DNA of 63,717 bases, filler included, from Nitrospirae bacterium CG2_30_53_67 (GTDB lineage Bacteria; CG2-30-53-67): assembly GCA_001873285.1 (NCBI GenBank). It is 6 parts of 6 records of this genome, joined end to end, with 100 filler letters (N's around TTAATTAATTAA, not from the genome) between each part and the next. Parts side by side here need not be neighbours in the genome. Positions count along the whole stretch, not along the records: positions 21,219 to 30,262 come from MNYV01000010.1; 5 more parts are not named here. One strand, given 5' to 3'. Shown here one piece after another: positions 1 through 63,717 of the stretch. Position 1 is the first letter of the stretch. Every line of letters begins with the position of its first letter. The position numbers were made by a program, and so were the translations under genes. The notes beneath the pieces are model-generated. The model was not told the DNA's origin. It worked only from the letters and a program-made list of their open reading frames with translations, and did no database searches.

Positions 1-1
1 C

Positions 2-583
2 GTATCCGGTTACGGAGATCCGTTTCCGGGGGATGCCGTTTTTCTTCAATATAAGGGCGATTTCCTTTGCCCTGAAGAAGGACAATTCCATGTTGTCCCT
101 GTATTCTGTTTCGGCAGATGACTTGATCGGCATATTGTCCGTATGCCCCTCGATCATCACATGATCATTAGGGGACGCCAGAATAACCGGGATCAATTTT
201 TTAACCGCATCCACCGTCTTATCGTCAATGACGACCTGGCCGGAACCGAACGACCCGCCGCCGAATACAGCTAAAACCTTAACCTCTTTTTCGGATCCTC
301 CGGCTTCCATCTTTGGGTGAGTCTCTTTATCCTGATGTGAGAGCTTCTCCTCCAACTCGGTGATGGTGGTATGCAGATCTTCAATCAGAGCCCGATTGAC
401 TGCCAGTTCTGTGGCAAACTGTCCTAACCTCTCTGCTGCTTCGGGCGGGAGGCCTTCCGCCTTCATTCCCTTCCAGACGTATAGATAACGGGTATCCCTG
501 TCAGACATTCCTAATGCCTTAAATGTGATGATACCTGACAAGGTAAAGAATAAAACAGAAATGCCAACGATCACGTTACGCAT
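2..583 (-). CDS. OmpA/MotB-like peptidoglycan-binding domain protein with N-terminal membrane anchor (runs off the window start)
   Basis: Manual translation (not in ORF track): MRNVIVGISVLFFTLSGIITF...HVMIEGHTDNMPI...DNMELSFFRAKEIALILKKNGIPRKRISVTGY, matching the OmpA/MotB C-terminal motif pattern. Confidence 0.8.
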   Translation of the reverse strand, partial: MRNVIVGISVLFFTLSGIITFKALGMSDRDTRYLYVWKGMKAEGLPPEAAERLGQFATELAVNRALIEDLHTTITELEEKLSHQDKETHPKMEAGGSEKEVKVLAVFGGGSFGSGQVVIDDKTVDAVKKLIPVILASPNDHVMIEGHTDNMPIKSSAETEYRDNMELSFFRAKEIALILKKNGIPRKRISVTGY

Positions 584-671
584 AGCATCTCAAAAGCATG
601 GGGGAAATCATTTTTTTACGATTTTTACGATGTTGAAGTTTAGCATCAGCCCATTCAAGAAGTCAATGCAC

Positions 672-705
672 AAAAAAATGCCCCGCCGCTGAAGGGGCAG
701 GGCAT
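672..705 (-). terminator. Intrinsic terminator downstream of tRNA-fMet
   Basis: Minus strand reads atgccctgccccttcagcggcggggcat followed by a T run. Confidence 0.7.
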
Positions 706-811
706 GAAAGGTTCCAATGGATCAACAGGGTCTATCCCTGCCGAAACATCAGCTTCAAACCGATCAGACCGATAAGACCTGAGCCGATTAAACACGAAAG
801 AGAATCTATTT

Positions 812-888
<77 letters not shown>

Positions 889-908
889 CCATGATTTTAA
901 GAGTTTAA

Positions 909-937
909 AATATAAAGAAATTATCCATTAAAGTCAA
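909..937 (-). promoter_or_regulatory. sigma70-type promoter of tRNA-fMet
   Basis: TTGACT-17 nt-TATATT on the minus strand just upstream of the tRNA. Confidence 0.65.
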
Positions 938-957
938 GGTATTTAAATCTTAAATTT

Positions 958-1247
958 GCTTCTTCTCCCATTTAGTGGGTAAAAAGGGGGCGAGGGTTCA
1001 AAGGGTCAAGGATTCAAGTGAAATACTTAAACGCAAGCAAAATCTCCAGCGAAAAACACTGGAACCCTTGAACCCAAGATGCCTTGGTGTAGTAGCTGTC
1101 ACAGAGGGCAATTATATAAAAAAGCGGGACACGCAAAGTGTAACCCTATGACCCTCGGTTTTTTATGTTTTCAGCACTTCACTTGACCCCTGGAATCCTT
1201 GACCCCTTGAACCCTTATGTTTTCACACACTCTTTTGGAGATGATCC
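958..1247. mobile_element. MITE-like repeat, copy A (nested insert at ~1073-1146)
   Basis: Ends gcttcttctcccatttagtgggt ... cactcttttggagatgatcc; shared core gtgaaatacttaaacgcaagcaaaatctcc found in the other full copies. Confidence 0.8.
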
Positions 1248-1254
1248 CAAAAAT

Positions 1255-1287
1255 AAATAAAGCCCCGACGGCATACCATCGGGGCTA
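1255..1287 (-). terminator. Terminator-like hairpin on the minus strand
   Basis: agccccgatggtatgccgtcggggct followed by ttatttattttt. Confidence 0.55.
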
Positions 1288-1453
1288 AGGGTTCATCTAG
1301 AAGATCACTCAGCCCATTGAACCCGTGAATAAGATACCCGACTGCGGAAACCTCGTCCATTCCCCTAAAGAGTTAAAAGTTAAATAATAACAACCATTTA
1401 GATTGCATAAGATACATACTTCGTGTTATGATAACAAAAAAAAGGAGGGACCT

Positions 1454-1849
1454 ATGGCCAATTTTAAGAAACTCCTGATCATGCTGCTCAACATGGATCT
1501 GGATAATACCCAGCAATTGTACACCCCTTTTTATCAGGCTGTTGCGGCCGCTTCGCTGAATTATGATGTCTCCATGGTCATCACCGCTGATGCCGGTCTG
1601 ATCTTGAAAAAGGGAGTGGCCGAAAAAATTTTTATTGAGCAGTCCTCCCATGGGGCTTCGGCAAGGGCACTCTATGAATTCATCCGGGACGCCCATAACG
1701 CAGGCGTGAAGATCTTTATCTGCAGCCCGAGTCTTGCCCACCATCAGATGACCCGAGATGATCTGATCCATGAATGCACCGACATCATCGGCAGCGCAAC
1801 CTATATCGAGATGGCCATGGATGAGGATACGCAGGTTCTGACCTATTAA
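1454..1849 (+). CDS. DsrE-family sulfur relay/peroxiredoxin-like protein
   Basis: RBS aaggagg before ATG 1454; pattern TPFYQAVAAASLNYDVSMV...GVKIFICSPSL; upstream promoter TTGCAT-18 nt-TATGAT. Confidence 0.7.
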   Translation: MANFKKLLIMLLNMDLDNTQQLYTPFYQAVAAASLNYDVSMVITADAGLILKKGVAEKIFIEQSSHGASARALYEFIRDAHNAGVKIFICSPSLAHHQMTRDDLIHECTDIIGSATYIEMAMDEDTQVLTY

Positions 1850-1940
1850 AGGAGAGGCATTCAAGGACTTCAAAGTTGAAGCTCTCCGCAACAAGCTGCG
1901 GGGAATCTTCGAATGATCAATCACTTCATCATTGTTTTTT

Positions 1941-4643
1941 TCACTTTTTCAAGGCCGCATGCGCAGCGGCTAATCTAGCGATGGGGACCCTGAAGGGTGA
2001 ACAGCTCACATAATCAAGGCCGATCCGGTGACAGAACTCCACGGACCGGGGATCACCGCCATGTTCACCGCATATCCCGATTTTCAGGTTCTTACGGATG
2101 CTCCTCCCCTTCTTCACGGCCATGGCCATGAGCTGACCCACGCCCTCCTGGTCCAGGGTCTGGAACGGATCAACCGGAAGGATCTTCTTCTCCAGATATT
2201 CCGGCAGGAAGGACCCGATGTCGTCCCTCGAAAAACCGAAGATGGTCTGACTCAGGTCATTGGTCCCGAATGAGAAGAACTCGGCTGCATCCGCGATCTT
2301 GTCGGCCACCAGGCAGGCCCTGGGAACCTCGATCATGGTGCCGATCTTGTAGGAGAATTTCCCCTTCTCTTTTTTGACCTCATTCGCGACCCTCTCCACA
2401 ATTTTACGCTGGTGGGCGAGCTCCGCAGGGATCCCCACCAGGGGGATCATCACCTCGGGATAGACCTTGCAGCCCTGCCGGGTGAGTTCAGCCGCCGCTT
2501 CGAAGATGGCCCTGGCCTGCATCTCGGTGACTTCAGGATAGGTGATGCCGAGGCGGCACCCCCGATGCCCCAGCATGGGGTTCATTTCATGGAGCTGGGC
2601 GATCCGGGCATTGAGCCTGTTTGTTGAGATGCCCAGCTCATCGGCCAGTTTCTGAACCTGTTTCTGGTCCATGCTCACAAATTCGTGGAGCGGCGGATCC
2701 AAGGTCCGGATGGTTACCGGCAGCCCCTTCATGGCCTTGAGAATGCCCATAAAATCCTGCCGCTGGTAAGGGAGGAGCTTCATGATGGCCTTGCGCCGGG
2801 CCTCAAAGGTTTCGGCCACAATCATCTCCCGGATGGCCTGGATCCTCTCAGGCCCGAAGAACATATGTTCGGTGCGGCAAAGGCCGATCCCCTCCGCCCC
2901 GAATGCCCGCGCCAGAGCCGCATCATCAGGGGAGTCGGCATTGGTCCGGACCCCGATCCTGCGCAATTGATCAGCCCAGCTCATCAAAGTTTTATAATAG
3001 GGGTTCTTTTCCGGATCCGCGGCAAGGAGAGCGATCTTCCCCATGTAGACCAGCCCCCTGGTGCCGTTCAGGGTGATCCAGTCCCCCTCTTTGAGCGTGG
3101 CGCCTCCCACGCAGAGTTCACGCCTTCCAGTCCGGATCTCCAGGGCGCCGCAACCTACGATGCAGCACTTGCCCCAGCCCCTGGCCACCAGGGCCGCATG
3201 GCTGGTCATCCCTCCCTTGGCCGTAAGGATGGCCTGTGCCGCGTGCATGCCGTGCACGTCCTCGGGAGAGGTTTCGTTCCGGACCAGGATCACATTCTTC
3301 CCTTGCTTTGCCCAGGCCTCGGCATCATCGGCCGTAAAGACGATCTGTCCGATGGCGCCGCCCGGACCCGCCGGCAGCCCCTTGGCCAGAGGCGTCATTT
3401 TCTTTTCAGCATCCGGATCCAGCATGGGATGGAGCAGTTCGTCGAGATGATTCGGCGACACCCGCAGGATGGCCTCCTGCCTGGTAATCAGCCTCTCCTT
3501 GACCATTTCCACGGCAATTCTGATAGCGGCGGCCCCGTTCCGTTTCCCCGACCGGGTCTGCAGCATCCAGAGTTTACTCTCTTCGATGGTGAACTCGATA
3601 TCCTGCATATCGCGGTAATGGGTATCGAGCTTTTTCTGGATTGACAGAAGCTGTTTGTAGACCTTGGGCATCTCCTCTTCGAGGGAAAGAAGGCCGCTGT
3701 CCCCTTTCTGTTTCTTATTGATGGGCTGCGGGGTTCGGATGCCGGCCACCACGTCTTCTCCCTGGGCATTCATGAGATATTCGCCGAAGAAGAATTTCTC
3801 CCCCGTAGCCGGGTTGCGTGTAAAGGCCACCCCGGTCCCGCTGCGGCTCCCGGTGTTCCCGAAGACCATGGACTGCACATTCACGGCCGTGCCCCATTCC
3901 TCCGGAATCCCCTCGATCTTCCGGTAGGAAACGGCCCGTTTCCCATTCCAGGATTGGAAGACCGCTCCGATCCCGCCCCAGAGCTGCTCGTAGGGATCAT
4001 CGGGAAAGTCCTTTTTCAAGACCGCTTTCACCTTTTTCTTGAAGAGATCCGCCAGATGCTTCAGATCCCCGGCGGTCAAGTCCGTATCAAACTGATATCC
4101 CTTCTGCCTCTTCAACTGATCCATTTCCTGTTCGAGCTGATGACGGATCCCATGCCCGTCAGCCGGTTCAATCCCGGCCGCCTTTTCCATGACCACGTCG
4201 GCATACATCATGATCAGCCGCCGGTAGGCATCGTAGACGAACCGTTCGTTCCGGCTGCGTTCGATCATGGCCGGGATGGTCTTGGACGTCAGGCCGACAT
4301 TGAGAACCGTCTCCATCATCCCGGGCATGGATTGCCTGGCCCCGGACCGGACCGAGACCAAAAGAGGCCTTTTCGGATCCCCGAATTCGGCGCCCATGGC
4401 CTTTTCCACCTTGGCCATGGCATGAGCCACCTGCTCCTTGAGGCCGGCAGGGTATTTGCGGCTGTTTTTATAGTACTCCGTGCATACATCCGTGGTGATG
4501 GTAAAACCCGCAGGCACGGGTATTCCCAATCTGCTCATCTCGGCCAGGCCGGCGCCCTTTCCGCCGAGGAGTTCCTTCCAGGTCCCCTTGCCGTCAGCCT
4601 TCCCGTTGGCAAACAGATAGACATACTTTTTCTTCTTGGACAT
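1941..4643 (-). CDS. ppdK: Pyruvate, phosphate dikinase
   Basis: LLGGKGAGLAEM, SVRSGARQSMPGMM, GGMTSHAALVAR (catalytic His), GLCRTEHMF, SFGTNDL. Confidence 0.98.
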   Translation of the reverse strand: MSKKKKYVYLFANGKADGKGTWKELLGGKGAGLAEMSRLGIPVPAGFTITTDVCTEYYKNSRKYPAGLKEQVAHAMAKVEKAMGAEFGDPKRPLLVSVRSGARQSMPGMMETVLNVGLTSKTIPAMIERSRNERFVYDAYRRLIMMYADVVMEKAAGIEPADGHGIRHQLEQEMDQLKRQKGYQFDTDLTAGDLKHLADLFKKKVKAVLKKDFPDDPYEQLWGGIGAVFQSWNGKRAVSYRKIEGIPEEWGTAVNVQSMVFGNTGSRSGTGVAFTRNPATGEKFFFGEYLMNAQGEDVVAGIRTPQPINKKQKGDSGLLSLEEEMPKVYKQLLSIQKKLDTHYRDMQDIEFTIEESKLWMLQTRSGKRNGAAAIRIAVEMVKERLITRQEAILRVSPNHLDELLHPMLDPDAEKKMTPLAKGLPAGPGGAIGQIVFTADDAEAWAKQGKNVILVRNETSPEDVHGMHAAQAILTAKGGMTSHAALVARGWGKCCIVGCGALEIRTGRRELCVGGATLKEGDWITLNGTRGLVYMGKIALLAADPEKNPYYKTLMSWADQLRRIGVRTNADSPDDAALARAFGAEGIGLCRTEHMFFGPERIQAIREMIVAETFEARRKAIMKLLPYQRQDFMGILKAMKGLPVTIRTLDPPLHEFVSMDQKQVQKLADELGISTNRLNARIAQLHEMNPMLGHRGCRLGITYPEVTEMQARAIFEAAAELTRQGCKVYPEVMIPLVGIPAELAHQRKIVERVANEVKKEKGKFSYKIGTMIEVPRACLVADKIADAAEFFSFGTNDLSQTIFGFSRDDIGSFLPEYLEKKILPVDPFQTLDQEGVGQLMAMAVKKGRSIRKNLKIGICGEHGGDPRSVEFCHRIGLDYVSCSPFRVPIARLAAAHAALKK

Positions 4644-4795
4644 CGAGTTCCTCCCCTATACAAGATATGTTGCTTTTCCCATCATGGTTTCCCCTGTTTG
4701 AAGTCGGATCTCATCAGATGGCCGGCAGGTGTGGTATCATCTGAGATCTGCACTATAAAACAAAACCGGGGCCAAGACAAGAAAAAATCAAGCGG

Positions 4796-6865
4796 TCATT
4801 CCACTACGATTTTTGAAAAATCGGCGATCCGTGAGACCATGGATGCAACGCGGGAGAGTAAAGCCAGGCGGTTATCGCGAATTTTCATGTCCTTGTCCAT
4901 GACCATCACCCCGTCAAAAAATGAATCGATGGCCTCCCGGAGGGAAGCGATCGTGGTCAAGGCTTCTCTATATTTTCCTTTCTGGATCAGATTCTTTACT
5001 TTCTTCTCGGTCTGCTGAACATCCTGGTAAAGCGACTTTTCGCTTTCGTGCTGGAGCAGCCCCTTCTCCACCGCACGGGTCTCGCTCCCTTTGATGATAT
5101 TCATGGCCCGCTTGCAGACCACGGTAAACGGTTCGAACATGGGTTCACCCCGGAATGCCGTTAGGGCATCTACCCTCGCCTTGGCATCAGGAAGGTGATC
5201 GAAACCCGCCTCCAGGACCGCTTCCACGGTATCGTACCGGTGGACGTCGGAGATGAGAAGACCCGAGAGCCTTCCCTTAAAATAATTCAGGATCGCCTTC
5301 CTGGTCCCTTCGAGATCCAAAGAGATATTCGGTCCGAGGAGCCGGAGCGCCTCGTCAATCATCTCCGAAAGGAGGACCGGATACCCTTTCTCCATCAGGA
5401 TGGCAAGAATGCCGAGGGTCTGCCGGCGAAGGGCATAAGGATCCTCGGACCCGGACGGGAGGAGTCCGATTCCGAAACACCCGGCGATGGTATCCATCTT
5501 ATCGGCCAGACTGATCAGGGCCCCCTCTTCGGACGAAGGGATGAGGTCGCCCGCAAAACGGGGGCGGTAGTGCTCGGACACGGCGAGGGCCGCCTGTTCC
5601 GATTCCCCGGAGAGGAGGGCATATTCACGTCCCATCTCTCCCTGCAGGGTGGGAAACTCCTTGACCATGGAAGTACAGAGATCGGCCTTGCATAACGATG
5701 CGGCCGTAGAGACCGGGACCGTATCCATGATTCCGATCTTTTTTGCCAGCCAGGCGGAAAGCGCGGCAATCCTCTCGGCCTTCTCAAACAGGGTCCCCAG
5801 CTTTTCCTGAAAGGTCACCCGTTTGAGATCCTCCACATAAGAGGAAAGCGGACGCCCGCAGTCGCTCTTGAAGAAGTAAAGGGCATCGGTCAACCTGGCA
5901 CGGAGGACCCGTTCGTTCCCGGAGATGATCATCCCCGCGTCCTTGGCCCGTGTATTGCTGACCGTGATGAAGTGCGGGAGGAGATCACCCGAGCTGCTCT
6001 CCAATGAAAAATACCTCTGGTGTTCCCGCATGGCGGTGATCAGGACCTGGCGGGGGAGCGAGAGGAAGCCGGGTTCAAAACTCCCGCAGAGCGCCGTGGG
6101 ATATTCGACCAGATAGATCACCTCTTCAAGGAGCTTTTCGTCCGGAATCACTCGCCCCCCCACTTCGCTCTCAATCTTCTGGATCTGTTTCAGGATCTCC
6201 TTCCTCCTATCTTCGGGGTCGAACATCAGAAAACGATCCTTGGAAGAGGCCTTGTAAGACTTGAAGCCGTGGACCGTACAAGAGCCAGGGCTCATGAAAC
6301 GATGCCCACGGGAGAGGTTCCCGCTCTTGATCCCGTCGAATTCAAAGGGGATCACCTCTTCATTGTACAGGGCGAGGATCCAGTGGATGGGCCTTGCAAA
6401 CCGAAGACTCCCGCTCCCCCAGCGCATGGACTTGGGAAAGTGGAGCGTGGTGATGATCTCGGGAAGGATCTTCTGCAAAACTTCCGGAGCGGGGAGACCG
6501 GGCTCTTTTTTTACGGCGCAAAGATATTCCCCCTTGGGCGTCTCCTGAATGGTCAGATCCTTGATGTCAACACCTTGGCCTCGCGCAAAGCCTACGGCCG
6601 CCTTAGTGGGGTTCCCCTCTGAGTCATAGGCCACCGACCGGGCAGGACCGAGGACCGTCAGGTTGAGATCCTCCTGCCGTTCGGGAAGCCCTTCTACATA
6701 AAGGATCAGTCTCCTGGGCGAGGCAAAGGTCAAAACCGAGCTGAAACCAAGGCGATGCTCCGTTAAAATCTTCTCGGTCAAGGTCTTCAATTCCGACATG
6801 GCCCCAGGTAAAAAGGCTGCGGGTATTTCCTCGGCGCCGATCTCCAGCAACAACTCCTTGCCCAT
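4796..6865 (-). CDS. glyS: Glycine-tRNA ligase beta subunit
   Basis: LLLEIGAEEIPA, FPKSMRWG, GSEDPYALRR; adjacent to glyQ. Confidence 0.97.
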   Translation of the reverse strand: MGKELLLEIGAEEIPAAFLPGAMSELKTLTEKILTEHRLGFSSVLTFASPRRLILYVEGLPERQEDLNLTVLGPARSVAYDSEGNPTKAAVGFARGQGVDIKDLTIQETPKGEYLCAVKKEPGLPAPEVLQKILPEIITTLHFPKSMRWGSGSLRFARPIHWILALYNEEVIPFEFDGIKSGNLSRGHRFMSPGSCTVHGFKSYKASSKDRFLMFDPEDRRKEILKQIQKIESEVGGRVIPDEKLLEEVIYLVEYPTALCGSFEPGFLSLPRQVLITAMREHQRYFSLESSSGDLLPHFITVSNTRAKDAGMIISGNERVLRARLTDALYFFKSDCGRPLSSYVEDLKRVTFQEKLGTLFEKAERIAALSAWLAKKIGIMDTVPVSTAASLCKADLCTSMVKEFPTLQGEMGREYALLSGESEQAALAVSEHYRPRFAGDLIPSSEEGALISLADKMDTIAGCFGIGLLPSGSEDPYALRRQTLGILAILMEKGYPVLLSEMIDEALRLLGPNISLDLEGTRKAILNYFKGRLSGLLISDVHRYDTVEAVLEAGFDHLPDAKARVDALTAFRGEPMFEPFTVVCKRAMNIIKGSETRAVEKGLLQHESEKSLYQDVQQTEKKVKNLIQKGKYREALTTIASLREAIDSFFDGVMVMDKDMKIRDNRLALLSRVASMVSRIADFSKIVVE

Positions 6866-6868
6866 GGC

Positions 6869-7798
6869 CTATAACCCCATATCCTCTTTTTTCGAAATCA
6901 TGTCCTGTTTCCTCTGATGAGGCTTCTGACGCTGCGGAAGAAGAGGGAACCCCTTTTCTTCACGCATGGCGAGATACCCTTTTGCACAGAGCCTGGCCAG
7001 GTTTCGAACCCTGGCGATGTAGCCGGTCCGTTCGGTCACGCTGATGGCGCCCCGGGCATCCAGCATGTTGAAGGCGTGCGAACACTTCAGACAATAATCA
7101 TAGGCGGGGAGAATCAGGCCTTCCTTGATGAGACGGTTCCCCTCCTTTTCAAAGATATCGAAGAGGTTAAAATGCATCCCGGAATCGGAGATCTCGAAGT
7201 TGTACCGGGAGAACTCAACCTCATCTTCATGGTGGATATCCCCATACGTGACCCCCTCCGCCCATTTCAGATCAAAGACATTGTCCACCTGCTGGAGGTA
7301 CATGGCCATCCGTTCCAGCCCGTAGGTGATCTCCACGGAAACCGGGGAAAGGTCGATCCCGCCCACCTGCTGGAAGTAGGTGAATTGCGTGATCTCCATG
7401 CCGTCGAGCCAGACCTCCCAGCCGAGGCCCCAAGCCCCCAGGGTCGGAGACTCCCAGTCGTCCTCGACAAAACGGATGTCATGCTGGAGGGGATCAACAC
7501 CAATCTCGACCAGGCTTCTGATATAGATATCCTGGATGTCCTTGGGTGAGGGCTTCATGATCACCTGGAACTGATAATAATGCTGCAGGCGGTTCGGGTT
7601 TTCTCCGTACCGGCCGTCCGTGGGTCTCCTTGAAGGTTCCACATAGGCGGCGTTCCAGGGTTCGGGACCCAGAACACGTAAAAATGTCGCAGGATTGAAG
7701 GTGCCGGCCCCGACTTCAATGTCATACCCCTGCTGGATGAGGCACCCCTTTTTCACCCAGTAATTCTGCAAGGACAGAATAAGTTCCTGAAATGTCAC
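6869..7798 (-). CDS. glyQ: Glycine-tRNA ligase alpha subunit
   Basis: [44 protein letters not shown]. Confidence 0.98.
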
Positions 7799-7838
7799 AA
7801 AAAACTCCGCTTTTAAGCTTAAGAAAAATAGGGGTCGT

Positions 7839-7867
7839 ATGTTAGCAAAGGAGGTTTATTTTGTCAA
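7839..7867 (-). promoter_or_regulatory. sigma70-type promoter for glyQS
   Basis: TTGACA-17 nt-TAACAT on the minus strand. Confidence 0.6.
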
Positions 7868-7940
7868 GAAAATCATCTTTGATTCAGCGATTCCGCAATC
7901 ACATCCAGGAAGGCAACAACAGTTGTTGTATTTTAAAAAC

Positions 7941-9488
7941 TTAACGGTCCGTACCGCCGAAATTCGCCTGGCAGTCGCCGTCACCGCCGTTGATGGTGAT
8001 GTCGGCATTCATGGCGGTATCGTAAGTCAAAGTCGAGACCACGGGAAGGCCGCAGGTGCCGTTGTTCGTGGTCCTCCGTTCAATAGTCTCACCCGGGTTC
8101 AACAAGATGACCGCCGTCGTGATCTCCGCGTTGTTATTGATGCGCCTGCACGCGCCGTCAATCCAGAAGTCTCTCCTTCCCCCCGTATTATTCCAGACCC
8201 GGTATCCGGCACAGCCGACATACGCGGAGGTCGAGCAGTTTCCGCTTCCGTAGGCATTGGTCACCGTCAGGGTAAACGAACTCAATGATGTCAAAGCAGC
8301 GGTGGTGCACGTTCCCGAGTTCGAGCTGACAAAGCTCGTGCAGGTGCCGCTCGAGGGCGCGAATACACCGTCCGCAGGACCGTTGGTGATGTTCCAGATC
8401 AGACTGGTCGTGCTGTTGTAATCCACGATGCCGGGGCTCGCGGTCAGGGTACAGGAGGGCGCACTTGGCGGATTGACCGTGACCGTGGCCGAACAATTAT
8501 TCGAGCCGTTCGTATTCGAAACCGTCAGGGTAAATGTCGTGGTTGCAACAAGGGCCGCCGTTGTGCACGTGCCGCCGTTGGAACTCGTGAAGTTTGAACA
8601 CCCACCGCTGACCGGAGCGAAGGCACCGTCCGCGGGACCGTTGGTGACGGCCCAGGTGAGGTCCGCGGTCTGTCCCGGGTTGATCGGCCCGGCCGGGCCC
8701 GTCAGGGTGCAGGTGGGCGCAGTCCCGCCGGAAGAAGCATTGACGCGCACAGAAAAACCTTTTGACGTGGTGGAACAGCTATCCGAAAGGACGGCTGCAA
8801 ACGGATAGTCCCCAGCCGATGCGCCCGGGGGACTCGCGCTGAGCACACCCGTGACCCCATCCACGCCCAACCATCCGGGATTGCCGGAGAGGCTCCAGGT
8901 GTAGGCATTCATGCCGCCGGTCCCGTTCAAGGTGGCAAAAATCGGAGCCGAAGCCCCCTCGGTTGTGGAGGGGAGATCCGAATTCGTGATCCTCAGGGTC
9001 TGGGGATAGACCAGGATGGAGAAATCCCTGACCGCCGTCTTTCCCTGGGCATCGGTCAGCGTGACATTAGTAATCCCTATGGTGTTGGAACAGGCGCCCA
9101 GCGTGCCGGAGGGGGTCGCGCTGGTATCAATGGTCCCGCTTATCGTGCCCGCAGTACTGAGCGAAAGGCCGCCGCTCCAGCTGATCGGTCCGGCCGGAGA
9201 CCATGGCTGATAAGGCAAGCATCCCCCATACCCCTCGATCTGGGCATTGTAGGCCGTATCCTCGGTCCCTTCAGGGAGCGTGGACGTCCGGATCGAAAGA
9301 GAGGAGCAGGAGAGTTCCTGCCTTAATCGGGAGAGATCCACATACTCGACGATGTCATCATACGTCGCGCCGTATTGCAGGATCTTAAACGTGGGCGCAG
9401 CGCCCGTCTCGTTCGCATGGTTTTCGCCCAAAGAAAGGATGACAAAGGCGGTTCCGGACTTGCAGCATGGATCGCCGGTCCCGCAGTC
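7941..9488 (-). CDS. Extracellular Ig-repeat protein (5' end lost at contig edge)
   Basis: Thr/Gly/Ser-rich; He_PIG-like units (LSIRTSTLPEGTEDTAYNAQIEGYGG; LRITNSDLPSTTEG) and two similar Cys-containing repeats (CTLT...TNGPADG.FAP..G.C..F.SSN.GTCTTAAL); frame open to the gap. Confidence 0.7.
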   Translation of the reverse strand, partial: DCGTGDPCCKSGTAFVILSLGENHANETGAAPTFKILQYGATYDDIVEYVDLSRLRQELSCSSLSIRTSTLPEGTEDTAYNAQIEGYGGCLPYQPWSPAGPISWSGGLSLSTAGTISGTIDTSATPSGTLGACSNTIGITNVTLTDAQGKTAVRDFSILVYPQTLRITNSDLPSTTEGASAPIFATLNGTGGMNAYTWSLSGNPGWLGVDGVTGVLSASPPGASAGDYPFAAVLSDSCSTTSKGFSVRVNASSGGTAPTCTLTGPAGPINPGQTADLTWAVTNGPADGAFAPVSGGCSNFTSSNGGTCTTAALVATTTFTLTVSNTNGSNNCSATVTVNPPSAPSCTLTASPGIVDYNSTTSLIWNITNGPADGVFAPSSGTCTSFVSSNSGTCTTAALTSLSSFTLTVTNAYGSGNCSTSAYVGCAGYRVWNNTGGRRDFWIDGACRRINNNAEITTAVILLNPGETIERRTTNNGTCGLPVVSTLTYDTAMNADITINGGDGDCQANFGGTDR

Positions 9489-9588
9489 NNNNNNNNNNNN
9501 NNNNNNNNNNNNNNNNNNNNNNNNNNNNNNNNTTAATTAATTAANNNNNNNNNNNNNNNNNNNNNNNNNNNNNNNNNNNNNNNNNNNN
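9489..9588. other. Artificial contig spacer (same spacer at 21119-21218, 30263-30362, 44875-44974, 55077-55176)
   Basis: N-run + TTAATTAATTAA (stops in all six frames) + N-run, 100 nt each. Confidence 0.97.
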
Positions 9589-9655
9589 TGATTCCCGCTC
9601 TTCCCACCGGGGAGAGGGGAATGAATCCAAATCGGGCGGCTGGTTTCGATCATGC

Positions 9656-10537
9656 TCATTCTTCTCGTCCGTCCTCATTCAGTATATGTAAAAGATAGCG
9701 GCCGTAGTCGTTTTGGGAGAGTGGGAGGGCAAGGCGCTCAAGCTGGCCGGCGGTGATATAGCCCATCCGGTAGGCGATCTCTTCCAGGCAGGCGATCTTC
9801 AAACCCTGGCGGGCCTCAATGGTCTTGATGAAGTTGGACGCCTCTTGTAAGGATTCATGCGTGCCGGTATCGAGCCAGGCCGTGCCCCGCCCCAAAATCT
9901 CGACGCTCAATTCGCCCTTCTCGAGGTAGACCCGATTCAGGTCCGTGATCTCGAGTTCGCCCCGGCCGGAAGGCACTAAATGTTCTGCAATCTCCACGAC
10001 GTGTTCATCATAGAAATAGATCCCCGTGACCGCGTAGTGGGAGGGCGGATCCTTGGGTTTCTCCTGAATACTGATCACTTTTCCGGATGGGTCGAATTTC
10101 ACAACGCCGTAACGTTCGGGGTCGTTGACCCAGTAGGCGAAGACGGTCGCGCCCAGGATTTTTTGAGCGCACCGTTGCAGCTTCTCGCTCAACCCTTGCC
10201 CGTAAAAGATATTGTCACCCAGGATCAGACAGCTCGGCCCCCCCTCGACGAATTCCCGGCCGATCATAAAGGCCTCTGCAAGGCCTCTCGGTTCAGGCTG
10301 TTCCGCATAACGGAGGGTGAGCCCCCACTGTTCACCGGCGCCGAGCAGATGTTGGAAGTTCGGGAGGTCGTGCGGCGTGGAGATGATCAGGATCTCCCTC
10401 AACCCTGCAAGCATGAGCGTGGAGAGCGGATAATAGATCATCGGCTTGTCGTAGACCGGAAGGAGCTGTTTGCTCACGACCCGTGTAATGGGGTAAAGTC
10501 GCGTGCCGGCGCCTCCTGCAAGGATGATTCCTTTCAT
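9656..10537 (-). CDS. rfbA: Glucose-1-phosphate thymidylyltransferase
   Basis: [40 protein letters not shown]. Confidence 0.96.
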
Positions 10538-10577
10538 GGGTCAACCATCCTTTCCGAGATATTGATTCAGCATAATT

Positions 10578-12026
10578 TTAATGCGCCCCTTTACCGATCA
10601 GAACCGCGGGGATGGTCTTAAACAGAAGCTTCAGATCCAGCCAGAAGGACCAGTTGTCTATATATTGCAGGTCCAGTTTCATCCATTCCTCAAATCCGAT
10701 ATCATTCCGGCCGCTGACCTGCCAGATGCAGGTGATGCCGGGCCGCATGGAAAGGCGCCGCCGCTGCCAGCGCTGATACTCCAGCACTTCTTTGTAGATG
10801 GGCGGCCGAGGGCCGACCAGGGACATATCACCCTTAAGCACATTGAAAAGCTGGGGCAGCTCATCAATGCTGAACTTCCGGATGAACCACCCGACCGGTG
10901 TGACCCTCGGGTCATGGGCGATCTTGAATACCGGTCCGGTCATTTCATTTTGGTCCTTCAACTCGCCAAGATGTTTTTCGGCCCCCTGATACATGGAACG
11001 GAACTTGTACATTTTAAATCTCCGGCCGTTCAGGCCCATTCGCATCTGGTTGAAAAGCACAGGGCCGGGCGAGGTCCCCTTGATCAGCAGGGCCACGGTC
11101 AGAAGGAGCGGAGAGAAGAATAGAATCAGCAGAAGCGAGACCAGTACATCAAATAGATGTTTGAAGATGAGTTGGACCTCATGCATGGAGGTGGTTTCAA
11201 ACGACAACAATTTGAAGCCGAAAAGGTCGTGAAAAACAGGCTTGGCAATCCGGGGGTTGAAGAGGTCAAAGCGGAGGTGCGCCCGAATCCCGGAGGTTTC
11301 ACAGACCCGGATCACCTTCTCCACCAATTGGAACCAGCTCCGAGGCATGGCGATGATCACTTCGTCCACGACGTTTTCGTCCAGGATCCTGGGAAGATCG
11401 TCCACCGATCCTACCACCACGTGCCCCTCAATCTCCTCCCCTACCCGGATGGGATCCGGGTCCACGAATCCTGTGACACGCAGCCCCCATTCCGGGTGTT
11501 CTTTAATGGCGTCCACCACCTCGATGGCCCGGGGCCCGCTTCCGATGATCAGGACGTTGCGGAAGTTGAAGCCCATGCCCCGGATATGATGCATGACAAA
11601 GAAGGCCGCCCTTACCTTGACCGTGAGCATCGCCCCGGTCATCAGGAGAAAGATGACCGTGGTCAGCCGGCTGACATGGAGCTGCGGGAAAACATCGTGC
11701 ATGAGGACCAGAATGATCATCATGGCAAGAAGGCCGGAGAGATACCCCCCCATCACCATGCCGAAGGTGCTTAACCGCGCCGACTTGTACGCTCCGAATT
11801 GACGGAAGAAGAAGAGGGAAAAGGGGAGAATGATGACCAGCATCCAAAGATCCTCGCCGGTGAATGCCCGCTCTTCAATCACGTAAAGCTTGCCTAAGAT
11901 TTCAAAAGACCGGCCGATCAGGAACTCGTTCCGGATGAGATGGGCCAGCCAGAAGGCCATGAGCTCGATGGCGACGTCGAAGGTGATCGAAATATTGGTG
12001 ATCAGTTTTGCGCGTTCTCTAAGCAT
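10578..12026 (-). CDS. Priming polyprenyl glycosylphosphotransferase (WcaJ/WbaP-like)
   Basis: N-terminal TM helices; C-terminal KFRSM, DPRVT, SIDELPQLFNVLKGDMSLVGPRP, PGITCIWQV. Confidence 0.92.
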   Translation of the reverse strand: MLRERAKLITNISITFDVAIELMAFWLAHLIRNEFLIGRSFEILGKLYVIEERAFTGEDLWMLVIILPFSLFFFRQFGAYKSARLSTFGMVMGGYLSGLLAMMIILVLMHDVFPQLHVSRLTTVIFLLMTGAMLTVKVRAAFFVMHHIRGMGFNFRNVLIIGSGPRAIEVVDAIKEHPEWGLRVTGFVDPDPIRVGEEIEGHVVVGSVDDLPRILDENVVDEVIIAMPRSWFQLVEKVIRVCETSGIRAHLRFDLFNPRIAKPVFHDLFGFKLLSFETTSMHEVQLIFKHLFDVLVSLLLILFFSPLLLTVALLIKGTSPGPVLFNQMRMGLNGRRFKMYKFRSMYQGAEKHLGELKDQNEMTGPVFKIAHDPRVTPVGWFIRKFSIDELPQLFNVLKGDMSLVGPRPPIYKEVLEYQRWQRRRLSMRPGITCIWQVSGRNDIGFEEWMKLDLQYIDNWSFWLDLKLLFKTIPAVLIGKGAH

Positions 12027-12073
12027 GGATTATTTCCATTTCGGCCCGATCGGGAATCGCCCCCTGCACAATT

Positions 12074-13825
12074 TTATCCAAGAAGTAATTCATCCTCAGG
12101 GTCGTTGGTGTCCAGATAATTTTCCCGGAGAAGATAGAGAAATATCTCCTGCGCGGCGGCCATGGGGCTGAGTTCGGATGTATCGATTCGGATTTCCGGA
12201 TTCTCCGGAGATTCGTAAGGGTCGCTGACGCCTGTGAATTCGGGAATCAGACCTTTCCTCGCCTTGGCATAAAGCCCCTTCCGGTCCCGCTCTTCGCAGA
12301 CTTCAAGCGGCGTAGCCACATGGATCTCGATGAAGGCCCCGTACTGCTCGATGGTTTCCCTGACGAAACGACGCGTCGCCGTATAAGGGGCGATCGGGGC
12401 GCAGATGGCCACTCCGCCGTTCTTGGTGATCTCGCTTGCGACAAAGCCGATGCGCCGTATGTTGAGGTCGCGGTGTTCCCTGGAAAAACCCAGCTCGCTC
12501 GAAAGGTTGCGGCGCACGATGTCCCCATCCAGCAGTGTCACGGGCCTTCCGCCGGCCTCGATGAACTTGGCGTAGAGGATCTTTGCAAGGGTTGATTTCC
12601 CCGCGCCGGAAAGGCCGGTGAAGAAGAGGGTGAGCCCCTGTTTGTTCCGTTCCGGGAAAACCCTGCGAAGTTTCGCAATCACGTCAGGATAGGAGAACCA
12701 GTTCGGAATGTCATGGTTGTGTCCCAGATGTTCTCTCAGATCCCTGTCGGTAAATTTGAGCCCGTTTCTTCCTTCCCTCTCGACCTGCTCGATCGGCAGG
12801 AATTTCTTGAGGTCCGGAACGTACCGCATCTCCTGGATGGGAATCATCTGAATTCCCAATTCGTCCTGAAACCGGCCCAGCAGGTGCTGGGCTGAGTATA
12901 AGGAATAAAATCTTTGACTGCCGTCCCGTGCTCCGGGCGGTGATGCGTGCTCGGGGCCCACAATGATATGGGTACACCCGTAGTTCTTGCGGATCACGGC
13001 ATTGAGAATCGCCTCCCGCGGTCCGGCCATGCGCACGGCCATGGGGAGCAGGGAAAGCATGGCGAGGTTCGGCGGATAGTGGCGGAGAATCGCCTCGTAA
13101 CAATGCACTCGCGCAAAGTAATGCAGGTCGCCGGGCTTGGTCATACCCACGGCCGGATGCAGCAGGATATGCGCCTGGGCCTCCTTGGCCGCCTGGAGCG
13201 TGATCTCTCGGTGGATCCGATGCATGGGTTTGCTGGTATGAAAGGCCGTCACACGGCGCCATCCCAATTTGTCGAACTGCCGGCGCAGTTCCTCCGGGGT
13301 GCAGCGAAGCGTCTCAAAGTCGTAATGCAGCGGCAGTTGAATCCCCTCGATGGTTCCCCCGACGCAGGTCTGATGGACCTCTTCAAGAAGATAGCGGACG
13401 CCGGGATGCTCCCTGGAGGCGGCGCCGTAGACCTTTTCCGCTTCCTCCATTTTGTCCGGCCGGAAGATCTCCTCGATATTCAAGACGGCAAGCATGAACC
13501 CCTCCGGATCCCTCAATGCCAGATGATCTCCTATCGAGAGCTTTCCCGCGATAGGGTCCGGCACATCCAGGACGATCGGTATCGGCCACAAGATTCCATC
13601 CGGCAGCCGCAGGGTCCGGACAACGGATTCATAGACCTCTCGGGTCATGAATCCTTTGAGCGGGGAAAACCCGCCGTTCATAAGGAGTTCAAGATCACAG
13701 ATCTGTCTCGGGCTCAAGGTATGGGATGGGAAATTCTTTGCCGCTTCGTTCAGGGCCTTTGCGCGGTCAGGATCGACAATCAGATTGACGAGTTTCGAAC
13801 CATGGGGTTCGGTGAGATGGGTCAT
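12074..13825 (-). CDS. cysC: Sulfate adenylyltransferase/adenylylsulfate kinase fusion (ATP sulfurylase domain degenerate)
   Basis: Sat-like N-terminus (DLELLMNGGFSPLKGFM); intact APS kinase (FTGLSGAGKST, LLDGDIVR, KGLYAKAR, FTGVSDPYE). Confidence 0.9.
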   Translation of the reverse strand: MTHLTEPHGSKLVNLIVDPDRAKALNEAAKNFPSHTLSPRQICDLELLMNGGFSPLKGFMTREVYESVVRTLRLPDGILWPIPIVLDVPDPIAGKLSIGDHLALRDPEGFMLAVLNIEEIFRPDKMEEAEKVYGAASREHPGVRYLLEEVHQTCVGGTIEGIQLPLHYDFETLRCTPEELRRQFDKLGWRRVTAFHTSKPMHRIHREITLQAAKEAQAHILLHPAVGMTKPGDLHYFARVHCYEAILRHYPPNLAMLSLLPMAVRMAGPREAILNAVIRKNYGCTHIIVGPEHASPPGARDGSQRFYSLYSAQHLLGRFQDELGIQMIPIQEMRYVPDLKKFLPIEQVEREGRNGLKFTDRDLREHLGHNHDIPNWFSYPDVIAKLRRVFPERNKQGLTLFFTGLSGAGKSTLAKILYAKFIEAGGRPVTLLDGDIVRRNLSSELGFSREHRDLNIRRIGFVASEITKNGGVAICAPIAPYTATRRFVRETIEQYGAFIEIHVATPLEVCEERDRKGLYAKARKGLIPEFTGVSDPYESPENPEIRIDTSELSPMAAAQEIFLYLLRENYLDTNDPEDELLLG

Positions 13826-13853
13826 GGAAAATCCTTATTCACCGGTGAGCATC

Positions 13854-14624
13854 CTAACCCATTAAAGAAAGATCGGAGACGGCAATGAAATGCTCGTGCT
13901 TGATGATCTTTTTGTTGTATTCGATCGGAACCTTTTTCAGGTCCACCACATGCCCTCCCGCCGCCTCGACGATGGCATGTCCCGCGGCCGTGTCCCACTC
14001 CCAGGTCGGCCCCAGCCTCGGGTAGAGATCCGCGCTCCCCTCGGCCACGGCACAGAATTTCAAAGAACTCCCTCTGGCGATCCTCTCTCTGATATTCAGT
14101 TTTTCCAGATACCTCTGCAGTTCTTCGGATGGATGAGACCGGCTTTGAACAACGACCAGGCCATCGCCGTCCGGGTTGCGGACGTGTATCCTCACGGATT
14201 CATCGCCTCCGTTCTTTTTCCAGGCCCCTTCCTTCCTGGACGCATAGTAGAGAAGATGCTGAACGGGAACATAGATGACGCCGGCCGCCGGACGGTTATT
14301 TTCGATCAGGGCGATATTGACGGTAAATTCACCATTGCGTTTGATGAATTCCTTGGTGCCGTCCAGGGGATCGACCAGCCAGAAACGATCCCACGTCTTT
14401 CTCTCAACGAACGGAATATCCTTGCCTTCTTCTGAAAGGACGGGGATATCGGGGTAGAGTCTGAGGAGCTCTTCGGATATGATTCTGTGGGAAACCCTGT
14501 CCGCTTCGGTCAGCGGAGACTGATCCTCCTTAAACTCAACATCAAACGTCTTCGCATATATATTAAGTATGGAGTCTCCGGCCTGAACGGCTATATCACA
14601 TACGGAGTTTATATGAATATCCAT
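13854..14624 (-). CDS. cysQ: 3'(2'),5'-bisphosphate nucleotidase
   Basis: SPLTEAD, WLVDPLDGTKEFI, EWDTAAG. Confidence 0.93.
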   Translation of the reverse strand: MDIHINSVCDIAVQAGDSILNIYAKTFDVEFKEDQSPLTEADRVSHRIISEELLRLYPDIPVLSEEGKDIPFVERKTWDRFWLVDPLDGTKEFIKRNGEFTVNIALIENNRPAAGVIYVPVQHLLYYASRKEGAWKKNGGDESVRIHVRNPDGDGLVVVQSRSHPSEELQRYLEKLNIRERIARGSSLKFCAVAEGSADLYPRLGPTWEWDTAAGHAIVEAAGGHVVDLKKVPIEYNKKIIKHEHFIAVSDLSLMG

Positions 14625-14642
14625 ATTCCCTTTTCTCTAGGG

Positions 14643-15251
14643 TTATGCCCGGTTACGATAAAGATTATGGTCCACAACGCCCGCCATCTTTGTCTCATCG
14701 AGATGCCCGCCCAGGAAACGATTGATCTTTCCGGAAACGGTCAGAGGATCATGAATGACGTCACGATGGTTGAGGTAGAGAGCCTCGAACCTCTCGTCCG
14801 ATTCCAACATGGCCTGAACTTCCCGAAGGTGTTTTTCATAACTCCGGATCATTTTCCCATCATCCTTCGGGTCAAACGGTACGCCGCGGTGTTCGAGCAT
14901 CTTGTTTTGAGAAGCCATGACTTCTTTGAGATCTCGGTTCAAAAACACGACTTTATAGGCGTGGCCGGAAGGAAGATCTTTCAGAAGATAGGAAATCACC
15001 TTGACGGTCTTGCCCCGCAGGTCCCCAACCCAGGTCTTGTCCTTTCCCTTGGCCAATTCCTTGACTCTTTCCAGTTCATAATACCCTTTGGGGTTGTCGG
15101 TATCCGCCGTCCGCTCCCCGTCGGAAGCGATCGGAAGGCCGCCGGCCTCCAGCATCTTCATCAGCATGGAGGTGCCGGATCTGGGCAGACCCGAAACCAC
15201 GATCACGGGCCGGCCGTATCTTATCCTTCTGACAAAATTCCTGAATTTCAT
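14643..15251 (-). CDS. Sulfotransferase family protein
   Basis: PAPS-binding-like VVSGLPRSGTSMLMKML; NPKGYYE; adjacent to cysQ/cysC; start set at MKFRNF. Confidence 0.82.
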   Translation of the reverse strand: MKFRNFVRRIRYGRPVIVVSGLPRSGTSMLMKMLEAGGLPIASDGERTADTDNPKGYYELERVKELAKGKDKTWVGDLRGKTVKVISYLLKDLPSGHAYKVVFLNRDLKEVMASQNKMLEHRGVPFDPKDDGKMIRSYEKHLREVQAMLESDERFEALYLNHRDVIHDPLTVSGKINRFLGGHLDETKMAGVVDHNLYRNRA

Positions 15252-15273
15252 GGGCCGCCACTCTCCATGCTGA

Positions 15274-15576
15274 TCATTTTTCTTCCGGTAATTTTTCCGA
15301 AGTTTTCCCAAATTTCCGGCGAGGCAGCAGACCAGGCGGATACATGTCAAACATAAGGTTCCAATATGCCCATGACCTGGGATCAAAAACTCCGGTCGGG
15401 GGATTTTTTAATACATCCAGAAAGTCGTCATCTGAAAAATACTTTCTTGCTGCCGCTATATCCTTTATCGTGCCGTAAACCATGACCTGAGCAAGAAAAC
15501 GTTTTGGATCTTTTATTGCCTCTGCCGGAGATTTCCACCATATCAAACGGACGGCAATATCTTCCAGTGTTTTCAT
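15274..15576 (-). CDS. Small protein, probable antitoxin partner of the AbiEii-like toxin
   Basis: 100 aa, LIWWK...RFLAQVMVYGT...RSWAYW; immediately downstream of the nucleotidyltransferase and similarly AT-richer. Confidence 0.6.
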   Translation of the reverse strand: MKTLEDIAVRLIWWKSPAEAIKDPKRFLAQVMVYGTIKDIAAARKYFSDDDFLDVLKNPPTGVFDPRSWAYWNLMFDMYPPGLLPRRKFGKTSEKLPEEK

Positions 15577-15593
15577 CGGTCTTATTTCTTTCC

Positions 15594-16268
15594 TCAGGTT
15601 CCAACAGGAGTCAATCCGCCCGGCAAGAAAGATATTTCAGGAATCTTCTTGATATCTACCTTTCGGACTTCTGAGATCAAAAACGATTGAATAGGGTCTG
15701 ATAATGTGGACAGGTCTCCGTCACCAAAATAGCTCAATGCCTTCAAACTCAAAAAAGGATTAAAAGGCTCACCATATACGGCCTTTGCCGCCGACAAAAC
15801 TGCCGGCAGATCTAAACCTGCTTTTAGAATGGCTGCAATATCCTGATAATCCTTGGCCTCTGCCCGGTCCTGTACGACCTTGATCTTGGTTGCGGCAGCA
15901 TCCAGTAAGGATGCAACAAAAAAACCCGGCCCTTTAACTCTGTCCGGATCGGCCACACGGCGCATGTTCAAGCCGCCAAAGAAAGAGGCCTTAACAAATC
16001 CTCCGCGATCTACCAGGCAAACTAAAGTATCTGTCTTGGATTGGATTCGCTCCGCTCTCTTGAGAAATGGGATCTGTCGTTCCAATTCATCCGGTGTGAA
16101 TCCCCGGTTAGAAAAGAAATCAAAGTCAACAGAAATTCTATGGCCCAATCGGAGCGCCAAAGCTGTTCCACCATATAGAACAAAATCGTCCGGCATATCT
16201 TTCATCTCGGGCCATATTGCCTGCTGCGCCTCTGTAAGTATCTCAGGATGCGGTTTGAGTCTGGTCAT
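15594..16268 (-). CDS. AbiEii/AbiGii-family nucleotidyltransferase toxin
   Basis: FVLYGGTALALRLGHRISVDFDFF and KIKVVQDRAEAKDYQD motifs. Confidence 0.85.
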   Translation of the reverse strand: MTRLKPHPEILTEAQQAIWPEMKDMPDDFVLYGGTALALRLGHRISVDFDFFSNRGFTPDELERQIPFLKRAERIQSKTDTLVCLVDRGGFVKASFFGGLNMRRVADPDRVKGPGFFVASLLDAAATKIKVVQDRAEAKDYQDIAAILKAGLDLPAVLSAAKAVYGEPFNPFLSLKALSYFGDGDLSTLSDPIQSFLISEVRKVDIKKIPEISFLPGGLTPVGT

Positions 16269-16413
16269 CTGATTCCACTCTTATTTCTTTCCCGGCACAG
16301 CTTCGCCCTCTCGGTTACAGGGGATGATTCACCCCCACCCTAAAAGGAAGGCAATATCAAATGTTTCTCTGCTGAAATGGCTGGTACACCATCTCAGAAA
16401 GAGAAGAAATCTT

Positions 16414-16977
16414 TTATACCGGTTCGACCTCATCCATGGAGATCTCGGCCGAAACGGACTGCTGCAGCATATCCACGGATATAATCAGCCGGTGGCGTCC
16501 CCGTCTCTCCACCAGGATCCCCTCAATCCCCTGAAGGGGTCCGGCCTTGACCCTGACCCGGCTCCCTTCCTTGATATAGGGGTGCCCGCTGATCAGCCGG
16601 TCGCTCTCCACCATCTTATGCACCGCATCAATCTGGCTTTCAGGGATGGCGTAGAGTTCCGTGGATGTCTTGCCGATGATGCGGACCACTCCTTTGACCT
16701 TCAATACCTCAAGGATCCGTTCCCTTTCAAGCGCAATCCTCACAAAAAGGTAACCGGGAAAGAGCGGAAGTAGAATGAGCTTCTTCCGGTCCCTTCTCCG
16801 GCTCAAGGTTTCGTAGAGCGGAAGAAATACCTCCACGCTCTTCCCTTTGAGTTCGATCTCGACCTTTTTCTCGTGGCGTGAACGGATATGCACGGCATAC
16901 CAGTTCTTCACGATGATCTTTTGAGATTCGTCCTCGGTATTTTTTTTGGTTTCGATCAGTATTCCGGTGTCAGCCAT
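16414..16977 (-). CDS. NusG paralogue (UpxY/RfaH/LoaP-type antiterminator)
   Basis: WYAVHIRSRHEKKV, PLFPGYLFV, KOW motif VRVKAGPLQGIEG; located inside a polysaccharide locus. Confidence 0.88.
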   Translation of the reverse strand: MADTGILIETKKNTEDESQKIIVKNWYAVHIRSRHEKKVEIELKGKSVEVFLPLYETLSRRRDRKKLILLPLFPGYLFVRIALERERILEVLKVKGVVRIIGKTSTELYAIPESQIDAVHKMVESDRLISGHPYIKEGSRVRVKAGPLQGIEGILVERRGRHRLIISVDMLQQSVSAEISMDEVEPV

Positions 16978-17149
16978 ACCAACCTTTTCACGTAAGAACC
17001 GTCCTTATTAAACAGCACGCTCATTCCCCGGCCCCCGATCGCTGTCGAGGGCATGCTTGACCGGTCTACGATTCATAGAGGGAATCCAGGAAAATCTTCT
17101 GGATCGTCCGGTCGAGCCGGACGATGACCCAAGGAGAGATGGCCCCCAT

Positions 17150-18520
17150 TCAGACCAGTTTCTCCAATTCGCTATCCACAAAACCCCTGATTTCATCCAG
17201 CCTCTTTTGGGTCTTTGCCTCAAACCTCATAACCAGGACCGGCTGGGTGTTGGATGCCCGGATCAACCCCCATGCGCCGTCGCCGAAAAGAATCCTCACG
17301 CCGTCCACGTCTATGATTTCATAATCTCGTGCAAATCGTTCCCTGGCCTTGTCCACAATGCCGAACTTTTTCTCTTCGGAACATTCCTTCCGGATCTCAG
17401 GCGTGGAGAAGGTCACCGGCAGGTCGGAGAGAAGTTCCGAAATCCTTTTCCCGCTCTTCTTCAGGATCTCGATGAACCGGCAGCTCGCATAGATGGCATC
17501 GTCGTATCCGAAATAGCGGTCCGCAAAAAAGATATGCCCGCTCATCTCGCCGCCGAGGGCCGCATGGGTCTCCTTCATCTTCTGCTTGATCAGGGAGTGG
17601 CCGGCCTTCCACATGACGGCATGGCCTCCGTTCTTTCGAATATCGTCATACATGACCTGAGAGCACTTGACCTCGGAGACGAACGTGGCGCCGGGTTTCT
17701 CCTTTAAAATTTCTCTTGAGAAGAGGACCATCAACTGGTCTCCCCAGATGATCTTACCCTGGTCGTCTATCACGCCGATCCGGTCCGCATCACCGTCATA
17801 GGCAATCCCGGCATCGGCCTTATCCTTTAATACCCTCTGGATCAGAGATTTTAAATTCTCAGGAACCGTGGGGTCCGGGTGATGGTTCGGGAACCTCCCG
17901 TCCACCTCGCAGAATAGAGGGGTAACACGGCATCCCAGACCGGCCAGGAGCTCGGGCGCGACGGTTCCGGCCATGCCGTTCCCGGCATCCAGCGCCACAT
18001 GGACCGAAGGGAGTTGTGCCAGTCCTTCAAATAGTTTCCTTACATAATGAATATATTCCGGTATGATCGCCGTTCCCGAACACGTGCCCTGGCCGCTCTC
18101 GAATCTGCCGGAAGCGATCACGTCATAGATCTCCCGGATCTGTTCTCCGTGCAGGGTATCCTTGCCCACACAGACCTTGAAGCCGTTGTAGTCCGGAGGA
18201 TTATGGCTGCCGGTCACCATCAAGCCTCCATCCACATCAAGATGAAATAATGAAAAATATAGAAGCGGCGTAGGGCAGGCCCCGATGTCCACGACGTGGA
18301 TCCCCGTGGAAACCACGCCCTGGATCAGGGCGGAGGCCAGATCCCCTGAGCTTAAACGCCCGTCCCTTCCGACCGATATCTTGCGAAGGCCCTTCTTCAC
18401 AGCAAGGGTCCCGTAGGCCTGTCCGATCCTGCGGGCGACCTCCGGGTCCAGGTCCTGTCCGATGATTCCACGGATATCGTAGGCCCGGAAGATTCCTGGA
18501 GAGACTGGATGGTTCTTCAT
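17150..18520 (-). CDS. Phosphomannomutase/phosphoglucomutase
   Basis: IFRAYDIRG, TGSHNP, DGDADR, GEMSGH, RASNTQP. Confidence 0.95.
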   Translation of the reverse strand: MKNHPVSPGIFRAYDIRGIIGQDLDPEVARRIGQAYGTLAVKKGLRKISVGRDGRLSSGDLASALIQGVVSTGIHVVDIGACPTPLLYFSLFHLDVDGGLMVTGSHNPPDYNGFKVCVGKDTLHGEQIREIYDVIASGRFESGQGTCSGTAIIPEYIHYVRKLFEGLAQLPSVHVALDAGNGMAGTVAPELLAGLGCRVTPLFCEVDGRFPNHHPDPTVPENLKSLIQRVLKDKADAGIAYDGDADRIGVIDDQGKIIWGDQLMVLFSREILKEKPGATFVSEVKCSQVMYDDIRKNGGHAVMWKAGHSLIKQKMKETHAALGGEMSGHIFFADRYFGYDDAIYASCRFIEILKKSGKRISELLSDLPVTFSTPEIRKECSEEKKFGIVDKARERFARDYEIIDVDGVRILFGDGAWGLIRASNTQPVLVMRFEAKTQKRLDEIRGFVDSELEKLV

Positions 18521-19467
18521 CGGCTCTTGCCTCCTGGTCTTTTCTGATGATCCTTGAAATATGCCACGGTTTTTTCCAACCCCTCTTTCAGGGAAACACC
18601 GGGCCTCCAGCCGAGAATCCTCTCGGCTTTGCCCGCGTTCAGGGAATTCCTGCGCAGATCCCCCGGACGGGCCGGCCCATAAAGGGGTTTGTTGCCGAAG
18701 CCCGTGACCGCTGCGATCAGGTCATAGAGCTGATTGACATCGGTCTCGATTCCGGTCCCGATGTTGAAACAATCACACTCCCCTTTCTCTATGGCAAGGT
18801 AATTGGCCCGGGCCACATCCCCGGCATATACATAGTCCCGGATATAACGTCCGTCTCCATTAATCGTCGGCGTGCGCCCCTCGAGCATGGCCTGAACGAA
18901 GATCGCCACGACCCCGGCTTCACCGAGAGGGTCCTGCCTCGGCCCGTAGACATTGGAGTACCGAAGCACCGTGTAGTTAAGACCGTGCTCCGCCTTGTAA
19001 TAGGGAAGATAGTATTCCATGCAGATCTTGGTCACCCCGTAGGGGGACATGGCGGAAAAAGGAAGGCCCTCCGTAGCCGGAAGATGTTCCGTGGCGCCGT
19101 AAACGGTCCCGCCTGAGGAAGAAAAGATGACCTTCTTCACGCCGTACTTCACACAGTTCTGCAAAAGATTCACAGACCCCACCACATTGATCATGGCGTC
19201 ATGCACGGGATTTCTGACCGAGTCGGCCACGCTGATCTGAGCGGCCAGGTGGTGCACCAGATCCGGCTTCTCCTTTTTGAAGACCTCGCTCAGCTTTGGA
19301 GAGCAGATATCCACCTTGTAAAACCGGGCGGCAGGATTCACGTTTTCCTTCTTACCCGAGGAGAGATCATCCACCACGACGACTTCCAGTCCGTGCTCCG
19401 CCATCACATCGGCCGCATGCGACCCGATGAATCCGGCTCCTCCTGTAATCAGCGTCTTTGACATCAT
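18517..19467 (-). CDS. NAD-dependent epimerase (GalE-like)
   Basis: TGGAGFIGSH, YGVTK (YxxxK), LRYSNVYGPRQ. Confidence 0.9.
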   Translation of the reverse strand: MMSKTLITGGAGFIGSHAADVMAEHGLEVVVVDDLSSGKKENVNPAARFYKVDICSPKLSEVFKKEKPDLVHHLAAQISVADSVRNPVHDAMINVVGSVNLLQNCVKYGVKKVIFSSSGGTVYGATEHLPATEGLPFSAMSPYGVTKICMEYYLPYYKAEHGLNYTVLRYSNVYGPRQDPLGEAGVVAIFVQAMLEGRTPTINGDGRYIRDYVYAGDVARANYLAIEKGECDCFNIGTGIETDVNQLYDLIAAVTGFGNKPLYGPARPGDLRRNSLNAGKAERILGWRPGVSLKEGLEKTVAYFKDHQKRPGGKSR

Positions 19468-19489
19468 TCATTCCTTTCCGTATTCCTGG

Positions 19490-20791
19490 TCATCCTCTCC
19501 CGATGCATGAATAGATGAACCCGAGTTTCCTCATATATTGGGGATCGTAGATATTCCTTAGATCCACGACAACAGGCGAACGAAGCAGCGCCTTGATCTT
19601 CTCCATATCGAGCATGCGGAACTGGTTCCATTCGGTGATGAAGATCAAGGCATCCGAGCCCTGTGCCGCGTCGTAGGCATTCTCACAGTACTCCACGTTC
19701 TTCAGCATCTTCTTCGCCCCTTCCATGGACTCGGGATCAAAGACCTTGACCCCCGCCCCCTTTTTCTGAAGCCCCTCGATGATAACCAGGGAAGGCGCGT
19801 CCCTCATGTCGTCCGTATTGGGCTTGAAGGCCAGTCCCAGAATCCCTATCGTCTTCCCCTTAAGTTCGCCCACCGCCGACTCGATCCTGGCGACCATCCT
19901 TTGCTTTTGTTCTTCATTGACTTCAATGGCCGACCGGACGATCTTCAGATCCATGGAATTCCGCTCTGCAAGCTGCACCAGGGCCTCCGTATCCTTGGGA
20001 AAGCACGACCCTCCGAAACCCGGGCCCGGATGAAGGAATTTGGATCCGATCCTTCCGTCCAGCCCCATGCCTTTGGCCACGTGGTGGACGTCGGCCCCCA
20101 CCTTCTCGCAAAGGGCGGCGATTTCATTGATGAAGGAGACCTTGGCCGCCAGGAAGGCGTTGGAGGCATACTTGATCATCTCGGCGCTCTCCACGGAGGT
20201 AAAGACCATGGGTGTCTCGATCAGGAACAGGGGCCTGTAGAGATCCCGCATGATGGCCTGCGCCTGGTCACTCGACGTCCCGATGACCACGCGGTTGGGA
20301 CGCATGAAATCCTCGATGGCAGACCCTTCCCTTAAAAACTCGGGGTTCGAAACCACATCGAAGGTGCAGGGTTCGGCCTGGTGTTTCCGGATGATCCCCT
20401 CCACCCATTTTCCGGTCCCCACAGGGACCGTGCTCTTATCCACAATCACCTTGTACCCGTTCATGTACCGGCCGATGTCCTCGGCTACATCCTCTACGTA
20501 GGAAAGGTTTGCCGAACCATCGCCGTGCCTCGGCGTCCCCACGGCAATAAAGATCACCAGAGATTTTTCCACGGCGGACTTCATATCTGTCGTGAAATTG
20601 AGTCTCCCTTCCCGGACGTTTTTTTTCACCATGTCTTCGAGACCCGGCTCATAGATAGGGATCTTCCCCTGATTGAGGGCATCGATCTTTGCCTTGTCTT
20701 TGTCCACACAGGTCACGTTCATTCCGAACTCGGAAAAACAGGTCCCGGAAACCAACCCGACGTATCCGGTTCCGATGATGGAAATATGCAT
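19490..20791 (-). CDS. ugd: UDP-glucose 6-dehydrogenase
   Basis: GTGYVG, NPEFLREG, GFGGSCFPKD, AFKPNTDDMR. Confidence 0.95.
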   Translation of the reverse strand: MHISIIGTGYVGLVSGTCFSEFGMNVTCVDKDKAKIDALNQGKIPIYEPGLEDMVKKNVREGRLNFTTDMKSAVEKSLVIFIAVGTPRHGDGSANLSYVEDVAEDIGRYMNGYKVIVDKSTVPVGTGKWVEGIIRKHQAEPCTFDVVSNPEFLREGSAIEDFMRPNRVVIGTSSDQAQAIMRDLYRPLFLIETPMVFTSVESAEMIKYASNAFLAAKVSFINEIAALCEKVGADVHHVAKGMGLDGRIGSKFLHPGPGFGGSCFPKDTEALVQLAERNSMDLKIVRSAIEVNEEQKQRMVARIESAVGELKGKTIGILGLAFKPNTDDMRDAPSLVIIEGLQKKGAGVKVFDPESMEGAKKMLKNVEYCENAYDAAQGSDALIFITEWNQFRMLDMEKIKALLRSPVVVDLRNIYDPQYMRKLGFIYSCIGRG

Positions 20792-20802
20792 AGCAACTCC
20801 TC

Positions 20803-21118
20803 TCAAGAGACAAGCTCAGTCTTGTTTTCAAGATACCACTCCACAAACCTGCTGATCCCCTCTTCAATCTTCACCTTGGGATCATAACCGAGCAGTTCCC
20901 TGGCCCGGGTGATATCCGCAAATGTGACGGGGACATCGCCGGGTTGATCCGGCATATTCCGGATGACTGCATCCCTGCCGAGGTTCTTTTCAATCAATGC
21001 GATGAGATCTCTCAGTGTAATGACAGACTCCTCGCCGAGGTTGATCACGGCATATCCGAGGGGGCGGTCCAGAGCAAGAAGAATGCCGTCCGCCAGATCA
21101 TCAATATATGTGTAATCC
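20803..21118 (-). CDS. NAD-dependent epimerase (UDP-glucuronate 4-epimerase-like), C-terminal part
   Basis: DYTYIDD...INLG...QPGDVPVTFADITRARELLGY; truncated by the gap. Confidence 0.8.
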
Positions 21119-21218
21119 NNNNNNNNNNNNNNNNNNNNNNNNNNNNNNNNNNNNNNNNNNNNTTAATTAATTAANNNNNNNNNNNNNNNNNNNNNNNNNN
21201 NNNNNNNNNNNNNNNNNN

Positions 21219-21373
21219 AGTGAAGTGCTAAAGACATAAGGGGCCGAGGGTCATAGGGTTCAAGGATTCCAGTGTTTTTCTCTGGAGATTTTGCTTGCGT
21301 TTAAGTATTTCACTTGACCCCTTGAACCCTGGAATCCTCGAACCCTTTTTACCCACTAAATGGGAGAAGAACC
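21219..21373. mobile_element. MITE-like repeat, copy B (cut by contig edge)
   Basis: Reverse-orientation core ggagattttgcttgcgtttaagtatttcac and end acccactaaatgggagaagaacc. Confidence 0.8.
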
Positions 21374-21395
21374 AGAAAAGAAGAGAAGTGAAGTG

Positions 21396-21779
21396 ATGGA
21401 AGCTTTATTATTAATCGGTCATGGAAGCCGGGCCGAGCAGGCCAATGAGGGGATGTTCCGGATCGCAGGGATGATCCGGAAGGCGGGTGGTTTCACCATT
21501 GTGGAGTGCGGCTTTCTTCAGCTCTGCCCTCCGACCATCGAAGATGCGGTGGAGCGCTGTATTGCTCAGGGTGCGGAAAGGGTCTTGATGGTCCCCTATT
21601 TTCTGCATACCGGAATTCACATCCGGGAGGATCTCCCGAGTGTGTTCGTGGAGTTGAAAAAACGGTTTCCGCATGTGGAGATGGCCATGGGCACGGAACT
21701 GGGGAACGACCCCCTGCTCGCCCAAGTGGTCATGAACCGGGTGGAAGAGATGCGAAACAGTCCATCCAAGGAGCAGTGA
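21396..21779 (+). CDS. cbiX: Sirohydrochlorin cobaltochelatase, short CbiX type
   Basis: LLIGHGSR, VPYFLHTGIHIREDLP; upstream of cbiC. Confidence 0.85.
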   Translation: MEALLLIGHGSRAEQANEGMFRIAGMIRKAGGFTIVECGFLQLCPPTIEDAVERCIAQGAERVLMVPYFLHTGIHIREDLPSVFVELKKRFPHVEMAMGTELGNDPLLAQVVMNRVEEMRNSPSKEQ

Positions 21780-22415
21780 ATGCAGATCAGGAGAGAAGGG
21801 CCTGCCATAGAGGCGGAGAGCTTCCGGATTATTGAACAGAAAATGGGTGAACATGGGTTCAGCCCCCTCGAGTTCCCTCTGGTCCGCCGGGTGGTCCATG
21901 CTACAGCGGATTTCGAGATCGGGTGTTCTTTGGTCTTTTCCGCAGGAGCGGTGCAGGCAGGGATGCAGTTGATCCGACGCGGGTGTCCGATCCTAACCGA
22001 TATCCGCATGGTGGCCTCGGGAATCTCCAGGGCGGCCCTGAAGAAGGCCGGCGGCGGGGAGGTCCTTTGCAGAATCGCCGACCCGGACGTCAGTGCCCAG
22101 TCCCAAGCCTCTGGAATGACCCGGTCCGCGGCCGCTGTCCGCTCCTTCGGTTCCCTTCTTACGGAGTCGATCCTGGTCATCGGGAATGCACCTACGGCGC
22201 TCCGGGAGGTCCTCCGCCTCAATCAGGAGGAAGGGATTGCTCCCGCGTTTCTGATCGCCGTCCCGGTCGGGTTTGTGGACGCTGCCGAATCCAAAGAGGC
22301 CCTGATGCAGACGGACCTTGCTTACATCACAAACCGCGGGAGAAAGGGCGGGACCCCTGTGGCCGTGGCCCTTGTGAACGCGTTATTAAAAATGGCGGAA
22401 GGGGGTGATACATGA
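21780..22415 (+). CDS. cbiC: Precorrin-8X/cobalt-precorrin-8 methylmutase
   Basis: IEAESFRII, RRVVHATADF, IGNAPTAL, PVGFVDAAESK, GRKGG. Confidence 0.95.
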   Translation: MQIRREGPAIEAESFRIIEQKMGEHGFSPLEFPLVRRVVHATADFEIGCSLVFSAGAVQAGMQLIRRGCPILTDIRMVASGISRAALKKAGGGEVLCRIADPDVSAQSQASGMTRSAAAVRSFGSLLTESILVIGNAPTALREVLRLNQEEGIAPAFLIAVPVGFVDAAESKEALMQTDLAYITNRGRKGGTPVAVALVNALLKMAEGGDT

Positions 22416-22429
22416 ACAGATAGATTGAA

Positions 22430-22600
22430 TCAGGCATAAGGTGTAAAGAATCAGGGAATGAAGAAGCGGAAAGAGGTGAAAATCCTCTGCTGTCACGCAG
22501 CCGTGAAGGGAACGAAAACCCAACTATAGCCACTGTCCTGAGCTTGTCGAAGGATGGGAAGGCGGGTGAGTAGGCAGCCCTGAGCCGGAAGACCTCTCAT
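22430..22600 (+). ncRNA. Cobalamin riboswitch
   Basis: aggtgaaaatcct...ctgtcacgcagccgtga...gccactg...gggaaggc...gagccggaagacct in canonical order, upstream of cobalt transport genes; boundaries approximate. Confidence 0.88.
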
Positions 22601-22629
22601 TCCCACAACCTCGATGGAAGGAGAAAAAT

Positions 22630-23388
22630 ATGTGTTTTAAGAGAACTGTTGCAATAATGGTTATATTTCTCTGGTCAGAGACAGCTTTTGCATCTCATCC
22701 GCTCATTACGGACGACACAGACACACAGGGAAAAGGAAAATTTCAACTCGAAGTCAATGGCGAGTATGCCCATGAAGACGAAGACGGCGTAACTGAGAAC
22801 GCCACCGAGATAGCGACAATGCTGTCTTATGGAATAGCAGACAACATAGACATTGTTTTGGGCATTCCCTACCAGGATATGAGGACAAAGGATCCGGGAA
22901 CTACGTCCGGAGAAAGCGGGATCGCGGATACCTCCCTTGAATTCAAGTGGCGATTCTACGAAAAGGATGGTCTGGGTTTTGCCTTGAAACCCGGCATGAC
23001 CATGCCAACGGGCGATGATGGAAAAGGTCTGGGTGCCGGAAAGGCAACGTATAGTTTGTTTTTCATTACCACACGGGAACTAAATCCATGGGCATTCCAC
23101 CTCAATCTCGGATACAGAAGAAATGAAAACAAGGTTGATGAACGAAATGACATATGGCATACATCTCTTGCCGCTGAAGTGGAGGTTATGAAGGATCTAA
23201 AGGTTGTTGGAAATATCGGGATAGAGAGAAATCCCGATAAGACATCCAATACACACCCTGCATTTATACTCGGCGGGCTGATCTATTCGATATCTAAAAG
23301 CATTGCCATTGATGCTGGTGTAAAGGGCGGGCTTAACAAGCCGGATACGGATCTAACCCTGCTTGCAGGAATAACCTTTAGATTTTAG
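22630..23388 (+). CDS. Putative outer-membrane beta-barrel transporter
   Basis: Signal peptide (AFA/SHPLITDD), alternating beta-strand pattern, C-terminal ...GITFRF. Confidence 0.7.
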   Translation: MCFKRTVAIMVIFLWSETAFASHPLITDDTDTQGKGKFQLEVNGEYAHEDEDGVTENATEIATMLSYGIADNIDIVLGIPYQDMRTKDPGTTSGESGIADTSLEFKWRFYEKDGLGFALKPGMTMPTGDDGKGLGAGKATYSLFFITTRELNPWAFHLNLGYRRNENKVDERNDIWHTSLAAEVEVMKDLKVVGNIGIERNPDKTSNTHPAFILGGLIYSISKSIAIDAGVKGGLNKPDTDLTLLAGITFRF

Positions 23389-23396
23389 GAGGCGCT

Positions 23397-24161
23397 ATGA
23401 AAATTAAAAGTTTAAAGTTAAAAGTTTTTATTCTTTCACTGTTCACTGTTCACTGTTCACTATTCACTGCCTCTGATGCTCATGCCATGCATATCTCAGA
23501 AGGGATATTGCCTTTCAACTGGGCATTGCTCTGGTCTCTGGTTGCAGTCCCTTTTGTGGCGTGGGGCTTGTATAAGCTCAAGAAACTATCGTCAATTGAC
23601 CTCTCATTCAAGCCTCTCGTCGGGTTAATGGCGGCTGTTGTATTCATCATTTCGTGCATGCCGATACCTGTGCCCACTGCAGGCACATGTTCCCATCCAT
23701 GCGGAACCGGGATCTCAGCGATCCTCCTTGGCCCTGCAATAAGCGTACTTATTTCATCAGTTGCCCTATTGATTCAGGCCCTATTTCTTGCCCACGGGGG
23801 TCTGACCACATGGGGCGCTAATATCGTGTCCATGGGCATCATGGGTTCCTTTGCAGGATATCTGACCTTCAGAGGATTGAGAGCGTTAAAAGCTAATCTT
23901 TGGATTGCAGGCTTCATGGCTGGTCTCTTTGCAGACTGGGCAACATATTTGACTACATCCGTTGAGCTCGCATCAGGCATAAAAGGAGATTCGCAGTTTC
24001 TGCCGCTTTTCTGGAAGATTCTTATTGCCTTTATCCCGACACAACTTCCATTGGGAATCCTTGAAGGGGCAATGACTGCAGGCATGGTGGTATTGCTTTA
24101 TAAAAAGAGGCCTGATTTGCTCGTAAAAATGAAGGTATTAAAACCAGAGGAGGCATTATGA
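23397..24161 (+). CDS. cbiM: ECF cobalt transporter substrate component
   Basis: Signal peptide then MHISEG; GTCSHPCG, LLIQALFLAHGGLTTWGAN, TQLPLGILEG. Confidence 0.93.
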   Translation: MKIKSLKLKVFILSLFTVHCSLFTASDAHAMHISEGILPFNWALLWSLVAVPFVAWGLYKLKKLSSIDLSFKPLVGLMAAVVFIISCMPIPVPTAGTCSHPCGTGISAILLGPAISVLISSVALLIQALFLAHGGLTTWGANIVSMGIMGSFAGYLTFRGLRALKANLWIAGFMAGLFADWATYLTTSVELASGIKGDSQFLPLFWKILIAFIPTQLPLGILEGAMTAGMVVLLYKKRPDLLVKMKVLKPEEAL

Positions 24162-24460
24162 AATTTCAAATTTCAAATTTCAAATTTCAAATTTTCTCCA
24201 TCATTTTTTTACTGTTTACTATTCACGGTTCACTATTCACTGACACTGTCACTGCCTCTGACAAATGGCCGGGCGTTGATGAGTCCGTCGTCGAAAAATA
24301 TGCAAAGGAGCAAGGCAGGGAGGCAAGGGAACCGTTCATAAATACGGATCAGGGCGACTTGCTTCTTTTTGTCTTTCTCCTCGCAGGCACAATCGGAGGC
24401 TTTACTGCAGGATATTACTGGAAGGAACTGGCAGTCAAAGGACAGCGGCATGATAGTTGA
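24158..24460 (+). CDS. CbiN-like small membrane component of the cobalt ECF transporter
   Basis: WPGVDESVVEKYA...DQGDLLLFVFLLAG..GGF..GY; lies between cbiM and cbiQ. Confidence 0.7.
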   Translation: MKFQISNFKFQIFSIIFLLFTIHGSLFTDTVTASDKWPGVDESVVEKYAKEQGREAREPFINTDQGDLLLFVFLLAGTIGGFTAGYYWKELAVKGQRHDS

Positions 24461-24494
24461 GAAAAAAAAGATTTTGAAGAGTTAAAGTTTAGTC

Positions 24495-24564
24495 TGTCAT
24501 TCCTGCGGAAGCAGGAATCCATGTTCATTAAATAGTCTGGATTTCCGCCTACGCGGGAATGACA
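24495..24564. repeat. REP-like double palindrome (related elements at ~17060-17130 and 32606-32636)
   Basis: tgtcattcctgcggaagcaggaatcc...ctggatttccgcctacgcgggaatgaca. Confidence 0.7.
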
Positions 24565-24577
24565 TAAAAGGATACCA

Positions 24578-25330
24578 ATGGAACTATTTTCAGAATACTT
24601 TAAAAAAGAGCAGCTCCTTTCAAAAGTTGATGCAAGGCTGAAACTTATTATAGCCCTCACTCTTCTGGGAATGATTTTAAGCTATAAGGGATTTACTCTT
24701 CCCCTGCTTGTGACAGCGCTTTGTTTATTGTTCTGTTTAAAGATGCGGATACCCTTAAAGATTTTTGCTCTCAGGTTTTCACAGCCATTGTTCATTATAT
24801 CGGTCTTGCTTATTCTAAAAGTATTCTTCTCTGGAGAAGGCATCCTGTTTTCCATCAACATCTTCGGCATCAAAGTTGTCGGACATAAAGACGGGTTCAT
24901 GGAAGGACTTATGATAGGAAGCAGAATCATAGGCGCAGTATCAGTCGTTGCAGTCATGGGATTCTCCACGCCGTTTACTGAATTCATGGCAGGCCTTTCA
25001 TGGCTGAGGGTTCCAAAGGGTTTTATAGAAATATTGATGTTTGCCTACAGATATATCTTTGTGCTTCTTGAAGATGCGATGGTCATTTACAATGCGCAGA
25101 AAAACCGCCTCGGCTACTCAAACATAAGGCGGGGATTGAGTTCATTCGGCACTCTGTCAGGCTCTTTGATTCTTAAGGCATTTGATCACAGCCGGAATAT
25201 TACTGTATCAATGATTCAAAGGGGCTATGACGGCAATATCCCCATGTTAAGACACAAGCCATTTAAGTCTTCTGAGATTATAGTTTCACTTCTATTTATC
25301 ATTGCCATGGGGGTTGTATGGAAGATTTAA
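24578..25330 (+). CDS. cbiQ: ECF cobalt transporter T component
   Basis: VDARLKL, FAYRYIFVL, AQKNRLGY, MIQRGYDG. Confidence 0.9.
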   Translation: MELFSEYFKKEQLLSKVDARLKLIIALTLLGMILSYKGFTLPLLVTALCLLFCLKMRIPLKIFALRFSQPLFIISVLLILKVFFSGEGILFSINIFGIKVVGHKDGFMEGLMIGSRIIGAVSVVAVMGFSTPFTEFMAGLSWLRVPKGFIEILMFAYRYIFVLLEDAMVIYNAQKNRLGYSNIRRGLSSFGTLSGSLILKAFDHSRNITVSMIQRGYDGNIPMLRHKPFKSSEIIVSLLFIIAMGVVWKI

Positions 25331-26289
25331 TCAGAATACAGAATGCAGAGCATATCCCCCCCGCCCATCCCTCCCCCTCGATGGGGGATGGTAAGGGAGA
25401 GGGTGAAAATTCGGATCCCGGACTCTGTGCTCTGGGTTCTGAGATAAGACTATCAGTCAAGATAGATTCCTTTAAATATCCGGATGGGACCGCAGCACTG
25501 TCCGATATAAGCTTTGAGACAAGAAGAGGCGAATTTATTGGAATACTGGGGGCAAATGGCTCAGGAAAGACGACCCTCTTAAAGATCATGGATGGGTTGA
25601 TGAAAGACTTTGAAGGCGGCGTCCACCTTGATGGTGTTAACATCAGGAAACTCTCTCCAAAGGAGATATATAAAAAGGTTGGTCTTGTCTTTCAAAACCC
25701 TGATGACCAGCTCTTTGCAACAACCCTTTTTGAGGATGCTGCCTTTGGTCCTATAAATATGGGGATCGGCACTAAAGAGGTTGAAATACGGGTCTTAACT
25801 GCCTTACAAGAGGTTGAACTTCAAGGGCTTGAAAAGAAATCCATCCATAACCTAAGCTTTGGGCAGAGGAAAAGGGCCTGCATCGCCGGGCTCCTTGCCA
25901 TGGGTCATGAAATTTTATTGCTCGATGAGCCGACTGCCGGGCTTGACCCCATGGGTGAATATAAGATGATGCGTCTTCTTAGAAAGCTTAATAAGGATAA
26001 TGGCGTAACGATCGTCATGGCCACCCACAGCGTTGACCTCGTCCCCTTGTTTCTTGACAGGCTGTATATTTTAAGCAAAGGTTATCTGGTAAGGGGCGGC
26101 ACTCCTGAAGATGTATTCACAGCGCCTGAGGAGATGTCAAATGTCAAGCTCAGGCTTCCTCAAATCGCCGAGCTGATTTACCGTCTCAAACATGAGGACA
26201 GTTTACCGTTTGAGAAAATCCCGCTCACCATCGGCGAGGCTCGAAGGGAGATCATAAAGATCATGCAGAATTCAAGATCCATGGTTTAA
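25318..26289 (+). CDS. cbiO: ECF cobalt transporter ATPase
   Basis: GANGSGKT, FQNPDDQLF, LSFGQ, LLDEPT. Confidence 0.9.
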   Translation: MEDLIRIQNAEHIPPAHPSPSMGDGKGEGENSDPGLCALGSEIRLSVKIDSFKYPDGTAALSDISFETRRGEFIGILGANGSGKTTLLKIMDGLMKDFEGGVHLDGVNIRKLSPKEIYKKVGLVFQNPDDQLFATTLFEDAAFGPINMGIGTKEVEIRVLTALQEVELQGLEKKSIHNLSFGQRKRACIAGLLAMGHEILLLDEPTAGLDPMGEYKMMRLLRKLNKDNGVTIVMATHSVDLVPLFLDRLYILSKGYLVRGGTPEDVFTAPEEMSNVKLRLPQIAELIYRLKHEDSLPFEKIPLTIGEARREIIKIMQNSRSMV

Positions 26290-26295
26290 ATTTTG

Positions 26296-26608
26296 GGATC
26301 ATCTCTAAAAGAGTGGGTGAAAACATCAGGGGTCAAGGGGTCCAGGATTCCAGGGGTCAAGTGAAGTGCTAAGAACATAAGGGGCCGAGGGTTATAGGGT
26401 TCCAGTGTTTTTCTCCGGAGATTTTGCTTGCGTTTCAGTATTTCACTTGAACCCTTGACCCCAAGATACGTTAGTGTAGTAGCCGTCGCAGACGGTCCCG
26501 GCCCGGCAAAAATAGATTCAAGGAGATGCCGGGATCTAACGACAAAAATAGAGAAAAGCGGGGCACGCGAAGCGTAACCCTTCTTACCCACTATGTGGGA
26601 GAAGAACC
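26296..26608. mobile_element. MITE-like repeat, copy C (nested insert at ~26460-26580)
   Basis: ggatcatctctaaaagagtgggt ... acccactatgtgggagaagaacc. Confidence 0.8.
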
Positions 26609-26636
26609 TATTTTACAAGAAAGGAGGTGAAAAGAT

Positions 26637-26789
26637 ATGACTAAAAAGACCAAAGCCGAGAATAAAAAAACCCGGAACAGCAAAAAGCCAAGCGCTGTCT
26701 CTTATCACCTGAAGTGCGCCAAGACAGCCAATGGGCTCACTCATTTTGTTATGTACGGCGATGTGCCGAAAAAGAAGATGCCTCTGTAG
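26637..26789 (+). CDS. 50-aa putative RiPP precursor peptide (CbpA-like)
   Basis: Strong RBS aaggaggtg; MTKKTKAENKKTRNSKKPSAVSYHLKCAKTANGLTHFVMYGDVPKKKMPL; upstream of a SPASM radical SAM gene; not in ORF track. Confidence 0.82.
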   Translation: MTKKTKAENKKTRNSKKPSAVSYHLKCAKTANGLTHFVMYGDVPKKKMPL

Positions 26790-26800
26790 AAAAAGTTTAA

Positions 26801-26832
26801 GCGGTTCAAGCGGGTTAAACCGCTTGAACCGC
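26801..26832 (+). promoter_or_regulatory. Perfect 13-bp stem-loop after the peptide gene (mRNA stabiliser or partial terminator)
   Basis: gcggttcaagcgg-gttaaa-ccgcttgaaccgc. Confidence 0.6.
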
Positions 26833-27029
26833 CAAAGTTGATATTAAGGTTCTCGTAATAGAAACGACATCATATCGAAAATCCCTCCTGACCTCCCTTT
26901 TTCAAAGGGAGGAATTCCCCCTCTTTGGAAAAGAGGGGCAAGGGGAGATTTTATGAACCATGTTCATTCTATTTCGAGACTATTAATAAGTTGCCTGAAC
27001 TATTTATTATAGGAAAGGAATTCAAACGC

Positions 27030-28367
27030 ATGAACAACAACAACCGCGTCATCTCTTTTTCCGACATTGATGCTGACTGGAAGCTGGCCCTTGATGCCGA
27101 CAATGTCTTCTGGGGGGTTATTCCGAAAAAGGTTGACGGCGCCTTTATGATGCCTGATGACCTGATAACTCTGTATCAGAAGGAGAGAGAGCATCTTGAC
27201 AAGGAGCTTTATGATTTCAGATTCAATGCGGATTTAAATTGCATATACATTGACCCTACCGACAGATGCAATGCCGACTGCCCTTACTGTTACATCCCGT
27301 CAAGGATAAGAAAAAAGGGCACACAGATGACAGGTGGAGAGCTTGATACCGTGTTGACAAAGATTGCCGCGCATTTCAAGACTTCATCCAAAAAACCGGT
27401 CATTGTCTTCCATGCTGCAGAACCGCTTCTGGTAAAAGGCATCCTGTTTAATGCAATAGACAGGTTCCACAAAGAACTTCTTTTCGGCATTCAGACCAAT
27501 GCTCTCCTTCTTGAAAAAGAGGATGTTGAGTTTATGAAAAAACACAGAATGGGCGTCGGCATATCCCTTGACGCCCCTGAAGCGGATATCAATAACGTTT
27601 CACGGGCAACGACAAGAGGAAACGGCAACTTTGAGAAAGCAGTGCAGGCCATAGACTGGTTTGACGGTTATGAGGGATTGAATGTCATTTCAACCGTCAC
27701 TAAATTCAATGTTCATAGACTTTCCGACCACGTGAGGTTTCTTCACAAGAAAAAGGTCCCCTGTGTGCTTCTCAATCCGGTAAGAGTGACAAGGAAGCCC
27801 GCATTGAAACTGAAACCGGACCAAAAGGTATTCGCGGAAAATCTCATGGACGCTGTTGATACGGCAATGGATTTATCAATAAAATCCGGACGGCAGATTG
27901 TTGTGGGGAACTTTTCCAACGTTATTCTCGCCATCATATCGCCGTCTGCCAGACGGATGATGTGTGATATTTCTCCATGCGGAGGCGGCCGTACCTTTCT
28001 CACGATCACGGCCGGCGGCGACATGGTCCCCTGCGGAGAATTTATCGGTTCCAAGGAATTTTCAGGCGGGAATATCTTTAATACGACGATTTCAAAGGCC
28101 ATAAACTCAAAACCTTTTAAGGAAATACGTTCAAGGACCGTGGAAAAGATTGAAGAATGTAATACCTGCGACTTCAGACATATATGCGGCTCGCCCTGCC
28201 CGGCTGAAATGCACGCCCGCGGCAATATGTACAAAAAGGCGGAGTTTTGTGATTTTTATAAAGAGATCATAAGGCATGCCTTTAAATTGATTGCTGAAGA
28301 CAAAGTTGAATATCTCCTGCGTAAAGATTCATTGGCACATATGCAATATGAGTATCAGTATAAATGA
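27030..28367 (+). CDS. Radical SAM/SPASM peptide-modifying enzyme (CbpB-like)
   Basis: CNADCPYC (CxxxCxxC); SPASM-type CDISPCGGG...PCGEF...CNTCDFRHICGSPCPAE...C; start set at MNNNNR after aggaaagg. Confidence 0.85.
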   Translation: MNNNNRVISFSDIDADWKLALDADNVFWGVIPKKVDGAFMMPDDLITLYQKEREHLDKELYDFRFNADLNCIYIDPTDRCNADCPYCYIPSRIRKKGTQMTGGELDTVLTKIAAHFKTSSKKPVIVFHAAEPLLVKGILFNAIDRFHKELLFGIQTNALLLEKEDVEFMKKHRMGVGISLDAPEADINNVSRATTRGNGNFEKAVQAIDWFDGYEGLNVISTVTKFNVHRLSDHVRFLHKKKVPCVLLNPVRVTRKPALKLKPDQKVFAENLMDAVDTAMDLSIKSGRQIVVGNFSNVILAIISPSARRMMCDISPCGGGRTFLTITAGGDMVPCGEFIGSKEFSGGNIFNTTISKAINSKPFKEIRSRTVEKIEECNTCDFRHICGSPCPAEMHARGNMYKKAEFCDFYKEIIRHAFKLIAEDKVEYLLRKDSLAHMQYEYQYK

Positions 28368-29488
28368 AAAATGATGAAGTCTCGGACAGGCCGCTCCGCA
28401 AAGGATACACCACAGGCGCCTGTGCCGCGGCCGCGGCCAAGAGCGCGGCACTGGTCCTGGTGACCGGGGTACCGGTCTACCGGATAGAGATTGATCTCCC
28501 CGCGGGAGGGTCGGTCGTGCTTCCGGTTAAGACCCTAAGGTGCGATGACCTGACGGCCTCCTGTTCCGTGGTCAAGGATGCGGGGGACGATCCGGACGTG
28601 ACCCACGGTGCGGAGATCATGGCCAGGGTCCGCAAAGCACCGGGCGAAGCGGATCAGAAAGGATATGAACTCACGATAGCGGGAGGTGAAGGGGTCGGCC
28701 GGGTGACCAAGCCGGGTCTCCCCATTGCGGTCGGGGAGTGGGCCATCAATCCGGTGCCCAGGTCCATGATTGCAAATGAAGTGACCCAGGTCTTGAGGCA
28801 CTTCTCAAAGAAGTGCCAGGGCGTCCGGTTTGAAGTGACCATTGAGGTGCCGGAAGGCAAAAACCTTGCTGAAAAGACCCTGAACCCCCGGCTGGGGATT
28901 CTGGGCGGGATCTCGATTCTGGGGACCACGGGGATCGTGGAGCCCCTCTCCCACAAGGCATGGGAAGAGACCATTGCCGCGCAGATCCAAGTGGCCGTGG
29001 CCTGCGGGAATCAAGCGGTGGTCCTGACTCCGGGCCGGTCCAGCGAGAAGGCGGCCGAGGCGCTCCTGCCGGGCCTTCCCTCGGAGGTCTTTGTACAGAT
29101 GGGGGACTTTGTGGGCGCATCTCTTCGGCTGTGTTCAGACCAGGGAGTTTCCGAGGTGACCGTGGTGGCCATGCCCGGCAAGATGTCCAAGATCGCCATG
29201 GGGTATGAGGACACGCATTACAAGGCCTCGGAATTGAGATTTGACGTTCTGGGTTCCTGGGCCGTGGGCCTCGGGATGGACGAAGGTTCTGTGCAGAGGG
29301 TCATTCATGCCAACACCAGCCGGGAGATCTGGGAAATCCTGCCTGAAGATTCACCTCTGTATAATGAGATCTGCCGTCGGGCCAGGGAGAGCTGTGAATC
29401 CCTCTCGAGCGGCAAGGTCAGGGTAAAGACCGTGCTGATCGGATACGACGGGAAGGTGCTGGCGGACACGATGGGATTTGAGATTTGA
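28364..29488 (+). CDS. cbiD: Cobalt-precorrin-5B C1-methyltransferase
   Basis: LRKGYTTGACAAAA, KDAGDDPDVTHG, NPRLGILGGISILGTTGIV. Confidence 0.96.
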   Translation: MKNDEVSDRPLRKGYTTGACAAAAAKSAALVLVTGVPVYRIEIDLPAGGSVVLPVKTLRCDDLTASCSVVKDAGDDPDVTHGAEIMARVRKAPGEADQKGYELTIAGGEGVGRVTKPGLPIAVGEWAINPVPRSMIANEVTQVLRHFSKKCQGVRFEVTIEVPEGKNLAEKTLNPRLGILGGISILGTTGIVEPLSHKAWEETIAAQIQVAVACGNQAVVLTPGRSSEKAAEALLPGLPSEVFVQMGDFVGASLRLCSDQGVSEVTVVAMPGKMSKIAMGYEDTHYKASELRFDVLGSWAVGLGMDEGSVQRVIHANTSREIWEILPEDSPLYNEICRRARESCESLSSGKVRVKTVLIGYDGKVLADTMGFEI

Positions 29489-29549
29489 AATTTTAAATTT
29501 GAGATAAGGGATTTGTGATGTCAAATTTCAAATCTTAAATTTCAAATCG
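29472..29549. repeat. Inverted heptamer arrays (gatttga/aaatttc type)
   Basis: gatttgagatttgaaattttaaatttgagat ... tcaaatttcaaatcttaaatttcaaatc. Confidence 0.7.
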
Positions 29550-29567
29550 CCCAAAGAGCGGAGCAAA

Positions 29568-30262
29568 ATGAGACCAGGAAAGAGACTCCATCCGATCCAG
29601 ATCATAGGTGTGGGACTCAAGGGACCGGAGGGGCTGTGTCCCGAGGTGCTGGATCGAATCCAACAGGCGGACCTGCTGGTCGGTGGGAGAAAGATCCTGC
29701 AGGGTTTCAGGGGATTCCCCGGCCAGAGGTTTTCGCTGGATGGGCATCTCAAGGGGCTTGACAGCAAGATCCATCATGCCGTCAAACTCGGGAAGAGGGT
29801 GGTGGTGCTGACCTCGGGCGATCCCAATTTCTTCGGGATTGCGAGGTTCCTTTTCAAGTCTTTCCGGCCTGAAGAGATGGAGATCCATCCCCATGTGAGC
29901 TCCATGCAGCTCGCCTTTGCACGGGTCCGGATCCCCTGGGACGATGCGGCTTTTGCCTCGGCCCATGGACGGGATCTCCTCTCGGTGATTCATACGGTCA
30001 GGAGCCGCACCAAGGTGGCCGTGCTCACGGATCCGAAGAACCATCCGTCGCGGATCGCGAGGGCCTTGCTGAAAGCCGGTCTTCCGGACACGACGGTCTA
30101 TGTCTGCAGCCGGTTGGGAGGACCGGATGAGAAGGTCTGGCAGGGGAACCTCTCTTCACTGACCGGGAAGCGGTTTCCCGATCTGAACGTGATGATTATC
30201 CTGAACGACCGGGCCGGGGAGGAGGGATTCGGGATCCCGGATCATGTCTTGGCCCCCGACAA
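29568..30262 (+). CDS. cbiE: Precorrin-6Y C5,15-methyltransferase (CbiE or CbiET), 3' truncated by gap
   Basis: IIGVG, LTSGDPNFFGI, HVSSMQLAFAR, SAHGR, VLTD. Confidence 0.88.
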
Positions 30263-30420
30263 NNNNNNNNNNNNNNNNNNNNNNNNNNNNNNNNNNNNNN
30301 NNNNNNTTAATTAATTAANNNNNNNNNNNNNNNNNNNNNNNNNNNNNNNNNNNNNNNNNNNNCAGAAAGAATCACGACCAACCTTAAGAATCGAAGAAGA
30401 AAAAGGCGAAGAAAAAAGGC

Positions 30421-30469
30421 TTGACCTGCGGAATAAAAGCGTGTAATAATTCGTTATCTGGCGAATTAT
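30421..30469 (+). promoter_or_regulatory. Promoter with inverted-repeat operator, likely bound by ArsR
   Basis: TTGACC -35 element; ataattcg-N8-cgaattat just upstream of arsR. Confidence 0.65.
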
Positions 30470-30480
30470 AGGAGACGGTA

Positions 30481-30846
30481 ATGCGGAACTTCATGGACAT
30501 CACAAGGGCCCTGTCCGATGAGAACCGGGTCCGGGCGCTTGCGGCGCTTCGCGGGCGGGAGCTCTGTGTCTGCCAGATCATAGAACTTCTAAGGTTGGCG
30601 CCCTCTACGGTCTCAAAACATATGCAGATCCTAAGGCAGGCCCGCCTCGTGGAGTGCCGCAAAGACGGCCGCTGGATACATTACAGTCTGGCCGGAGATG
30701 AGGCGCCGTCATCGGCGCGGGCCGCCATCGAATGGATCTGCAATACCGTGGCAAAGGATCAGAAGATCCGGGATGACGCCAAACACTTGAAGCAAATCCT
30801 GAAAATGGATCCGGAGACCGTATGCAGGCTCCAGCAAAAAAGCTGA
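30481..30846 (+). CDS. arsR: ArsR/SmtB repressor
   Basis: ALSDENRVR, ELCVCQI, STVSKHM, RKDGRWIHY. Confidence 0.92.
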   Translation: MRNFMDITRALSDENRVRALAALRGRELCVCQIIELLRLAPSTVSKHMQILRQARLVECRKDGRWIHYSLAGDEAPSSARAAIEWICNTVAKDQKIRDDAKHLKQILKMDPETVCRLQQKS

Positions 30847-31265
30847 AGGTCCTCTTCCTCTGCACGGGGAACTCCTGCCGCAGCCAGATGGCCGAAGGGT
30901 GGGCCCGGCGCTTCCTCAGTGATCGGATTGAGCCCTATTCGGCGGGGATCGAAATACACGGGTTGAATCCCAGGGCCGTGGCCGTCATGGCCGAGGCGGG
31001 CGTGGACATCTCCCGTCACCGCTCCAAGCACGTGAGCGAACTCAAGGATCTCAAGTTCGATTTTGTGATCACGGTCTGCGACCAAGCCCGGGAGAGCTGC
31101 CCGCTTTTTCCGGGAAATGCGAAAATCATCCATCGCAGCTTTGATGACCCCCCCAGACTGGCCCAAGGGGCCCGGACCGAGGAGGAAGCCCTGGCCCATT
31201 ACCGCCGCGTGCGGGATGAGATCATGGAGTTTGTGAAAACCCTGCCTGATGTCCTGGGACGGTAG
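30822..31265 (+). CDS. arsC: Arsenate reductase (thioredoxin-coupled, LMW-PTP fold)
   Basis: CTGNSCRSQMAEG, VITVCD...ESCP, FDDP. Confidence 0.93.
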   Translation: MQAPAKKLKVLFLCTGNSCRSQMAEGWARRFLSDRIEPYSAGIEIHGLNPRAVAVMAEAGVDISRHRSKHVSELKDLKFDFVITVCDQARESCPLFPGNAKIIHRSFDDPPRLAQGARTEEEALAHYRRVRDEIMEFVKTLPDVLGR

Positions 31266-31296
31266 TTTTGTTGAAACATGATGATAGGAGGCGCCC

Positions 31297-32373
31297 ATGT
31301 TCCGAAAGGTTTTTGAGAAAATTCACAACTTCCGGCTGCTCCCGGTATTCGTCATCGTCAGCATGGTGATCGGGATCGCTATCGGCAAATGGTACGGGAT
31401 CTCCAACTTCCAACTCACCCCGCCGATCGATGCGATTAAATCCATCTTTCACGGGACTTACGAATTCAGCATAGGAAATACCCTTGCCCTCGGCGTGGTC
31501 ATCGGGCTCTTCATGATGATGTACCCCGCAATGGCGAACATAAAATTCGAGGACCTGGGTAAGGCAACACGCTCGCCGAAACAGCTCCTGATCGTGGTAT
31601 TCTTTAACTATGCTGTCGCCCCATTCTTCATGCTGCTGCTTGCAAAGATATTTTTAAGCGGCGAGCCAGACCTGTACACAGGGCTCGTGCTGTACGGGCT
31701 CGCCCCCTGCATCGCGATGGTGATCGTCTTCACCTATCTCTCGGCGGGTAACGGTCCTCTGGCCATCATCCTCGTGGCGCTGAACTCCATCATTCAGATG
31801 CTGCTGATCCCCGTCTATGCAAAGCTGCTCCTCGGAGAGATTCATTTCGATGTGTGGGTGGTGGGAGAGAGCGTGCTGCTCTATCTCGGCATCCCTCTTG
31901 TCGCGGGAATGCTTACGAGGTTCCTCGGCGTGAAGCGCTTCGGCGAGGAATGGTTCCATAATCTCAAGTTTTATCTGGATACCCTTTCAATTATCGGGCT
32001 CTTATTTACCTTAATTGTCATGTTCGCCCTTAAGGGCGATCTTATTCTTGAAAAACCGTTCCTCATCGTCCAGATGGCCATTCCCATGACGATCTTCTTC
32101 TGGATCATGTTCGTGGTCGTTTATCTTACGGGGTGGAAACTGGGGCTCAATTACAAGGATGCCGTGGCCGTGGGGTTCAACGCCACGGGAAGAGATTTCG
32201 AGATCGCCATCGCCATTGCGATCACCGCGTTCAATCCGACCGTGGCACTCGCCACGGTCATCGGCCCGCTGATCGAGGTGCCGGTCATGCTGGTCCTGGT
32301 CTGGTTTGCGAGAAAAACAGAACATGCACTTTTCAATGGCCGTTCTGAATCTGTGGAAGCGGCCGATATCTAA
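31297..32373 (+). CDS. acr3: Acr3 arsenite efflux transporter
   Basis: MMYP, GLAPCIAMV, FEIAIAIA, GPLIEVPVML. Confidence 0.92.
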   Translation: MFRKVFEKIHNFRLLPVFVIVSMVIGIAIGKWYGISNFQLTPPIDAIKSIFHGTYEFSIGNTLALGVVIGLFMMMYPAMANIKFEDLGKATRSPKQLLIVVFFNYAVAPFFMLLLAKIFLSGEPDLYTGLVLYGLAPCIAMVIVFTYLSAGNGPLAIILVALNSIIQMLLIPVYAKLLLGEIHFDVWVVGESVLLYLGIPLVAGMLTRFLGVKRFGEEWFHNLKFYLDTLSIIGLLFTLIVMFALKGDLILEKPFLIVQMAIPMTIFFWIMFVVVYLTGWKLGLNYKDAVAVGFNATGRDFEIAIAIAITAFNPTVALATVIGPLIEVPVMLVLVWFARKTEHALFNGRSESVEAADI

Positions 32374-32387
32374 CAAAGGAGAAAAGT

Positions 32388-32555
32388 ATGGAAGAAGTAA
32401 AAAAGAAAAGAGGGTTGTTTGCTTTCATCAAGGAGTCCATGACCAGGAGCGGCGGATGCTGCGGGCCGGGGTCAAGCTGCTGCGGGCCGGCAAAAGAAGA
32501 AGGTGAAAAAAAAGCCGAAAACAAAAAAAAGAGAACAGACAAAGTAAAAAAGTAA
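32388..32555 (+). CDS. 55-aa Lys-rich protein with two vicinal Cys pairs
   Basis: RBS aaggag; MEEVKKKRGLFAFIKESMTRSGGCCGPGSSCCGPAKEEGEKKAENKKKRTDKVKK; not in ORF track. Confidence 0.72.
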   Translation: MEEVKKKRGLFAFIKESMTRSGGCCGPGSSCCGPAKEEGEKKAENKKKRTDKVKK

Positions 32556-32745
32556 AATTGAAAAGTCGAATCCGGATTGGAAAGATTTGTATGAGGATTT
32601 AATATCTGGATTCCCCGATCCAGTCGGGGAATGACATGGTGTGTTTCAAAATGTACCCACACAATTGCGCGAAGACCCATAAGTTTTTTCGTGCCTTCGT
32701 GTCTTCGTGGCAAACGGGTTCGAGTTTGTCTGGGTTGGGTTATTA

Positions 32746-34680
32746 ATGGAGCATTCTGACGTGAAGAATGAAAATCATAGGGATACATCTGTCCGGTTCC
32801 GGGAGATTGCCGTTCTTGCCTTTATCCCGGCGATGGTCGGGATCCTGATCCTGATCAGTTGGGCGCTGGATTTCTGGGAGATCGGGCATCCCTTCTGGCA
32901 CAAGGGGATCGCCCTGACCGCGGCCCTGTTCGGCGGCTACACCCGGTTTGTTGAGGGCTTCGGGGATATCCTGAAACGTCGGATCACCGTGAATGTCTTT
33001 GTGGCCGTGGCCCTGACGGCAACGATCGCCATCGGAGAATTCCGGGCCGCGGCCCTGATCGTCTTCATCATGTCGGTCTCCGGGGCGCTCGAGGCCTACA
33101 CCCTGGACAAGAACCGGCTGCACATCCGGAACCTGCTCGATCTCGCACCGAGAATGGCCACGGTCCGCCGCGGGGATGAGGAGATCTCCATGCCCGCGAG
33201 CGAGGTCCGGGTCGGGGACATCGTCATCGTACGGCCCGGGGAACGGATCCCCGTGGACGGGATGGTGACGGCAGGGGCAAGCAGTGTGAATCAGGCCCCC
33301 ATCACCGGGGAATCCATGCCCGTGGAGAAATTCATCGGGAGCGAGGTTTTCTCCGGTTCCCTGAACGAGGCAGGCCGTCTTGAGATCGAGACCACCAAGA
33401 CCGGCGAGGACACCACCCTGGCCCGGATCGTGCATCTGGTGGAAGAGGCGCAGAGGACCCGTGCCCCGATCCAGAACATGGCCGACCGGTTCACGGTCTG
33501 GTTCCTACCCACGGTGCTCGTGCTCGCGGTGATCGGCTTTTTCACCTCCGGGGACATCAAGGTCTCGGTCTCGATCCTGCTCGTGGCCTGCCCGTGCGCC
33601 TTTGCCATTGCCACGCCCACGGCCGTGACCGCGGGGATCGCCAACATGGCCCGGCGTGCCGTGCTGATCAAGGGCGGCATCTTTCTGGAGCTGGCCGGAA
33701 AGATCGAGACCCTTCTCGTGGACAAGACCGGGACCTTCACCCTCGGAAGGCCCAGGGTCATGGAGGTTGTGGCCTTGAACGGGGTGCTCAAAGAAGATGT
33801 GCTCCGGCTCGCATCCATCGCCGAAAAATACTCGGAACATCCGCTGGCCCGCGCCGTGCTTGACAGGGCCAGAGAGGAGAAGATCCAGGTCCCCGACCCT
33901 GAGAAATTCAGGGTTGAAAGCGGAAGGGGCGTCACAGCGCACTGGGCAGGCAAGGATCTTCTGGTCGGGAACCGTGAGTTCCTGCAGGGGAAAGGGATTG
34001 CCCTGGGAGAAGAGATCGCCTCGCTAATTTCCCACCATGTGGAACTGGGGAGGACCGTGATCCTGGTGGCCGACAATGCACATCCCATGGGGCTGATCTC
34101 CGTTGCCGACGAGATCCGTCCGGAGACCGTACAGTCCATCGTTTCCTTGAAGGCCATGGGCATCCGCAACATCACCATGCTCACAGGGGATAACCCGCGG
34201 GTGGCCAGGGCCGTGGCTGCCGAGATTGGTGTGGATGATTTCCGGGCCGGGCTTCTGCCGGAGCAGAAGCAGGAGTATGTCAAGCGTCTCCAGAGCGAGG
34301 GGCAGAAGGTCGGGATGATCGGAGACGGGATCAACGACGCCCCGGCGCTGGCCCTGGCCGATGTGGGGATCGCCATGGGCGCCGGGGGCACGGACGTGGC
34401 CATTGATACCGCGGATGTGACCCTCATGACCGATGACCTCTCCCGGGTCGCGGAATTCATTTGGATGTCCAAAAAGGTGATCCGGCGGATCAAGATGAAC
34501 ATCTTCTTTTCAATTATCTACAATGTTATCGGGCTTACTCTCGGAAGCATAGGCCTGCTCACCCCGGTCCTGGCGGTGATCTTTCAGGAAGGCGGGTGCA
34601 TTACCGTGGTCATGAGCTCCACCCTGCTTCTCTGGGCCAGGCCGGATGGGACCGGGGGCTCCCGCACCGAGGCTGTATGA
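32746..34680 (+). CDS. P1B-type heavy-metal ATPase lacking an N-terminal metal-binding domain
   Basis: TGES, CPC, DKTGT, SEHP, GDGINDAP. Confidence 0.93.
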   Translation: MEHSDVKNENHRDTSVRFREIAVLAFIPAMVGILILISWALDFWEIGHPFWHKGIALTAALFGGYTRFVEGFGDILKRRITVNVFVAVALTATIAIGEFRAAALIVFIMSVSGALEAYTLDKNRLHIRNLLDLAPRMATVRRGDEEISMPASEVRVGDIVIVRPGERIPVDGMVTAGASSVNQAPITGESMPVEKFIGSEVFSGSLNEAGRLEIETTKTGEDTTLARIVHLVEEAQRTRAPIQNMADRFTVWFLPTVLVLAVIGFFTSGDIKVSVSILLVACPCAFAIATPTAVTAGIANMARRAVLIKGGIFLELAGKIETLLVDKTGTFTLGRPRVMEVVALNGVLKEDVLRLASIAEKYSEHPLARAVLDRAREEKIQVPDPEKFRVESGRGVTAHWAGKDLLVGNREFLQGKGIALGEEIASLISHHVELGRTVILVADNAHPMGLISVADEIRPETVQSIVSLKAMGIRNITMLTGDNPRVARAVAAEIGVDDFRAGLLPEQKQEYVKRLQSEGQKVGMIGDGINDAPALALADVGIAMGAGGTDVAIDTADVTLMTDDLSRVAEFIWMSKKVIRRIKMNIFFSIIYNVIGLTLGSIGLLTPVLAVIFQEGGCITVVMSSTLLLWARPDGTGGSRTEAV

Positions 34681-34711
34681 TTCAGTAGGGTCCGCAGCAA
34701 AGGAGCGCGTC

Positions 34712-36013
34712 ATGGATTGGAAACAGGAAGGAAGGATACTTGCGCTGATTGTCGCCGTGTTTCTCGGCTTCTACTACCTGCCCGTGGGCTCTGAGCGTTT
34801 CGATCACTCCGTGACCGAAGCGTTTTATCTGGCCAAGTGGTATGCCCGGGAACACGTGCTTCTCTGCCTGGTCCCCGCCTTTTTCATTGCGGGCGCGATC
34901 GGTGTCTTTGTGAGCCAGGCCTCGGTGATCCGGTACCTGGGGGCCCGGGCCAACAAGGTTCTGGCTTACGGCGTGGCTTCTGTCTCGGGCACGATCCTCG
35001 CTGTCTGCTCCTGCACGGTCCTTCCCCTTTTTGCCGGGATCTACCGCATGGGAGCGGGGCTCGGGCCGGCCACGGCCTTCCTCTATTCGGGGCCGGCCAT
35101 CAATGTCCTGGCCATCGTACTCACGGCCCGGGTTTTGGGAATCCATCTGGGCGTAGCGCGCGCCGTGGGAGCGATCCTCTTCAGCGTGATCATCGGCCTT
35201 TTCATGCACCTCATTTTCCGAGGGGAAGAGCTGGAAAAGGCCGGGGCCGAGGCGGTCATGCCCGATGGCGAGCCGGCGCGGCCCCTCTACCAGAACGCCC
35301 TCTACTTCGCAGTTATGGTCGGGATTTTGGTCTTTGCCAACTGGGGAAGACCCGATGAGACGACCGGCCTCTGGCATGCGATCTACGCGGACAGGTGGGC
35401 CATCACCTCTCTCTTCTCAGTACTGCTGGCCCTGATCCTGGTCATCTGGTTCGGGTTTAAGGCCCGAACCGTGCTGCTTGCCTCCCTGCCTGCCGCGGTC
35501 CTGGCATTCCTGGTCCCTCATGAGTCCATGATTCCTTTTGTGGCCGGGGTCTTGGGACTCTCGGTGATCACGGCCCGGGATCCGGGTGAAGGGGGCGAGT
35601 GGTTCCAGGCCTCATGGGGATTTGCCAAGCAGATCCTGCCCCTTCTCCTGATCGGGGTGCTGATCGCGGGCGCCCTGCTCGGAAGACCGGGCCATGAAGG
35701 GTTGATCCCGTCTGAGTGGGTGAGCCGGGCCGTGGGAGGCAACTCCTTTGCCTCCAATTTTTTCGCCTCCTTTGTCGGGACCTTCATGTATTTCGCCACC
35801 CTGACCGAGGTGCCGATCCTCGAGGGGCTCCTGGGGAACGGCATGGGGCAGGGACCGGCCCTGGCCCTTCTGCTCGCGGGACCGGCGCTGAGTCTTCCGA
35901 ACATGCTCGTGATCCGAAGCATACTTGGAACCCAAAAGACCGTGGTCTTTGTCTCCCTGGTGGTGATCATGGCCACCTTCACGGGAATGGTCTACGGCAG
36001 CGTTTTCGGATGA
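34712..36013 (+). CDS. ArsP/DUF318-family permease
   Basis: EHVLLCLVPAFF, AVCSCTVLPLF, SGPAIN, YFATLTEVP, GPALSLP. Confidence 0.85.
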   Translation: MDWKQEGRILALIVAVFLGFYYLPVGSERFDHSVTEAFYLAKWYAREHVLLCLVPAFFIAGAIGVFVSQASVIRYLGARANKVLAYGVASVSGTILAVCSCTVLPLFAGIYRMGAGLGPATAFLYSGPAINVLAIVLTARVLGIHLGVARAVGAILFSVIIGLFMHLIFRGEELEKAGAEAVMPDGEPARPLYQNALYFAVMVGILVFANWGRPDETTGLWHAIYADRWAITSLFSVLLALILVIWFGFKARTVLLASLPAAVLAFLVPHESMIPFVAGVLGLSVITARDPGEGGEWFQASWGFAKQILPLLLIGVLIAGALLGRPGHEGLIPSEWVSRAVGGNSFASNFFASFVGTFMYFATLTEVPILEGLLGNGMGQGPALALLLAGPALSLPNMLVIRSILGTQKTVVFVSLVVIMATFTGMVYGSVFG

Positions 36014-36023
36014 GGGATCTCCC

Positions 36024-36812
36024 ATGAAGATGGCCGCGACCTTTCAGTCGGAAAAAGAATTTCGGGAGATGAAAGGGAGGCTCGATGCCTTGGGTCTTGC
36101 CTATGAGCTGATCTCTCCTGCGCCCGGGTATGCCCTGGTGGGGGAGCCCGCCCTGGTCATGGACGGGGAGACCCGGATGGCCCTTTTCCGGCGGGCCGGC
36201 GTGGAGATCCCCTGTTCCGGATGGGTGGAGCACCGTCCATCGAAGATCCCGATACCGGGGGAAGATCCGCCCCGATTCGCGGAGCAGCCTTTTATCCGAG
36301 CCGCGATCACACTTCTTGCACCCTGTGTGGCGGACCCGACCAAGATCCGTATCCTCGCCGATGTCTCGGGCGACATGGGCGCGGTCTTCCCCTATCTGAA
36401 CACTGAGATGAAGGAGGTCTTCTACAATCCCCAGGGCCAGACGCTGACCTTCATGGAAGACTACCGGATGATCTGCCTCACACCGAGGGGGATCGCCGTG
36501 GCCAAGGCCGACGAGATCGTGGATGCCTGGCGCGTGTTGGAGATGATCAGTCGACGCGTGAACGAGACCTGGGCCCGGCGCCACGAGATCGAACCCTCCT
36601 ACGAGATGCGGAAAAAGCCCCCTGCCCTGGAGATCTACAAGCGGCTCCCCCGGACCAACTGCCGGTCCTGCGGCGAGGCCACGTGTCTGGCCTTCGCGGT
36701 GAAAGTGCATGCCGGAGAGCTTCCTGTCTCACTCTGCACGCCCGTTTTTGAGGGGGAGTTTCAGCGGTTCAAAGATGCGCTCCTTGAGATCTGCGCTGGA
36801 TTGGGGGTGTAG
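36024..36812 (+). CDS. Fe-S-binding domain protein
   Basis: PCVADP; C-terminal LPRTNCRSCGEATCLAFA...C 4Fe-4S motif. Confidence 0.75.
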   Translation: MKMAATFQSEKEFREMKGRLDALGLAYELISPAPGYALVGEPALVMDGETRMALFRRAGVEIPCSGWVEHRPSKIPIPGEDPPRFAEQPFIRAAITLLAPCVADPTKIRILADVSGDMGAVFPYLNTEMKEVFYNPQGQTLTFMEDYRMICLTPRGIAVAKADEIVDAWRVLEMISRRVNETWARRHEIEPSYEMRKKPPALEIYKRLPRTNCRSCGEATCLAFAVKVHAGELPVSLCTPVFEGEFQRFKDALLEICAGLGV

Positions 36813-36906
36813 GTGGGAGGAAGCCGGTGGATTGATCGGATTTGCCACGAATGAACACAAATCTACACAAAGAAACGGTTGTTATTTATTTGTGCCCATT
36901 CGTGGC

Positions 36907-36980
36907 TGAATAGTTTTTTTGGCGCCTTTGTGGCGGTAAAGGCTTTTCTCTGTGTACTCTGGTTATATCTTTCACAATAC
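36907..36980 (+). repeat. ~75-bp direct repeat, second copy at 41011-41085
   Basis: tgaatagtttttttggcgcctttgtg.cggtaaaggcttttctctgtg...ggttatat...acaatac at both sites. Confidence 0.85.
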
Positions 36981-37003
36981 GTATTTCAAAGGAGGAATAA
37001 ATC

Positions 37004-37237
37004 ATGAAAAAGTTTCAGATTCTCGGGCCTGGGTGCCCCAACTGCAAGAAGCTCGAGGCCAACACCCGTCAGGCCGCGGAGGAACTCGGCCTGGAGTATG
37101 AGATCGAAAAGGTCTCGGACATCAAGGTCATTATGGGGTTCGGCGTCATGATGACCCCGGCCCTGGTGGTGGACGGGGAGGTCAAGATCTCGGGCAAGGT
37201 CGCGACCGTAGGCGAAATCAGGGAAGTGCTTCAGTAA
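37004..37237 (+). CDS. Small redox-active disulfide protein (MTH895/ArsE-like thioredoxin)
   Basis: ILGPGCPNC, GVMMTPALVVDG. Confidence 0.88.
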   Translation: MKKFQILGPGCPNCKKLEANTRQAAEELGLEYEIEKVSDIKVIMGFGVMMTPALVVDGEVKISGKVATVGEIREVLQ

Positions 37238-37258
37238 ACCCAGTCAAAGGGGAGTGAT

Positions 37259-37783
37259 ATGAGTACCAAGAGGATCATTACTACACTGCTTTTACTCTTC
37301 GTGGCCGGGAGCCTGGTCTATCTGGCAGCGGGGGAGGTCGCCCGGAACCCGAATAACGGACAGGCTGCGAACAGGGATCCTGTCAAAGAGACCGTGCCTT
37401 CGGCCGATGCTCCGGGCACATTACAGGATCGTCCCGAAATACCGGACCGGGTGGTGGTCTATTACTTCCACGGGACCATGCGCTGTCCCACGTGCCGGAA
37501 GTTCGAGGCCTACGCCGGGGAGTCCCTGATGAGCGCATTTCCCGGGGAGCTCGCCTCGGGACGCCTGGAATGGCGCGTGATCAATGTGGATGAACGGGAA
37601 AACGAACACTATGTCCGGGACTATGAGCTCAGGACCAAGTCCCTGATCGTGTCGGAGGTGAAAAACGGGGAGCAGACACGGTGGAAAAACCTCCAAAAGA
37701 TATGGGATCTGGCCGGTGACAAGGAGGCCTTCTTCTCCTACGTGCAGGAGGAGACCCGAGCCTATCTCCTGGGATCTGACTGA
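37259..37783 (+). CDS. ArsF-like exported thioredoxin-fold protein
   Basis: N-terminal anchor; VYYFHGTMRCPTC. Confidence 0.75.
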   Translation: MSTKRIITTLLLLFVAGSLVYLAAGEVARNPNNGQAANRDPVKETVPSADAPGTLQDRPEIPDRVVVYYFHGTMRCPTCRKFEAYAGESLMSAFPGELASGRLEWRVINVDERENEHYVRDYELRTKSLIVSEVKNGEQTRWKNLQKIWDLAGDKEAFFSYVQEETRAYLLGSD

Positions 37784-38472
37784 TGAACGGTATCTTTTTG
37801 GGGAGCGCGAGCGCCCTGTGGCTGGGGGTCCTCACCTCACTCAGCCCCTGTCCCCTCGCGACCAACATTGCCGCGGTCTCCTATGTGGGAAAGCAGATCG
37901 GCAGGCCCCGCCGGGTCCTTGCGGCGGGCGTGGTCTATTCCCTGGGCCGGGCGCTCACCTACATGGTCCTGGGTCTGCTCCTGGTCTCAAGCCTGCTTTC
38001 GGCGCCGATCCTCTCCCACTGGCTCCAGAAGTATATGAACAAGCTCCTGGGGCCGATCCTGATCCTGGTGGGCATGGCCCTGCTGGAGCTGATACAGTTG
38101 AATGTGGGCGGCGCAGGCATGGCGCTCAAGATGCAGAAGCGGATCGACACGTCAGGACTCTGGGGAGCGGGCCTCCTCGGGGCCGTCTTCGCCCTCTCTT
38201 TCTGCCCGGTCTCCGCGGCCCTCTTCTTCGGGAGCCTGATCCCCCTCTCGATCAAGTACGGATCCGGCATGATTTTGCCCGGCCTCTACGGCATGGGCAC
38301 CGGCCTTCCGGTCTTGGTCTTCGCGATCCTCATCGCCCAGGGAGCGCGGTCCGTGAGTAGGATCTTCGACCGGATCACCCGGATCGAGGTCTGGGCGCGT
38401 CGGATCACGGGGGTGATCTTCATCGGGGTGGGGATCTATTATTCATTAAGCTACATCTTTGTCGTCCTGTAG
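37783..38472 (+). CDS. ArsG-like / CcdA-DsbD-type membrane protein
   Basis: LSPCPLATNIAA, LSFCPVSAALFFG; several TM helices. Confidence 0.8.
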   Translation: MNGIFLGSASALWLGVLTSLSPCPLATNIAAVSYVGKQIGRPRRVLAAGVVYSLGRALTYMVLGLLLVSSLLSAPILSHWLQKYMNKLLGPILILVGMALLELIQLNVGGAGMALKMQKRIDTSGLWGAGLLGAVFALSFCPVSAALFFGSLIPLSIKYGSGMILPGLYGMGTGLPVLVFAILIAQGARSVSRIFDRITRIEVWARRITGVIFIGVGIYYSLSYIFVVL

Positions 38473-38500
38473 TGACGGCGGATGGAACGGCAGGTACGAA

Positions 38501-38989
38501 ATGAAAGGGACGGCACTGACAAATAGACTCTTCCGGGCATTCATGATTACCCTGATCATTCTCGTCGGAGAGGTGATCGGGGGGATCATGAGCCGCAGCC
38601 TTGCCCTCCTGAGTGACGCCGGCCACGTTCTCATTGACGGTTTGTCGCTCGCTCTGAGTCTGACGGCAGGGATGATCATGCGCCGGGCCCCGGACCACAG
38701 GGCCACCTTCGGCTACCAGAGGATCGGGATCCTCGCGGCCCTGATTAACGGTGTCAGTCTGGTCCTAATTGCGGCCTTCATCTTCGTGGAGGCCTACAGG
38801 CGTCTTGGATCACCGCCGGAAGTGGATTCCACTCTCATGCTGGGTATCGCCGCGGCCGGGTTTGCGGGCAACCTGATGATGGCGTGGATTCTCGGAGACG
38901 CCCATCACGACCTGAATGTCCGGAGCGCCTGGCTGCACGTTATCGGGGATACCCTCTCCTCGGCGGGCGTAATCCTCTCAGGGTGTTGA
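38501..38989 (+). pseudogene. Truncated cation diffusion facilitator (ZitB/CzcD-like)
   Basis: SLALLSDAGH, TFGYQR, LNVRSAWLHVIGD, then a stop; last TM helix and cytoplasmic domain absent. Confidence 0.8.
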
Positions 38990-39313
38990 AGACTGCATAT
39001 GGGAAATCCGTCGATACCCTTCAGCGGTGAATTTGATTTCGATGTCATGGCGAAGGAGTTGTTGAAATGATAAAGATCAGAACGAAAAAGCGACATGAAA
39101 ATGGAAGCCTCGTCCTCCTGGGCGCATCTGTAAAACTCCTCTGGGGCCGGTTCCTCTAGGATTCATTAACAGGGTTCCATTTATCCTCGGGCTTCTCTGT
39201 AGAGAGCAACATCCCGTTGCCCTTCTCATCTGATCATAAGGACCGGGATGGGGCGTGAGGGGCGGCACATGCAGCAGGCAGGTCCGCAATAGCAAAAAAA
39301 TGATGCAAAGGTC

Positions 39314-39347
39314 TTGACAAATGGAGAATATGAGTAAATATTCATAT
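39314..39347 (+). promoter_or_regulatory. Promoter with inverted-repeat operator upstream of the second ArsR-family gene
   Basis: TTGACA followed by atatga-N8-tcatat overlapping the -10 region. Confidence 0.6.
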
Positions 39348-39371
39348 AAAAATATTGCAAAAGGAGAGAAC

Positions 39372-39698
39372 ATGCAGGATATCGTGGTCCGTAAGGCTAT
39401 GGTTCTAAAGGCGGTTTCCCAACCGACCCGGATGCAGATCCTGGAACTTCTCAGACAGGGGGAGCGGTGCGTCTGCGAGATCATCCCCGTTCTCAAAGAA
39501 GAGCAGTCCAATCTTTCCAAGCATCTTGCTTTCTTAAGACATGCCGGGATCGTGGACCTGCGCAAAGAAGGGGCAAGCAACTACTACAGCGTTCGCCATC
39601 CCGAAGTATTCCAAATCCTCGATCTGGCCCAGGAGATCGTCAAGAATGAAATCACGACCTCGGCTCGTATGCTGAAGCGATTGAAAGTGAAATCATGA
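39372..39698 (+). CDS. ArsR/SmtB repressor (second copy)
   Basis: KAVSQPTRMQIL, ERCVCEI, SNLSKHL; RBS aaggag. Confidence 0.9.
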   Translation: MQDIVVRKAMVLKAVSQPTRMQILELLRQGERCVCEIIPVLKEEQSNLSKHLAFLRHAGIVDLRKEGASNYYSVRHPEVFQILDLAQEIVKNEITTSARMLKRLKVKS

Positions 39699-41017
39699 GA
39701 GGGAGTCTCCGTATGTCACGACCTATGCTTGCCGTCCTGTCCTGCCTGATCCTCCTGCATCCGGTCACCTCCGACGCCGGGGAGACCCTGACCCTGGATC
39801 AGGCCCTCGATGCCGCCCTTACCCAGAGCCCCCTGATCGCCTCGAGCCGCAGTGACGTTGAGGCCGCGAGGCAGGGCAGGAGGGCCGCCCAGGGAAGAAG
39901 GCTTCCCCAGGTCAACCTGTATGCCCGGGCCACGAGGTTGAGCGATCCCCAAGCGGTCATCCCCATCAAGAGTTTCGGCGGGGAGCCCCCGGTCTTCAGC
40001 CGAGATCAATACGGAGCAGGCGTGACCTTTCGGATCCCCCTCTATGAAGGCGGGCGGCTAAAAAATCAAGTGACCGTGGCCGGACTTTCCAGGGCCATCT
40101 CCGAATCAGGGCTCAGGCTCACGACCCAGGACCTGATTGCCGATGTGACCAATGTCTTTAACCGTATCCTCTATCTCAACGGATTGATTGCGGCGGAAGA
40201 GGAGACGCTTTCCGCCCTGGAAAAGTCCAGAGATGATGCCGCGGTCAAGCTCAAGGTGGGACGAATTGCGCCGGTGGACCTGATGCGCATGGAGACCCAG
40301 GCGGCCGAACAGAAACAGGCCCTGATCCAGAGCCGCGAAGATGAGAGGCGCTCGAGACAGACCCTGGCCCTGCTTCTGGGGTGGGACCCGTCCCGGGAGC
40401 CCGAGGCCGTGGGCACGCTTTCGCCCCCTGATCCGGGGACCGTTCCAGCCGAAGGCGTCAAGGCGGAAGCAATCATCGAGAACCGTCCGGATGTTCAAAG
40501 GGCGATCCGAGAGGCCAAAAAAGCCGAGGCCGATCTGGAACTTGCAAAAGGACTTCATCTTCCTTCCGTGGACTTGGTCGGAGACTACGGTAAAAGGGCC
40601 GGAAGCAGCGGCGAGGGGGACGAAGAGGTCTGGTCCGGGGGAGTCGCCATGAATCTGAATCTCTTCAGCGGGGGCGCCATTGCAGCGGAAGTCGGGCAGG
40701 CCAAGGCGCGACTTGTCGCCGCCGAGGAAGATCTGCGGCAGACGAGGCTGAACGCCAGTACCGAGGTCATGCATGCCGTATCCAATGTGCGGGAGTCCGG
40801 ACACCGTTTCGAGGTGGCCGCGTCCGCACGAGCCACGGCCGAGGAGACATTCCGGATCGAAGATCTCCGCTACCGAAAGGGAGCAGGCACCGTCACCGAC
40901 AGCCTCCTGGCCCAGGGGGCCTGGCTTGCGGCCCGGGCCAATGAACTCTCCGCCCTTTTTGACATGCAGAAGGCGGCCGTGGACTACCGGCTCGCAGCGG
41001 GAACCATTGATGAATAG
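39695..41017 (+). CDS. TolC-family outer-membrane efflux protein
   Basis: Signal peptide, LTLDQAL...SP, duplicated OEP pattern; precedes MFP and RND genes. Confidence 0.88.
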   Translation: MRGSLRMSRPMLAVLSCLILLHPVTSDAGETLTLDQALDAALTQSPLIASSRSDVEAARQGRRAAQGRRLPQVNLYARATRLSDPQAVIPIKSFGGEPPVFSRDQYGAGVTFRIPLYEGGRLKNQVTVAGLSRAISESGLRLTTQDLIADVTNVFNRILYLNGLIAAEEETLSALEKSRDDAAVKLKVGRIAPVDLMRMETQAAEQKQALIQSREDERRSRQTLALLLGWDPSREPEAVGTLSPPDPGTVPAEGVKAEAIIENRPDVQRAIREAKKAEADLELAKGLHLPSVDLVGDYGKRAGSSGEGDEEVWSGGVAMNLNLFSGGAIAAEVGQAKARLVAAEEDLRQTRLNASTEVMHAVSNVRESGHRFEVAASARATAEETFRIEDLRYRKGAGTVTDSLLAQGAWLAARANELSALFDMQKAAVDYRLAAGTIDE

Positions 41018-41109
41018 TTTTTTTGGCGCCTTTGTGTCGGTAAAGGCTTTTCTCTGTGCGCTCTGTGGTTATATTTTGACAATACTTCGTAATAAAAAAG
41101 GACGGGATC

Positions 41110-42219
41110 ATGAAGAAGAAAATCATCGGGATCGCCGCGGTTCTCCTGCTGATTCTGGCAGGAATCCTCATCATCATGCACAAGAAGTCCCAACTCGCCC
41201 AGGCGCCCACGCCCGTGGAAGTCGTCCCTGCCGTGGAGGCGGCCCAGGCCATGCAGGGGACATTTCCTGAAACCCAACGGTTTCTGGGAACGCTGTCGGC
41301 AAAGAATTCCACGGACCTCGCCCCCAGGGTGACGGGCCATCTCGTAGAGGTGCGGGTGCGGGAGGGTGCAACGGTTCAAAAAGGAGACCTCCTCGCTCTC
41401 TTAGATGACCGGCCCGAGAGGGACAAGGCCGCGGGACTCAGGGCCGATCTCGCTGCAGCCCGAACCGCACTGGCCGCACAGGAGGCGGTCTACCAGCGGG
41501 ACCAGAGCTTGTTCGCGGCCAAGGCCGTCAGTCAGGAGGCCCTGGACCATTCCCTCACGGAGCGGGACGCGGCCCTGGCCCGGATGACCAGTCTGGAAAA
41601 GGCGCTCCATGCCGCGGAGACCGACCTCTCCTATACCCGGATCATCGCCCCTTTTGACGGGGTGGTTACAACACGGCTCGCCGATCCCGGCGGCCTCGCC
41701 GTGCCCGGAAAACCGGTCCTCGCGATGGAAGCGCCGGACCTCGGCTATTTCGTATCGGTCAATGTGCCGCAAGACCTCTTTCCCAAACTCAGGGCCGGAG
41801 GAGAGGCGTTCTTGTCCGGCGGATCCGGAGGGGAGGGGAGCATTCCCTGCCGTGTCAGCCGGGTCCACCCGGCGGTGCGTCAGGGGACCCTGATCATTGT
41901 AGAGATCGACATCAAAACCAGGCCCTTTGACCTCCCGACCGGGGCCACCCTTGACGTGGATCTTGTGACCGGAAGGGACGAAGGGTGGCGGGTACCCACG
42001 GGCGCCCTGCTGGAAAACACGGATGCGGTCTATCTCTATCTGATCAACGACGATGAAACCATCCACATCGAAAAGGTATCGCTCCTTTCCCGGGGGCCGG
42101 AATGGGCCGTGGTCCGCGGCAAGATCCCGGACAAGGCTCGTGTGGTGACGGCACAGGAGAGCGCTCTGCTGAGACTGCACGAGGGGGAGAAGGTACGGGT
42201 CGTGGGAGACGAGATTTAA
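41110..42219 (+). CDS. RND periplasmic adaptor (membrane fusion protein)
   Basis: VREGATVQKGDLL, YTRIIAPFDGVV. Confidence 0.9.
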   Translation: MKKKIIGIAAVLLLILAGILIIMHKKSQLAQAPTPVEVVPAVEAAQAMQGTFPETQRFLGTLSAKNSTDLAPRVTGHLVEVRVREGATVQKGDLLALLDDRPERDKAAGLRADLAAARTALAAQEAVYQRDQSLFAAKAVSQEALDHSLTERDAALARMTSLEKALHAAETDLSYTRIIAPFDGVVTTRLADPGGLAVPGKPVLAMEAPDLGYFVSVNVPQDLFPKLRAGGEAFLSGGSGGEGSIPCRVSRVHPAVRQGTLIIVEIDIKTRPFDLPTGATLDVDLVTGRDEGWRVPTGALLENTDAVYLYLINDDETIHIEKVSLLSRGPEWAVVRGKIPDKARVVTAQESALLRLHEGEKVRVVGDEI

Positions 42220-42256
42220 CGGCTTCGTGAAGCGTCCATCGAAATGAAAACCTTAC

Positions 42257-42498
42257 AGTCATCAACCTCCGGCAAAGCCGGAGGCTTGACGTTTGCCGGC
42301 CCCTCAAAGGGGCCTATTCGCAAACGGTTAAAAACACCCTCCCATCCAGGGAGGGGAGGCCCAATGGCAGTTCCCTCTCCCCTTGTGGGAGAGGGCAAGG
42401 GTGAGGGGTAAAGCATTTCGGTTAACTGCATACTCCCGGAATGGCTAAACTCTAAGAGTCCCCCGGCAGAGCCGGGGGGGTTACCTAAATGCTAATTA
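42257..42498 (-). mobile_element. IS200/IS605-type non-autonomous remnant (no tnpA)
   Basis: Sub-terminal hairpins cctccggcaaagccggagg (42266-42284) and cccccggcagagccggggg (42460-42478); internal ccctctcccc..gggagaggg palindrome. Confidence 0.65.
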
Positions 42499-42510
42499 GA
42501 AGGCGAAATC

Positions 42511-44874
42511 ATGACGGACCCGGAGAATACCAAAAAGAAGAAGAGCTTCATCGAGGCCTATCTCGAACGGCCGCACCTCATCACCTCCATCATCCTGCTG
42601 GCCGTGGCCATGGGATTCATCGGGTTCAAGTCCATGCCTCTCAACCTCTTTCCCGACGCGAACTACCCGGTGATCTCGGTCGTCATCCCCGAACCCGGGG
42701 CCTCGGCCGAGGACGTGGAAGACAAGGTGACCCGGACCGTGGAGAAGGAACTGGCCACCGTGGACCTGGTCCGCAAGGTGCGTTCGGTGAGCCAGGATGA
42801 GATCGCAGCGGTGAGTGTGGAATTCCAATACGAGAAGGGCCTGGACGCCGCGGCCACGGACGTGGCCAATGTCCTTCAGCGTATCGCCTCCAGGCTTCCG
42901 CAGGACATCCTCCCCCCGGAGATCTTTCGGGTAAGCGACGCGACCTCGCCGGTCTTCACCCTGGCCCTGAGCCCCCGTCCGGGCAGCCATCTCGACCTTT
43001 CGAAGGTGCGGCAATTGGCCGACAACGAGATCCGAGAGGACTTCCTCCGGATTCCGGATGTGGCCAACGTCGAGATCTTCGGCGGCTACTTCCCGGAGGT
43101 TACGGTGGAGATCGATCCGAGGAGACTCCATGCCCACGGTCTCTCTCTCGAGGAGGTGCTTCTATCCATCCGCGCCCAGAATCTGAACATCCCCAACGGG
43201 CTCATCATCCGGAGGGGGAGCCAGTTCCTGGTCAAGACCGAGGGGGAGCGGCTCCGCAAGGCCGAGCTCGAAGAGATCGTGGTCGGTCATGAGGCCGGGG
43301 GCGAGGTCCACCTGCGGGACGTGGCCGCGGTCTTGACCTCCTACCAGGAACGGCAGTCCCTCTACCGAGGGAACGGGAGATCTGCGATCGGTCTGAACAT
43401 CATGCGGCCGGAGAAGGGTCATGTCACCACCACCATCGCCGCGGTGGAGAACGCCCTGCCCGAGATTCAGGCAAAATATCCGGAACTCTCCATGGAAACG
43501 GCCGACACCCAGCGGACCATCATCCGTACCAGCGTGTCGAACATGGTCGACGCCCTGCGGGATGCCGTCATCATGACCCTGGCCGTGATCTTCCTGATCC
43601 TCGCCAGCACCCGGATCTCGATCCTCGCGGCCATCTCCATCCCCTTTACCTATTTTCTCACCTTTGCGGCCATGTATCTCTTCGGCTACGAGCTGAACAT
43701 CGTCACCCTGACCGCAGTGATCGTGGCCGTGGGACTCCTCCTGGATGATGCCATTGTGGTGATCGAGAATATCGAGCGGCACTTCCACCAGTTGGGAAAG
43801 CCGATCTACAAGGCCGTGGTGGACGGCCTCAACGAAATCCTCCTGGCCGACTGGGCCGGCACCTTTACCACGGTGATCGTGCTGGTGCCGATCATGTTCA
43901 GCGGCGGCTACGTCCAGAAGATCCTGAGGCAGTTCACGGTGGTCCTCTCCCTCGCCCTCCTTTCCAGCTACATCGTCTCGGTGACGGTGATCCCCCTTCT
44001 GGCCCCTTACCTGGTGCGGGCCTCATCCGAGAAGACCCGGCTGGAACGGGTCACGGCGCTCTTCGGACGTTTCGTGGTGGACCCGATCCGGAATTTTTTC
44101 GCCGGCCTGATCCATACGGCCCTGCGGCACAAAATCCTCTTTATCCTCCCCATCATCGTCCTCTTCGTGGTCAGCATGAAGCAGATACCCCTTGCCGGAC
44201 GGGACCTGATGCCGCCCATGGACACGGGGATCATCAAGATCGCCTTTGAGACTGAATCCGACGCCTCCCTGCCCGCGACCGAGGCGGCCGCGGAAAAGAT
44301 CGAGGCCATTCTGAAAAAGATGCCGGGGATGGAGAATATCTCCACGACCGTGGGATCCGAGATCGGCGTCATCAGCTTCGGTACCGGACGGATCCCGCAG
44401 CAGGGGCTCATGACCGTGCACTTCGTGGATCGCTTTCACCGGGACAAGACCATCTGGCAGTTGGAGGAGGATATCCGTAAACAGGCCGCCGGAATCCCCG
44501 GACTCAAGTCCCTGGACGTCTATGATTTCGGGGCCACGCCCCTCTCCTCGATCAGCGCGCCCGTGGACGTGATGATCTCCGGCCCCGATCCCAAGGTGCT
44601 GGACGCCCTGGCCGATCAGGCGGCGGAGAGGCTCCGGAAGGTTCGGGGCCTGACCACGGTGACGCGCTCCTGGACCCTGGACAAGCGGCAACTCCTCCTG
44701 ACCATCAACGTGGAAAAATCGAGCCGGTACGGCGTAGGTCCCCTGGAGATCAGCCGCCAGCTCACAGAGGCCCTCAAAGGCGGTCCGGCCTCGGTCCTGC
44801 GGGTCCCGGGTGAGGACGGCTACCTGATCCGGGTCCGTTATCCTGAAGGGGCCAGGGACAGTCTTTCCGCGCTA
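42511..44874 (+). CDS. RND efflux permease (AcrB family), 3' truncated by gap
   Basis: LFPDANYP, PGASAEDVE, ISIPF, GLLLDDAIVVIENIERH. Confidence 0.93.
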
Positions 44875-44974
44875 NNNNNNNNNNNNNNNNNNNNNNNNNN
44901 NNNNNNNNNNNNNNNNNNTTAATTAATTAANNNNNNNNNNNNNNNNNNNNNNNNNNNNNNNNNNNNNNNNNNNN

Positions 44975-46182
44975 TCCTCTTTGAACGCCTTCATATAGGA
45001 TCCGGAGAGAGCCCAGTGGTCCCCCAAATTATAGGTGAGACCCAGGCCTAGATGCTGTTCCACAATAGCCGGGAAGACGACATTGTTGAAGACATCCTTT
45101 TCGTCGATCGGGGACTCGGCCCAGTTGTATCCGATACGCAGGGTCAGATCCTTGTTGACCGCATAGCGGGCGCCTAGGGCCACCACAACCTGATTGTCCC
45201 AGCCGAAGGGAAGATCGATACTCTTTGCGTTCGGGTTGACAGCTCCCGAAAGCGTATTCACCGTGGTGAAGTCTCCGGACAGCTCGACCTCGTCATGCGT
45301 AGACTTCCAGTTGATCCACTTGACATCCGCTTCCAGGGTCAGGGCATCCATAGGCTTGATCGCGATCCCGATGGCGGCCTGCTGGGGAAAGTCCATGTCC
45401 AACTTATAGGTGCCGCCGTTGCTGTACGCCAGGTTATCCCCGTCTGGAAAATTATTTACGGAACCGTTGCGGTACTTCATGTCCGGGAACCACTGCTTAG
45501 AAATATAAGAGGCGCCCACGCTCACCATATCGTTGACCTTGTAGATGGCACCCAGGGAGACCCCTCCGCCGTAAACTCCGGTGGCGCGGGGCAGAGCCAA
45601 ACTCGCTGCGTCGAAGATCTCGTAGAACTCCACCTGTTGGTAGTCGAAGTCCAGGCTCACGCCCAGGGCCAGTTGCTCGTTCACCTTCCAGGCAAGAGTA
45701 GGAGCCATCTTCCATAACTGGATGGACGAGTACATGTCGGCATCGCCGAACACGCTGCCGGCATTAATGATATCATAATCCACACCCAGACCGGCCGTGG
45801 CGTACATGCCGCCTCCGAAGAAGACATCGTCACGACCGAAGGCCGGAGCCGTCCACCCGAAGGCGGGGATGCCGTAGAGTTCAGATCCTCCTGATGTCTC
45901 CTCTCCGGGTCCGCCCAATGCTGAATTTAATTTTTTAAAATCCACTGAACGCTCAGGCATAAAGGCCTCTCCATTGAAGTCGGCGCGGTTACCGATTACA
46001 GCCATACCCGCGGGGTTGGTGATGGCGGTCATGGCATCTTCAGGCGCGGCGGTCACGGCGCCCCCCATCCCCTTCTGGGTGGAGCCGATACCCATCAATT
46101 GATAACCATTGGTGGCAAAAGATGTGGCGGTAAAACAAAACAGGAATAAAAAGAGACTTGCGGAAAAAAGGGTTCGTTTCAT
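44975..46182 (-). CDS. OmpP1/FadL-family outer-membrane channel, 3' truncated by gap
   Basis: Signal peptide then TNGYQLMGIG...GMGGA...NPAGM hatch motif; beta-barrel pattern. Confidence 0.88.
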
Positions 46183-46390
46183 GTTCTTCCTCCTCTCTTA
46201 AGGGTTTGAATGATAGAGAAACTTTCCCTCGGAAAACCAGGATCTTTTTTTATCCCGATAATCACCCCCTTTGCTCTCTGTTCCCTCTCCTCCATAAAGC
46301 CGTTTCATCACCTCTTCATGGAGGGAAAAATCATAAAAAATGTTCTTATTTCAAGATGTTGGATAGAATCTTAAACATATACCTTTAAAA

Positions 46391-46419
46391 ATCATAAAAC
46401 AGGTATTTGATTATGTCAA
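46391..46419 (-). promoter_or_regulatory. sigma70 promoter of the FadL-like gene
   Basis: TTGACA-17 nt-TATGAT. Confidence 0.7.
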
Positions 46420-46452
46420 GATTTATTTATATTTTTTTGATGGATTAAAAAG

Positions 46453-47502
46453 CTATGGATTCTGGATCAATTGCAGCAGCGACTTGTAGATCCTGCTTGA
46501 GAAGTTGGGGTCCCGGGCAAGAAAGATACTCCCGGTTCTGTACGGATTGTCCCACAGGTAGAAGCGCATCCTCCAGAACTGGTCGAGGATCCCGACCCGG
46601 ACCTCGCCCTCTTCGATGAAAATCAGGATCTCGATCGGGAACTGTGTCAGATGATAGATGCCGCTGCAGGGGTCCCGGTTAAGAATGGCCGGCCACTTCA
46701 GACCGCTGTAGTTCAATGCCTGATCCTCCGAATTCTTCTGAGTCACCCCGAGGATACAGGCCTGATCTTGGATCATGGTTCGGGAGACCACCCTCCATCC
46801 GGATTCATTTTTTGATGAAGTCTTCACGATCCGGTCACAGACGTCTTTTAAGACAGCGGTAGAATCCTTGCGGATCGGCACGGTCTTGATGATATCCAGA
46901 TGGTCCAGGAACCGGCTCCAAAAGAAACGGACGTCCCGGTCATTACGGATGGGGGGGAGCTGCTGCGTGAGAATAGTCCCTTCCATCCCCTTGACGCAGA
47001 AGGTGACCAAATCTTCTCTCACCTCCCTGGCCAGGCCGATCATCTCGTCCTGTTCCGAAAAAGGAAGGTCTGCAAAAAAAACCTTGGTGAGGAACTCGGG
47101 ATTGGTAAAAACCACCACGACCTTGGACCCTTCTTCATAAACACCGATCCGGACCGGAAGAAAGATCAGGTGACGGGGCCCCTTGGCAAGGACCGCCCGG
47201 TCATAGTCTGCGTTGTGGATGAGATAGACTCTCGCCCGGGTGCGGCAGATATCGGGCGTATCCAGGTCCCAGTTGGATATCAGTTCCCAGTCGGACTGGC
47301 TGATATTGGTCTCTATTCTTGAACAGACGGACTCAAAAGAAGCCTCCACCTCCAAAGCCTTCTGGTAGAGACCGTAGCTCTGCCCCGGATCGAGCCGCTC
47401 TTTGATGTCCCTCCGGAAGTCATCCAGGAAGGCATACAGTGACGTCTGAAAACCAAAAATCAGAATGAACAGGTAAAACCATGACCATTTGAGATGCCTC
47501 AT
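46453..47502 (-). CDS. Exported tandem DUF302-like protein (paralogue 2)
   Basis: Signal peptide; PVRIGVYEEGSKVVVVFTNP; FWRMRFYLWD; aligns by eye with 47711-48760. Confidence 0.6.
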   Translation of the reverse strand: MRHLKWSWFYLFILIFGFQTSLYAFLDDFRRDIKERLDPGQSYGLYQKALEVEASFESVCSRIETNISQSDWELISNWDLDTPDICRTRARVYLIHNADYDRAVLAKGPRHLIFLPVRIGVYEEGSKVVVVFTNPEFLTKVFFADLPFSEQDEMIGLAREVREDLVTFCVKGMEGTILTQQLPPIRNDRDVRFFWSRFLDHLDIIKTVPIRKDSTAVLKDVCDRIVKTSSKNESGWRVVSRTMIQDQACILGVTQKNSEDQALNYSGLKWPAILNRDPCSGIYHLTQFPIEILIFIEEGEVRVGILDQFWRMRFYLWDNPYRTGSIFLARDPNFSSRIYKSLLQLIQNP

Positions 47503-47651
47503 GAACCCCTCCCGAATCATTGACGGCCTCTATCATTTCGTCATGCAATCTACCACAAGCTTCCAAGGTTGACAAGGAACTATTTTGGTCCTGCTTTCCT
47601 TGCTGCAAAAAAAAAATAATCGTGTCTTTGAGTGTTTATGGCTTTCCCCAT

Positions 47652-47686
47652 AAAAAAACCCTGCCGGTTCAATCCCGGCAGGGTTT
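47652..47686 (-). terminator. Intrinsic terminator between the two paralogues
   Basis: aaaccctgccgg...ccggcagggtt plus T run on the minus strand. Confidence 0.8.
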
Positions 47687-47710
47687 GATAAAACTAATGA
47701 ACTGACTCAG

Positions 47711-48760
47711 CTATTTGCCGGACTTCCCGGTCACCATATTCTCAACATCGGAGAAGATGATGGATGGAATCAGGGTGTTCTTTGCAAAGGCCGCATATCC
47801 TGAATCCCAGAAGTAGAGCTGCATTCTCCACATCTCACCGTACTGGGCGATCTGCCACTTTCCGTTCTTCCCTTGATAAATCACGAGTTCCAGGGGAAGG
47901 GCGGGCGCATGATCCACGCCTGGATATTTGTTATTATCTTTCTTGTCGCCGAAACGGAAATCAGAATTGATGTTCACGCATTTGAGTTCCGTGTAGGTAT
48001 TGGTGATCCCCATCCAGCCGATTTTATCGTTGAACTTCTTCACGGCCACGACTTTCCACCCCTTCTCAGGATCGGACTGAAGGCTCTTGCTGGCGTTGTT
48101 CTTCAACTCATCCATGATCGAATCGAGGCTCGCGGTCCCTTCCATCTCTTTTGCAGTCAGGAGGCTCTCTCTGAAGTCTCTCCACTTGGCCATCATCTTG
48201 GCCGGGCCGTCACCGTTATACCCGCGGTACTTACTGGCGCCACGGACCGGTTCCTGCTGTTTGTTCACCACTTTTCCGGGAACGGCCTGAATCACCTGGA
48301 TAAGTTCGTTTTTGGCCGCAGTCGCAGCGGACATCAAGGCATCTCTGCTCTTTTCGCCTTCAAAGTAAACATTGGCCAGGGCATCCGGGTTGGCGATATT
48401 GATGTTGACCTTGCCGTCGCCTTCATAGACCCCGATTCTCATGATCAGAGCTGAAATCGCATCAGAAGACAGGTTGTTGTCCAAGGCAGCCTGATTGAAT
48501 GCAGGAGAGGTCAGAACATAGGTGCGGCACTTCTGGGCGTTGTCCGGAACCGTAATATCCATCTTTCCGATGAGTTCAAGTTTGGAGCCGGCTAAACTCT
48601 TTTCCAGGTCGGCCGTAGCCTCAGCAAAACTCCCATCCGCCTCCAAAACCTTCTGAAAACTGCCGTATTCGTCTTTGGCCATGGCCGAAGAGGCAAGAAA
48701 GACCACCAGGGCTAACACGGCCGAAAAAACCATACCACTCTTCCAAAAAATGTGTCTCAT
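47711..48760 (-). CDS. Exported tandem DUF302-like protein (paralogue 1)
   Basis: Signal peptide (AMA/KDEY); MRIGVYEGDGKVNINIANPDAL; GVDHAPALPLE...MWRMQLYFWD. Confidence 0.65.
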   Translation of the reverse strand: MRHIFWKSGMVFSAVLALVVFLASSAMAKDEYGSFQKVLEADGSFAEATADLEKSLAGSKLELIGKMDITVPDNAQKCRTYVLTSPAFNQAALDNNLSSDAISALIMRIGVYEGDGKVNINIANPDALANVYFEGEKSRDALMSAATAAKNELIQVIQAVPGKVVNKQQEPVRGASKYRGYNGDGPAKMMAKWRDFRESLLTAKEMEGTASLDSIMDELKNNASKSLQSDPEKGWKVVAVKKFNDKIGWMGITNTYTELKCVNINSDFRFGDKKDNNKYPGVDHAPALPLELVIYQGKNGKWQIAQYGEMWRMQLYFWDSGYAAFAKNTLIPSIIFSDVENMVTGKSGK

Positions 48761-48915
48761 AAGTTTCCCTCCCTATAAAGTTTTTATGAATACCAAAAAT
48801 AACCCACTCATTTCCCTCCTACTGCTCATACTCATTGCTTTATGACTCCCCCCTTTCTTTAATAATTTGAGTGAGAGTTCCTTGATTCCAAAAGGATTGA
48901 ACTTCTTTCAGTTGT

Positions 48916-49010
48916 TAATTCTAATATTAGAATAAACTCATAAATACTTAATTTTATTATTTTTTTACGAAAGTATGAAGTAACATACCCAAACCTGAAG
49001 CGGCTGTCAA
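48916..49010 (-). promoter_or_regulatory. Promoter with two palindromic operator candidates
   Basis: TTGACA-17 nt-TATGTT; gtatg-N6-catac over the -10; perfect palindrome attctaatattagaat downstream of the -10. Confidence 0.6.
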
Positions 49011-49025
49011 GACTTTTTTCGGAAC

Positions 49026-50423
49026 TTATTTTTCTTTTGGAAGATGAATGGAAACCCCATGAACGGCGTGAGCCGCCTCCATCACGGCCTCAGAGAGGGT
49101 GGGATGGGAATGAATCGTCTCCCCGAGGTCATGCACCGTCCCTCCCATCTTCATCAATACCGCTCCTTCATGGACCAGATCCGATGCGTGTGCGCCCATG
49201 ATATGCATGCCGAGGAGCCGGTCGGTCTTGGCATCGGCGATGATCTTGGCCATCCCGGTGATCTTTCCCATGGCATGGGACTTGCCGAGCCCTCGGAAAG
49301 GAAAGCTCCCTATCCGGACTTCATATCCCTGTTCCCTTGCCTGCTGCTCGGTCAGTCCCACCATGCCGATCTCCGGCATGGTGAATATGGCCGAAGGAAC
49401 CACGGTATAATCCATGACCCGATCCCCGCCCATGGCATTTTCCACGGCGGTCATCCCTTCTGCAGAGGCTACATGCGCCAGCATGATCCCGCCGACCACA
49501 TCACCGATGGCATAGATCCCAGGGATATTGGTCTGCATCCGTTCATTGACTTTGATCTCCCCTCTGGGGCCTCGGTCAATACCCACGCCTTCAAGGTTCA
49601 ATCCCTCGGTATTGAATGCCCGTCCTATGGAAACCAGGACCTGATCCGAGACCAGCTCTTCCCCGTTCCCCAAGCTGGCGACCATCTTTCCGCCGGCCCT
49701 CTCTTTCACGGATTGGATCTTCTGATTACAGTGGAGTTTGATCTTGTTCTTTTTCAACTCCCTTTCCAGGAGCATGGAAATCTCCTCATCGGCAAGGGAG
49801 ACGGCATGGGGCAGCATCTCCACCATGGTCACCTCGGCCCCCATGGCGTTCAGAATAAAGGCGAACTCACAGCCGATCACACCGGCCCCGATAATGAGCA
49901 GGGTTTCCGGGACTTTCTTGAGCAGCAGGGCCTCATCGCTTGAGATGATCTTTCCACCGTCAAAGGGGAAGACGGGGATATCGGCCGGACGCGAGCCTGT
50001 GGCCAGAATGATGCAGTCGGCGGAGACCTTCTCTTCATTCCCGTCATGGAGTTTGACCCGCACGGTCTTTCGGTCCTCAAGAGAGCCTTTCCCCTCTAAC
50101 AGCCGGATCTTGCTGCTCTTGAAGAGCGAGCGGATCCCCTTGACCTGCGTGGCCACGATCTTGTTCTTCCGGTCCATGATGGCCTGAAGGTTGAAGGTGA
50201 CCTCCCCGCTGACCTCTATACCATAATCCTCGGCATGGCGGACCAAAGAGAGGGCCTCGGCCGAATAGACCAGGGCCTTGGTCGGGATGCATCCCCAGTT
50301 CAGGCAGGTCCCTCCGACCTCCTGATCTTCCACAACCGTTACTTCCGCTCCAAGCTGCGCGGCCCGGATGGCGGCCACATACCCGCCCGGCCCGGCGCCG
50401 ATCATCACGATTCGTTTAGACAT
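49026..50423 (-). CDS. lpdA: Dihydrolipoyl dehydrogenase
   Basis: GAGPGGYVAA, GGTCLNWGCIP, HPTLSE. Confidence 0.96.
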   Translation of the reverse strand: MSKRIVMIGAGPGGYVAAIRAAQLGAEVTVVEDQEVGGTCLNWGCIPTKALVYSAEALSLVRHAEDYGIEVSGEVTFNLQAIMDRKNKIVATQVKGIRSLFKSSKIRLLEGKGSLEDRKTVRVKLHDGNEEKVSADCIILATGSRPADIPVFPFDGGKIISSDEALLLKKVPETLLIIGAGVIGCEFAFILNAMGAEVTMVEMLPHAVSLADEEISMLLERELKKNKIKLHCNQKIQSVKERAGGKMVASLGNGEELVSDQVLVSIGRAFNTEGLNLEGVGIDRGPRGEIKVNERMQTNIPGIYAIGDVVGGIMLAHVASAEGMTAVENAMGGDRVMDYTVVPSAIFTMPEIGMVGLTEQQAREQGYEVRIGSFPFRGLGKSHAMGKITGMAKIIADAKTDRLLGMHIMGAHASDLVHEGAVLMKMGGTVHDLGETIHSHPTLSEAVMEAAHAVHGVSIHLPKEK

Positions 50424-50450
50424 TCAGTTCCCTCTTGCGTTATCTTTTTA

Positions 50451-50601
50451 GGTTCTTCTCCCATTTAGTGGGTAAAAAGGGTTCGAGGATTCCAGGGTTC
50501 AAGGATTCAAGTGAAATACTAAAACGCAAGCAAAATCTCCAGAGAAAGACACTGGAACCCTTGACCCCTGATGTTTTCATCCACTCTTTTGGAGATGATC
50601 T
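50451..50601. mobile_element. MITE-like repeat, copy D
   Basis: ggttcttctcccatttagtgggt ... ccactcttttggagatgatct. Confidence 0.82.
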
Positions 50602-50627
50602 AAAATTACAAATTCCCGTCATGACAG

Positions 50628-50660
50628 AAAAAAAGGGATCCTTTTTGAGAATCCCTTTTT
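50628..50660 (-). terminator. Terminator-like hairpin after gcvH
   Basis: aaaaagggat...atcccttttt. Confidence 0.55.
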
Positions 50661-50680
50661 GATCATTGCCAAGACATGGG

Positions 50681-51067
50681 CTATTCGCCTTCTTCTTCCA
50701 GAAACTTCTGATAGGCAGCGGCATCCATGAGAACTTTGATTTCGGATGGATCAGAGAGCTTCAACCGGACGATCCAACCGTCCCCGTAGGGGCTTTCATT
50801 GATCGTATCCGGAGAATCCTCGATATCCTCGTTGACCTCGATCACGGTCCCGCTGACGGGCGCGATCACCGAAGAGGTGGCCTTTGTGGATTCCACCTCT
50901 GCCATCTCATCACCCGCCTCAAATTCATCTTCCTCTTCAGGGACATCCACATAGACGATGTCTCCCAAGCTCTCCTGGGCAAAATCCGTGATACCGATCG
51001 TCCCCTCATCGTCCTCAACTCGTACCCAGGTATGGTCCTTCGAATATTTCAGATCCTCTGGATACAT
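50681..51067 (-). CDS. gcvH: Glycine cleavage system H protein (lipoyl carrier)
   Basis: LKYSKDHTWV, GITDFAQESLGDIVYV, VESTKA (lipoyl-Lys), PYGDGWI. Confidence 0.92.
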   Translation of the reverse strand: MYPEDLKYSKDHTWVRVEDDEGTIGITDFAQESLGDIVYVDVPEEEDEFEAGDEMAEVESTKATSSVIAPVSGTVIEVNEDIEDSPDTINESPYGDGWIVRLKLSDPSEIKVLMDAAAYQKFLEEEGE

Positions 51068-51212
51068 CCCCAGCACCTCCTTTTTAATGGTTGAGACCTC
51101 TTCCAGATCACCAACAATAAATCTGAAAACGCGCTGATCTTATACAACATGTTTTTATCTGTCAAGTGTAAAAAAACCGGAAAGTCAAAACAAAGATTTT
51201 GAGATAAAACCG

Positions 51213-51980
51213 TTAGAAAAACCAGAACCTTTTGGGTTTGGGAAGCCTTTTGGCCGGGGCCGGGTCTATGCTTTGGCAGCGAAGAACCGCTTCCGGATAG
51301 TCCTTGACCAGCCTCATGGCCCCCGTTTCTCCGATGATCTGCCCGGCCGCACGAACCGCAGGGGAAAGATCGGGCCTCCTCCAACCGGTAGAATGGGCAT
51401 CCGAGGCAATGAAATGCACGGCATCCGCCTCGATCATCCTGCAGGCAAAGCGTTCGCAATCCTTGCCGAATTCCCCGGTCAGGCTCATGGCCGTGACCTG
51501 GCACAGGGCCCCCTGGTCCAGCAGATCAAGAAGGATCTCCTCCCGTTTCAAAATCACCTGATTTCTTTCGGGATGAGTGATCACCGGCACCAAGCTGCTC
51601 CCGATCATCCTCTGGACCACCTCGTTTAGCTTCGGCGGCAGGACCATGGAGGGGAGTTCCATCAGAAAATACCGGCTGTTATTCAGGGTCAGCGCCTGGT
51701 TTGTCTGTATCATCTCCACCATGTCGGGAATTAGGTGCAAATCAGCGCCGACATAGAGGTTCAAGGGGATCCCTTCAGATTCAAGGGCCTCACGGGTCTT
51801 AACATAGGCATTCAGGATCGACTCCCTGCTGGTTGAAAAGAGACCGTTGAACATATGCGGGGTGGCAAAAACCGTTGTAATCCCATGGTCAACGGCCATG
51901 CGGCACATATCGAGGGTTTCCTGTAAATTCTCAGGTCCGTCGTCCAGTCCCGGGAGAATATGGCAGTGGATATCGATCAT
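51213..51980 (-). CDS. CpsB/CapC/YwqE-type PHP tyrosine phosphatase
   Basis: MIDIHCHILPGLDDG, ATPH, THPER, ASDAH. Confidence 0.9.
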   Translation of the reverse strand: MIDIHCHILPGLDDGPENLQETLDMCRMAVDHGITTVFATPHMFNGLFSTSRESILNAYVKTREALESEGIPLNLYVGADLHLIPDMVEMIQTNQALTLNNSRYFLMELPSMVLPPKLNEVVQRMIGSSLVPVITHPERNQVILKREEILLDLLDQGALCQVTAMSLTGEFGKDCERFACRMIEADAVHFIASDAHSTGWRRPDLSPAVRAAGQIIGETGAMRLVKDYPEAVLRCQSIDPAPAKRLPKPKRFWFF

Positions 51981-52128
51981 GAATTCAGTTGTCAGTTGTC
52001 AGTTGTCAGCAAATACAAATCTTTTATGAAACATACCTCTTCTCCAATACTTCAGTCAACCCAAGATTCCAAAATGTGATAACTGCCGAAGGCAGCAAGG
52101 ATAGAGAAAGGCGGGTCATGCGGCGCAA

Positions 52129-52293
52129 AGTGGTCCTGTTCGTAAATGTGGTGGCGTACCGAGAGGGTCGTAGGGCGGTCTCATCAAGGCGCGCGACTGA
52201 GGTGTACCCCCTGTGGTACGCCGCAAGGAGCGAAACGCAGAGGAGGCGGCCCTACGGCACTCGAATACCACCATATTTACGAATAGGGCCACT
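52129..52293. mobile_element. 165-bp element with nested inverted repeats (MITE-like)
   Basis: agtggtcctgttcgtaaatgtggtgg ... ccaccatatttacgaatagggccact; inner pair gtcgtagggc / gccctacggc. Confidence 0.7.
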
Positions 52294-52387
52294 AATGGAC
52301 GGAGTCCCGGAGCGGCAAGCATCATGCCATTTTCATTGATTCTTTTTCAATAGGTATGGTATCTTTTTTATTCTTGAAGAGAGACCT

Positions 52388-53476
52388 ATGGATATTCTGG
52401 ATATGGTTCAGAGCAAGGTGGAAGAGGATCAACGGATCAGCCCTGACGAGGCATTGGCCCTGATGGAGTCCCATGACCTCCTCAGGCTGGGGAGGATCGC
52501 CTCTATCCGGCGCCAGGCCAAAAACGGGAACCTCGCTTATTTTATCGTCAACCGCCACATCAATCACACCAATATCTGTGTGAACCGCTGCGCCTTCTGC
52601 GCCTTCAGCCGGGATGAGAAGGATCCGGATGCCTATACCATGGATCTCTCCGAGGTCATCAAAAGGGCTGAGCTGGGCGCGGCAGAGGGCGCCACGGAGT
52701 TTCATATTGTGGGGGGGCTGCACCCCCATCTCCCCTTCGATTATTACCTGGATCTCCTTTCCGCGCTCCGGCAGCGTTTCCCCCATATCCACATCCAGGC
52801 ATTCACCGCCGTGGAAATAGACTATTTCAGCCGGATCACAGGACTCCCCCTCGAAGATCTGCTAAGAGAACTCAAACAGGCCGGTCTCGGATCCCTCCCC
52901 GGAGGGGGCGCCGAAATCTTCGGCCCCAAGGTCAGGCAAATCATCTGCCCTGAGAAGATCTCAGGTGAGCGATGGCTTGAAATCATGGAAGCGGCTCACG
53001 GAGCAGGTCTCAAATCCAACGCCACCATGCTTTATGGCCATCTGGAGAATCTTAAAGACCGGGTTGATCATATGTCAAGGCTCCGGGATCTGCAGGACCG
53101 TACCGGCGGATTCCAGGCCTTTATCCCCTTGGCCTTCCACCCGGAAAACACGCGTATCCCCCAAACCGGAATGACCACGGGTCTGGACGATCTCAAAACC
53201 CTGGCGGTCAGCCGGATATTCCTGGATAATTTCGGCCACATCAAGGCCTTCTGGATCATGCTCGGAGAAAAAATCGCGCAGGTCTCGCTCCTATTCGGTG
53301 TGGACGACATAGACGGCACCGTTGTGGAAGAAAAGATCACCCATGCCGCCGGGGCCATGACCTCCGAGGTCCTCTCACGAGAGGCCCTGGTCCGGATGAT
53401 TCAAAAGGCAGGCAAGATTCCTGTGGAACGGGATACGCTTTATCACGAGATCAGACGGTATGATAATGAAAATTAG
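52388..53476 (+). CDS. mqnE: Aminofutalosine synthase (radical SAM)
   Basis: NRHINHTNICVNRCAFCAF, FHIVGGLHP, SNATMLYGH, HIKAFWIM, EEKITHAAGA. Confidence 0.9.
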   Translation: MDILDMVQSKVEEDQRISPDEALALMESHDLLRLGRIASIRRQAKNGNLAYFIVNRHINHTNICVNRCAFCAFSRDEKDPDAYTMDLSEVIKRAELGAAEGATEFHIVGGLHPHLPFDYYLDLLSALRQRFPHIHIQAFTAVEIDYFSRITGLPLEDLLRELKQAGLGSLPGGGAEIFGPKVRQIICPEKISGERWLEIMEAAHGAGLKSNATMLYGHLENLKDRVDHMSRLRDLQDRTGGFQAFIPLAFHPENTRIPQTGMTTGLDDLKTLAVSRIFLDNFGHIKAFWIMLGEKIAQVSLLFGVDDIDGTVVEEKITHAAGAMTSEVLSREALVRMIQKAGKIPVERDTLYHEIRRYDNEN

Positions 53477-53640
53477 ATTATCTCTAAAAAATGGGTGAAA
53501 ACATAAGGGGCCGAGGGTCCCAGGGTTCAAGGGTTCCAGTGTTTTTCTCTGGAGATTTTGCTTGCTTTTCAGTATTTCACTTGACCCCTTGAACCCTGGA
53601 ATCCTCGAACCCTTTTTACCCACTAAATGGGAGAAGAACC
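53475..53640. mobile_element. MITE-like repeat, copy E
   Basis: agattatctctaaaaaatgggt ... acccactaaatgggagaagaacc; overlaps the mqnE stop codon. Confidence 0.82.
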
Positions 53641-53671
53641 TTAATTTTAAATTTGCCGTAAAATTTTATCT

Positions 53672-54745
53672 ATGAACCTGAACACTACAAATGCGATAGA
53701 AGAAAAGATCCGGGAAGAAAAACGCCTTACCCAAGAGGAGGGGTTGTTTCTCCTGGAGAAGGCCGACCTTCTGACGCTTGGAGAGTGGGCGCAGCGGAGC
53801 AGGCGCCGGAAACACCCGGACCAGACCGTGACCTTCATCATAGACCGGAACATCAATTACACCAACATCTGCATCAACCGGTGCCGTTTCTGCGCTTTCT
53901 ACCGCTCCAAAGGAGACCCGGACGCCTATCTCCTCTCCCGGGAAGAGACATTCAGGAAAATCCAGGAGACCCTGAATCTGGGCGGGACCCAGATCCTGAT
54001 GCAGGGGGGGCTTCATCCGGACCTCTCCATTGAATACTTCGAAGAACTCTTCCATGAGATCAAAACGAGATACCCAATCCACATCCACGCCCTGTCTCCC
54101 CCTGAGATCGTTCATCTCTCCCGTCAGTCCGATCTCTCCATCCGGGATGTGCTGACCAGGCTGAAGGCCTCAGGACTCGATTCCATCCCCGGCGGCGGCG
54201 CGGAGATCCTCGTAGACCGCGTCCGCTCCCGGATCAGCCCCAACAAGATCTCGCAGAAGATCTGGCTCGACGTCATGAGGGAGGCGCATGGGCTCGGCAT
54301 CCCGGCTTCTGCCACCATGATGTTCGGAAGCATAGAAGAACCGGAAGATGTGATTCAGCACCTGATCCGGATCCGGGATCTGCAGGACGAGACCGGCGGT
54401 TTTACCGCCTTCATCCCGTGGAGTTATCAACCTGGGAATACCGAACTGGGGGGCGAGACCGTTACAGGGGTGGAGTATCTCAGGGTCCTCTCCATTTCCC
54501 GGCTCCTGCTGGACAATATTGACAACATTCAGGCCTCATGGGTCACACAGGGGGCCAAGATGGGGCAGGCGGCCCTGTTCTTCGGCGCCAATGACTTCGG
54601 AAGCACCATGATTGAGGAGAACGTGGTCTCGGCCACCGGGGTCTCCTACCGGATGAGCGCCGAGGAAATCATCCGGCTGATCCGGGATGCGGGATTCCAA
54701 GCGGCACAAAGGAATACGACCTATCAGATCTTAAAGAGGTTTTAA
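53672..54745 (+). CDS. mqnC: Cyclic dehypoxanthinyl futalosine synthase (radical SAM)
   Basis: DRNINYTNIC...CRFCAF, ILMQGGLHP, NIQASWVTQG, GSTMIEENVV. Confidence 0.92.
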   Translation: MNLNTTNAIEEKIREEKRLTQEEGLFLLEKADLLTLGEWAQRSRRRKHPDQTVTFIIDRNINYTNICINRCRFCAFYRSKGDPDAYLLSREETFRKIQETLNLGGTQILMQGGLHPDLSIEYFEELFHEIKTRYPIHIHALSPPEIVHLSRQSDLSIRDVLTRLKASGLDSIPGGGAEILVDRVRSRISPNKISQKIWLDVMREAHGLGIPASATMMFGSIEEPEDVIQHLIRIRDLQDETGGFTAFIPWSYQPGNTELGGETVTGVEYLRVLSISRLLLDNIDNIQASWVTQGAKMGQAALFFGANDFGSTMIEENVVSATGVSYRMSAEEIIRLIRDAGFQAAQRNTTYQILKRF

Positions 54746-54778
54746 AAAGAGGGACTTCTTTCATCTGGTGGGTAGAAA

Positions 54779-54890
54779 GGAGTCAAGGAGTCAAGGGGTC
54801 GAGGGGTCGAGGGGTCAAGGGGTCAAGGAGTCAAGGAGTCAAGGAGTCAAGGAGTCAAGGGTTCAAGGGGTCAAGGATTCCAGGGGTCAA
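54779..54890 (+). repeat. Tandem array of 14 octamers (gg[a/g]gtcaa consensus)
   Basis: Units counted directly from the sequence. Confidence 0.95.
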
Positions 54891-54895
54891 GTGAA

Positions 54896-55076
54896 GTGCT
54901 CAAACACTACAAGGAGTTAAAGGAAGGGCCCCAGTCTTATCAATTATGCTTGGAGATTTACAAATTGCGAATTGGAGACACAAGTATTACTCGCTGGAGA
55001 TCTTGGTTATATCAGGGATGAGAAGTTAAAGAGACTTAAGAGTGATATCGAGGAGGTTGAGCGGATGCTCAAGGCA
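54896..55076 (+). pseudogene. Four-helix-bundle (23S-IVS/bAvd-like) protein pseudogene with internal deletion and frameshift
   Basis: VLKHYKELK...SYQLCLEIYK joined out of frame to NCELETQVLLAGDLGYIRDEKLKRLKSDIEEVERMLKA; central SNIAEG region missing. Confidence 0.8.
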
Positions 55077-55444
55077 NNNNNNNNNNNNNNNNNNNNNNNN
55101 NNNNNNNNNNNNNNNNNNNNTTAATTAATTAANNNNNNNNNNNNNNNNNNNNNNNNNNNNNNNNNNNNNNNNNNNNGTAGGGGTTCCGCACTCCGGCAGC
55201 TTTTCATGAACAGCAGAGAAACCCACGACTCGGCGCCGGCGCCCGACAGGTCCGGCGCCGAAGGCGTGGGAGAGCATTTTTGAAAGCATGACCGGAACTT
55301 CATTTAACGCATCATCGGCGCTCCCGTCCTCCGGGGCTTCTCGAAAACCGGATCGGCATCAATTTCTGATTGACTTTGGGATTCCCGCCCATTAGGATAT
55401 CCTCATCCGTTTTAATCAACCTTTCTTGTATCGATACGTTCATT

Positions 55445-56350
55445 ATGGATGATCATCGCCTCAAAGTCTTCTGCACCGTGGCCAAAACCCTCAACTTCTC
55501 CAGGGCGGCCGAGGAAAATTTCATCACCCAGTCCGCGGTCAGCCGCATCATCAAAAACCTGGAAGAGGAATTGGGCGTACAGCTCGTCCACCGGCAGCGC
55601 TCAAGCCTGGCACTGACCGCCATCGGCAAGGAATTCTACAAACGAGCGCGGGAGATCCTGAAGATGTATGCAACGACCGTAAAGCAAGTCGATGAACTTG
55701 CGAATTCGGTCAAAGGGCTCCTTTCCGTGGGCACCAGCACGACTGTGGCCCGGTACGTCTTTCCGGATCTTCTTTTAAAATTCAAGAAGACGTATCCCGC
55801 CATCCAGGTCAACCATCTGGTCAACAATACCCGTGGAATTCTGGATGCATTGATCTCCGGGGATATCGAGGTGGGATTGGTGGAGGATCAGGTCTATTAC
55901 CCGGGCGTGCTTTCGGAAAAACTCTGCGAGGATGAACTGGTCCTGCTCGTGAACAAGAACCATCCCTGGGCAGGGCTCAAAAGGATCTCCAGGGAACAAC
56001 TCCTAAAAGAGCCTTTTATCCGGAGGGAAAAAGGATCGGGTACGCGCCACATGATGGAGAACCGTTTAGGGGAAATGGGGATCAAGCCTTCAGAATTGAA
56101 CATCGTGCTGACCTCGGCCAGCACGGATCTCATCATCCGGGCCGTGGAACAGGGGATCGGCACGGCCTGTGTCTCCAAATGGGCGGTCCGGGAGCATCTG
56201 AAAAAAGGAAAGCTTAAAACGGTAAGAATGTGCGAGGAGCCGCTCTCCAGGGATTTCCTGATCATCCGGCTCGACCAGGAATTCTACACCCATGTGGCCC
56301 AAACCTTCCTCCAGTTCCTCAAGGAGTCCCCTCTGCCTCCGAGCCCGTGA
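55445..56350 (+). CDS. LysR-family regulator (CysL/YeiE-like)
   Basis: LNFSRAAEENFITQSAVSRIIKNLE; REKGSGTR. Confidence 0.92.
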   Translation: MDDHRLKVFCTVAKTLNFSRAAEENFITQSAVSRIIKNLEEELGVQLVHRQRSSLALTAIGKEFYKRAREILKMYATTVKQVDELANSVKGLLSVGTSTTVARYVFPDLLLKFKKTYPAIQVNHLVNNTRGILDALISGDIEVGLVEDQVYYPGVLSEKLCEDELVLLVNKNHPWAGLKRISREQLLKEPFIRREKGSGTRHMMENRLGEMGIKPSELNIVLTSASTDLIIRAVEQGIGTACVSKWAVREHLKKGKLKTVRMCEEPLSRDFLIIRLDQEFYTHVAQTFLQFLKESPLPPSP

Positions 56351-56457
56351 CCCATCCTCCAGTATAAGACTTCTTATCCCCGGTTGGTTCTTCGCTCCGA
56401 TTCCGACCTTTGCTGCGACCCTTTATCCTTTTAGTCTCTTCCGTTTTTTTCATGGAT

Positions 56458-56507
56458 GGATCATCTCCAAAAGAGTGGGTGAAAACATCAGGGGTCAAGT
56501 GAAGCGC
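56458..56507. mobile_element. MITE-like repeat, truncated copy F
   Basis: ggatcatctccaaaagagtgggtgaaaacatcaggggtcaagtgaag, abutting the stop codon of the DHS-like gene. Confidence 0.75.
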
Positions 56508-57605
56508 TCATTTGAATTTTTTCGGCAGGTCCTTCTTCAGGAAAGCCATGAGTTCGTCCCTCCGGTCGTAGAGGCGTTTGTGTTTCCTCTTGGGATGTTT
56601 GGCCAGGACATAGGCCGTAAGAATCGGAAGGGCGATGGTCGTATCCACATAGGCCACCACAGAATCCGGAAGGCGCTCGGGGTCCACCTTTCCCCAGGAG
56701 ACGGCCTCGGAAGGGGTCGCACCGGAAAGACCTCCCGTATCCGGCCGGGCATCGGTCACCTGAAGGAAATAGCCGTGTCCCGAATCCTTAAGTCCGAAGA
56801 CCTCCTGGATCTGCGGCTCGGTCTGGAGCACGAAATTCTTGGGGGAGCCTCCGCCCATCAGAACCACGCCGCTTTTTAATCCGTTCTTCTTGGCATGGTA
56901 GATGATGGCGGCGGTTTCGTTTACGTCCAGAGAGAGATCGATCCTCGGACCGGCCCCCTTGATGTTCAGCGCTGCGATATTCATCCCGATGGAGGAGTCG
57001 CCCGGAGAGGAGGTATAGACCGGGACCCCGTGCTGATACGCCGCGGAAAGGAGGCTCACGGTCGGAAGCCCGAGCACCTTTTCCCGTTCGGCCACGAACT
57101 TCCCGATCCGGTAATGAAGCTCGGCTGTCCCCATCTCTTTCCGGAACTCCGGAGCGGAGAGAATCTCACGGAAAAAGCTGTCCGTCTTCAGGAGTACGTC
57201 GTAGGAAAAGAGCACATCATAGATCCGGATGACCTCTTCCTTCCTGAGCTCCCGGTCATCAAGAAACGGGGTCCCCCGGTGCAGCGTCAGCCCGATGCCG
57301 AAATGGGTGTCGTGGTAGAGGTTGGCGCCGGTGGAGACGATCCAGTCCACAAAACCGTTCTCAATCAGCGGGATGATGCATGATCGCCCCAAGCCGGCCG
57401 GGGTCAGGGCGCCCGAAAGGCTTAAGCCTACGGTCACGTCATCCTTCAGGATTTTCTCGTTCAGGAGCCGGCAGGCCTCATGAATCCTTCCGGCATTGTA
57501 GGCGAGAAAGGTCCGCTCCACGAGTTCGGCAACGGTTTCATCTCCCCGGATGCCGCCGGGCACGATCGGCTCTCCGGAAAGATAAGGATGTTTGTTCTTT
57601 GGCAT
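56508..57605 (-). CDS. Deoxyhypusine synthase-like protein (probably homospermidine/polyamine biosynthesis)
   Basis: [41 protein letters not shown]; start codon uncertain. Confidence 0.88.
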
Positions 57606-57635
57606 GATAGACATAACCTCCATTATTTTGATATA

Positions 57636-57846
57636 GGTTCTTCTCTCATTTAGTGGGTAAAAAGGGTTCAAGTGAAGTACTTAAACGCAAACAAAAGCTC
57701 CGGAGAAAAACACTAAAACCCTTGACCGCTGATGTTTTTAGCACTTCACCCCGTTAGAGGATAACCTCTAACGGGGTTCACTCGACCCCTTGACTCCTTG
57801 GCCCCTTGACCCCTTATGTTTTCACCCACTCTTTTGGAGATGATCC
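57636..57846. mobile_element. MITE-like repeat, copy G, carrying the palindrome accccgttagagg..cctctaacggggt
   Basis: ggttcttctctcatttagtgggt ... acccactcttttggagatgatcc. Confidence 0.8.
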
Positions 57847-57901
57847 TTAACTTATATCGCCATCCAGCTTTCTTGCGGGTGAATCAAAATCCTTTGATCT
57901 T

Positions 57902-58207
57902 TCAATCTCCGGCCTCTTCGCTGACAATCTTCCCTTTAAAGATCTTCTTGGCATTGTGGATCTTCTGCAGATTCTCCTCATAGTGCGGTTTAAGGGCATC
58001 CCTGATCTTCATGAGTTCGGCGATTTCTTCCGGCAAGTAAGCCACACCGTCCACCTTGTCCTCCATGGACGGGTGGGAGATCAGATAAATTTCAGCGCCG
58101 AGAACCCGGCTGAATATTTTCACGGCAAGCCGTTGTTCACGGAACTGTTCTTCGGTCAGCGATAAGAGCGCTTTGATCTGTTCAGGGCTGGGTTCATAGA
58201 CGGTCAT
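57902..58207 (-). CDS. Hypothetical protein
   Basis: ~100-aa ORF overlapping the lptE stop, with protein-like composition. Confidence 0.65.
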   Translation of the reverse strand: MTVYEPSPEQIKALLSLTEEQFREQRLAVKIFSRVLGAEIYLISHPSMEDKVDGVAYLPEEIAELMKIRDALKPHYEENLQKIHNAKKIFKGKIVSEEAGD

Positions 58208-58733
58208 TTCCAAGTCCTGTGTTCACTGCATCCAGCATGTGCCTGACTTCATCTTCTGCAAAGTCCAGGACGCCGCTCTGCAATGCCTCGGCCTCGGCCT
58301 GCTCATTCTGTTCCAGGATACCGGATGCAAAATACTCCTCCCTGAGCTGTGCCGCAGGATTCTGATAGAGAATCTTCCCTGCCCTGTCCTTGAGAACCAG
58401 GTTGATGTCCACCGAAAGGCGGTACTCGCTCACGGTTCCGGCTGCCGATCTCGCCACCGAGGTGTTTGAATAACCCGAAATACGCCCGGTCAGGATCTTG
58501 CCGGCCCGGTCCTCGTTCACGATCATGACCCCCGCCCGGTTGAATTCCCGGATCAGGGCGCCGGTAATCAACGCCTGGATGTTGGGCTCTGAAGATTCAT
58601 TCACGAATATCGGAACAGCCACGGTTCCAAACGAAGCCGGGGCCTTGGGCCCAGCCCCCAGGTGATACCCGCATGCCGTCATGACCAAGGCACAAGAGAA
58701 GATCAGAATCCTCTTGAATATATTCATCTTCAT
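58194..58733 (-). CDS. lptE: LptE-family lipoprotein
   Basis: Lipobox MTACGY; VPIFVNES; conserved position after leuS. Confidence 0.8.
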   Translation of the reverse strand: MKMNIFKRILIFSCALVMTACGYHLGAGPKAPASFGTVAVPIFVNESSEPNIQALITGALIREFNRAGVMIVNEDRAGKILTGRISGYSNTSVARSAAGTVSEYRLSVDINLVLKDRAGKILYQNPAAQLREEYFASGILEQNEQAEAEALQSGVLDFAEDEVRHMLDAVNTGLGNDRL

Positions 58734-58744
58734 CCCGCCCCTCC

Positions 58745-61225
58745 TCAAATTACGATGTTGACCAGTTTACCCGGCACCACGATGACCTTTCGGACCGTCT
58801 TCCCGTTCGTAAACTCAAGAACACGGGCGTCGGAAAAGGCCGTCTCCCTCAGCATCTCATCGGGTGAGTTCGCAGGAACCTCGATCCGGCTCCGGATCTT
58901 TCCGTTGATCTGCACCACGACGGTGATGGTTTCTTCCTTGGCAATGGTCTCGTCATAGACAGGCCAGAAGACCTCTCCGATCCCCCCCGTATGCCCCAGG
59001 GCCTCCCACATCTCTTCGGCAATGTGCGGCGCGAAAGGCGCAAGCATCAGGGCCAAGGCCTCCAGGGACTCTCGAAGCACGGGAAGGGTTTCTTCGGTGA
59101 ATGATTCCTGTTGGGTCTGGAGCAGGAGGTTGACGAGTTCCATGATCGCAGCGATGGCCGTGTTGAAGTGGAACCTTCCATCCAGGTCGTGGGTGACCTT
59201 GCGGATGGTCTGGTGCGTCTTCCTGCGGACGGCCATGACGGAATCGGGAAGGACGCCTCCAATCACGGCATCTTTTGGAATTTTCCCCAACCTCTCGGCA
59301 TAGGTGAAGACCAGCCTCCAGACCCTGTGCAGAAACCGATAGGTCCCTTCCACACCCTGATCGCTCCATTCCAGGTCCTTTTCAGGCGGGGCGGCAAACA
59401 GGGAGAAGAGCCTTGCCGTATCGGCGCCGTATCTGCTGATCAGGAAATCCGGGTCCACCACGTTCCCCTTGGACTTGCTCATCTTGGCCCCGTCCTTGAT
59501 CACCATCCCCTGGGTCAGGAGGTTCACGAAGGGCTCGTTCAGGGAAATCATCCCCAGGTCACGGAGAACCTTGGTGAAGAATCTTGAATAAAGCAGGTGC
59601 ATCACGGCATGCTCGATCCCGCCGATATACTGGTCCACGGGCATCCAGTACTCCGCTTCTTTCCGGTCGAAGGGCCCCTGGTCCCGCACCATGGAGGCAT
59701 AGCGAAGGAAATACCACGATGACTCCACAAAGGTGTCCATGGTGTCGGTCTCCCGCCTGGCCGGGCGTTTACATGCCGGGCAACGTGTCCTCACGAATTC
59801 AGCATGGGAATCCAGCGGCGAACCGCCGGTTCCGGTAAAAGCCACATCTTCAGGCAGGACCACGGGGAGGTCCTCCTCTTTCACCGGAACGATCCCGCAG
59901 GAATCGCAGTAGACCATGGGGATGGGCGCCCCCCAGTAGCGCTGTCTGGAGATCCCCCAGTCCCTGAGGCGGTAGTTGATCGTCCTATCCCCGATCCCTC
60001 GGATCTTGATCTCTTCGGTTATCTTTTGTTTAGCGGTCTCGCTGTCGAGACCGATGAACTGATCTGAATTGACCATGATGCCCGGTTCGGTATACGCCTC
60101 GGCCATCTCCTCCGGCCGGAGGGTCCGGTCGGGCGGCTGGATGACCACCTGTATGGGGATCCCGTACTTTTTTGCAAACTCAAAATCCCGCTGGTCATGG
60201 GCCGGCACGGCCATGACGGCGCCTGCGCCGTATTCCATGAGCACAAAGTTGGCAATATAGATGGGAATGGGTTTCCCGGTCATGGGATTGACGGCGAAAC
60301 TCCCGATAAAGACCCCTTCCTTTTCCACGTCCTCGGACGTCCGGACGATCTTGTCGGTCCTGCGCATCCGTTCGATAAAGGCCTCCACATCCGCCTTTTG
60401 CTCCGGAGCGGTCAAGGAGAAGACCATGGGATGTTCGGGCGCCATGCTCATGAAGGTGGCGCCGAACAGGGTGTCAGGCCTCGTGGTGAAGATCAGGATC
60501 TTCTCTTCCCGCCCTTGAACAGGGAACTCCACCTCCACGCCGTAACTCTTTCCGATCCAGTTCTTCTGCATGGTGATGACCCGTTCCGGCCAGCCGGGAA
60601 GTTTGTCGCAGAACGAGAGGAGTTCATCCGCATATCGGGTAATCCGGAAAAACCACTGGGATAACTGCTTCTGTGTCACATCGCTGTCGCACCTCCAGCA
60701 GCGGCCGCCTTCCACCTGTTCGTTGGCCAGAACCGTGCGGCAGGAGCTGCACCAGTTGACCGAGGATTCCTTGCGGTAGACCAGCCCTTTTTCATACATC
60801 TTCAGAAAAACCAACTGTTCCCAGCGATAGTACCCGGGATCGCAGGTCGCAACCTCCCGGTCCCAATCGTAGGAAAGCCCCAACTGCTTGAGCTGGACCC
60901 GCATGGCCTTGATGTTTTCGTATGTCCATTTGGCCGGATGGACCCCGTGCTTGATCGCCGCGTTTTCCGCAGGCATCCCGAAGGCATCCCAGCCCATGGG
61001 ATGGAGCAGATTATATCCCTGCATCCGCCTGAACCGGGCGATTACATCCCCAATGGAATAGTTCCGTACATGCCCCATGTGGATCTTCCCTGATGGGTAG
61101 GGGAACATCTCAAGGATATAGCACTTCTTACGGGATGGATCGGGAAGAGACCTGAAGCTCTTATTCTCTGCCCAGAAGGTCTGCCATTTCCGCTCAACAT
61201 TTGAAGGATGGTACTCAGCATCCAC
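58745..61225 (-). CDS. leuS: Leucine-tRNA ligase
   Basis: [32 protein letters not shown]. Confidence 0.98.
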
Positions 61226-61452
61226 TTCTGCACCTCGTCATTTAAGAAAAAGATATGAGGATAATTAACATACCCCCCCTTTTTTTTCAAGTAAAAAGCC
61301 GATATCGCCCCTCCTTGCAGGGAAACATCTACATAGGAAAAAATTTGCTTTTTTGTCACATTCTGCTATGCTATGCCATGACGGATCCATTGAGGATGGC
61401 CGTGTTCTTTCCCGGCTGAATCGTAACCCATCATGCTGTAATTATTGCGCCT

Positions 61453-62466
61453 ATGGACTTGATCGAAGAAGAGGCAAAAAAGACTCCAAAGAAAGCCATG
61501 GTCCTGGCTGCAGGCCTGGGGGAGAGGCTTCGACCCCTCACCCTGGAGCAGCCCAAACCGCTGATCCCGGTGGCAAACCGCCCGCTGATCGAATTCAACC
61601 TCGATCTTCTGAAACGAAACGGCATCGAGGACGTCGCCGTGAACCTGCACTATATGGGGGACCGGATCAAAGAACATCTTGGCGACGGCTCCCGTTTTGG
61701 GCTCAGGATCATTTATTCCGAAGAACCCGCCCTGCTGGGAACCGGCGGAGGGATCAGGAAGATGCGGGCCTTTTTCGAAGACCGGGCCTTTGTGGTGATT
61801 AATGCGGACATCCTGATCGACATCGACCTCGGGGAGGTGATCGGATTTCACCTCTCCCGCAGGGCGTTCTCCACCATGGTCCTCAGGCCTAATCCGGACC
61901 CCGTCCGTTACGGGACCATCGAAACGGATCATTCAGGAAGGATCAGGGAGTTCCTGGGAAAGGTCAAGACGAAACAGACCGGCCTTGAGAAATGGATGTT
62001 CACCGGCATCCACATCATGGATCCCGAAGTCATGAATTTCATGCCCAAACGCAAGACCTTTTGTATCAACCGGGACGTCTACGCCCAATGGATCCGCTCC
62101 AAAAAGCCCTGTTACGGATATATCCACAGGGGATACTGGAGAGACCTCGGCGAGATCGGGGACTATTTTCAGGCCAATCAGGACATCCTCGATAATCATG
62201 CGTTGAAACAGGGATCCGTGGATAACGGGCCGGCAAACTACAAGAGGGGGAACGGGGTCACGGTGGACCCTGACTGCCTGATCGGGAACGGCGCCGTCAT
62301 CAAGGATGAGGCCGTGATCGGACCCGGCGCCATCATCGGAGACCGGTGCACCATCGGCTCCGGATCCAGGGTCTCAAACAGCATCCTCTGGCCCGATACC
62401 GTGATCGGCGACCACGAGAATATCCACGGCATGATCGTAACCCACTACCAGAGGATACAGGGATAA
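61453..62466 (+). CDS. NDP-sugar synthase (mannose-1-phosphate guanylyltransferase-like)
   Basis: AMVLAAGLGERLRPLT...PKPL, LGTGGG, C-terminal hexapeptide repeats. Confidence 0.85.
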   Translation: MDLIEEEAKKTPKKAMVLAAGLGERLRPLTLEQPKPLIPVANRPLIEFNLDLLKRNGIEDVAVNLHYMGDRIKEHLGDGSRFGLRIIYSEEPALLGTGGGIRKMRAFFEDRAFVVINADILIDIDLGEVIGFHLSRRAFSTMVLRPNPDPVRYGTIETDHSGRIREFLGKVKTKQTGLEKWMFTGIHIMDPEVMNFMPKRKTFCINRDVYAQWIRSKKPCYGYIHRGYWRDLGEIGDYFQANQDILDNHALKQGSVDNGPANYKRGNGVTVDPDCLIGNGAVIKDEAVIGPGAIIGDRCTIGSGSRVSNSILWPDTVIGDHENIHGMIVTHYQRIQG

Positions 62467-62474
62467 ACCAAACC

Positions 62475-63116
62475 ATGCAGCACTGGACGGAATACACCCG
62501 ATTCATCACCGCGTTGCTGGCCATCCTGGACCCATTTCTTGCGATCCCCGTATTTTTAAACATCACCAAGGACTATACCGAAAAAGGGCGCAAGAAAACC
62601 GCCTTGGTCGTCACCTTCACCGTCACGGGTGTGCTTCTTTGCTCCGCCCTGACCGGGGAGACGATCCTGAGATGGATCGGAACCAGCCTCGGTTCCTTCA
62701 TGGTCGGCGGCGGGATTGTCCTGTTCCTGATGGCCCTGGCCATGCTTCGTGCAACGCCCGGACATGTCAGGCAGACGCCTGAAGAAGAGATCGAGATGGC
62801 GGATAAGAGCGCTGCGGCAATCGTCCCTCTGGGGATACCCCTGCTGGCCGGGCCCGGGGCCATCAGCACGGTGATCATTGCCATGAACCGCGGAAACAGC
62901 TGGAATCATTATCTGATCATCCTCTGCTCCATCCTGATGGTCTGTTTCATTCTTTGGATCATGCTCCACCTGGCGTTTCCCATCGGCACGGCCATGGGGA
63001 CGCTCGGTCTCAATATCGCCAACCGGATCCTGGGGCTGCTACTCGCCGCCTTTGCTATCGAGATCATGGCCAATGGATTGAAACAGTTGTTTCCCATTCT
63101 TTCCAGACTGTCATAA
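62475..63116 (+). CDS. MarC-family membrane protein
   Basis: AILDP, PLGIPLLAGPGAI, RILGLLL. Confidence 0.9.
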   Translation: MQHWTEYTRFITALLAILDPFLAIPVFLNITKDYTEKGRKKTALVVTFTVTGVLLCSALTGETILRWIGTSLGSFMVGGGIVLFLMALAMLRATPGHVRQTPEEEIEMADKSAAAIVPLGIPLLAGPGAISTVIIAMNRGNSWNHYLIILCSILMVCFILWIMLHLAFPIGTAMGTLGLNIANRILGLLLAAFAIEIMANGLKQLFPILSRLS

Positions 63117-63126
63117 TCAATAGATT

Positions 63127-63717
63127 TTATGCATTCATATATGAAAGGGTTTTCCTGACCCGGATCCTGGCGGAGGGGTCTTCCACGATTTTCCCGATCC
63201 GGTGGGCCGCGAGTGCGCCCTTTTCCTTCAGCGTTTGAATCAGTCGGTCCGATTCTTCCGGAGCCACGGCGATCAAGAGGCCGCCCGAGGTTTGGGCATC
63301 GCAGAGCACCAGCCGTTCTATCTCTGAAATGGAGGGGTCCCAGACCACGGCATCCGCCAGAAACTTGAGGTTGGCCCGGGTTCCGCCCGGGATATATCCC
63401 TCGCGCGCCAGGCCCCAGACCTCCTCGATCACAGGGACCTGATTCAGGTAGATCTCGGCGCCGACGCCGGTGGACAGGGCCATTTCGTGGAGGTGCCCGA
63501 GAAGGCCGAAACCCGTGATGTCGGTGCAGGCATGGGGTGAGACGGTTCTCATAACCTCAGCCGCAGCCCGGTTGAGCGTGGCCATCAGGATGGTGATCTT
63601 TTCGATCAGCTCCGGGCCAGCGGCATGGTTCTTGATGGCCGTGGTCACGATCCCGCTCCCCAGGGGCTTGGTCAGGATCAGATCATCCCCCACGCGGGCT
63701 CCGGCATTGGCCACGAT
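63127..63717 (-). CDS. selD: Selenide, water dikinase, C-terminal part
   Basis: LILTKPLGSG, ACTDITGFGLLGHL, DAQTSGGLLIA; 5' end lies outside the window. Confidence 0.93.
   Translation of the reverse strand: MVANAGARVGDDLILTKPLGSGIVTTAIKNHAAGPELIEKITILMATLNRAAAEVMRTVSPHACTDITGFGLLGHLHEMALSTGVGAEIYLNQVPVIEEVWGLAREGYIPGGTRANLKFLADAVVWDPSISEIERLVLCDAQTSGGLLIAVAPEESDRLIQTLKEKGALAAHRIGKIVEDPSARIRVRKTLSYMNA

Follow-up and report, generated by a model that had tools for sequence, protein, structure and literature searches.

Cobalamin biosynthesis is often regarded as enzymatically solved, yet a peptide gene and a radical SAM enzyme gene sit side by side in its operons. What, then, does this pair contribute? 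We approached the question through one such locus of Nitrospirae bacterium CG2_30_53_67. The window (the whole stretch of DNA analysed, 63,717 nucleotides) consists of several MAG contigs joined by N spacers, of which only positions 21219–30262 (9 kb) are physically linked to the pair; the ars and metal-efflux genes found beyond 30363 belong to a different contig. The features of the 9-kb contig are collected in Table 1.

Table 1. Features of the contig that carries the peptide–enzyme pair (positions in the window).
Feature	Position	Strand	Basis and remarks
cbiX, small sirohydrochlorin chelatase	21360..21779	+	Pfam CbiX 99.2 bits; first contig gene, 5′ of riboswitch
cbiC, cobalt-precorrin-8 methylmutase	21780..22415	+	Pfam CbiC 243.5 bits
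Cobalamin riboswitch aptamer	22430..22615	+	Rfam RF00174 69.1 bits (gathering score 31.5), E 1.6e-15, full length 1-189
Outer-membrane beta-barrel (PF13557 family)	22630..23388	+	Pfam Phenol_MetA_deg 83.8 bits; first gene 3′ of riboswitch
cbiM, ECF cobalt transporter S component	23397..24161	+	TIGR00123 188.9 bits (cut-off 184.15); Pfam CbiM 190.2 bits
Small membrane protein at cbiN position	24158..24460	+	Two hydrophobic segments in translation; conserved in place in related loci
cbiQ, ECF T component	24578..25330	+	TIGR02454 143 bits (cut-off 111.8)
cbiO-type ECF ATPase	25318..26289	+	Pfam ABC_tran 106 bits; best NCBIfam matches cobalt/ECF ATPase models, all below equivalog cut-offs
Multi-copy genomic repeats, 318-nt insertion	26291..26608		Between cbiO stop and peptide RBS; absent in sister genome (alignment with L009)
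Shine-Dalgarno AGGAGG	26622..26627	+	Read from sequence; 9 nt 5′ of peptide ATG
cbpA-like precursor peptide gene, 50 aa	26637..26789	+	ATG start, TAG stop; variable Lys-rich N-terminus; near-invariant core SYHLKCAKTANGLTHFVMYGD
Perfect 13-bp hairpin	26801..26832	+	Stem 26801-26813/26820-26832, 6-nt loop; 11 nt 3′ of peptide stop
Second repeat element	26842..26989		Between hairpin and cbpB; copies on contigs C122 and C40 of own genome; also in L009
cbpB, radical SAM/SPASM peptide maturase, 445 aa	27030..28367	+	TIGR04163 496.1 bits (cut-off 375); Pfam Radical_SAM, SPASM
cbiD, cobalt-precorrin-5B C1-methyltransferase	28364..29488	+	TIGR00312 415.8 bits (cut-off 200); start overlaps cbpB stop
cbiE, truncated by contig end	29568..30262	+	TIGR02467 197 bits (cut-off 92.9); N spacer from 30263

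The riboswitch heads the downstream gene string, with cbiM, cbiQ and cbiO situated between it and the peptide gene and with cbiD and cbiE following the enzyme gene, which bears out the B12-regulated operon described in the initial annotation. Less clear-cut assignments are those of cbiX, which comes nearest in NCBIfam to the nickelochelatase subfamily (85.9 bits, short of the cut-off of 120), and of the protein at the cbiN position, for which neither Pfam nor NCBIfam returned a family match. Homologues of the beta-barrel protein occupy the same slot before cbiM in 9 of the 80 loci of our neighbourhood survey, and it is a candidate outer-membrane cobalt channel. Promoter and terminator scans gave no more sites than in shuffled sequence.

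The small ORF encodes 50 residues that include YHLKCAKTANGLTHFVMY, with seven Lys among residues 1–19, one Cys and two His; the strong ribosome-binding site, Lys-rich N terminus and residue counts claimed for it initially are all present. That it is more than a chance reading frame follows from its 185 homologous small proteins, its recurrence at the same position across loci and its entropy by codon position (0.27/0.16/1.32 at positions 1/2/3 across 71 loci). Differences between codons at these 71 loci were synonymous in 24465 cases and nonsynonymous in 7116, and the gene is, as judged by its codon patterns, under purifying selection. Thirteen core positions were invariant in 38 sequences (K26 C27 T30 N32 G33 L34 H36 F37 V38 M39 Y40 G41 D42), while among other relatives Gly replaces the core Cys at L060 and the MYGD segment is missing from three (L060, L086 and L088). 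The peptide found no family in Pfam or NCBIfam and no PDB sequence match at E≤10, and its ESM Atlas matches were confined to clusters without a name. Among longer proteins, a search for fused forms returned a single 90-residue protein, probably a mis-started ORF, and one representative-protein record (P0253) joins a 2Fe-2S ferredoxin domain (Fer2) to the same core. Annotation names the enzyme CbpB and leaves the peptide ‘hypothetical’ or uncalled. Metatranscriptome run X23 contained only fragments of about 96% identity to the window, covering cbiO, the 3′ portion of cbpB, cbiD and cbiE and leaving the peptide ORF essentially uncovered; being assembled contigs, these data cannot rank expression or reveal transcript ends.

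The enzyme gene starts 240 nt after the peptide stop, on the same strand, with ATG at 27030, and its TGA stop (28365–28367) overlaps the cbiD ATG at 28364 in the sequence ATGA. Its product carries the motif C80-x3-C84-x2-C87 and scores 50 bits for Pfam Radical_SAM and 38.4 bits for SPASM, so that the CxxxCxxC and SPASM features and the overlapping stop of the initial annotation are confirmed. By sequence it is an equivalog-level member of CbpB, matching TIGR04163 with E 7.4e-149 over model positions 10–426 of 428; the second-best family is DynA, at 123 bits. The three radical SAM cysteines and eight more in the SPASM region (C312, C317, C335, C377, C380, C386, C390 and C407) were invariant in 13 homologues. 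Pfam matched only the Radical_SAM and SPASM domains, with no PqqD-type domain, and residues 1–46 were modelled at low confidence.

Whether the peptide belongs with CbpA is a subtler matter. In the databases CbpA/CbpB (TIGR04164, ‘modified peptide precursor CbpA’, and TIGR04163, ‘peptide-modifying radical SAM enzyme CbpB’) have the same layout as here, the peptide directly 5′ of the enzyme. The likeness to this family proposed in the initial annotation stood for the enzyme by its TIGR04163 score and for the peptide in kind, through a shared core, but not by TIGR04164 itself (cut-off 35 bits), which gave the peptide no match at E≤10 and found none in a six-frame search of its genome. The model did match 9 of 38 family members in alignment A1 (best E 0.0072) and, for 15 out of a set of 20 diverse relatives, aligned to this core with 12.3–26.9 bits, all below cut-off. 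That core, C-x5-G-L-[STA]-H-[YF], is common to the window peptide (C27-AKTAN-G33-L-T-H36-F37) and to canonical 35-residue CbpA peptides; two of the latter, beside CbpB enzymes of 667 and 687 bits (L089, 6505–6612; L090, 1271–1378), share C-x5-GL[SA]HY. The window peptide differs from canonical CbpA in its length of 50 rather than 35 residues and in an extra invariant tail, MYGD-VPKKKMPL. To us it represents a divergent subfamily of CbpA that escapes TIGR04164, and the identity of the pair as a CbpA-kind peptide with its CbpB maturase is very probable. CbpA/CbpB is a family named in databases; the literature listings and abstract openings covered yielded nothing relevant and no bench study, in keeping with the initial statement that no product had been characterised, although large radical-SAM peptide surveys could list the family in their supplementary tables.

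Comparison with solved and characterised systems places CbpB among enzymes that modify peptides or proteins, since all its closest solved relatives, by sequence and by fold, are SPASM enzymes of this kind. By sequence the nearest is CteB (5wgg, 86.7 bits), followed by ChlB and anSME; by fold, using a CbpB model of middling quality (mean pLDDT 64, N terminus below 50) that is good for fold class and not for active-site geometry, Foldseek ranked anSME first (4k36-4k39; E 5e-15, TM 0.64–0.74), then ChlB, CteB, TigE, SkfB and SuiB. CteB (5wgg/5why) is the thioether-forming maturase of SCIFF, a highly conserved short peptide with no known dedicated exporter, protease or cellular role. CbpA shares the conservation, the brevity and the lack of dedicated exporter or protease, whereas SCIFF has six Cys to the single one of the window peptide, CbpB reaches only 79.5 bits on TIGR03974 (cut-off 425) and its context is B12 metabolism. 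CteB has an open cluster site and anSME two fully ligated SPASM clusters; the eight invariant SPASM cysteines of CbpB would be enough to ligate two clusters fully, as in anSME, and a CteB-like open site is therefore not implied. CbpB differs from anSME in its score on TIGR03942 (114.9 bits, cut-off 349), in having no sulfatase gene nearby and in that the sulfatase motif, C/S-x-P/A-x-R, is absent around Cys27. PqqA/PqqE and MftA/MftC likewise pair a small conserved precursor with a radical SAM/SPASM enzyme and yield a likely intracellular product tied to one metabolic area, but their operons contain distinct genes for a PqqD-type binding protein and for a peptidase, neither of which occurs at the window locus.

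The conservation of C-x5-GL[ST]H[YF] peptides beside enzyme homologues, anticipated in the initial annotation, emerged clearly from the survey: of 80 loci drawn from several phyla, 75 have a peptide homologue directly 5′ of the enzyme gene and in the same orientation, and four of the five others have less than 320 nt of upstream sequence. Structure prediction supports binding of the peptide by CbpB. A complex of peptide, CbpB, SAM and three 4Fe-4S clusters scored 0.90, against 0.02 for the best of three controls; the mark of 0.90 was reached by 116 of 157 solved complexes and by 2 of 215 mismatched pairs; contact agreement between runs was at least 47% and partner pLDDT at least 47. Because solved maturase–peptide complexes exist (9gm3, 5v1t), this result may owe something to likeness. 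Confident contacts were predicted between peptide residues 17–30, the only part of the peptide predicted confidently, and enzyme residues 16, 27–32, 42–56, 303–307, 421–424 and 437–445, with peptide residues 20–25 placed against enzyme residues 27–31 and the helix 42–56; the fold of the peptide is uncertain in these models, which do not indicate a SAM-facing residue. CbpB is predicted to hold a conserved strand immediately N-terminal to the Cys, [IV]-S-Y-[HR]-[LM]-K, by its N-terminal ~60 residues and its C-terminal tail, a mode resembling that of the leader-binding domains of other peptide maturases.

Between the two genes lies the perfect 13-bp hairpin already described in the initial annotation, which folds at −26.9 kcal/mol (z=−6.08), a value that none of 200 shuffled sequences equalled. 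It is not a canonical terminator, because it lacks a U-tract on the coding strand, a T-run being found on the minus strand only. Comparable structures recur: within 70 nt downstream of the peptide stop, folding energies of −20 kcal/mol or lower are reached in 57 of 76 cases, compared with 16% of 313 other gene ends (Mann–Whitney p 1e-21), an imperfect control in that these ends mostly extend into the next coding sequence. The recurrent stems are unlike each other in sequence. We regard the hairpin as a candidate attenuator or 3′ stabiliser, which would probably allow peptide mRNA to exceed enzyme mRNA. The repeats upstream of the peptide gene are present in dozens of copies in the genome, and DNA-run depth over them was 1400–8600, compared with about 30 in the flanks; in this genome the insertion could uncouple the peptide from the riboswitch.

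At least 564 species-level genomes carry the pair in B12 operons controlled by B12 riboswitches. In 75 of the 80 loci it was accompanied by one or more cobalamin-specific genes, and a cobalamin riboswitch lay upstream on the same strand in six of ten loci tested, in addition to the window. The nearest upstream genes were CbiO (28 loci), CbiB (15), CobS (4), CobU (4) and CobQ (3), and the nearest downstream CbiD (18), BtuR (9), CobT (8) and CbiA (7). Adjacency to cbiO characterises mainly one Nitrospirota-type clade of close relatives; elsewhere the pair stands between cbiB/cobD and cbiA, between cobU and cobT, or before btuR, and in Omnitrophota, Planctomycetota and other loci it falls among late-step or nucleotide-loop genes. 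One locus (L090) has it with a CbiZ-BtuFCD salvage cluster and no cobalt genes, two (L071 and L089) have no B12 genes nearby, and four (L027, L091, L092 and L094) carry a compact CbiX-cbpA-cbpB-CbiE module, three of these in genomes with no match to CbiC or CbiD. Because its operon position varies and it sometimes occurs in salvage clusters free of cobalt genes, we link the pair to B12 metabolism at large and not to cobalt uptake alone. CbpB was missing from 69 of 100 genomes with CbiC or CbiD among 151 genomes of one class, and the pair is dispensable for the B12 pathway.

Replacement of a missing pathway enzyme was considered and set aside in two cases. We detected no CbiJ (PF02571) in the window's own genome, which is 95% complete, or in five other CbpB-bearing genomes, and among the same 151 genomes it occurred in 1 of 26 with CbiD and CbpB as against 13 of 51 with CbiD and no CbpB (Fisher p=0.027, related genomes not being independent). 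A stand-in for CbiJ was rejected as unsupported, its absence not tracking CbpB: 38 of 77 CbiD-positive genomes have neither. A stand-in for CbiD was rejected too, CbpB being present in only 5 of 23 genomes with CbiC and no CbiD match.

Taken as a whole, the explanation that we favour, and hold to be rather probable, is that a CbpA-kind precursor and its CbpB maturase yield a cross-linked cytoplasmic accessory factor of cobalamin metabolism. The peptide ORF would be translated as the precursor, with the next gene encoding its radical SAM/SPASM maturase, and both would be co-transcribed with the riboswitch-led string (outer-membrane channel, cbiMNQO, cbpA, cbpB, cbiD and cbiE); the pair should therefore be made when B12 is scarce. 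CbpB would then alter the core C-x5-G-L-[ST]-H-[FY] by radical chemistry, most likely introducing an intramolecular cross-link. A thioether from Cys27 has a little under an even chance, a carbon–carbon or carbon–nitrogen link to His36/Phe37 is a less likely option and other chemistry accounts for the remainder; both chemistry and site are guesses, the listings and abstract openings covered giving no modification for any family member. No leader peptidase or exporter, as a strict definition of a RiPP would include, lies among the genes of the 9-kb contig, a short one whose neighbours beyond its ends are unseen; a nearby protease or exporter had been reported absent initially, and we agree for this contig. 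Because the peptide lacks a signal sequence and the locus an exporter or protease, the product is most likely cytoplasmic, where it would be an accessory factor for the whole of cobalamin metabolism. The role that we prefer, conceivable though tentative and judged from the gene neighbourhood, is the binding of cobalt-corrin intermediates or corrinoids through Cys27 and His36. Matured CbpA may, with similar reserve, act as a cytoplasmic carrier or chaperone dedicated to the anaerobic B12 pathway: a cross-linked peptide whose invariant Cys and His would ligate cobalt, free or in corrin, and which would protect labile cobalt-corrin intermediates or pass them on between enzymes.

The initial annotation had proposed, more narrowly, that the peptide chelates cobalt or chaperones it for CbiMNQO or CbiX; in this reading the matured peptide would bind Co2+ delivered by CbiMNQO and pass it to the CbiX chelatase. 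The peptide gene does lie directly 3′ of cbiO here and in the 28 loci counted above, the CbiX-containing module of four loci keeps a link to the chelatase possible, and the core offers Cys27, His36, Met39 and Asp42 as potential ligands; furthermore, we know of no cobalt chaperone for the anaerobic B12 route, which counts in favour of one here. CobW, the GTP-dependent cobalt chaperone of the aerobic route and a G3E GTPase, would be a possible functional analogue of a peptide that delivers cobalt to the chelatase, with no sequence or mechanistic relation. We nevertheless found no specific support for this proposal and consider it rather unlikely, as cbiO adjacency belongs mostly to one clade, the contexts in Omnitrophota, Planctomycetota and others concern later steps, and at L090 the pair is accompanied only by genes for corrinoid salvage and uptake. 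The ligand candidates shared with canonical CbpA are, moreover, only the Cys, the His and the aromatic residue after it, and not Met39 or Tyr40.

Extreme conservation of the core across phyla, with no exporter, is also what cofactor precursors display, and a peptide-derived redox cofactor or electron mediator like PQQ or mycofactocin could serve a reductive step of anaerobic B12 synthesis, as the ferredoxin fusion in P0253 and the genomes without CbiJ might suggest. The putative fusion is a single record, however, the absence of CbiJ does not track CbpB as noted above, and the operon contains no peptidase or other tailoring gene, leaving this reading improbable. Export, whether as an antimicrobial or signal or as a secreted peptide that binds cobalt or corrinoids, to be expected in that most characterised radical SAM-modified peptides are exported, would agree with the TonB-dependent receptor genes directly 3′ of cbpB in three loci (L021, L032 and L058). 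Two of these receptor genes (L032 and L058), however, have a separate riboswitch before them, as ordinary B12 uptake genes do, and a peptide with no signal sequence, on a contig with no transporter-peptidase and with core conservation far above that usual for antimicrobial peptides, is a highly improbable export product. The least probable reading is that CbpB, in the manner of the SPASM enzymes AhbD and NirJ, has a cobalt-tetrapyrrole as its target, with the small protein as scaffold or regulator instead of substrate. The genes are embedded in a tetrapyrrole pathway, cbpB is translationally coupled to cbiD and the AhbD model matches weakly (58 bits, cut-off 500), but peptide-maturase models match far better (103–123 bits), the closest structures belong without exception to enzymes that act on peptides or proteins and the predicted peptide–enzyme interface is a confident one.

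The curated model for the peptide fails to recognise the subfamily most often seen here, with the result that genome annotation displays an orphan maturase; a rebuilt CbpA model would correct the annotation of many such loci. If matured CbpA is indeed a carrier or chaperone, it would be the first peptide-derived accessory factor of cobalamin biosynthesis, and a product that handles cobalt or corrinoids would represent both a new kind of component in the anaerobic pathway and a new functional class of modified peptides.

The initial annotation had paired an overlooked small ORF with a radical SAM enzyme and likened the two to the CbpA/CbpB family, to be checked against the family's models. The enzyme scored 496.1 bits against TIGR04163 (cut-off 375; next-best family 123 bits) and is, on sequence grounds, CbpB at equivalog level, a name that many of its homologues already carry in public records. 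The likeness was only partly upheld for the peptide, since TIGR04164, the 25-position CbpA model, gave it no score, either as protein or in a six-frame search over its own genome. TIGR04164 did match relatives of the peptide (9 of 38 in one set, 15 of 20 in another; best 26.9 bits), every match lying below the 35-bit cut-off and on the same core, and at two loci where CbpB scores 667 and 687 bits the upstream peptides, of 35 residues, have C-x5-G-L-[SA]-H-Y-I-L in common. These sub-cut-off core matches and the shared motif argue that the window peptide is a longer, divergent branch of the CbpA family, beyond the reach of the curated model. Taken strictly, the model leaves it outside TIGR04164, yet in core motif, position and partner it works like a member.

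The ORF itself is as first described: 50 residues long, rich in Lys towards the N-terminus, with a single Cys and two His. Its ATG lies 9 nt downstream of AGGAGG. A small-protein search returned 185 homologues, the majority from Nitrospirota-type MAGs and all unnamed or 'hypothetical'; alignment of 38 of them showed a variable N-terminus and a near-invariant core, SYHLKCAKTANGLTHFVMYGD. Across 71 loci the nucleotide entropy of the core was 0.27, 0.16 and 1.32 at codon positions 1, 2 and 3, with 24465 synonymous against 7116 nonsynonymous codon differences, which points to a translated sequence under purifying selection; on this evidence the small ORF is a gene. When 1.84 billion representatives were searched with a peptide profile, 21 proteins reached E <= 0.001, some with acidic instead of basic N-termini, all keeping R-x-x-C-x5/6-G-L-[ST]-H-[YF]. 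In one representative of 102 aa, P0253, a CbpA core is linked to a 2Fe-2S ferredoxin domain (Pfam Fer2, 34 bits); this may be a genuine fusion or an error of gene calling.

Peptide and enzyme genes lie on a single 9044-bp contig (window 21219-30262) with every gene on the + strand. The window comprises several MAG contigs joined by spacers (N44-TTAATTAATTAA-N44 at 9489-9588, 21119-21218, 30263-30362, 44875-44974 and 55077-55176), and gene neighbourhoods are therefore not read across those points; the ArsR/ArsC/Acr3 (arsenic) and P-type ATPase (metal-efflux) genes after 30363 are on a different contig, unlinked to the cbi operon. The enzyme carries the C80-x3-C84-x2-C87 motif and SPASM domain already noticed, and its TGA stop overlaps the cbiD ATG. 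In metatranscriptome data, assembled contigs about 96% identical to the window were found over cbiO, the 3' part of cbpB, cbiD and cbiE; as assemblies they do not rank expression. The window, 9 related loci and two distant phyla all have a PF13557 beta-barrel gene directly between a cobalamin riboswitch and cbiM, and this gene may encode an outer-membrane cobalt channel.

Genes and RNA elements of the peptide-bearing contig, with beta-barrel genes of two loci (L048, L084) from distant phyla
Feature	Position	Strand	Remark
cbiX	21360-21779	+	
cbiC	21780-22415	+	
Cobalamin riboswitch	22430-22615	+	full-length; 69.1 bits vs gathering score 31.5
Outer-membrane beta-barrel	22630-23388	+	family PF13557
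cbiM	23397-24161	+	
cbiN-position protein	24158-24460	+	two hydrophobic segments
cbiQ	24578-25330	+	
cbiO-type ATPase	25318-26289	+	
Small ORF	26637-26789	+	50-aa peptide
Radical SAM gene (cbpB)	27030-28367	+	
cbiD	28364-29488	+	
cbiE	to 30262	+	truncated by contig end
Beta-barrel, L048	11362-12384		PF13557
Beta-barrel, L084	11080-12039		PF13557

The pairing is widely conserved. From at least 564 enzyme relatives, taken at one genome per species, 80 loci were kept, spanning Nitrospirota, Omnitrophota, Planctomycetota, Firestonebacteria, Hydrogenedentota, Bacillota and Deltaproteobacteria. The neighbourhood survey suggested at the outset found the peptide kept beside the enzyme, with a profile match in the ORF directly upstream on the same strand at 75 of the 80 loci. 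Four of the other five hold less than 320 nt of upstream sequence; the fifth, L051, has about 3 kb, and no recognisable peptide was found within the 780 nt inspected. The MYGD segment is missing in three loci, in one of which Gly replaces Cys. Among the 12 genomes of the window's own phylum that passed the completeness filter (G000-G011), CbpB was found only in the two of the window's genus, which suggests lateral acquisition of the cbi-cbpAB block from a Nitrospirota-type donor.

The perfect 13-bp stem originally reported closes a 6-nt loop, lies 11 bases 3' of the peptide stop and folds at -26.9 kcal/mol (z = -6.08; equalled by 0 of 200 shuffles). Counting the window with 75 loci, the 70 nt 3' of the peptide stop fold at -20 kcal/mol or below in 57 of 76 cases, against 16% of 313 control gene ends from the same loci (Mann-Whitney p 1e-21), a contrast somewhat inflated because control ends frequently extend into the next coding sequence. 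The recurrent stems are unlike in sequence, so it is structure that is conserved. The window hairpin lacks a coding-strand U-tract; a role as attenuator or 3' stabiliser is likelier for it than one as full terminator. Two repeats flank this region. The first (26291-26608) is a 318-nt insertion of multi-copy repeats, with many GGGGTCAAGG / CCTTGACCCC-type arms, that separates cbiO from the peptide gene. The sister genome L009, 96% identical, lacks it and has only ~27 nt at that place; pieces of the insertion occur at dozens of sites in the window's own genome, with DNA-run depth of 1400-8600 vs ~30, and it has the look of a miniature element that moved recently. The second (26842-26989), with two nested hairpins, separates the peptide hairpin from cbpB. 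Two further contigs of the genome carry copies of it, and it recurs in L009 with 28 additional bases after window 26887.

The pair was originally tied to cobalt uptake. Its B12 context is borne out, at least one cobalamin-specific gene being present at 75 of the 80 loci; the restriction to cobalt uptake is not, as at the canonical locus L090, where the pair sits beside CbiZ, BtuF, BtuC and BtuD with no cobalt genes. In the window's clade the pair follows cbiO and precedes cbiD; in Omnitrophota and Planctomycetota it lies between cbiB or cobD and cbiA-cbiX-cbiC, and elsewhere between cobC-cobU and cobT-cobS, before the adenosyltransferase gene btuR or after cbiG/cbiH. Same-strand upstream riboswitches were found at 6 of 10 loci tested. 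In one class, 39 of 151 genomes encode CbpB (31 together with CbiC, 8 with neither CbiC nor CbiD), and 69 have CbiC or CbiD without CbpB. From these varied positions and CbpB-less genomes it follows that the pair is an accessory of cobalamin metabolism in general, neither essential nor confined to cobalt uptake. Against this, four loci (L027, L091, L092 and L094) have a compact CbiX-cbpA-cbpB-CbiE module, which leaves a chelatase link plausible.

A search for CbiJ (PF02571) gave no match in the window's own genome, which is 95% complete, and matches in only 14 of the 77 genomes with CbiD in the class sample (G012-G166). Of the 98 genomes with CbiC in that sample, 23 had no CbiD match; either the models miss divergent forms or unknown enzymes do these steps in this group. 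Replacement of CbiJ or of CbiD by CbpAB was dropped, the phyletic pattern fitting neither.

Several loci carry further genes. In L090 (324-3541) the canonical cbpA-cbpB pair is accompanied by an asparagine-synthase-like gene, its end overlapping the start of cbpA, and by a diphthamide-synthase-like PP-loop gene; further along come cbiZ, two additional radical SAM genes and btuFCD. In L053 (8257-8922), too, the PP-loop gene comes after cbpB. Neither gene is in the window, and either could encode an additional tailoring enzyme. L020 (5105-6583) and L058 (4109-5395) each encode, between cbpA and a cbiG-cbiH fusion, an unannotated 430-490 aa protein with only a weak BPL_N (amidotransferase-like) Pfam match and no NCBIfam family. 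Two loci have the pair without nearby B12 genes: L071 (3567-11272), beside two U32 peptidase genes and an ABC1 kinase gene, and L089 (4365-9455), with an M3 oligopeptidase upstream and flagellin downstream.

Beyond the observed gene order, riboswitch, conservation and enzyme family, we propose that CbpB binds the peptide strand preceding the Cys. A complex predicted from enzyme, SAM, three 4Fe-4S clusters and peptide scored 0.90 (best of 3 controls, 0.02). Of 157 solved complexes 116 reach this mark, as do 2 of 215 mismatched pairs; part of the score may stem from likeness to solved maturase-peptide examples. Contact agreement between runs was at least 47% and peptide pLDDT at least 47; confident contacts join peptide 17-30 to enzyme 27-32, helix 42-56 and the C-terminal tail 437-445, resembling leader binding by other maturases, and the prediction is uninformative on which peptide residue enters the active site. 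The nearest solved enzyme by sequence is CteB; by fold it is anSME, then ChlB, CteB, TigE, SkfB and SuiB (fold model only moderate, mean pLDDT 64). The substrates of these enzymes are without exception peptides or proteins.

A radical-mediated cross-link would then be formed within the peptide core, and the modified peptide would probably stay cytoplasmic and handle corrinoid or cobalt through its invariant Cys and His. A role at the corrinoid level is our tentative preference, because the pair also accompanies late-step and salvage genes; that the modified peptide serves Co(II) only, as its place among uptake genes in the window's clade might suggest, is somewhat less likely. Less likely still are that CbpB acts on a tetrapyrrole, its nearest structural relatives being peptide- or protein-modifying enzymes, that the product is a redox cofactor, and that it is exported rather than retained in the cytoplasm.

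The pair belongs to a known, uncharacterised kind: the family is already named in NCBIfam, and a full-text literature search found no paper on it. What is new is a common peptide subfamily that escapes the curated CbpA model, together with the cross-phylum context survey, the recurrent hairpin and the predicted binding mode. Of moderate interest at present, the pair would be of high interest should its product prove to be a B12-pathway chaperone.
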